IMG/VR virus record: IMGVR_UViG_3300020044_005907
Coordinates: 1-29,877 of that record
Origin: a virus
Taxonomy: Duplodnaviria; Caudoviricetes
Reading direction: 5' to 3' (one strand)
Length of the DNA: 29,877 nt
The notes under the pieces are model-generated. The model was not told the DNA's origin. It saw only the letters and a list, made by a program, of their open reading frames with translations, and did no database searches. Positions 1 through 29,877 of this stretch are shown piece by piece. The translations under genes were made by a program, and so were the position numbers. Numbering within the stretch: the first letter of the stretch is position 1; every line of letters begins with the position of its first letter.

Positions 1-99
1 GGCGAACCTTTTGCACTAGGTCAACCCACTTTGAACCCAAGGCAATGTCCTCAATCTTGCCAAGTGCCAGTGTTCTTTCAAGCGTCTCATCTACGTCCC
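1..99. repeat. 99-bp exact inverted repeat, copy 1 (partner at 1624-1722)
   Basis: The reverse complement of 1-99 equals 1624-1722 base for base. The match fails at 100/1623 and is bounded by the window edge on the other side. Confidence 0.95.
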
Positions 100-1015
100 A
101 ACGGACCATTGCAAACCTGTCTACAAATGCAGCGTCAGGCTTGTATCGGCCATTATATTCAACGGTAGCGCCTTGCCCCATGGTATTAGCGCCAGCGATA
201 CAGACAAAATCTGGATGCTTGCGTACAGCGCCATCTGGAAAGTCCACGATCCCGTTTGCAAGTGCTGCATTGAAGGCGAGCAGCGCCTGAGGCAAAGAAG
301 CGTCGACTTCATCGAACAGGTACACGCCCCCCTCTGTCCACGCCTTGCGAAATGGCCGCGAGACGATCCGTCCTTGCGCGTCAGTGAAGCCGAGCAGCTT
401 ATGCTCCGAGTCTAGTGCGCCGTTAAAGTGAAACGTGCGTCCCAAGACAGTAGCAACTTGCTCAGCGGCAGTTGTCTTTCCAGTGCCAGCGGGGCCGAAA
501 AGCCATACGTTTTCTCCTGAGCTTACAGCCTTGAGCAGCTTAGGGAAGTCCTTATGCGCCAGCGCCTGAGCATGTTCGCCTGAGTGGCGTTCCCTATATT
601 CAATGCGCAATGGCTGAGGCTGAGAATATTCGCGAACTAGTTCAATCACGCGCGCTTCGTCAAGCTTAGCGTCTCCCTTGGCCTTATTGAGAATATTTAG
701 AATCGCTTGCGCGTCTTCCAGTGTTACGCCGTCTTTGATGCCACCCCTTGCGCCAGCTTGGTCTTGCATCTCGGCCTTTAGCGCCGCTTCTTTGGCGTCA
801 GCCTTTGACGCTGCCTCTTGGCTGAGCTGGATAAAGCCATTGAGAACGGCGTTGGTTGCATCAAGCCAGCAAGCGTTTAACTCGGGCATAGTCATGCTAA
901 CTGCAAACGCGCTTTTGACGCCTGACATTGTTACCCAAGCGCGCAATGCCATGCGAGCCTCCGAGCCGGAGTGTGAGCGTGTTCTATCTGTCCCAAGTGT
1001 GTAAGTGTCTGACAT
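1..1015 (-). CDS. MoxR/CobS-like AAA+ ATPase, N-terminal ~338 codons (runs off the window start; missing from the ORF track)
   Basis: Manual translation from ATG at 1015 (MSDTYTLG...) stays open to the window edge. It contains Walker A (NVWLFGPAGTGKTT), Walker B (GGVYLFDEVD), the segment HPDFVCIAGANT and the Arg-finger region DAAFVDRF. Confidence 0.9.
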   Translation of the reverse strand, partial: MSDTYTLGTDRTRSHSGSEARMALRAWVTMSGVKSAFAVSMTMPELNACWLDATNAVLNGFIQLSQEAASKADAKEAALKAEMQDQAGARGGIKDGVTLEDAQAILNILNKAKGDAKLDEARVIELVREYSQPQPLRIEYRERHSGEHAQALAHKDFPKLLKAVSSGENVWLFGPAGTGKTTAAEQVATVLGRTFHFNGALDSEHKLLGFTDAQGRIVSRPFRKAWTEGGVYLFDEVDASLPQALLAFNAALANGIVDFPDGAVRKHPDFVCIAGANTMGQGATVEYNGRYKPDAAFVDRFAMVRWDVDETLERTLALGKIEDIALGSKWVDLVQKVR

Positions 1016-1067
1016 ATCGTATTTTTCTAGGTTAGGCCATCGAGTGAATCCCGAAAGCTGAGGCTGT

Positions 1068-1095
1068 AAGATAGCATTAATCAGTGAACGATCAA
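1068..1095 (-). promoter_or_regulatory. Putative sigma70-type early promoter for the ATPase gene
   Basis: Minus strand reads TTGATC-16 nt-TATCTT with a TGn extension, about 50 nt upstream of ATG 1015. Confidence 0.5.
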
Positions 1096-1623
1096 TGTCC
1101 TTTTTGATAGAAAACGAACAATTAATAACAAACGGAAAAGGCTGATAAGCGAACGCAAAGGCACCGTGCGCATGCCTGTCTAGTCGTCAGCATTAACCTA
1201 TCAGACAACGCCGGACAAAGGCTGAGAATGACCGTATACGAACACGCCTTCCAACGCGCTCAGCCTCAATGTGTTACAAGGCGGCTTTTTTGCGAGTGAA
1301 GGCATATTGCAAGGGAGTGCAAGGCGAGCGTTGCCTAGGCTAGGAAAGTTAGGTGAGGCTAACATTTGTAGGCTGAGTGAAGGATGCAAGGTGAGGCTAA
1401 GGAAAGAATGGAAGGGAATGCATCCCGATAAGCGCTTCCGCTGTCTACACAATCGCGCCTTGTCTAGTGCGTCAGCCGTCAGCCGTAGACAGGCCAGCCA
1501 TGCCAGCGCGCATCATGCCAAGCTAGCCGTGCACGGTAAGACATCCCATGTCCGATGGTTGTCTAGACGGTCAGACAACGAGTGTCCGAGGGTGCAGGGG
1601 GGGAGGGGGTTGAGCATTTGCCG

Positions 1624-1722
1624 GGGACGTAGATGAGACGCTTGAAAGAACACTGGCACTTGGCAAGATTGAGGACATTGCCTTGGGTTCAAAGTGGGTT
1701 GACCTAGTGCAAAAGGTTCGCC
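1624..1722. repeat. 99-bp exact inverted repeat, copy 2
   Basis: Identical to the reverse complement of 1-99. Confidence 0.95.
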
Positions 1723-1883
1723 GCAAGATTGCCTCTGAAGGCTCAGTGAAACACGTTGTTTCCCCTCGTGCGTCAATCGGCGGATGCGCCTTGCTTCACG
1801 CTGGATTCACTTGGGAGGAAGCTATTGAAGCGCGCTTGCGTAAAGGCCTAGATAAGGCCGTATGGGATCGTGTCAGCGCCTAA
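1626..1883 (+). CDS. C-terminal (lid) portion of the same AAA+ ATPase
   Basis: Reads DVDETLERTLALGKIEDIALGSKWVDLVQKVRRKIASEGSVKHVVSPRASIGG...DRVSA*, overlapping and continuing the minus-strand ATPase. An in-frame stop at 1611-1613 leaves it with no N-terminus in this orientation. Confidence 0.85.
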   Translation, partial: DVDETLERTLALGKIEDIALGSKWVDLVQKVRRKIASEGSVKHVVSPRASIGGCALLHAGFTWEEAIEARLRKGLDKAVWDRVSA

Positions 1884-1902
1884 CCTTTAGACATCCAACG
1901 CC

Positions 1903-2676
1903 ATGAACTACACTCAAGACGATTATCGCTATATCTGGCAAACGCCTGACGCTTTTCTGGCGGATGCTTTGCAGGTTAATAGTGGCCGATTGATGCACGA
2001 TCCAAGCTGGACTGGTCAGCCGTACGAAGCATGCCTAGAAGGCGCCACAAAGGGCAACCTTAGCCTAGTGCCTCAGGCCGAAGCATTGCTAGACAGCATA
2101 GAGGCTGACCTTGAGCTTGACTCGCCTCAATGGGAGTACGCCGTCTCGGGCGCTTTTCCTGACGTTGCAGCCTTCCTTAGTGGGGATCCCGAGTGCATGC
2201 GCGCTAGAGTGATTCACGCTAACGAAAAAGCGCCAGTGAGAGTCTTTGTCTGTACGACCTCAAGCTGTGGCGTCAGCGCCGAGACGCTCCTTAAGCGAGG
2301 CATTGCAGCACTGGCGCTTGTCATGCTTCTAATCAGACAAGGGCGGCCTGTTGAGCTTTGGACGTTCACTAAGTTGGACGGCGACAAGGACCACAAAGGA
2401 AACTCGGCGTTTTTAGTGCGCATGCCAACAACGCCCGTCGACATTGCGCGTATCGCCCATTGTCTTAGCGCATGCTCGTTTGATCGAACCATAGCAATGG
2501 GATTTGGGCGAAAGGTCACTGGCTTCACTGGAAAATGGGCCAAGCAAGAGGACCCGCGCAAGCTAGTGAATGCAGCGCCTAGCGATATCGTCCTAGGCGA
2601 GTCTCGCTACGGCGACAGTATCGTGGAGCGTCCACTAGATTGGATTCGCGAACAACTAGCGAAGCTTGCCGAGTAG
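1903..2676 (+). CDS. Putative ATPase partner protein (degenerate vWA/CobT-like)
   Basis: 257 aa directly after the ATPase. Contains GAFPDVAAFLSGDPECM and a beta-strand VRVFVCTTSS followed by a helix and RPVELW, like phage MoxR partner proteins. Confidence 0.65.
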   Translation: MNYTQDDYRYIWQTPDAFLADALQVNSGRLMHDPSWTGQPYEACLEGATKGNLSLVPQAEALLDSIEADLELDSPQWEYAVSGAFPDVAAFLSGDPECMRARVIHANEKAPVRVFVCTTSSCGVSAETLLKRGIAALALVMLLIRQGRPVELWTFTKLDGDKDHKGNSAFLVRMPTTPVDIARIAHCLSACSFDRTIAMGFGRKVTGFTGKWAKQEDPRKLVNAAPSDIVLGESRYGDSIVERPLDWIREQLAKLAE

Positions 2677-2725
2677 CCTAGCCATCCAGCGCCTTCCCTA
2701 GGGGGGGGCGCTGCAGGCTGGATTA
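2674..2725 (+). other. Intergenic long hairpin with a 3x2 internal loop (candidate RNA processing site)
   Basis: CTAGCC-atc-CAGCGCCTTCCC-tag-GGGGGGGCGCTG-ca-GGCTGG pairs, using G-U pairs. Confidence 0.55.
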
Positions 2726-2730
2726 GCCAG

Positions 2731-2757
2731 CAACCAAACCAAACCAAACCAAACCAA
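2731..2757 (+). repeat. (AACCA)n tandem repeat forming the leader of ORF 2758
   Basis: About five AACCA units end immediately before the ATG. Confidence 0.9.
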
Positions 2758-2952
2758 ATGACAACCAAAGATAAATCCCTCGCAATCGGCATGCTTTCCT
2801 TAAAGCTTGCCTTTACTGACGCGCTTATCATTCGCTTCCAAGGCGCTAGCCTAGGCCAAGCGGCCTGCTTAATCCTTTTGACGCTCGCGAGCCTCGCGGC
2901 TTGCTTGGGTGTAATCGGAATCGAAAAAGGTATTGGCTCAGACAACAACTAA
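2758..2952 (+). CDS. Small hydrophobic hypothetical protein
   Basis: 64 aa, ATG after an A/C-rich leader, with a hydrophobic segment (AACLILLTLASLAACLGVIGI). Confidence 0.6.
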   Translation: MTTKDKSLAIGMLSLKLAFTDALIIRFQGASLGQAACLILLTLASLAACLGVIGIEKGIGSDNN

Positions 2953-2974
2953 ACAACCAACAACCAACAACCAT

Positions 2975-3478
2975 ATGCGAAACAACCAACCAACCCAACC
3001 CAACCCAACCAACCCAACCCCAAGCGAAGTCGCCGAGATGGCTGTTGACGCACTGGCCAGCATGATGCGCTTGAAAGCGTCTTACCCTGAAGCGTTGCCT
3101 CAAATTGTGGCGGCGCTTCCTCAGCCTCGCAACCCGCAAGCGGCAAACGCGCTCTTGAGCCTTGTTTCGGTTGCTGCTAAATTCGATATTGGAAAGCTAG
3201 TACGCTCCGCCGAATTCAAGGCGTGGACCGACGAAGGCGACGTTGAAGACGAGTCGCATGCGGATCGCAACGGCTGGGTGTCCCATTGCCTTGCTCGCCA
3301 TTGGGCAGGCGATTGGGGAGAGCTTGATGATGAAGACAAGCAAGCCAATGATGACGCTGTGAAGCACGGCACGCGCTTGCTCAGTGCGTACACGCACGAA
3401 AACACGGGGGAACGAATCTGGATTATCACCGAAGCAAATCGGAAGCTGACGACTTTCCTTTTCCCGCACGAGTACTAG
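2975..3478 (+). CDS. Hypothetical protein with a conserved plasmid/phage-type C-terminal domain
   Basis: Motif LARHWAGDWGELDDEDKQANDDAV...RLLSAY...IWIITEANR..TTFLFPHEY. Start moved to ATG 2975, which follows an A/C-rich leader. Confidence 0.8.
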   Translation: MRNNQPTQPNPTNPTPSEVAEMAVDALASMMRLKASYPEALPQIVAALPQPRNPQAANALLSLVSVAAKFDIGKLVRSAEFKAWTDEGDVEDESHADRNGWVSHCLARHWAGDWGELDDEDKQANDDAVKHGTRLLSAYTHENTGERIWIITEANRKLTTFLFPHEY

Positions 3479-3479
3479 A

Positions 3480-3534
3480 GCCTGACCCGCAACCCTGCCC
3501 CTTGTCTAGACAGGGGGCAGCATGCGACTTAGAC
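3480..3534 (+). other. Second intergenic hairpin with the same 3x2 internal loop
   Basis: CGCA-acc-CTGCCCCTTGT-ctag-ACAGGGGGCAG-ca-TGCG. Confidence 0.55.
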
Positions 3535-3567
3535 AAACTAGGCGCGTTTAGATAAAATCAAAACCAT

Positions 3568-3882
3568 ATGACAAACAAACAAAACATCCGCAATCCCGAA
3601 GACATCCGGCACCTTATCGCAATCGAGATCCAGTACTGGGGATTCAGTTCGACCACCACCGAGGAGCGTGTCGCAATCCGTTGCCCTCGCATACAGGCGC
3701 GTACCAAGCGCAAGTTTATCCCCATCAACTCAGCCGCAGAGGCAACTTGGTTTCAGCAAGCGGTATGGTGGCTTAACTCGCAAGACATTCAGCTTGTGTC
3801 TTTTTCCTGTCTAGGGGCTGACAAATACGTTGTTACCTGCAACTTTTCAGAATCAAACGCAATACAGGAGGCGCTTAAATGA
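3568..3882 (+). CDS. Hypothetical early protein
   Basis: 104 aa, ATG after the leader AAAATCAAAACCAT, same strand as neighbours. Confidence 0.7.
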   Translation: MTNKQNIRNPEDIRHLIAIEIQYWGFSSTTTEERVAIRCPRIQARTKRKFIPINSAAEATWFQQAVWWLNSQDIQLVSFSCLGADKYVVTCNFSESNAIQEALK

Positions 3883-4046
3883 AATGTACATGCGAATCCG
3901 GCAAAGAAGGCGAACGCCAGTACGACGGCTACGGCATCTATCTGTGCATGACCTGCCCAGATTGCGAGGAAGAAAAGCTGTCTCGGTTCAGGCGTGATAT
4001 ATTTACACGCTACGATTGCGACGAGCCGATAGACGAAGATATCTAA
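3879..4046 (+). CDS. Small Cys-rich acidic protein, 55 aa (not in the ORF track)
   Basis: ATGA overlap with the upstream stop. Sequence MKCTCESGKEGERQYDGYGIYLCMTCPDCEEEKLSRFRRDIFTRYDCDEPIDEDI*. Followed by a terminator. Confidence 0.75.
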   Translation: MKCTCESGKEGERQYDGYGIYLCMTCPDCEEEKLSRFRRDIFTRYDCDEPIDEDI

Positions 4047-4070
4047 ACGGGGATTGATCTAGAACAAATC

Positions 4071-4105
4071 AGGCCACTCTGCCTCGCGGCGGGGTGGCCT
4101 TTTTT
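4071..4105 (+). terminator. Intrinsic terminator of the early operon
   Basis: AGGCCACTCTGCC-tcgc-GGCGGGGTGGCCT followed by TTTTT. Confidence 0.85.
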
Positions 4106-4119
4106 GTTGTCTGATCCTG

Positions 4120-4190
4120 CCTGGGGTGCACCGGGCAGTTGCCTGGCAGCTCCTGGCGGCCGCCTGGGGGCATTAGACAGCTTGTCTAAT
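4120..4190. repeat. Five phased CC(T/G)GG pentamers followed by an 8-bp inverted repeat
   Basis: Pentamers start at 4120, 4131, 4142, 4152 and 4163. ATTAGACA-gct-TGTCTAAT lies at 4172-4190. Confidence 0.8.
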
Positions 4191-4530
4191 CAACCGCCAT
4201 CAACACCCGTTGATGTTTTCCGCTTTCGCCCTTTCGCTTTTCGCCTGTCACCTGCACGCGCCCCTTTCGGACCAGCGCCGAGAATCGCGCCGTGACGCTT
4301 GAATACGGTAGATCAGACAAGGCATTTCGAATTTGATCCGAGATACAGCCATTCGGATAGGATCGGATTACGTCCAGCACAAGCTGCTCAAGGTGCGACG
4401 ATTTTTCGGCGATGTCTTTTGCCGCTGCCTTCGATGTACTCGGGCTGTCGCTTCTAGCCAGCATATAAGCAGGCGTACCCAGAGGAACTTGATTTCGGTT
4501 TATATCAAACTCAATTTCGATTTGTGTCAT
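4186..4530 (-). CDS. Putative winged-helix DNA-binding protein
   Basis: ARSDSPSTS motif, then LEQLVLDVIRSYPNGCISDQI...YSSVTARFSALVRKGRVQVTGEKR, a pattern typical of phage wHTH proteins. Confidence 0.65.
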   Translation of the reverse strand: MTQIEIEFDINRNQVPLGTPAYMLARSDSPSTSKAAAKDIAEKSSHLEQLVLDVIRSYPNGCISDQIRNALSDLPYSSVTARFSALVRKGRVQVTGEKRKGESGKHQRVLMAVD

Positions 4531-5093
4531 ATGTCTATTGTTTCGGATTTGGTTTCTCCCATTGCATTTAAGAACTTCGATTGCAAATCGGCGTCGTTTG
4601 TATGCAGGTGGAGGTTGATAGAGTTTACTTCGGGTTTCTTTTCTTTGTCGAGTGCTAAAACTAAATCAAAAGTCTTTTCCATGGCGAGCGTGGCGTCGCG
4701 TGGGGACATCTCTGGAATCAAATCCGCAACTCTGTCTAACGAACTCTCCGCCGCTTTGTGTAGTTTATGCCGGATGTTTACTTTAAACATGGCATCCGCG
4801 AACTCGGTGTCGGTGTCGAGTGCCCGCAATTTTACATCTCCTACAACCGTTTTAGACAGCTTCAGCTTTTCGGCAATGGCAACGATTGTATGCCCCTGCG
4901 TGTACAGTTTCAGAATCTCCTTTCGTTGATCCTCAGACACGCTGGCCCAGTTTCCCTTGCCGTTGATTTTTTCCATAGACACGCCCATTACATGATCTTC
5001 GATTCGGACGTTAGCCAGTCCGGCTAGTTGTCTAGCTCGCGTCTCAGCAGACTTGTAGCGTTTTGGTTTTGGTTTTGATTTGTCCTTTTTCAT
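4527..5093 (-). CDS. HTH protein, possibly a terminase small subunit
   Basis: HTH (QRKEILKLYTQGHTIVAIAEKLKLSKTVV), a helical core and a C-terminal INLHLH...ETIDI tail. Likely start ATG 5093. Confidence 0.5.
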   Translation of the reverse strand: MKKDKSKPKPKRYKSAETRARQLAGLANVRIEDHVMGVSMEKINGKGNWASVSEDQRKEILKLYTQGHTIVAIAEKLKLSKTVVGDVKLRALDTDTEFADAMFKVNIRHKLHKAAESSLDRVADLIPEMSPRDATLAMEKTFDLVLALDKEKKPEVNSINLHLHTNDADLQSKFLNAMGETKSETIDI

Positions 5094-5337
5094 TTTGAGC
5101 CGCCTTTTTGTTGAAGTAGCGTTGACGTTGAACCTGAAGCGCACACTCGCGACAGTATTTCTGAATCAGGTTGTTTTGATCAAACTCGGAATTGCACACG
5201 GAACAAACACTGCGCGTGGTTTTTCTGCGTTTAATTTCGCGCTCTTTAACCATCTCTGGAAAAGTAAGCTGCCTGAGCCGCAGCGCCTTTAAAACTGTCT
5301 TATTTGCCTGAATGTAAAACTCTTCCGTCAATTTCAT
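5044..5337 (-). CDS. Zinc-finger hypothetical protein
   Basis: CSVC...CREC. Likely start ATG 5337. Confidence 0.6.
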   Translation of the reverse strand: MKLTEEFYIQANKTVLKALRLRQLTFPEMVKEREIKRRKTTRSVCSVCNSEFDQNNLIQKYCRECALQVQRQRYFNKKAAQNEKGQIKTKTKTLQVC

Positions 5338-5417
5338 CTGAATGTAATTTTGGTTCCTAGCAGCAGCAAAAGCAGTGCCGCTATAATTAAACACATGGCT
5401 ATTTGGGAGTCGGTCAT
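5334..5417 (-). CDS. 27-aa putative single-pass membrane peptide (not in the ORF track)
   Basis: MTDSQIAMCLIIAALLLLLLGTKITFR*. Its stop overlaps the next start as ATGA and it fills the intergenic gap. Confidence 0.5.
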   Translation of the reverse strand: MTDSQIAMCLIIAALLLLLLGTKITFR

Positions 5418-5431
5418 GTTTAATTCCGTGT

Positions 5432-5602
5432 CTAATTCTCCTCCTTAAGCTCACGCCTTGCGGTCGCCAGCCCCTCGACCAATTCAATGTGTTCACTGTC
5501 TATTATTGCGGCAACGTGCGGGTGACAGTTGTCATTAATCCACTGCATTAGTGGTAATGCCGCCGTTCTAAGTTCAGTTAGTTGCTTTTCTGTAAGTGTC
5601 AT
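5432..5602 (-). CDS. Hypothetical protein (56 aa)
   Basis: MTLTEKQLTELRTAALPLMQWINDNCHPH..., ATGA-coupled to the upstream gene. Confidence 0.7.
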   Translation of the reverse strand: MTLTEKQLTELRTAALPLMQWINDNCHPHVAAIIDSEHIELVEGLATARRELKEEN

Positions 5603-5916
5603 TTGCCATCCTCCCATTTGCCTAGTGTCTTCAGAAACGCCTCTGCTCTGTAGCGAGCGGTTGCGCTGTAGGGCATCCATCTGCCGCATGTGTTGTCAAT
5701 CTCGCACGCCATGTCGTACATGTAATTTTGATATTCGCGCCGTTGTTCTTTAGTCAGCACCTTCTCCGCCTCATGCATGGCATTGAGATCGTTTGCCCAA
5801 GCCCACAGGTCAGGGCAAGTGTAGTCAATACCGTTGGCTGTCCACATGTAAACGCCATCTTCTTTGCGCCACCCGCACACTTCTGCAATGGACTTGTTGA
5901 TTTGGCCGTCTGTCAT
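5599..5916 (-). CDS. Phage hypothetical protein (ABA-sandwich-like)
   Basis: MTDGQINKSIAEVCGW...DLNAMHEAEK...ATARYRAEAFLKTLG pattern, ATGA-coupled. Confidence 0.65.
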   Translation of the reverse strand: MTDGQINKSIAEVCGWRKEDGVYMWTANGIDYTCPDLWAWANDLNAMHEAEKVLTKEQRREYQNYMYDMACEIDNTCGRWMPYSATARYRAEAFLKTLGKWEDGK

Positions 5917-6104
5917 TTTAGTGCCTCCTCTTCTTTGATCGCATACCAAATTTGATCGGCTTTTAACTGATGATATTCGGCCAACAGGCGCAGTACGCAG
6001 ATGCTCGTTGTGTCCTCCTTGCTTTTGGCAAAGTCTTCGACCCACACCGCAATGCGGGAGAGCATATAAGAGTCGGAATTGAGTTGTTCGATGTTTTTAG
6101 TCAT
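5913..6104 (-). CDS. Hypothetical protein
   Basis: 63 aa ORF packed in the operon. Confidence 0.65.
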   Translation of the reverse strand: MTKNIEQLNSDSYMLSRIAVWVEDFAKSKEDTTSICVLRLLAEYHQLKADQIWYAIKEEEALK

Positions 6105-6106
6105 TT

Positions 6107-6568
6107 TTAGTCCTCTTCAAGAATATCAAGCTCCCATTCTCCGTTTGTCTTTTTTTTGATCCACAAAGTTTCGCCAGCCCAATGCCCGTTATGTTTTAGG
6201 TCGTCTGCCATTTGGTAAAAGTGTTCGTGCAAAAGCCAAAACAGCTCCATGTCTGGAATTTCCCAGATCGTGACTCCGTCGTCGTGTTCAAATACGGCCC
6301 TCAGGCTACCTTCTTCTTCGTCTTCTTGTCGGTGTTCGTAATGTAGCCCTCTGATGTATCCGTAGCTCCGCAGCTCTCCTCCAATAACTCCACGAAAAGT
6401 TGATCGATCCCCATTGCGCTCTCGTATGCAGTCTCGCAATTCTTCGATTTTGTTTCGGTGTTTTTTGTTGTGCCGTTCAAGGTCTTCAACTTCTTCTTTC
6501 CAGTATCTGGCTTCTGCCAATGCAGAGTTTAGTCGTGCTACCAATTTTTGTTCCATTTCTTCAGTCAT
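6107..6568 (-). CDS. Hypothetical protein with N-terminal coiled coil
   Basis: 153 aa, coupled by ATGA overlap. Confidence 0.7.
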   Translation of the reverse strand: MTEEMEQKLVARLNSALAEARYWKEEVEDLERHNKKHRNKIEELRDCIRERNGDRSTFRGVIGGELRSYGYIRGLHYEHRQEDEEEGSLRAVFEHDDGVTIWEIPDMELFWLLHEHFYQMADDLKHNGHWAGETLWIKKKTNGEWELDILEED

Positions 6569-6783
6569 TTTGCCTCCTTCGTAGTCAGTTTATAGGCCTC
6601 CGCCAACACAAGGTCAGCGTCGAGTAGTGCAGCTCGGTCACCGGGAAACGACGAAATATCGTCCGGGGTGCGATGTCTAAGCCTGTCTACAAGTTGTTGA
6701 ATTGCTTGCACTGCTTTGTCTGTAAAGTGCCGATGTAGCACTAGCTCTGATCGTAAGTCTGCTATTATCTTCATGTCATTCAT
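6565..6783 (-). CDS. Hypothetical protein
   Basis: 72 aa ORF in the operon. Confidence 0.65.
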   Translation of the reverse strand: MNDMKIIADLRSELVLHRHFTDKAVQAIQQLVDRLRHRTPDDISSFPGDRAALLDADLVLAEAYKLTTKEAK

Positions 6784-6862
6784 TAGTTAGTATATTTATT
6801 ATTGCGCTGATAAGCTCTTCCACTGCCTTCCAAACTTCTGCTGAGTAGTCGTATCGCTTCAT
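6776..6862 (-). CDS. 28-aa peptide (not in the ORF track)
   Basis: MKRYDYSAEVWKAVEELISAIINILTNE*. ATGA overlap with the DnaB-C stop; fills the gap. Confidence 0.4.
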   Translation of the reverse strand: MKRYDYSAEVWKAVEELISAIINILTNE

Positions 6863-7449
6863 GGGGTATGGAAGCTTGCTGTGCGTCCGTTGAACCTGAG
6901 CGTCGTCATCACGCCGCATGGCCCGTTGCGTTGGTAGGGAATTAGAATCTTGCGCAACTCCGAACCTTCCTCGTCGTCGTGCTTGATCGCCATGATTACG
7001 GTCGCATCCTGCTGAATGGCTCGCGACTCACGCGCCTTGCCCTGCTCGTTTAGTTGAGTGATAGAAATCACCAGACAACCAAGCTCAAGCCCGATCAACC
7101 GCAACGCACGGCTAACCTCGGCAACCTCACGCTCGCGGGTAGACTCACGGCCAAGGTCGCACCTGACCAACTGGATGTAGTCAACTAGCAACACGCCTAG
7201 CCCATCCGGCGACTTCGCCATTGCTCGCGCAGTCGCAACGATGGACGCAATGTCATGCAGGTCATCGCGAATAACAAGCTTCGCAGAGTGCAGTCGATTG
7301 AGCGCCTTCTGCATTCCGGCCATATCGCGCTCCGTCTTCACGCCTTCAGCCAACGCCCTGAGTGGAACCTGACCAATGCAGGCAACTAACCTGTCAATGA
7401 TCTGACTCGCTGGCATCTCAAGGCTGACGATAAGTATTCCTTTTTCCAT
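6859..7449 (-). CDS. dnaB: DnaB-like replicative helicase, C-terminal part (split gene)
   Basis: Motif H1a ILIVSLEM, Walker B LLVDYIQL, REREVAEVSRALR, H3 ITQLN, H4 RESRAIQQDA and QRNGP. No Walker A. Confidence 0.9.
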   Translation of the reverse strand: MEKGILIVSLEMPASQIIDRLVACIGQVPLRALAEGVKTERDMAGMQKALNRLHSAKLVIRDDLHDIASIVATARAMAKSPDGLGVLLVDYIQLVRCDLGRESTREREVAEVSRALRLIGLELGCLVISITQLNEQGKARESRAIQQDATVIMAIKHDDEEGSELRKILIPYQRNGPCGVMTTLRFNGRTASFHTP

Positions 7450-7681
7450 TGTCCTTTCGTATTTCTTTTGAGTTGTAACTTTTCTGCTTCCGATCCTCCT
7501 GCACGGTTAGCACCACCTCAATGTCCTCTGTGCTTTGATTCTGTGGAAGTACAGCAAGCTCATCAATGAGTCGCTGACATTCCACTCGTGTGCCTCGATG
7601 CAGCACCTCCTGTACGATTTTGGGTCGTGGGAGGTGCCGCATGTGATCGGCAGCAATAGTTCGTCTAATCGCGACGTACAC
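7418..7681 (-). CDS. Hypothetical protein overlapping the DnaB-C start
   Basis: 87 aa, overlaps both neighbours. Confidence 0.6.
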   Translation of the reverse strand: MYVAIRRTIAADHMRHLPRPKIVQEVLHRGTRVECQRLIDELAVLPQNQSTEDIEVVLTVQEDRKQKSYNSKEIRKDNGKRNTYRQP

Positions 7682-8447
7682 GGGACAACAACCTTACGTC
7701 TTCCGAAGGCTCAGGCCACTCATCCAGTTCCTGCAACAACTTGAATGACTGAAGCTGTGAGTCGATACGCTGGTTAGCGTATGTCCATGCAGCTTCATCC
7801 ATCTCCATCCATTGACAGAAGTGCGGTGCCTCCATGTCTACAACCAAGAAACGAAAGTCAGCCTCGATTCCTGTGATCCTTTCGTAGCCGTAGGCGTACC
7901 AAGCAGCCTGCAAGTCGTACCCAAACTGCCAAAACTTTGACGGAAAGCGGAAAAAGTCTGACGTAGTTTTCAGGTCAACAATACAAACCTTGTCGTCCTT
8001 ATAGTCATGCCAGATCAAATCCGGCCTGCCCTTGCATTGCACGCCGCCGCGCTCCCAGAACATCGATGCTTCAATGGTCAGGTTGCTCAAATGCTTCAGC
8101 ATTTTCATAGCCTTGCTTCCAGCAGCCTCAAGCCGCGCCCCTTCATCGACAGTAACGACTTCCTTGTTGATGTTCATCTCACAGAAAAGCTGCCACTCCT
8201 CTTTTCCTGCTTTAGTGCGGCGATCAACTGCTGGTCCAACCGCCCAGTCCGTATTGCCTTCAAGCACCCAACTGTGCAGCAGCGTGCCTAACACCATCTC
8301 CCTGCTAGGCTTCCACTCCTGCTTCAGCTTGTACTTGTAGTACGCTGGCGATTGTAAGAAGTTGTCGAACTGATGCTTAGACAAGCCAGCTTCAGATCTG
8401 TACTGTGACATCGACATATCGTCGATAATTTGCGTTATCATGCTCAT
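7665..8447 (-). CDS. PD-(D/E)XK exonuclease (RecE/exonuclease VIII-like, DUF3799 type)
   Basis: GLSKH, GTLLHSWVLE, VDRRTKAGKEEW, IEASMFW...CKGRPDL...IVDLKTT, YDLQAAWY. Confidence 0.88.
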   Translation of the reverse strand: MSMITQIIDDMSMSQYRSEAGLSKHQFDNFLQSPAYYKYKLKQEWKPSREMVLGTLLHSWVLEGNTDWAVGPAVDRRTKAGKEEWQLFCEMNINKEVVTVDEGARLEAAGSKAMKMLKHLSNLTIEASMFWERGGVQCKGRPDLIWHDYKDDKVCIVDLKTTSDFFRFPSKFWQFGYDLQAAWYAYGYERITGIEADFRFLVVDMEAPHFCQWMEMDEAAWTYANQRIDSQLQSFKLLQELDEWPEPSEDVRLLSRVRRD

Positions 8448-8923
8448 ATTGTTTCGTTTAGTAGTTTTTCTATCTTAATGTGCAACTCAGTTACACTTCC
8501 ATCATTTATCACATTGTAGTCCACCTGAATACTGTTTTGTTCAGTTTCTGATACGTGAGTGCCTTGTTCTATGTTTGGGCGCACGATCCGAATCAGCATG
8601 CCGCCTGCTCGCTTGATCCAGTCTGCTTCGTTCTGAAAGCGGACATCAGTAATCACTGTTGGCGCGCCAAACCTAACTGGGTTGCACCACTTCATGCAGT
8701 CAACCCACACGTTCGGGTTGTACTTGCGGCCTGCCATTCCGATGTCCTGCAATAACGCTCGGCCTGCCCCAGTCTTTTCGCCAGTCCATCCCATCTGCAT
8801 GGCAATCTGTTTCACAGGCTGGGCAAACGACGCTTCTTGGTATCCAGCGTTAGTAAACACTTCAGCAGCCGTGTTCTTTCCGCTGCCTGCAATTCCAACT
8901 AATCCAATCAATTTTGGTTTCAT
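8444..8923 (-). CDS. Deoxynucleoside monophosphate kinase
   Basis: LIGLVGIAGSGKNT, SFAQPVK, RALLQDIG, VITDVRFQNE, HVSE. Likely start ATG 8923. Confidence 0.88.
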   Translation of the reverse strand: MKPKLIGLVGIAGSGKNTAAEVFTNAGYQEASFAQPVKQIAMQMGWTGEKTGAGRALLQDIGMAGRKYNPNVWVDCMKWCNPVRFGAPTVITDVRFQNEADWIKRAGGMLIRIVRPNIEQGTHVSETEQNSIQVDYNVINDGSVTELHIKIEKLLNETI

Positions 8924-9237
8924 ATTTTTGGGTTCATTTCTAATCCTAGACATCCATTGACAACCCCGGACTTGTCCCGGAGTAATTTGGCCGGGGAGAC
9001 CAAATCCCGGCGGCCCGGATAAGCTTGTCTAACCATTGTTGGAACAATGTAGACAGTGTCTTTTTTGGGTTGCGGAACTCCTGAAGCTCCGTTGACGATG
9101 GTTTCAAAACACGGAATGCCGTTGATGCTTCCGGCATGAATTGTCTGGGCGTTGACACGCGCAACTTCACCATCAGGCTCCATTGGATCGTGTCCCGCTA
9201 CATGAATAACGTAAGGGGTAAGGTTGATAACTTTCAT
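8920..9237 (-). CDS. Conserved viral hypothetical protein (INLTP-type)
   Basis: MKVINLTP...VPQPKKDTVYIVP...RRDLVSP..LLRD.SG...GC. ATGA overlap with the DnaB-N stop. Confidence 0.7.
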   Translation of the reverse strand: MKVINLTPYVIHVAGHDPMEPDGEVARVNAQTIHAGSINGIPCFETIVNGASGVPQPKKDTVYIVPTMVRQAYPGRRDLVSPAKLLRDKSGVVNGCLGLEMNPKI

Positions 9238-9911
9238 AAAAGATTTGCGACTATATTGAGTGCTAACATTGTTTTGCCTGACTTGGTTTCGCCACCAATC
9301 ACCAAGAAATCTCCGTAGCGAATTGGAGTCAGGTTATCGAGCTTCTCGTATCCCGTCTTAATCCGCTGCGTTGAGTCGTCACCAGTCTGGTAGCGAGTGA
9401 TAGCAGCAAGCAGCATTGTTTTAGTATCCTCAGCAGCGGGTGGAGATAGTTGTGTCTGAATCGAATCAACTTGAACAGCAACATCATTGACAATCTCGGT
9501 TGTCTTGACGTCCGCCTTGTTGATTTTACTCAACGCCTCATGTGCAACAATCTGTAGTGCGCGACGTTTAGCGCAACTGCGAACTGCTTCCAGCAATTCA
9601 GGCAGCGCCCCTTCAATCGGCATCAGCGTGTACAGGTCGGTTAATTGAGCAAACGTCGTCTCCGGCAACCGCTCGCGCAGTTTCTCAAAAATAACGCGAG
9701 CATCACAGCTTGCGCCTCTGCTGTTCTGGTCGATGACAATTTCCACAACCGCACGAGATGCGGGTTCAAAGATGTCGCTTGTCTGAAACCGCTTCTCAGC
9801 AATGTAGTTGAGAACAGTCTTCGGATGGTTCAAGGCAACGCTGGCAATGCCGCGCTCTGACTCGGTTGCGGTAGGAACAATCATGTCAGAATCCAATTTG
9901 GTCTTCCTCAT
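9234..9911 (-). CDS. dnaB: DnaB-like replicative helicase, N-terminal domain, linker and Walker A (split gene)
   Basis: VPTATESERGIAS-type N-domain start, then IKTGYEKLDNLT and GDFLVIGGETKSGKTMLALNIVANLL followed by TGA. Confidence 0.9.
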   Translation of the reverse strand: MRKTKLDSDMIVPTATESERGIASVALNHPKTVLNYIAEKRFQTSDIFEPASRAVVEIVIDQNSRGASCDARVIFEKLRERLPETTFAQLTDLYTLMPIEGALPELLEAVRSCAKRRALQIVAHEALSKINKADVKTTEIVNDVAVQVDSIQTQLSPPAAEDTKTMLLAAITRYQTGDDSTQRIKTGYEKLDNLTPIRYGDFLVIGGETKSGKTMLALNIVANLL

Positions 9912-10512
9912 ATTCTTCGATCAAACTGCCAGTTTTTTTGAGTCTTTTTTCTTTGCGATATTCAGCGGCATTCTCAAGCCACTTGTGGATGAATGCGTCA
10001 ATGCCCTTCACCTTGGTCTTACGCTTGCTGTGCCCAGCTTCGCACCAAAGAGACGCCTTGAACATTTCCTCCTCAACAATTTTGTGTCCGTACTTTTTGA
10101 TGTTTTTGTCGATGACTTTTGCGGAGCAAGTGCCGTAGCCATCGTCTCGCTTGAACTGCATCGTGTAGATGCTCTCGGTTTTCTGCACGGGATTAGGATC
10201 GGGAAACAGCGTGGGTTCCTCCCTCATTTCTCCCCTATCCTTCCTTTCCCCCACACCCCCTATCCTACCTAACCCCTCATTTACTCCCTCCTCCGCCTTC
10301 TTCAAATCTATGCGAGCTTCTTGCTTTGGAACCAAATCAATGACCGTCCATCCATCACTAACTTCCACGGGAAGGGGCCTACGCGCCCCGTCTTGGGCAG
10401 TTAGGTAGTTGGGCAATACGATGACAGCTCTACCACCAGCATACCCCACTGGAATCGTCAGGTGAATGGATTCGCCAATCGCAGGAGTAAAGGTGAAGTA
10501 AATTTTACTCAT
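9886..10512 (-). CDS. Putative replication initiator/replisome organiser
   Basis: Lies directly upstream of the helicase, has a C-terminal helical domain (KGIDAFIHKWLENA) and an internal purine-skewed repeat tract. Confidence 0.45.
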   Translation of the reverse strand: MSKIYFTFTPAIGESIHLTIPVGYAGGRAVIVLPNYLTAQDGARRPLPVEVSDGWTVIDLVPKQEARIDLKKAEEGVNEGLGRIGGVGERKDRGEMREEPTLFPDPNPVQKTESIYTMQFKRDDGYGTCSAKVIDKNIKKYGHKIVEEEMFKASLWCEAGHSKRKTKVKGIDAFIHKWLENAAEYRKEKRLKKTGSLIEEYEEDQIGF

Positions 10513-10804
10513 TGTCCTGTTCCTCCAACAGCTTGGTTGTAATCGTCATTTGCACCAGCTTTTCACGAGCCTCCTCAAGCGTGTGAGAGTTGATGTATTC
10601 GCGCAAAAATCGCAGCTCATCAATCCCGTCTTGCTCGCCACCTTGCAGGATGCTGACAAACACGCCGAATGTCAGTGTCATCACCTCCATCATCCCCGGC
10701 TGACCTTTTGGGAAAACAAGGCCAATTCTGCCATCCTCATGGCGAGTGATCATCAGTGTCGTTGTTACTTCTTCTGGTATTTCAATTAGATGTTTTTGTT
10801 TCAT
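10505..10804 (-). CDS. Hypothetical protein
   Basis: Likely start ATG 10804, after the leader ACAACCAAAACAATATAC. Confidence 0.7.
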   Translation of the reverse strand: MKQKHLIEIPEEVTTTLMITRHEDGRIGLVFPKGQPGMMEVMTLTFGVFVSILQGGEQDGIDELRFLREYINSHTLEEAREKLVQMTITTKLLEEQDNE

Positions 10805-10863
10805 GTATATTGTTTTGGTTGTGCGCGTTGCCACAGTCGCGCCCCTGCTAAACTATGTAGCTA

Positions 10864-11220
10864 TTACAGCTCAGACATCCACTCGTGTCTCAAAACGTCC
10901 ATGCCATCACGCAGGAGTGCAAAAAACAGCGAGGCATCCATCGTTACCTTCCAGTTGGAGCGACTTTTCTTGTGGGCGACTATGTACGGTTTGACCCCAC
11001 GGTCACGATCAGCCTGCTCACAAGCCTGCTCCAAGTTGAGTTTCTCCACAAATTTGACTTCCATGTGGAGGTTCTTCAACTCAGAACAGATAACATCTGG
11101 ACTGTCTGAGCCGCCAGAGAACTGTTGGCCTCGGCGGGCTGTGAACCCCTCCTCACGGAGAAGATCACGCCACAACCGTTCACCTCTCGCTCCTTTAGCT
11201 CGCGAGTTGATTTTTGACAT
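10864..11220 (-). CDS. Holliday junction resolvase (Hjc-like PD-(D/E)XK)
   Basis: NSRAKGARGER, ARRGQQFSGGSDSPDV, LHMEVK. Confidence 0.85.
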   Translation of the reverse strand: MSKINSRAKGARGERLWRDLLREEGFTARRGQQFSGGSDSPDVICSELKNLHMEVKFVEKLNLEQACEQADRDRGVKPYIVAHKKSRSNWKVTMDASLFFALLRDGMDVLRHEWMSEL

Positions 11221-11392
11221 CGGTAGACAGCTTGTCGAATGCTGTTTTCACCTTCTCGGGGTCGTAACGATAGACACGCTTGCCAAACTGAATGGCGGGA
11301 ATTGTGCCGTCTCTTGTAAACCTGAGAATTGCTTGATATGGGAAGCCCAGCTTTTCGCCGAGCTGTTTTGCAGTGAGTAGTGTAAAGTTCAT
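11195..11392 (-). CDS. Excisionase/MerR-like HTH DNA-binding protein
   Basis: LLTAKQLGEKLG...ILRFTRDGTIPAIQFGKRVYRYD. Confidence 0.8.
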   Translation of the reverse strand: MNFTLLTAKQLGEKLGFPYQAILRFTRDGTIPAIQFGKRVYRYDPEKVKTAFDKLSTDVKNQLAS

Positions 11393-11394
11393 AA

Positions 11395-12066
11395 TTACCA
11401 GCCTAGATCGTCTTCGTCTTTTTCGGTTTCAGTTTCGGGTTCAGTTTCTTCTTGTTTTGGTTTTGCTGCTGAGGCTGGGAATGCTTTCGCAAATCCGGCC
11501 CTGTCAGCAGAAATGAATAGCGACGTTGCAATCGCCTGAAGCTGCTCGGGAGTCACCTTGACCTGCTCTCCAACCCAAGCCGCTGCCTTGATAGCTTCCG
11601 CCATCAATTGCGCCGCTTGAAACAAAGCCTTGCGAGCTTCAGCGGGAGTAATCCCGCCAGTGCTAATAGGTGACTTGCTAGTCACTGCACGCTGTGGTGC
11701 AGGTGCGCCTCCATTCTCGGCAGCAAGTTCAGCGTCCGTGAGGATCGCCGCCTTGTCGTTAATCTTAAGTTCGGTAACCTTTGTTTTAGGGTTTTCGGCT
11801 ACAGTCAATCCCTGCAATCCCTTTGGTGTTGAACGTGACTTGATGGTGATCATCTGGCCTTCCAAGTCATCCATTGCAGACGGAATCCAAAACGCTGCAC
11901 GAATCTCGCCAGTACTATCTTGCACAATCGCGTTTTGCACACGCCACGGACCAAAATTCCCAACCCCCTTGTTTTCTGGGAATACCTTTTTAACCTGCAC
12001 GCGCATCTCGCCAATGGTCGTGCCACTGGAAAGCTCTGAAACCTGATTAATTTTTGCTACTTTCAT
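11395..12066 (-). CDS. OB-fold single-stranded DNA-binding protein
   Basis: VQNAIVQDSTGEIRAAFW is an RPA-like OB motif. The acidic tail ends EDEDDLGW. First gene of the replication operon. Confidence 0.75.
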   Translation of the reverse strand: MKVAKINQVSELSSGTTIGEMRVQVKKVFPENKGVGNFGPWRVQNAIVQDSTGEIRAAFWIPSAMDDLEGQMITIKSRSTPKGLQGLTVAENPKTKVTELKINDKAAILTDAELAAENGGAPAPQRAVTSKSPISTGGITPAEARKALFQAAQLMAEAIKAAAWVGEQVKVTPEQLQAIATSLFISADRAGFAKAFPASAAKPKQEETEPETETEKDEDDLGW

Positions 12067-12113
12067 TGTTTTTTGTTTCTAGTTTGTTTGTGTCGTTTTG
12101 TAGCGACGATGAA

Positions 12114-12141
12114 ACCGTACACGCCAGTAAGTGACGTGCAA
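12114..12141 (-). promoter_or_regulatory. Putative promoter of the replication operon
   Basis: Minus strand TTGCAC-16 nt-TACGGT with an upstream A-tract, about 48 nt before ATG 12066. Confidence 0.35.
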
Positions 12142-12166
12142 CAATTTTTTTCAACTACAGAGGAAA

Positions 12167-12313
12167 TTACCTCTTGCGACGAGGGGCCGCAGGCTGCCTT
12201 AACGCTTGTTTCTGTGCAACGTAAGCGTGTGTGTTGCTTGGCTTTGACTGTGGTTTTGCAACACCAAGTGCTTGTTTAAATGCGTTTGTAGCGGATACGT
12301 CTGATCGTTTCAT
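12167..12313 (-). CDS. 48-aa basic peptide (not in the ORF track)
   Basis: MKRSDVSATNAFKQALGVAKPQSKPSNTHAYVAQKQALRQPAAPRRKR*. ATGA overlap with the 1106-aa gene. Confidence 0.55.
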   Translation of the reverse strand: MKRSDVSATNAFKQALGVAKPQSKPSNTHAYVAQKQALRQPAAPRRKR

Positions 12314-15300
12314 TTTCGGTTCATTATGTCGCTCATGTGCTGGTTAACAGCCTTTTGTTCAGCTTCAGTAGCAGAAGAATAAATCCCAACCCTGTCCCCG
12401 CTTGGATTGAACAGCATGTATTTGTTTTGCTGTGTTTTAACAACTTTAAATCCGTACTTAAAATCCGTTGTAACGGTGCCGTTTTTCAAGTCTTCCTCGT
12501 ACACGTTTTGCGGCGCAAACGGAAGCGGTTTTACTACCTGTTCCATGCCACGCGCAGACGTCCACGCTTTTAGGAATGCCTCTACGCGAGGCTTGCTTTT
12601 TTGATCCAAGGTGCGAAGCATCTCAACTGCCACATCTGGCTTAGACACAAAGTCCACCATAAGATCTTCTGTTCGTTTTTTAACGTCACCTTTCCACAGT
12701 TTGCGGACAAGGTTTACAACACCTTCTGTTCCGGCAGCTAGCGATGAACGCTTTGAAGGGTCAACGCCTCTGGCAAACTTAAACAACACAGACATCGCGT
12801 TACCGCTGAGTCCTTCGCCAAGCACAATGTCCTGCAATGTGTTGTATGCAGTAGACGATTCACCTTGCGTCAAAGATGTCTTTCTCAATAACGCTCGCGT
12901 TTGTTCTCTGGCAGTCTTAAGCGCAAGCACTTCTTTTGGATCAAAAACCATGTCCATGACTTGCCGCATGTCGCTATCGGGCAACAGATCTCGATTTAGC
13001 TTGTCGATGCTTGATTGAAGATCTTTAACTTCAATTTCAGCGTTTGCGTCTAGCTGTTTTCCGGCAACAACGCTGGCAAACTTACGAGTGTCTTTTGCAA
13101 TGTAAGTGCGCAGTGCGTTGCGTAGTCCTTCCAAGGCTTGAGAATCGCCCTGAGCGGCCTGCATTAATGCAGCAAATTCTTTTACTGGACTGCGACTTTT
13201 GTTTGTAAAAATGTTGTCAATTGCCGTTACAGGTGTAGGCCCAAGAAATCTACTAACTGCTGTGTCTTGAAGGTTTTTTGCAAACTCATCAAAAGTTGAC
13301 TGTGCCGTTTTGGCTGCGCCAGAAGCTATTTTTTCAGCATTTGCCTGAGCTTCTTTAATGCGCAGCTCTGTATAGTCAAAAGCGTGTTTTTGATTACTTT
13401 CGGAAGTGTCTTTTTTAGTTAAGGCATCATCTACGTTTTTTTGCGCAGTAGAAATGTTGTCTATGATGCCTTTAATTTTAGGCCGAACTTCAGGAAATAC
13501 CTCAAAGATAACAGACAAATCTTGATTTCTGTACCACTTGGCAAGGTCTGCGGCTTTTGCTTCAACTCCAAATTTATCTACAAGCTTGTTTAGTTGCCAT
13601 GTAGCAATTTCATCAAAAACAGCGGGAGAAATACTGCCTGTTGCTGGATCTGTAGATGCAGTTCTAAATTGTTTTTGAGTTTCTAGTCCGCCATTTAAAT
13701 AGTGATCCAAAAACTCAGAAGGAGCCTTTGTTGTTGGATTGTTTTTTACATAGGTGTCTATGTGAGACTTGTAAATAGCGTTGGCTTCTTTGACTAACTT
13801 GGATTTTTCTCCAAGCTTCGCCAAATCTTTTTCCATTCCAGTTCGCAGTTCATTAAGGGCAGCAAGCGGCATAGAATCAGCCGCTGCTTTTCTGATAGCG
13901 TTGTTTACAGCAACAATTTCACCACGAAGCGTATGAATGTTAAAAAAACGACGGCTTCCTTTTTGGCCGGGGGCATAGTTGTCTATGATTCGTCTAATTG
14001 CAGGATCAAGGTTTGCACCTTCTACGCGCTCAGATCTTGACCTGTATTTTTTTGCGGCAGTTACAGCGGCGCGATATGAGTTAGAAAAATCCGTTAAAAT
14101 AGAGTCTCCAGCCTTGCCGATGTTTCTGTACGCAGCACTTGCAAGATCAGAGCTAATTGAATCATTAATCTCAAATCTTGTTCGTGAAGCGTTAGATGCC
14201 GTGGCTTTTGTTTGAATGCCGGAATATTGAGCAAACTCAGATGTTGCGTTATTTAGCAATGCTCCAACTTCACGACTTGCAACATCAGCATCACTTACTC
14301 GATTAATGGCCGCAGAACGAATTTGAGCAGCTTCCTTAAAAGCGGCGTCTAAAATTGCAGCTCCTTGATCATTTCCTGCTGCAATTGCGGCATCCCGAAG
14401 TGAGGCCGCTTCTGCAAGTGTTCTTTGGTTTTGGCCGTCAAACTTTAATTGAGTGTACTCCGGCGTTGCTCCCGTTTGCTTGGTTGCTTCTCCAAGGTTG
14501 GAGGCAATTTTAGCTTGCGTTTTACGCAAAGAATCCATTAAGCCCGTGTTTTTGCGCTCAAGCGAACTCTGAAGCGCAATTAATCCAGACACATCAGACA
14601 TGTTGCCTGAGCCGAGATTTACGCCACCTTCAGTCAGCGGAATAGCGCCTTCAATTGCTGCGGCAGCCTGCTCTGCTTTTGCCGTCGTTGGCGCGCCTTC
14701 TTCTGCCCCAAGCGCGCTTTTTAAAAAGGATTTACTGCGGTCTATTGCCGCCATGTCCTTGCGGTACTCGCGGTTGAACAAATACCTGCCAACCCTATTT
14801 GGCTTAGTAACCATTGACGTCGCAACGTCAAATGCAAGCCGTTCTACAAACTCTTTTGGCTTTAACTCTACGCCTTGATACACTTGTTTCGCCGCAAACC
14901 CCAAATCTATTCCGGCAGACAATAAGGCTCCCTTAATTAGGTTTGCTCCAGCTTCAATCCCAAGTTTGTTTGTTGCAAATGACGGCAAAAACTGCCCAAT
15001 CATTTGCCCAAGGCGAGTGTCTGGAAGCTCATAGTCAAACGCAATTTGCGATCGTTCTGCGTCTGTGGGAGGGAAAAACTCATCTTGCAGTTCTGCTCCT
15101 TTTATGGAACCGCCTATGGTGCCTGCTATTCCCATTCCCGGAAGAGGAATTGCGCTGCCTAAAGCGCCCCCGGCAATGCCGCCAATGGTAGGCCCAATTG
15201 CAGACATTGCTCCACGGCCAACAGAAGCAAGAAATCCATCGTCTTTAGACGACTTGTATGCGTTCCAGTAGGGCGTGATTGCGCCCATGTACTCTTCAGG

Positions 15301-15630
15301 CGTAAAGCTAGGCGGAATGTACCCTTGAGAAACTGCCTTGTCTAAAACTTGACGCGGCGTTTCTCCAAGCGCAAATGGATTTACGTTTTGCCCAGACTGC
15401 CCTGCAATGGCTTGTCTAATATCTGAAACAAAACCGGGAGAAAGATCACGCTTATCTAAAAACGACTCTTCATCTGGAGTTGTTTTTGGCATTGGAACAT
15501 CGCCAAACTCCAATGGCTTAAATGGCACCTCTGAAACCTCAGGTCCACCAGCAGCCAAAGCTTCTGGTGTAGCAACTTCAGACAACTTGTTTTTTTCAGA
15601 CGGCAGATTTTCGTAATCTTCAAGTGGCAT
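12310..15630 (-). CDS. Large internal virion/DNA ejection protein
   Basis: 1106 aa, Ala-rich and helical, with a Gly-rich hydrophobic hairpin near the N-terminus. Last large gene of the structural operon. Confidence 0.65.
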   Translation of the reverse strand: MPLEDYENLPSEKNKLSEVATPEALAAGGPEVSEVPFKPLEFGDVPMPKTTPDEESFLDKRDLSPGFVSDIRQAIAGQSGQNVNPFALGETPRQVLDKAVSQGYIPPSFTPEEYMGAITPYWNAYKSSKDDGFLASVGRGAMSAIGPTIGGIAGGALGSAIPLPGMGIAGTIGGSIKGAELQDEFFPPTDAERSQIAFDYELPDTRLGQMIGQFLPSFATNKLGIEAGANLIKGALLSAGIDLGFAAKQVYQGVELKPKEFVERLAFDVATSMVTKPNRVGRYLFNREYRKDMAAIDRSKSFLKSALGAEEGAPTTAKAEQAAAAIEGAIPLTEGGVNLGSGNMSDVSGLIALQSSLERKNTGLMDSLRKTQAKIASNLGEATKQTGATPEYTQLKFDGQNQRTLAEAASLRDAAIAAGNDQGAAILDAAFKEAAQIRSAAINRVSDADVASREVGALLNNATSEFAQYSGIQTKATASNASRTRFEINDSISSDLASAAYRNIGKAGDSILTDFSNSYRAAVTAAKKYRSRSERVEGANLDPAIRRIIDNYAPGQKGSRRFFNIHTLRGEIVAVNNAIRKAAADSMPLAALNELRTGMEKDLAKLGEKSKLVKEANAIYKSHIDTYVKNNPTTKAPSEFLDHYLNGGLETQKQFRTASTDPATGSISPAVFDEIATWQLNKLVDKFGVEAKAADLAKWYRNQDLSVIFEVFPEVRPKIKGIIDNISTAQKNVDDALTKKDTSESNQKHAFDYTELRIKEAQANAEKIASGAAKTAQSTFDEFAKNLQDTAVSRFLGPTPVTAIDNIFTNKSRSPVKEFAALMQAAQGDSQALEGLRNALRTYIAKDTRKFASVVAGKQLDANAEIEVKDLQSSIDKLNRDLLPDSDMRQVMDMVFDPKEVLALKTAREQTRALLRKTSLTQGESSTAYNTLQDIVLGEGLSGNAMSVLFKFARGVDPSKRSSLAAGTEGVVNLVRKLWKGDVKKRTEDLMVDFVSKPDVAVEMLRTLDQKSKPRVEAFLKAWTSARGMEQVVKPLPFAPQNVYEEDLKNGTVTTDFKYGFKVVKTQQNKYMLFNPSGDRVGIYSSATEAEQKAVNQHMSDIMNRK

Positions 15631-15635
15631 AATTG

Positions 15636-16781
15636 CTATTCGTTAAGCTTAAGATCTCTGCCTGTATTTCTTTTAAATATTTGTTTTACGGCTTCTTTTG
15701 ATTTGCCTTGGCTGATTGCGTTTTTTGCAAGTTCTGTTTCCCTTTCAACGTCTTGTTCTTTTTTTAACAAAAACATTTGAGCCATTGTTTGTTGGCCGCG
15801 AATAACTTTTGCATCAGCAGTGTCGTCTATTCTTATGCGTTTTTGTAGCGTATTATCTGCGCTTAAAAAATCAGACTGAGCGTATCCAAGAGCTTGAGTG
15901 GCATATTTTGGGCTTGATTGAGCAGCAAGCGTGTTAAATGCGTCGTTTGTCTGATTCAACAAAATGTCGTGTAATTGCTGAAGTTTTGACTGAAAGGCTC
16001 TTATATTTCCTTTTGTTACATCAGCGTTTGCCCTTAGTAGATTGCCTACAGTAAAATATGTTTCAGGAAGTTGCCCTCCAACTAACCTGCTAACTTCTTG
16101 GCTAGACAAAGCATCAGAGCTTCCAGCAAGGGCAGTATTATATAGCTTTAGCTGAGACAAAAGCGTTGGAGATATTCTTTGCGCCCAATCTTTTTCGCTT
16201 TCTCCGGGAAGCATGGTGTTTTCATCTGCTTGGCTTGCGTAAGTAGAAAGGCCAGAAATCCAAATGTTTCGCTTTTGAACTAATGGGGAAATTTCTTTTC
16301 TAAGCTCGTCAACGCGAGGGTTTGCCTTGTCAAAGTCGTCTATTTTAGGAACCGTTTGATCGTTGAGCGTTTCGTAAAACTCTCTATTTGCTTTTACCGC
16401 AGCCTCTGGGAGACGCAGCGCATCTTGTGCAAGCCGCTCAGTGTACCGAATTTTGTTTTCTATCCTTTTTTTGTCTGATTCTTCCTTTTTCCTAGTCCAT
16501 GCAGTTTCAGGAAACAGCACTTCATCTCCCTGTGGTTGCATTTGCACGCCTAATCCAGCTTGTTGCTGTGCGGCAACTTGCGGGGGGACAGCAGCAGGAG
16601 GCTGTCCATACGAAGAAAGCGTTTGTGTCTGAGGAGCCTGTTGTGAAGCAGCCTGCGGTGGCGGAGCTTGCTGTGCAGCCATAGCAGCGCGAAGCAATTC
16701 AGGATCAATTTGCGGAGCTTGCCCAAGCGAGACTGGAGCAGCTTGCTTGTAATAATCTAGTACAGCTTGATCTTCTTCCAT
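15636..16781 (-). CDS. Putative internal virion/ejection protein
   Basis: 381 aa, Q/P/A-rich N-terminus, located among the ejection genes. Confidence 0.55.
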   Translation of the reverse strand: MEEDQAVLDYYKQAAPVSLGQAPQIDPELLRAAMAAQQAPPPQAASQQAPQTQTLSSYGQPPAAVPPQVAAQQQAGLGVQMQPQGDEVLFPETAWTRKKEESDKKRIENKIRYTERLAQDALRLPEAAVKANREFYETLNDQTVPKIDDFDKANPRVDELRKEISPLVQKRNIWISGLSTYASQADENTMLPGESEKDWAQRISPTLLSQLKLYNTALAGSSDALSSQEVSRLVGGQLPETYFTVGNLLRANADVTKGNIRAFQSKLQQLHDILLNQTNDAFNTLAAQSSPKYATQALGYAQSDFLSADNTLQKRIRIDDTADAKVIRGQQTMAQMFLLKKEQDVERETELAKNAISQGKSKEAVKQIFKRNTGRDLKLNE

Positions 16782-16783
16782 AA

Positions 16784-17731
16784 TTATGGCTTAACTAAAC
16801 TTGGATCTACGCCGCCAGTTGCTGCTTGCGCAGCATAAGCCGCTTTTGCCCTTTCTTGTTCCCAAATGCTGTTATAAGCACGTTGCGAAATTGCGCCCTG
16901 CAACTGCATTTGTTGATTAAAATCCATAGCATTAGTAGCCTGCTTAGACAACAATGGAAGTGCTGTTTGGTAGTATGCTGCCTTATCTACGTTGCCAAGC
17001 GTGTTGGCGTAATTCATAACAGCATCAGCCTGTTGTTGATTTACAGCGGAACCAAATACGGCAGATCTTGCAGCAGGATCTTTTAGCAATCCTTCCATTG
17101 TGCGGCTTGTCTTATTGGCTGTTTGAGCCTCCTGCATGTACGAACCAAGTGCCCCTGCAAAAGCTTGCCCTAATTCTGTTCCACCGCCACCTCCGCCACC
17201 TCCGTATCCACCTCCATACCCACCGCCACCACCATCATCTGCCATTGTGTTCATTAGCATGGTTGGCACCATTTTACCTAGAATTGCTCCAGTAGTACTC
17301 AAGCCCCCTGCTAGTCCGCCAACTTTTGCTCCAACAGAAGCTCCGCCGCCAAGTGCGCTTAATGCCCCAGATCCAAACGTAGACAACCCAGACATAAATC
17401 CGCCAGTTGCCGCGCCAGCCCCTGCTGCTCCGGCTGCACCTGCGGCCCCTGCGGCCCCTGCTGATCCGGCTGCACCGGCTGCACCGGCTGCACCAGCGCC
17501 AACGGCTGCTGGAGCCAACATTGCAGCAGCCCCGCCAGTTAATGCGGCTGCACCAATAATAGCGGCCGTTTTTAGAAGGTTGCCTTTTTTCTTTTTTTTA
17601 GCCCTTCTTCTTGCTTCAGCTGCTGCCTCTGCGCGCCCTTGTGCAAACCCAAGCCTTCCGTAAGCGTCAGTAATTTGATCTGCCGCGCCTTGGGGAAATA
17701 AATTTGTTGATCCAGATGTTATTCCTTGCAT
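16784..17731 (-). CDS. Putative DNA pilot/ejection protein
   Basis: A basic run (RRRAKKKKKG) precedes a hydrophobic G/A stretch, (GAA)n repeats and poly-Gly. Confidence 0.6.
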   Translation of the reverse strand: MQGITSGSTNLFPQGAADQITDAYGRLGFAQGRAEAAAEARRRAKKKKKGNLLKTAAIIGAAALTGGAAAMLAPAAVGAGAAGAAGAAGSAGAAGAAGAAGAAGAGAATGGFMSGLSTFGSGALSALGGGASVGAKVGGLAGGLSTTGAILGKMVPTMLMNTMADDGGGGGYGGGYGGGGGGGGTELGQAFAGALGSYMQEAQTANKTSRTMEGLLKDPAARSAVFGSAVNQQQADAVMNYANTLGNVDKAAYYQTALPLLSKQATNAMDFNQQMQLQGAISQRAYNSIWEQERAKAAYAAQAATGGVDPSLVKP

Positions 17732-17752
17732 AGTTAATGTTGGTTAAATTTA

Positions 17753-20020
17753 TTATCTGCCTTGAGCGTAACCAGCTGCAAAGTTCAGCCTAGACGCTGT
17801 GTTGCTAAATGCTGTTTGATAGGGCAGCTGCGTCATAGACGTAATTGCTGGATTCATGATGTTACCAACATTTATGCCAGCTTGCGAGTATTGATTTTGA
17901 GCCTGATTTACACTGGTTTGCAATGTGCCCTGACTTGGTGGAACATTATAATACGCACTTAAAACAGGAGACAATGCTTGTTGTTGCGTTCCAAGTACAG
18001 AACTGGCAATTCCAGCGGCATTTGATTGCAGTGTGTTTGCAGACTGTATTCGAGCCGATTCAGCTTCGCCTCTAGCCAACGACTGGCTAAATAGCTGCGA
18101 CTGAATTGCGGCTTGTTGCTGCTCTCTGGTGGAGGCCTGTCCAAATTGCTGAGCCTGTGTGCTTAGTCCAAGTTGTTCTTTGCCTGAAGCCTGCTGGTAT
18201 TTTTGAGACTGAATTGCAGCCTGCTGCTGTTCTCTTGTAGCAGCTTGTCCAAATTGCTGGCCTTGAGTTGTTAGCCCTAATTGCTCCCTGCCTAGCGCCT
18301 GCTGGTATTGTTGAGATTGCGCTCCTAGCCCAAGTTGCTCAAGGCCAAACCTCTGTTGGTATTCTTGCGCTTGCGCTGTTCTTGCCAAATCCTCCCTAGA
18401 CATCCCTTGCCCAAAAGCTTGAGCCTGCGCTCCAAGTCCATATTGCTCCGCTCCAACTTGACGAGCATAAGCTTGCCCTAACGCTGGCTGATACAAGCCG
18501 GAAATTGTTCCCATGGCCTGCTGTGCGGCAGCTTGACGCTCGCGATATCTTCGTTCAGCAAGCTCTTCACGCCCCAGCACTTCCGATGTGATCGCCTGTG
18601 GTCCAAGTGCTATACCCCTGTCAGCATAAGCCTGCCGAGCAGCCTGAGTTGCCATTCTTTCTTGCTCTGGAGTTAACGATCTTCCCGCAGCTAAATCTAA
18701 GTTGATTTGTTGTCCAAGTCGTTGCGCCCCCTCAGTAACTCCAGGCATTGTGCTCATATATTGATCCACAATTCGTTGGTCAATATTTCCAAGCTTGGAC
18801 TGTAATTCCGGCCCTGCAATATCTGAAGTGAACTCTCCCGGCCTATATGCTTGCATCCCTCCAAGCGTTAAGTCAACAGATGGCCCTGCTACTTGATTTA
18901 AGTACTGGCCCGTAACTGGCCCTTGTACCTGACCAAGTTCTTGCCCATACATTGGACCCTCTACTGCATTTAACAGCTTTCCAGCTTCTGGCCTTGCTAC
19001 AGATCCAAGCTCTTGACCGTAAGTTGGACCTTCCACCTGCTGCTCAAACGCAGTTAACTCAGGACGTGCATTGGCCTGTTGCGCCATTTGCTGCCCAAGT
19101 TTCGAAAGAGACGATAATGTCTCCTTTGCTCCCGGAAGCTGCTTTAAATATTCAGCATTATACTGAGGAAGAAGACTTTTAAATTGAGCGGCTTTCCCCT
19201 TTTGCGTTTGTAAATTAAACTCTGCGTCCCCATAAGCAGCCAGCTCTGCGGCAGACATGCCCTCAAACTGCGAGTCAAATTCGGCTACCTTTGCCTTTTC
19301 CGCTGCTGTTAATAGTTTTTTTGCTCTAAGAGCCGCAATTTCAGGAGTATCTAAAGTAGACTGTATGTTTTTTAATGCCTGCTCTCGCTGGGATTTTCCT
19401 GTAATTTCCGCTAATTGAGGAGCATAAGTCTTTTCTAGCTCATAGCTTTTTTCAATAACTGCTTGAGCAGCCCTTGCATTTTGATCTGTAAGTGTTTCTG
19501 TGCTTGGAGGATTAACTGTAGCAACTTTATCGGAAACTGCTTGGAAATTACGAAATCCTCCGGGTAGATTTTCAAATCCTTTTGCGCCTAAATTTGAAAT
19601 ACCAGCCGCAGCAGCAGCCGCATTAATTGAATCGTTATATGTTATTTTATTGGCAGCTTCAAATTTAGCCGCATTTGCAACCCCAAGTGGACTATATGTG
19701 GCTAAATCTTTTTTTATTGCAGCAAGCTCATCTTTTGCTGTAAAAAAAGAATCTCCAAACTCTTTAATTCCTGCTGCATCTCTTCTTAATTCAGAAGGAA
19801 GCGATAGAGTAAATAACTCTGGATCAAGATCTGTTTCCCCAGTTAACTGAGCCGGAGTAGCCGCCGCGCCTTTAGTCCATTGTTTTTTGGATGCATCCCA
19901 ATTATAAATATATTGAATTGGATCTCCGTTTTTATCAACAGGAACTACAAAAGTTTTAGGATCTACAAATGTATCAATTGTTTGTTGACCTTGAACAAGT
20001 CCTGGAGTGGTTATTGGCAT
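17753..20020 (-). CDS. Gln/Ala-rich putative internal virion protein with internal repeats
   Basis: 755 aa. EQLGL...QQFGQA.TREQQQAAIQSQ and VEGP.YGQELG are each repeated. Confidence 0.6.
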   Translation of the reverse strand: MPITTPGLVQGQQTIDTFVDPKTFVVPVDKNGDPIQYIYNWDASKKQWTKGAAATPAQLTGETDLDPELFTLSLPSELRRDAAGIKEFGDSFFTAKDELAAIKKDLATYSPLGVANAAKFEAANKITYNDSINAAAAAAGISNLGAKGFENLPGGFRNFQAVSDKVATVNPPSTETLTDQNARAAQAVIEKSYELEKTYAPQLAEITGKSQREQALKNIQSTLDTPEIAALRAKKLLTAAEKAKVAEFDSQFEGMSAAELAAYGDAEFNLQTQKGKAAQFKSLLPQYNAEYLKQLPGAKETLSSLSKLGQQMAQQANARPELTAFEQQVEGPTYGQELGSVARPEAGKLLNAVEGPMYGQELGQVQGPVTGQYLNQVAGPSVDLTLGGMQAYRPGEFTSDIAGPELQSKLGNIDQRIVDQYMSTMPGVTEGAQRLGQQINLDLAAGRSLTPEQERMATQAARQAYADRGIALGPQAITSEVLGREELAERRYRERQAAAQQAMGTISGLYQPALGQAYARQVGAEQYGLGAQAQAFGQGMSREDLARTAQAQEYQQRFGLEQLGLGAQSQQYQQALGREQLGLTTQGQQFGQAATREQQQAAIQSQKYQQASGKEQLGLSTQAQQFGQASTREQQQAAIQSQLFSQSLARGEAESARIQSANTLQSNAAGIASSVLGTQQQALSPVLSAYYNVPPSQGTLQTSVNQAQNQYSQAGINVGNIMNPAITSMTQLPYQTAFSNTASRLNFAAGYAQGR

Positions 20021-20078
20021 ACGTTTAAGTTGGTTAATAGCCCATTAATTTATGGGCAATATTATGTATCAATAAAAG

Positions 20079-20927
20079 TTAAGAAGTGAACGTAATAGTT
20101 CCAGATGTGGTGAATGTGTGAACTGTAAACGAGCCAACGGTGGTTGTGGTATTTCCTGTGCCAGTGATTGTAGCGCGACTAGGAGAAGTATACCAAATCT
20201 TTACGATTCCAGATCCGCCTGCTCCTGAAAGGTCATCAGGTCCATTATATCCACCGCCACCACCTCCGCCTGTATTTACTGCGCCAGATCCTGCAACTGT
20301 GTTTGACGACCTTGCCCCAGCTCCGCCACCTCCAGTTCCTCCAGCTCCTCCGGTAGTGTAATCAATAATTGATCCTCCTCCGCCTCCAGATACTACTTGA
20401 TTAACTCCAGCAACAGTTACAGTTCTGCCTGCGCCTCCAGCGCCTCCTGCTGTTGGTGTTGCATTTGCTCCCACTGCTCCACCTCCGCCGCCTCCGGCAT
20501 TGCCATTACTTGGGACCGCAGATCCATTCCCCCCGTTGTTTCCCTGTGATGGAGTTAATGAAGGAACATTTCCAAGACCGCCAGTTATAGCCTCTCTAGT
20601 TCCTCCGCCTCCACTTCCTCCAGATAAAGCAGGTCCATAAATCTGCGTTCCGCCTCCGCCTCCGCCGTTTGTTATAATTCCAAAAAAAGAAGAATCTGTT
20701 CCACTAGATGGCGCCGCGTCAAAAAAACTTTTACCAATTCCCCCTGCACCAATGATTACATTTAGCTGAAAAAGGGTTGTAACAGTAAAGTTGCTTTCCA
20801 CAAACACGCCTCCTCCGCCGCCTCCGCCTCCATCATAGCCTCCAGCGCCTCCGCCAGCAACAACCATTGCATTTATTGCGGCAGTCTGGATCTGATTTGA
20901 AGTAACAAATAACGACTTAGCAAACAT
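20079..20927 (-). CDS. Glycine-rich domain tail/adsorption protein
   Basis: VVAGGGAGG...GGGGGGG, ANTGGGGGG-like AVNTGGGGGG, GGSGIVKIWY, VHTFTTSGTITF. Confidence 0.8.
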   Translation of the reverse strand: MFAKSLFVTSNQIQTAAINAMVVAGGGAGGYDGGGGGGGGVFVESNFTVTTLFQLNVIIGAGGIGKSFFDAAPSSGTDSSFFGIITNGGGGGGTQIYGPALSGGSGGGGTREAITGGLGNVPSLTPSQGNNGGNGSAVPSNGNAGGGGGGAVGANATPTAGGAGGAGRTVTVAGVNQVVSGGGGGSIIDYTTGGAGGTGGGGAGARSSNTVAGSGAVNTGGGGGGGYNGPDDLSGAGGSGIVKIWYTSPSRATITGTGNTTTTVGSFTVHTFTTSGTITFTS

Positions 20928-22027
20928 TAGTATATGTAATTTCTAATAAAATTTCCATACCACTTAACGCCATCAGAAACAAAAGAAAGTATATCCATTC
21001 TGCCTGCGGTCGCAGTCACAATTGGCGCTGCTGCGTTTGGCCAAACAACCCCTGTAAACGTGGCTGTTCCGTTTCCTGTTACTGCCGCCTGCTTAAGGTA
21101 CAACACAAACGACTTTCCTGCTCCAACAGCAGGCATTGTAAAAGTACATGCCGTACTAGCTGTAAGTGTGGCAGTCAAAACCGTTCCAGCGGTAATTGCT
21201 AGTGTTGCAGATGCCCCAACTGTGCCAACTGCTACTGTCCCTTCTGTGTATCCATTAATTGTGGAAGTTGCAATTGTCGGAGAAGAAGCAAGCACTACTG
21301 CGCCTGTGCCTGTTATTGCGCTTAGTTGAGATGAAGTGATTCCAGCCGCAACTTGGCCAGCAGAAATGCCAGTAATCTGTGCGGATGTGATTCCTACTCC
21401 AACTTGGGCGGCAGATAGGCCTGTGATTTGTGCGGACGTAAGCCCTGCTCCAACTCGAGCGGCAGTAAGCGTTCCTGTGATGATGTTGCTGGCATTTGTC
21501 GTATCAGTTATAGCTGATGCAGCAAGTCCAGTAACTTGAGCGGCAGTAAGCGAGTTGATCTGCGCAGAAGTAATCCCGGGAAGTATCTTTACAGGATCTA
21601 TGGTCGAAGCTGTAGACAACGGAATGTATCCAAGCGCAGTTGTTACATTTAACGACGACAACACAGAAAGATTTGCGCTGGTTATCTCAGATCGAATAGT
21701 TGCAGACGACTTGTTTTCTACGTTGTTAAGACCAAGGTTTGTTTTTGCTGTCGTTGCGTTTGCAAGATCAGACAAGTTGTCCGCCTTTGCCAGCAAAGTT
21801 GACGGATTAATTCCACCAAGTGCCTGAAGCACAGTTGCCTTCTTAAGCAGCCCAGCAGACAACACAGAAATCTGAAGCGAGCTTGGATCTACGTTTGCAG
21901 CAAGGTCAACTTGATCTGAAATAGACCCGGGCAATAGCGTAGCACCATCTACATGCGTGTTTAAGTTCGCAATAGTTACCGTAGAATTTGTAGTTGTATA
22001 CGTTGTGCCTTTGTTGATCTGGGCCAT
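20927..22027 (-). CDS. Tail fibre-like protein
   Basis: ADNLSDLANATTAKTNLGL fibre motif, TSAQI repeats and a C-terminal beta domain ending DILSFVSDGVKWYG. Confidence 0.75.
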   Translation of the reverse strand: MAQINKGTTYTTTNSTVTIANLNTHVDGATLLPGSISDQVDLAANVDPSSLQISVLSAGLLKKATVLQALGGINPSTLLAKADNLSDLANATTAKTNLGLNNVENKSSATIRSEITSANLSVLSSLNVTTALGYIPLSTASTIDPVKILPGITSAQINSLTAAQVTGLAASAITDTTNASNIITGTLTAARVGAGLTSAQITGLSAAQVGVGITSAQITGISAGQVAAGITSSQLSAITGTGAVVLASSPTIATSTINGYTEGTVAVGTVGASATLAITAGTVLTATLTASTACTFTMPAVGAGKSFVLYLKQAAVTGNGTATFTGVVWPNAAAPIVTATAGRMDILSFVSDGVKWYGNFIRNYIY

Positions 22028-22029
22028 AA

Positions 22030-23937
22030 TTACTCCTGACTAACCATTGGGCGATTTGCGCCAATGCAATAAATTGTTACACCTTTTAACGCTGGTCTAC
22101 CAGAAGAAAACTGTATTGTGAAGTCAGCTCCAGATCCGCGCATTGCAATTCTAGGCCGTAAGGTTCCATCTGAGTTGCCAGAAAACTGATACCCAAGAAT
22201 CTCTTGAGTAGAATCTGGGTCGTGCATGGTGGCAGAAATGGTTACTGCATCTTGTTGCACGTTATTAAACTGAAACTCCCCTCGACTAAACCTTTTCTCA
22301 GACAGTGAGTTTATTGTAAACTCACGAGTGCGAACAAAAGAATTAATCTGATTTAACAGCCCTCCAGAATTAAGATCCGCAGGCAATGCAAATGGCAAAA
22401 CAACCCCAGCCGCACCATTGATGTAAAAATCACCACCTTCAATTTCTTCAGTCAAAAAGACTCCGCCAAACTGAAGTGCTCCAGTAAAGTTGGTTAGAAT
22501 GTACATTCTTTTTTGGTACTCATACGAAGCAACAACAAGATTGTCTGCATTCAAGCCGTCTGGATAAACATCTATACTTTCCCAGTTTTTGTTTAAGTTG
22601 TTGTAAATTACAATCCTATTGTTTCTTGCAGTTGGGTTTGCCGGGTCTTCGATAGGAAGCGCCACAAAGAACCTGTTGTCGTAGTAAGCGGCTACAGAGT
22701 TCCCAACAATTGAATAGTTAAGACCAGTAAAAAAGTCTGATATTGACTCAGATAAAGGCATTGTGTTTCCAATTACCTTAAGGTCTAACTGTGGTGTAAG
22801 AAGGTAAATGCCTTTTGTAGACAAGAACATGACGTACTGACCGGCGTTTACAATTGTCTTTCTAGCCAAACACCCAAGCTCTGTGGTTACTACTGTAATT
22901 TGGCTTCTGTCTGGTTGCGTAACGTCAAACTGTGGATCAAGGAACGCCATGTATATGGAGTTGCGCATGAATACCAAAAATTGGTTTTCAATCCATGGCA
23001 AGCATCCAACAATAATGTCATTGCCGCCTTGGTTAATTAAAAACGCATTAAACTGAACGTCAGTCTGAAATGAAAGAATGTCACTTACAACCAATTGATG
23101 GTTTGTGTACTTTGCAACTATTCTGTTTTGGTAGTAAAACCCAAACTCAGCAGGCGGAAGAGACTTTGTAATGTAGGTCAACCCAGTGCCGCTACTTGGA
23201 TTAACATACGCTTGATTTGCTGCAATAAACTGCGTTGTTATAGAGTCCCAGATTAGTGGCGGCTTGCCCTTTACAGCCGTGCAAGGTCCATGATTGGTGT
23301 GCGCCTGAAAGGTGCTGCCAGTTGTGTTTGTCCATGCAAATGTAAATGTAGTTGGAGTTACAACTGTGATGATGTAGTTTCCATCTGTTGTTGACTCTAC
23401 ATTAAACAAGTTTTGTCTTACAGTTACTTCGTTACCAGTTGAGTACCCATGAGACACTGAGGTTGTAACTGTAATTGTGCCAGTTGCTCCATTGGAAATT
23501 GAGGAATTTGAAATGGTGGCAGCGTAAGCTGTGTCGCTATATTGCCCTCGAAAAATAACAATCTTGTCTAAAGCCTGAATTGGCTCAACAATGATGTCTG
23601 CTGTGACAAACCTTCCTGTTGGATAATTGTATGGCCCAAGAGTTGCCTCTGGATAGCCGATCTGTGCAGGCCGATATAGGTACATGCTGCCTGAAAAAAC
23701 CAGCACTATGTTATCGCGGCCAAGTGAGTCTATCCACACCCCAGACCCTACCATTGTAAATGGATTTAGATCACTGTTTGTAAGCCGCTGACAGCCCTTT
23801 CTAGGCTGTGCAACGCCTCTCTGTAACCTTACGTTCTGAGCAGCCTGAAGAATGCCTGGAGGCAAGTTTGCAGGGTCAAGCCTACTAGCAAAGCCAGTGT
23901 AACTGTTATCTGATTCAGCTTGTTGCTGTGAAGGCAT
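22030..23937 (-). CDS. Tail nozzle/head-stabilisation protein (P22 gp10-like beta-propeller)
   Basis: 635 aa, beta-rich. AQNVR...PRKG near the N-terminus, ELGCLARKTI, MFLSTKGIYLL, PLSESISDFF. Confidence 0.7.
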   Translation of the reverse strand: MPSQQQAESDNSYTGFASRLDPANLPPGILQAAQNVRLQRGVAQPRKGCQRLTNSDLNPFTMVGSGVWIDSLGRDNIVLVFSGSMYLYRPAQIGYPEATLGPYNYPTGRFVTADIIVEPIQALDKIVIFRGQYSDTAYAATISNSSISNGATGTITVTTSVSHGYSTGNEVTVRQNLFNVESTTDGNYIITVVTPTTFTFAWTNTTGSTFQAHTNHGPCTAVKGKPPLIWDSITTQFIAANQAYVNPSSGTGLTYITKSLPPAEFGFYYQNRIVAKYTNHQLVVSDILSFQTDVQFNAFLINQGGNDIIVGCLPWIENQFLVFMRNSIYMAFLDPQFDVTQPDRSQITVVTTELGCLARKTIVNAGQYVMFLSTKGIYLLTPQLDLKVIGNTMPLSESISDFFTGLNYSIVGNSVAAYYDNRFFVALPIEDPANPTARNNRIVIYNNLNKNWESIDVYPDGLNADNLVVASYEYQKRMYILTNFTGALQFGGVFLTEEIEGGDFYINGAAGVVLPFALPADLNSGGLLNQINSFVRTREFTINSLSEKRFSRGEFQFNNVQQDAVTISATMHDPDSTQEILGYQFSGNSDGTLRPRIAMRGSGADFTIQFSSGRPALKGVTIYCIGANRPMVSQE

Positions 23938-24194
23938 TAAGAAATAAGCTTACTAAGCTTGTCTACAATCCGCTGAAGGTCATCACGAAGTTCAATCATG
24001 CGCTCATTGTCTTCTCCGCCTTCTTCTTCTGAGTATTCTCCCTCTTCCATGTCTTCTTCTTCGCCATACCCACACTCAGAGCAGCAGCCGTCGGATTCAA
24101 GTGGAGATTCGCACTCAGGACAAGACTTTCCTTTCTTTCCGCCCATAGGGCTTCCAAGAATCATCAATAAGGTTTTAGCGTCGGTTTTAGGCAT
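23937..24194 (-). CDS. Small acidic Zn-ribbon protein
   Basis: CPEC...CSECG followed by a Glu-rich tract. Likely start ATG 24194. Confidence 0.65.
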   Translation of the reverse strand: MPKTDAKTLLMILGSPMGGKKGKSCPECESPLESDGCCSECGYGEEEDMEEGEYSEEEGGEDNERMIELRDDLQRIVDKLSKLIS

Positions 24195-24786
24195 ATGCTT
24201 GTTCAAACAGTGCGGCTTCTGCATCTCTGCGTTTCCGTAGCCCAGCCGTTTCAGGCCACAGACGTTTCATTTTTCGAAGTAGTTCAGGTATATCAGAGTA
24301 TTCCTTGTTTATCAAACACGCTTTAATGTCTGACATCTCAATTCTGCGCTCACCATTAAGTGATCCTCCACGGTTGAAGATAAGGCTTAAAAGCGCAGAA
24401 GCAGCATCTGGATGCAGACTCTCAGCTTGCGGATACGTTCGAAGCATCATCAGATAGAACCGAGGTACTGTATGTTTATTGAATACCTCAACAGCAGCAT
24501 CCCAAGGAATTTCGATATCTTTGACAGTTGGCAGAAACGCCATAGCTGCACGCCCCTTAAGGCCACAGCATGTCTTTAGCGGCTCAATAGCTTCCTCATC
24601 AAGCAATGCACCCCAATCGCTACAGAGCTGACTAACAGTGTTGTAGCCGCAATCCCAGCCAACGCCAATAGTGACCCCCGACTCAACTCCGGGCCATGAG
24701 GGATGTTTAAGGTTTTTCTCATAATATGCACGTCCACCAGTCTCCTGATTAACGATAAACTCTAGTCCTTTCTCTGAAAGGTTCAT
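24187..24786 (-). CDS. Endolysin, lysozyme-fold muramidase
   Basis: Candidate catalytic Glu in NQETGG, SGVTIGVGWDCG, ALLSLIFNRG, GLRKRRDAEAALF. Start ATG 24786 is ATGA-coupled. Confidence 0.88.
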   Translation of the reverse strand: MNLSEKGLEFIVNQETGGRAYYEKNLKHPSWPGVESGVTIGVGWDCGYNTVSQLCSDWGALLDEEAIEPLKTCCGLKGRAAMAFLPTVKDIEIPWDAAVEVFNKHTVPRFYLMMLRTYPQAESLHPDAASALLSLIFNRGGSLNGERRIEMSDIKACLINKEYSDIPELLRKMKRLWPETAGLRKRRDAEAALFEQAYA

Positions 24787-24959
24787 TTCCATAAGATCTT
24801 GTACAGCTTAGTAGTTGTGTAAATAATAGCCAGCACGCCACTAACAATGCGGATTGTCTGCTCTACTTCAGACAACGACAACGCAATTGCAGCTACGTTT
24901 ACGCCTAAAACTGATCCAATCTCCTTAAGGTCGTCGAACATTTCGCTTGGGCTTTCCAT
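24783..24959 (-). CDS. 58-aa membrane protein, holin candidate (not in the ORF track)
   Basis: MESPSEMFDDLKEIGSVLGVNVAAIALSLSEVEQTIRIVSGVLAIIYTTTKLYKILWK*. Fills the gap before the endolysin. Confidence 0.7.
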   Translation of the reverse strand: MESPSEMFDDLKEIGSVLGVNVAAIALSLSEVEQTIRIVSGVLAIIYTTTKLYKILWK

Positions 24960-25281
24960 TGGATTTTGGAGTTAATGGTTTTTTTGGCGCAGGCTTAACT
25001 GGATCGGAAACTGTTGAAAACCAAGACAACCAAACGTAGTTGCAGGCTACCCCTAAGTTAAGAATAAACTCTGTGACTGGCGGTTCTTGATGTGCAAAAA
25101 TGTTAGCTACCGAGCCACAGATAGTCACCGCAGTTGCAATCTTACATAGGTGAGCTGCGTACTTGTGTCTGTAAATAGCACTGTCTTCGTGTCCGAATAT
25201 CTTCAGCCACAAATGAATTGCAGATACAGCAAGAACGCTATTTGCGAGTGCGTTTAGTAGGACTAATGGACTTAACGTCAT
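24925..25281 (-). CDS. Membrane protein (about 3 TM segments)
   Basis: Three hydrophobic segments and a basic tail, inside the lysis cassette. Confidence 0.7.
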   Translation of the reverse strand: MTLSPLVLLNALANSVLAVSAIHLWLKIFGHEDSAIYRHKYAAHLCKIATAVTICGSVANIFAHQEPPVTEFILNLGVACNYVWLSWFSTVSDPVKPAPKKPLTPKSNGKPKRNVRRP

Positions 25282-25555
25282 GGCTGGCTAAAAGTTTTTC
25301 AGACAAGTTTTCTACAGCTCGCAAACCACAGAACCCAAGAAGGAACCCGGCGGCATACCCATACTGAGGTTCACTGTCCAAGTGTGCAATCTTCAAGATG
25401 AGTGGAGTCACATAGTTTGCACTAGCAGCCCCGCCAATCAACGATGCAATGGTGCGTCCAATGTTCTGCCCAGCTTGCTTAGACGACATTAAGATCGCCC
25501 CGAACAAGCCAGCAACAGCAAGACCAATATCAATACCAGCATCTTTAAGGTTCAT
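25238..25555 (-). CDS. Putative holin
   Basis: Three hydrophobic segments (AVAGLFGAIL, LIGGAASANYVTPLIL, AAGFLLGFCGL) and a basic C-terminus. Confidence 0.65.
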   Translation of the reverse strand: MNLKDAGIDIGLAVAGLFGAILMSSKQAGQNIGRTIASLIGGAASANYVTPLILKIAHLDSEPQYGYAAGFLLGFCGLRAVENLSEKLLASHDVKSISPTKRTRK

Positions 25556-25806
25556 CTATGTTGTGCCTGCTTTGCGGCAGATACAGCATTCAATAGGTCA
25601 AGCTCAAGACGTTGGTATCGAGCATCTGAATGCCATTTCTGCGCCGTCTCGGCAGTGTACGTTTGACCGGCCTGAAGCTCAAGGATTTCCTTGCTGGGAG
25701 GATACAAGTATCTTGCTGGAACGCATGAATCTTTCGCGCAACCTGTCAGCCATAGCATCGTTGCTAGCGGCCCTAGCTGCCAATATTTGATTCTCGACGT
25801 CATCAC
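25552..25806 (-). CDS. Lipoprotein, putative o-spanin (Rz1-like)
   Basis: Signal peptide with lipobox LTG-C, partly nested in another frame of 25679-25900. Confidence 0.65.
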   Translation of the reverse strand: MMTSRIKYWQLGPLATMLWLTGCAKDSCVPARYLYPPSKEILELQAGQTYTAETAQKWHSDARYQRLELDLLNAVSAAKQAQHR

Positions 25807-25900
25807 AGTAATTGGCTATGTCACGCTCCAGCTCCCATGAGGCCCGTTTAGCCTTGATCTCCAACCACAGGCGTACTATTTGCAGCAGGCTTGGTATCAT
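25679..25900 (-). CDS. Putative i-spanin (Rz-like)
   Basis: Short helical protein overlapping the lipoprotein gene. The N-terminal anchor is weak. Confidence 0.45.
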   Translation of the reverse strand: MIPSLLQIVRLWLEIKAKRASWELERDIANYCDDVENQILAARAASNDAMADRLRERFMRSSKILVSSQQGNP

Positions 25901-26063
25901 TTGATTCCTTTCGCACCACGTTAATCATGCCGATCAATGCAAGTCCAGTCGTCAAGATAGCTTCCTGCATCTCTGGGTGCAGCTTAAGACCAACTGCTGT
26001 GAGTAGCGCAAACAAACCGCGCCATGTGGATGGCTCTTTGAGCCGTTCTAGTAGGTACTTCAT
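25848..26063 (-). CDS. Putative holin (2 TM segments)
   Basis: RLKEPSTWRGL motif followed by two hydrophobic segments. Confidence 0.65.
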   Translation of the reverse strand: MKYLLERLKEPSTWRGLFALLTAVGLKLHPEMQEAILTTGLALIGMINVVRKESNDTKPAANSTPVVGDQG

Positions 26064-26094
26064 AAGGATAGAGATGTAGATTTACGAGGCATGG

Positions 26095-28272
26095 TTAGAA
26101 CGTGGTCAATGCAGCGCGCTTCCAGACGTTGGTTGCCGTGCAGACGTATAGCCAGTTGTTGGTGTTATCCACGGCAACTTGCCCCACAAGGCCAGCAGAA
26201 GTTGAAATAGCCGGGATGGCAACGTGCGTTGTGTTGGTTGTGCGAACTCCTGCTGCCGTGGTCAGATACAACTGGTCGCCAAACCACTCAACAGCATGTC
26301 CTTGAGGCGTGGTCATTAATGCAGCGCCAGCTTGAAAGTAGAACGGAGCCGTATTAGTGGTGGCCGCATTTGCCCTAAAGGTTTGGTATCCAGTAAACAA
26401 GTTTGTACTAAGACTCGCAGGCGATGCTCTTAGATTAACGCGATACATCGTAATGTTGGTTGTCCCAACAGTGATTTCAGTGTTTCCCGATCCGGTTGGG
26501 CCTACAAATGTTTGAATAAATCCGTTTTGGGCTGAACCAAAGCGGGTCATGTACATCATGTTCCTGACAGTGCCCGTGTACCAAGATGGGCGAGTAAATA
26601 CGGCAGATACACCAACTGCTCCAACAGTTGTGACTTCCCAAAATCCATTTTGCGTTGTTGTGGTCTGCAGTGCAAACGCAATAATGTCACCCAGCACTGG
26701 AGTGTACCCATCTGTCGCAAACACCCCTGTGGCCGTCACAGTAAACGTGTCTGGCTCAGGGCCAGTGGCCATTGTTCCCACAATATTGGCAGTGGTCTGC
26801 GCCTCGACCATCCTCATCCCAATACCTAAGTTTGAAATGGCAGCTTGGGCACTTATTGCCCCAGTTCCACCTTTATCTATTGCCAGCGGAGCGGCTGAAG
26901 TAAGTGCAATCTGTGCGCCAATGCCAGCAGGCGTAATGGCTTGATTGCTTGCAGCAGTCAACCTGCCGTAAGCGTCTACAGTCAACGCAGCAATTTGCGT
27001 AGATGAACCGTAAGACAACGCAGACACACCAGTCGTGGTAAGCGACAGGATCCTGTCTGTTGTAAGAGCGCCTCCACCAGTTAACCCATTTTCCGTTGAT
27101 ATAGTAAGGCCAGTCGAAACCGCACCAATCGAAGCCGGGGTAATTGCAGCAATCTGCGCTGAAGCCAATGATTGCACTTGGGCACTGTTCTGAAATGCAG
27201 ATAACTGAGATGTAAATGCAATCCCAGCAATTTGAGTAGTTGTAGCAAATCCAGAGGCAGCGTCAGTTGAAAGTGCTCCAATTGATGCAGGAGTAATCGC
27301 GGAAATCTGCGATGAGGTTATAGCTTCGACCTGCGAACTACTCAATCCACTTGCCTGTTCGCTAGAAATCCAAACTGAGCCATTGTAGACAAGAATGTTT
27401 CCAATAGACGGCGCAGTCCAATCAACTGGTTGACCAACAATTGTTGCTGCATTGGTGTCTGCAAGAAACCAATAGCTTGGCGAAAACATTGGATTTTGGT
27501 TTATGTTCCCAGCCACAGGCTTTGCCACATAAACCTGCGAACTAACAGAAACAACATCGCCGCCTTTGTATTCTGTTGTTGTCTTCCAATCTTGACCTAA
27601 TCCAAGTGCAAGAATTTGATCAGCAGCAAGCGTGTTCACTTGCGCACTACTAAGCCCGCCAACCTGCGCTGTGGTTGCGTATCCAGTTAAAGCAGCAGAT
27701 GTAATCCCTCCGAGATTAGACAAAGCAGATGGAGCATCTGTTGCGCCAGTGCCACCTTTAGAAATTGCGATCACCGCACTCGTGGAGACAGCGCCAATTG
27801 AGGCTGGAGTAATTGAAGCAATCTGAGCAGATGCAATTGCGCTTACTTGTGCCGTGTTGGTAAACGCTGACAACTGCGAGGTAAACGCAATACCTACAAT
27901 TTGAGTAGTCGTAGCAAAGCCAGACAACTGACTCGTGCTTGCAAAACCAGAAATAGCTGCTGACGTAATGCCACCAAGCGCAGACAGTGCAGACACGGCG
28001 TCTGTGGCCCCGGTGCCACCCTTACTGATGCCGATAATATCGCTTGTTGCTACAGCACCAATAGTGGCAGGCGTAATGGCTGCAATTTGCGCTGACGTCA
28101 GTGATTGAACCTGTGCGCTGTTGAGACCGCCAATTTGGTCGGTGGTAGCAAGTCCTGCGGTTATTAGCGACTTAGCTGCCGTTTTAGTTACGCCTCCTTG
28201 ATTGAGGACAAAGATGTCAGCGGTGCCAACTGCGGTTGCTGATGGAAGTGCAGAGATTTTTACGTCAGGCAT
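26095..28272 (-). CDS. Tail fibre with internal repeats and a carbohydrate-binding-like module
   Basis: N-terminal DVKISALP, repeated SAQI..ITPA.IGA and I.KGGTGA units, and a CBM5/12-like WKTTTEYKGGDVVS....YVAK...PSYW segment. Confidence 0.8.
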   Translation of the reverse strand: MPDVKISALPSATAVGTADIFVLNQGGVTKTAAKSLITAGLATTDQIGGLNSAQVQSLTSAQIAAITPATIGAVATSDIIGISKGGTGATDAVSALSALGGITSAAISGFASTSQLSGFATTTQIVGIAFTSQLSAFTNTAQVSAIASAQIASITPASIGAVSTSAVIAISKGGTGATDAPSALSNLGGITSAALTGYATTAQVGGLSSAQVNTLAADQILALGLGQDWKTTTEYKGGDVVSVSSQVYVAKPVAGNINQNPMFSPSYWFLADTNAATIVGQPVDWTAPSIGNILVYNGSVWISSEQASGLSSSQVEAITSSQISAITPASIGALSTDAASGFATTTQIAGIAFTSQLSAFQNSAQVQSLASAQIAAITPASIGAVSTGLTISTENGLTGGGALTTDRILSLTTTGVSALSYGSSTQIAALTVDAYGRLTAASNQAITPAGIGAQIALTSAAPLAIDKGGTGAISAQAAISNLGIGMRMVEAQTTANIVGTMATGPEPDTFTVTATGVFATDGYTPVLGDIIAFALQTTTTQNGFWEVTTVGAVGVSAVFTRPSWYTGTVRNMMYMTRFGSAQNGFIQTFVGPTGSGNTEITVGTTNITMYRVNLRASPASLSTNLFTGYQTFRANAATTNTAPFYFQAGAALMTTPQGHAVEWFGDQLYLTTAAGVRTTNTTHVAIPAISTSAGLVGQVAVDNTNNWLYVCTATNVWKRAALTTF

Positions 28273-28276
28273 ACAA

Positions 28277-28615
28277 TTAGCTAATTAAAACCCAAGAAAC
28301 AGAAGACTCATCCCAAGTGTACCTATTGCCGTCAGATGGATATGCCACAGGAGGATTCCAGATGCAAGTTTCTTCATTTAAGATCCATGACGGATATGGT
28401 TGAGGCGCGTAGAAAGCATCACGGACTTCATCGTACACATAGCCAATTCCAGCGTAGTTTTTGCGCAGTGGACGGCCTTCTGGATGTTGTCCAGCGTAAG
28501 TGTTGTAACTTGTCTGCACCCATGTTCCAGACACAGCACCAGAATCAATAAAATCTTGTTCAGCAACGATTACTTGTTGAACAATCCCATCTTTAATTTC
28601 AGCAAAGTGACTCAT
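28277..28615 (-). CDS. Conserved tail-fibre-associated (assembly-like) protein
   Basis: MSHFAEI...WVQTSYN...RKNYAGIGYVYDEVRDAFYAPQPYPSW...YTWDE, next to a Gly-rich gene. Confidence 0.75.
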   Translation of the reverse strand: MSHFAEIKDGIVQQVIVAEQDFIDSGAVSGTWVQTSYNTYAGQHPEGRPLRKNYAGIGYVYDEVRDAFYAPQPYPSWILNEETCIWNPPVAYPSDGNRYTWDESSVSWVLIS

Positions 28616-29424
28616 GTTAATGAAAATGAACCTGAAGTTATAAACTGTTTAACGCTAGCAAATCCAGCCAGCGTGTGTGTATTTACTGTTCCAGAAATAA
28701 GATTAAATGTGCGCCCAATTGGAACATACACAAGCACTGCGCCAGATCCTCCAGCAAAACAAGTATCTGCAGATGCGGTTCCATCTCCGCCACCTCCTGA
28801 ATTTGGTGCACCTGCTACAGGAAAAGCATTAAATCCCCCGCCATCGCCGCCTATTGAATAGATTCTTCCAGTGTAGGATGAAGTTGATGAATATCCAGTC
28901 CCACCAGCCCCGCTGGAAGCCCCGCTTGCAGCTTGCCCTGCGCCAGAATATCCACCTCCGCCGCCTGCCCCTGCGCCAAGTGCGCTGGCTCCGCCATTAT
29001 TTCCTTGGTCTGCCGTGCCAGTTCCTCCAGGTTGATTTGGTCTTGTAAATGGAGTTTGACCAAACGATTGCCCTCCGCCAGACCCGCCGTTTTTTGCTTC
29101 TTGTCCTGAAGTGTTTGAAGTTGCAGCTCCACCACCTCCTCCTATTGCAGTAAAGGTATTCCCACTTGTAAGTGTAGAGTTTGACCCATTATTCCCAGCA
29201 AAAAAAGTGCTTGGTTGTGCTCCTCCAGCCCCAACAATAACGGTAATCGTTGAGTTTACTAAAAAACTAATGCCATTTGTAATTAAAATTCCACCTGCTC
29301 CACCTCCCCCACCGGAAGGACTACTGGTGGTTCCAGTTGAGCCAGACGCTCCTCCTCCAGCAATTAAAGTTGCGTTGAATGAATTTGCTTTTGCAAATCT
29401 TAAGTTGTTAGATGCAAACAACAT
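28612..29424 (-). CDS. Glycine-rich domain tail/adsorption protein (paralogue of 20079-20927)
   Basis: LIAGGGASG, GGGGGAGG, GGSGGG, QGNNGG, GGSGAVLVY, FITSGSFSLT. Likely start ATG 29424. Confidence 0.8.
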   Translation of the reverse strand: MLFASNNLRFAKANSFNATLIAGGGASGSTGTTSSPSGGGGGAGGILITNGISFLVNSTITVIVGAGGAQPSTFFAGNNGSNSTLTSGNTFTAIGGGGGAATSNTSGQEAKNGGSGGGQSFGQTPFTRPNQPGGTGTADQGNNGGASALGAGAGGGGGYSGAGQAASGASSGAGGTGYSSTSSYTGRIYSIGGDGGGFNAFPVAGAPNSGGGGDGTASADTCFAGGSGAVLVYVPIGRTFNLISGTVNTHTLAGFASVKQFITSGSFSLT

Positions 29425-29426
29425 AT

Positions 29427-29876
29427 TTAAGGTGTAAAATCTTGTATGTAAGATCCATACCAATTTACTCCATCTGAAGCAAATGAGATGATATCGAGTT
29501 TACCAAGAGATGGAGTAATTGTTGGAGCAACCCCGCCAGCCCACTTTACTGCAGTGAACGTAGCTGACGTTGGCGTGCCTGTTGGTGGCTGCTTAAGATA
29601 CAACGCAAACGATTTACCAACTCCAACCGACGGCATAGTAAATGTGCATGGCGTTGCAGATGTTAGTGTTGCAGTAATAACCGTTCCAGCAGTAATTGCC
29701 AGTGTTACCGCTGCTCCTACTGTTCCCCGTACAACTGTGCCCTCTGTGTAGCCATTAATGTTTGGAGTGGCAATTGTTGGAGATGTTGAAAATACAAGCG
29801 TGCCTGTGCCGCTTTCGTCGGTTACCGCAGAAAGAAGATTTGCGCTTGATGGAGTTTGAAGGAACGTAGAAACATT
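29427..29876 (-). CDS. Tail fibre-like protein, C-terminal part (runs off the window)
   Basis: Open from the edge: TPSSANLLSAVTDESGTGTLVFSTSPTIATPNINGYTEG...DIISFASDGVNWYG, paralogous to the C-terminus of 20927-22027. Confidence 0.8.
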   Translation of the reverse strand, partial: NVSTFLQTPSSANLLSAVTDESGTGTLVFSTSPTIATPNINGYTEGTVVRGTVGAAVTLAITAGTVITATLTSATPCTFTMPSVGVGKSFALYLKQPPTGTPTSATFTAVKWAGGVAPTITPSLGKLDIISFASDGVNWYGSYIQDFTP

Positions 29877-29877
29877 A

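Follow-up and report, generated by a model that had tools for sequence, protein, structure and literature searches.

The window, meaning the whole 29,877-nt stretch of viral DNA that was analysed, carries a DnaB helicase gene in two parts. All six ORFs of this locus lie on the minus strand, with the coordinates given by the first-pass annotation. The DnaB N chain (225 aa, 9234..9911) contains the N-terminal collar domain, the linker, the Walker A strand, the P-loop and the following helix, and it ends in GKTMLALNIVANLL before the stop codon; this assignment is based on Pfam and TIGR00665 matches, dN/dS, and the secondary structure of a modelled intact relative. In its P-loop, GETKSGKT, the K-3 position is occupied by Lys210. 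The DnaB C chain (196 aa, 6859..7449) has its own ATG, starts with MEKGILIVSLEM, and was identified by Pfam DnaB_C and TIGR00665 matches, motifs, and structure comparison. It carries the catalytic Glu11 (SLEM), the Walker B Asp90, Gln132 (QLN), the RES motif, and the arginine finger Arg174, two residues before which a Tyr replaces the Lys.

Pfam DnaB_C is matched at profile positions 2-43 by the N chain and 49-254 by the C chain, and TIGR00665 at 3-219 and 225-431, respectively; the match of the N chain to the Pfam DnaB N-domain was weak (E 0.006). Neither half alone reaches the NCBIfam full-length cut-offs. The domain order of DnaB/SF4 helicases (N-terminal helical domain, linker, RecA-like domain) is found across the two ORFs together, which lie 1,784 nt apart, and not in a single polypeptide per subunit. 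The ORF coordinates and the profile matches confirm the first-pass claim that the gene is split inside its ATPase domain. The break falls in the loop that follows the Walker A helix; in the modelled structure of P0001, an intact relative (pLDDT 91.7), it maps to a loop of six residues that connects helix 220-233 to strand 240-245. The window holds 19 residues around the break (11 after GKT and 8 before SLEM), compared with mostly 20-21 residues between GKT and SLEM in intact homologs; thus, almost nothing was lost or doubled, as had also been proposed.

The 1,784 nt between the halves are filled by four overlapping genes, and all five gene junctions in the window overlap (by 4, 34, 4, 17, and 32 nt). 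Directly after the N chain gene lies the gene of a 105-aa protein (8920..9237) from a widespread, unnamed phage family: it has no Pfam family, matched unnamed clusters in the ESM Atlas, and its ATG overlaps the end of the N chain gene in 81/83 loci. It is followed by a deoxynucleoside monophosphate kinase (dNMP kinase; PF21448, 8444..8953), a RecE/exonuclease VIII-like PD-(D/E)XK nuclease (DUF3799; PF12684, phrog_412, 7665..8447), and a small ORF (87 aa as called, 7418..7681) to which the Pfam scan assigned no known family. The Atlas record of this last ORF begins at the Met of residue 14, and no ESM Atlas match was found for it. Among the 83 other distinct loci, three genes of the insert are constant: the 105-aa gene, the RecE-like gene, and the small ORF are kept within the gap in 83/83. 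The kinase gene lies inside the gap in 37/83 loci and elsewhere nearby in 17. The insert described in the first-pass annotation, four genes coupled by overlaps, is thus correct for the window and does not hold as a fixed block. These counts were taken from tblastn, since ORF clustering, which we discarded, put small proteins that are not related to each other into a single family.

Upstream of the N chain gene lie replication and recombination genes (9886..12066, minus strand), in an order kept in the relatives. They encode an OB-fold SSB-like protein (weak match), a small HTH protein, a RusA-like resolvase, and two proteins of 109 and 208 aa with no family. The window is rated 74% complete, and family searches in it brought up neither a primase nor a loader partner. 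Promoter and terminator scans were at chance level (4 vs 4.3; 5 vs 5.8).

Then, we evaluated how widespread the split is. The split point was the same in 181/181 entries having both halves complete, which correspond to 84 distinct sequences. The gaps between the halves range from 1,320 to 3,820 nt, and the inserts vary in both length (1.3-3.8 kb) and content; relatives sharing the split point but carrying different inserted genes, which had been suggested as a check, therefore exist. Among the stand-alone N halves found in databases, 31 of the 32 examined stop 9-40 residues past Walker A; these halves are as little as 31% identical to that of the window. All 598 matches in cultured phages were below 60% identity, with the top ones at 33%. 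A large group of uncultured phages encodes DnaB as two strongly conserved genes.

Purifying selection acts strongly on both halves. The median dN/dS, based on the 511/3,486 pairs with unsaturated dS, was 0.054 for the N half, 0.039 for the C half, and 0.019 for the Walker A piece (N residues 183-225), and all 33 disjoint pairs were below 0.14; the relaxation that would have spoken against a working helicase was not seen. Walker A, SLEM, DYxQ, QLN, and RES are present in 84/84 distinct loci, and so are the catalytic Glu (H1a), Walker B, the H3 Gln, and H4. Nor was an intact helicase seen elsewhere in the genomes of relatives: the two halves are the only DnaB in 5/5 related genome records, four of which are rated 100% complete. 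At the N-side junction, sequencing data gave no sign of misassembly, as a contig from run X2 matches positions 9204-9354 across the N stop without difference. With 84 distinct sequences sharing the split and dN/dS far below 1, an assembly error or a decaying pseudogene is ruled out, its probability being negligible.

The C half has an independent start codon at a fixed position, and the stop of the N half wanders. Across the 84 distinct sequences, the nearest ATG of the C chain lies 8 codons ahead of SLEM in 80/84, the bases upstream of this ATG are unconserved, and the end of the N chain varies between 11 and 37 residues past GKT. These features bear on the possibility that the halves are rejoined into one chain, either at the RNA level (splicing or ribosomal jump) or at the DNA level (excision of the insert). 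Such a rejoining would agree with the near absence of lost or doubled residues at the break and with the presence of an intact form inside the clade. However, the junction bases are unconserved, the N stop is variable while the C start codon is nearly invariant, the window insert has no non-coding space, and inserts of such different length and content occupy the gap. Furthermore, no direct repeat pairing both junctions was found among 20 of the 31 repeat families, and no contig joins the halves in two DNA and two RNA runs, a weak argument as these are 4 of the 24 listed runs, compared as assembled contigs of partial cover rather than raw RNA reads, so that a rare joined RNA could have been missed. 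The one contig joint listed (7062-7150, low likeness) is unrelated to the split. The absence of inteins and introns reported in the first-pass annotation was borne out: Pfam scans of the window found no intein family, PF14890 finds nothing in the five related genomes, neither half leaves room for an intein part (11 residues past GKT in the N chain, 8 before SLEM in the C chain), and the window has no Rfam match at gathering score, neither the ribozyme core nor the conserved splice junctions of group I/II introns being found. We consequently regard rejoining, the second option of that annotation, as very unlikely.

The reading that we favour, with a probability of about 0.8, is that DnaB is encoded by two genes and that the two chains would jointly fold to a single ATPase domain and assemble, without splicing, into a working ring. 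The functional two-chain helicase proposed at first is supported, as a prediction, by the fixed split in a deep clade, the purifying selection, the lack of a second DnaB, and the independent C start. Co-variation between the halves points the same way: in one 29-locus population, where distances are small and pairs not independent, N and C protein distances correlate with rho 0.80, and the correlation of either with the intervening RecE or small ORF is lower (rho 0.24-0.30). This excess is absent at synonymous sites, and over the 105-aa gene it is not clear (bootstrap 2.5% bound −0.02).

Separate jobs without assembly would fit the distance of 1.3-3.8 kb between the halves and the lack of any retained translational coupling. 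Nowhere in the N chain, however, is constraint as strong as in the isolated Walker A strand and helix (dN/dS 0.019), and the catalytic residues retained by the C chain depend on a P-loop. Modelled alone, the C chain showed low confidence at residues 133-156 and 169-181, a weak indication given its alignment of 15 rows. Separate jobs therefore appear highly improbable.

As stated above, the lysine of the KxR finger is replaced in the C chain. In 84/84 distinct loci, the Arg is kept and the Lys is changed to I/Y/F/W, and 84/84 have a Lys at P-loop position K-3. The two lysines are mutually exclusive in 155/155 scorable intact homologs. The KxR lysine is described as a trans stimulator in PMC9599734 and PMC8421360, and position K-3 is occupied by small residues in most classes according to PMC9599529. 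From these patterns, the stimulatory lysine is predicted to have moved from the neighbouring KxR finger to the subunit's own P-loop, with Lys210 as the stand-in; since the KxR lysine is missing in all loci, activity would rest on this putative replacement. The intact relatives also lack the KxR lysine and share the short loop after QLN seen in the C chain, which makes both lineage traits rather than results of the split, and the swap is predicted to be older than the split.

The same residues matter for another explanation, in which the chains associate into a complex that is not a fork helicase, such as a loader, a recombination motor working with RecE, or a ring that host DnaB subunits join or that acts as a decoy. 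The missing KxR lysine, the short loop after QLN, the constant position of RecE between the halves, and the lack of a primase family match in the window would fit such a role. Conversely, the intact relatives share the lysine loss and the short loop, constraint on the collar domain and the linker (dN/dS 0.057 and 0.047) matches that on the remaining parts, and in the intact outgroups L291, L293, and L294 the gene lies in the same replication module as the split gene. We consider this explanation unlikely.

In the tree, an intact 431-aa form nests within the split clade, which makes its re-fusion likely. It is likely only, as a placement of P0001/P0024 outside a single split clade was not rejected by AU tests (p-AU 0.384 for C, 0.134 for N, and 0.073 for both). 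P0001 and P0024 lie on contigs of 8,979 and 40,139 nt, respectively. A search of IMG/VR for intact in-clade genes with P0001 gave only partial matches among the best 80 of 102 loci. Two junction patterns gave 4 and 0 IMG/VR matches; the four were rejected as in-clade intact genes, since with 31-46% identity to P0001 or the halves they form an outgroup further away. A search limited to 451-2000 aa, and so above the 400-450 aa range, found no relatives of the N-half alignment that are longer than it.

The strand order of the RecA sheet is 32451678, and the Walker A strand lies inside the sheet; assembly of the two chains would thus need strand complementation, not mere docking. The N chain would supply the Walker A strand, the P-loop, and the helix; the C chain Glu11, Asp90, and Gln132; and a neighbouring C chain Arg174. 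Six copies of each may form a 12-chain ring. As for the origin, one old rearrangement could have brought three genes (those of the 105-aa protein and of RecE, and the small ORF) to a site within a surface loop, with further genes having possibly moved in and out of the gap since then; Lys210 would have replaced the lost lysine finger before this event. The entire combination (a RecA-type ATP site made of two products by Walker A strand insertion in a 12-chain ring, a clade-wide split without a splicing element and with later re-fusion, and a lysine moved from finger to P-loop) is put forward tentatively, at slightly below even odds.

If functional, this helicase would be a processive ring motor in which one RecA domain takes its Walker A from another polypeptide than its Walker B and catalytic Glu. 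It would also offer a natural permissive split site, with chains open to mutation or labelling one at a time, and the natural one-chain P0001 is a ready control of the fission cost. Through the lysine swap, nature provides a test of the role of the trans lysine finger in SF4 helicases. Annotation pipelines will label such halves as truncated or hypothetical genes.

Split phage enzymes are already known; an intein-less cut within the ATPase core of a DnaB/SF4 helicase was not found in the literature searched. Three points had escaped the first-pass annotation: the existence of such phage enzymes that are split and not spliced, the missing lysine of the KxR finger, and the intact form inside the clade. 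According to PMC2988022 and PMC2677866, phage genes in pieces without splicing include nrdA of Aeh1, gp43A/43B of Aeromonas phages 25 and 44RR, and the topoisomerase genes 39/60 of T4. As in the window, these are essential replication or nucleotide enzymes in two genes that are separated by other DNA and carry neither intein nor intron, and the chains of Aeh1 NrdA and gp43A/B reassemble into active enzymes (PMC2988022); selection and motif retention make a similar reassembly likely here. In the same sources, the two genes are separated by a homing endonuclease gene or by a spacer that is not translated, and the split concerns single phages or small groups, whereas here the gap is filled by three ordinary genes that are constant and by cargo that varies, and a ring helicase is split, fixed in a clade with N halves down to 31% identity. 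Family scans found no homing endonuclease in the window gap, in agreement with the first-pass annotation, the constant nuclease belonging to the exonuclease VIII family; one of 29 representative insert ORFs scanned was an HNH gene, which occurs in 1/83 inserts (locus L237 only).

Closer in function are the gp41/DnaB-type helicase genes fractured with split inteins (Dassa et al. 2009, PMC2677866). There, too, a phage SF4 helicase is divided between two genes, another gene lies in the interval, and purifying selection applies. Split inteins on those halves ligate them into a single chain, whereas no intein halves are fused to the halves found here. Finally, the canonical DnaB/SF4 helicases (E. 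coli, Vibrio, and Geobacillus DnaB; SPP1 G40P) share the domain order, the residues of Walker A, Walker B, and the Arg finger along with the Glu and the Gln, and the fold (P0001 model vs 8a3v_A: TM 0.79, E 1e-26; C chain vs 8a3v_B: Z 12.3, rmsd 2.7 over 146 residues). The helicase of the window differs from them in its two chains, its KxR finger without the lysine, and the lysine at K-3 of its P-loop.

The first-pass annotation had described a DnaB helicase split across two ORFs and broken within its ATPase domain, with four genes coupled by overlaps between the halves, and both descriptions were borne out. The N chain (9911-9234, minus strand, 225 aa) carries the DnaB N-domain, the linker and the Walker A motif, and stops 11 residues past the terminal GKT of that motif. 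The C chain (7449-6859, minus strand, 196 aa) starts 8 residues ahead of SLEM, the motif holding the catalytic Glu11. The two chains match positions 2-43 and 49-254 of the Pfam DnaB_C profile, and positions 3-219 and 225-431 of TIGR00665, respectively. The GKT-to-SLEM spacing is 19 residues in the window and mostly 20-21 in intact homologs. Four genes, each overlapping its neighbours, fill the 1,784 nt that separate the halves: those for a 105-aa protein, a dNMP kinase and a RecE-like nuclease, plus a small ORF. On the structure model of P0001, an intact one-chain relative (pLDDT 91.7; TM 0.79 vs Vibrio DnaB), the break falls in the loop joining the post-Walker A helix (220-233) to the strand ending in the catalytic Glu (240-245).

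The split of dnaB is real, selected and clade-wide. In IMG/VR, the N half was present in 74 of 80 loci (80 of 125 found), all 74 split at the same point, and no continuous gene occurred in the metagenome loci (80 of 115 found). All searches pooled, duplicates included, gave 181 entries with both halves complete and none fused, corresponding to 84 distinct sequences in which 1,320-3,820 nt separate the halves. In a profile search on 1.84 billion representatives, stand-alone proteins of 221-239 aa outranked the first intact ones. Among the 32 stand-alone N halves examined, known from proteins only and not from genomic context, 31 end 9-40 residues past Walker A; compared with the window, their identity goes down to 31%. 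Relatives with the same split point but other inserted genes, which the annotation had suggested searching for, were found: the 105-aa gene, RecE and the small ORF lie within the gap in all 83 other distinct loci and the dNMP kinase in 37, and in 27 loci the small ORF is followed by extra genes before the C half begins. The cargo includes a C5 cytosine methyltransferase (17 loci; e.g., L027:5187-6029), a ThyX thymidylate synthase (one locus, L171:2827-3633) and an HTH-HNH endonuclease (one locus, L237:6373-6792). In five related genome records, of which four are rated complete, the two halves are the whole DnaB content, with no intact helicase elsewhere and no intein match.

The in-frame ATG nearest to SLEM lies 8 codons before it in 80/84 sequences and 9 in one; of the remaining C halves, one has an inner Met plus the Met at 8, and two have no Met within 13 codons, one of them with an ATG 20 codons upstream. 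The bases 5' of the ATG show no conservation across the 84 sequences. The N chain ends 11 to 37 residues past GKT, and the sequence encoding its tail is shared with the overlapping 105-aa gene. Since the C start is conserved while the N stop wanders, the sequences fit two independent genes. The annotation had offered, as an alternative, that an event at the DNA or RNA level rejoins the halves, and had seen no intein or intron. Indeed, neither chain has room for intein halves, the window has no Rfam match and its insert no non-coding space, and none of the repeats listed lies at the junctions. Moreover, no contig joins the halves in two DNA and two RNA runs, whose cover is partial and whose contigs drop rare forms. 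We therefore see no sign of rejoining at either level.

Both halves are under selection. Of 3,486 pairs, 511 had dS values of 0.05-1 for both halves. Their median dN/dS was 0.054 (N) and 0.039 (C), and 0.019 over residues 183-225 of N, the portion of the ATPase fold borne by the N chain; relaxed selection, a possibility raised by the annotation, is not what these values indicate. All 33 disjoint pairs were below 0.14, and the window compared with locus L001 gave 0.017/0.44 (N) and 0.009/0.49 (C). Walker A, SLEM, DYxQ, QLN and RES are kept in all 84 distinct sequences. In one population (29 loci, non-independent pairs), N and C protein distances correlate at 0.80, against 0.24-0.30 with the intervening RecE and small ORF; upstream genes give 0.22-0.41, and one downstream gene reaches 0.6. 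Synonymous distances show no N-C excess over the genes in between, which, together with the protein correlation, suggests matched alleles, the excess over the 105-aa gene being unclear.

According to two papers, the adjoining subunit normally supplies DnaB with the Lys and Arg of a KxR finger (PMC9599734, PMC8421360), and a third describes the residue three positions before the Walker A Lys (K-3) as usually small (PMC9599529). In all 84 split forms the KxR Lys is absent (window position ~6934-6936) and a Lys stands at K-3 (Lys210, codon region 9280-9282). Among 155 scorable of 158 full-length homologs (P0001-P0207 series), a sample biased to hits of this helicase family, 85 had the finger Lys without the P-loop Lys, 70 the reverse, and none both or neither. 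This mutual exclusion reaches beyond the split clade. Each trait changed about 6 times on the tree, and independent pairs agreed in 5/5 cases (sign test p 0.0625, the floor for five pairs). The swap is older than the split. The P-loop Lys probably replaces the finger Lys in cis, which would remove the main sequence objection to helicase activity.

We consider a non-covalent two-chain helicase probable, at roughly four chances in five. One operon would yield both chains, which would then co-fold; N-chain Lys213 and Thr214 would bind phosphate, C-chain Glu11, Asp90 and Gln132 would complete the site, Arg174 of the next C chain would act as finger, and six N and six C chains would build the ring. 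The RecA fold has strand order 32451678, which makes the Walker A strand an inner strand of the sheet; the C chain alone should therefore be incomplete. Modelled singly, it is confident over roughly the first 130 residues but poor at 133-156 and 169-181, a weak support since its alignment had 15 rows vs 75 for P0001. The 105-aa protein (8920-9237) matches no Pfam family but falls, with an Atlas score of 0.96, into unnamed phage clusters that number hundreds of members. Its gene always follows the N half directly and varies in step with the two halves (rho about 0.59), and the protein is a possible assembly factor. The 208-aa protein encoded directly upstream of the N half (9886-10512) has no family; relatives conserve its C-terminal part, and the intact outgroup loci L293 and L294 do so weakly. 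It is a candidate initiator or loader. Loci L024, L026 and L027 carry a second, partial copy of its gene inside the gap.

Intact dnaB is the ancestral state, because the more distant, intact L291, L293 and L294 keep RusA, kinase and dnaB in unchanged order with no match to the three constant insert genes within the stretch compared. L293 also has an intergenic repeated stretch (reverse strand, ~2046-2464) in which one unit recurs several times in the translations of three frames; it may be a tandem repeat or an array of promoters. P0001 and P0024 are continuous (431 aa, 97% alike; Logan contigs of 8,979 and 40,139 nt). In the two-part tree they join split loci L046 (100/98) and L186 (97/92), well separated from the intact outgroup proteins P0002, P0003, P0078 and P0079, and the N and C trees agree. 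Their 90% cluster includes P0022, a stand-alone 196-aa C half (94% identical) with Met at the usual C-chain start. At the junction, P0001 and P0024 show the shortest N end followed by four additional residues and then TKSG, in place of the MKxG of split forms. Nesting, P0022 and junction point to a likely re-fusion from a split ancestor. However, AU tests did not reject a single split clade excluding the two proteins (p 0.073-0.384), and outgroup spacing at the junction varies from 20 to 25 residues.

The virus record is rated 74% complete, and related contigs reach about 40-44 kb. Besides tail, holin and endolysin-like genes, it has a replication module on the minus strand, in order an SSB-like gene, an HTH gene, a RusA-like resolvase, two unknown genes and the split dnaB region. 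Large virion-type ORFs (1106, 755, 725 and 635 aa) with few or no family matches occupy 12310-28272; two glycine-rich PF21722 proteins (20079-20927, 28612-29463), a tail protein with ALTTAQ repeats and an endolysin, weakly pesticin/lysozyme-like (24187-24792), were also observed. Nothing close to the C half occurs in cultured phages, all 598 matches being below 60% identity (33% for the top rows). Run X2, labelled freshwater metagenome, contains close pieces of the region. The split locus L171 lies on a 13-kb contig of a Pedosphaera (Verrucomicrobiota) MAG, and a Verrucomicrobiota MAG is also the source of one intact outgroup protein; this weakly hints at Verrucomicrobiota as host, since binning can misplace phage contigs.

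Our search of open-licence literature, which includes few subscription papers, found no intein-free split DnaB. Splicing-free split phage enzymes are already known: PMC2988022 describes Aeh1 NrdA, gp43A/B and T4 topoisomerase, in most cases associated with homing endonucleases. The split dnaB resembles these genes-in-pieces but lacks the homing-endonuclease feature of the Aeh1 type. Fractured gp41 helicases, as described in PMC2677866, have split inteins, whereas the phage dnaB halves have no room for intein parts. Compared with canonical DnaB, the split helicase would work alike, but differs by its two chains and the missing KxR Lys.
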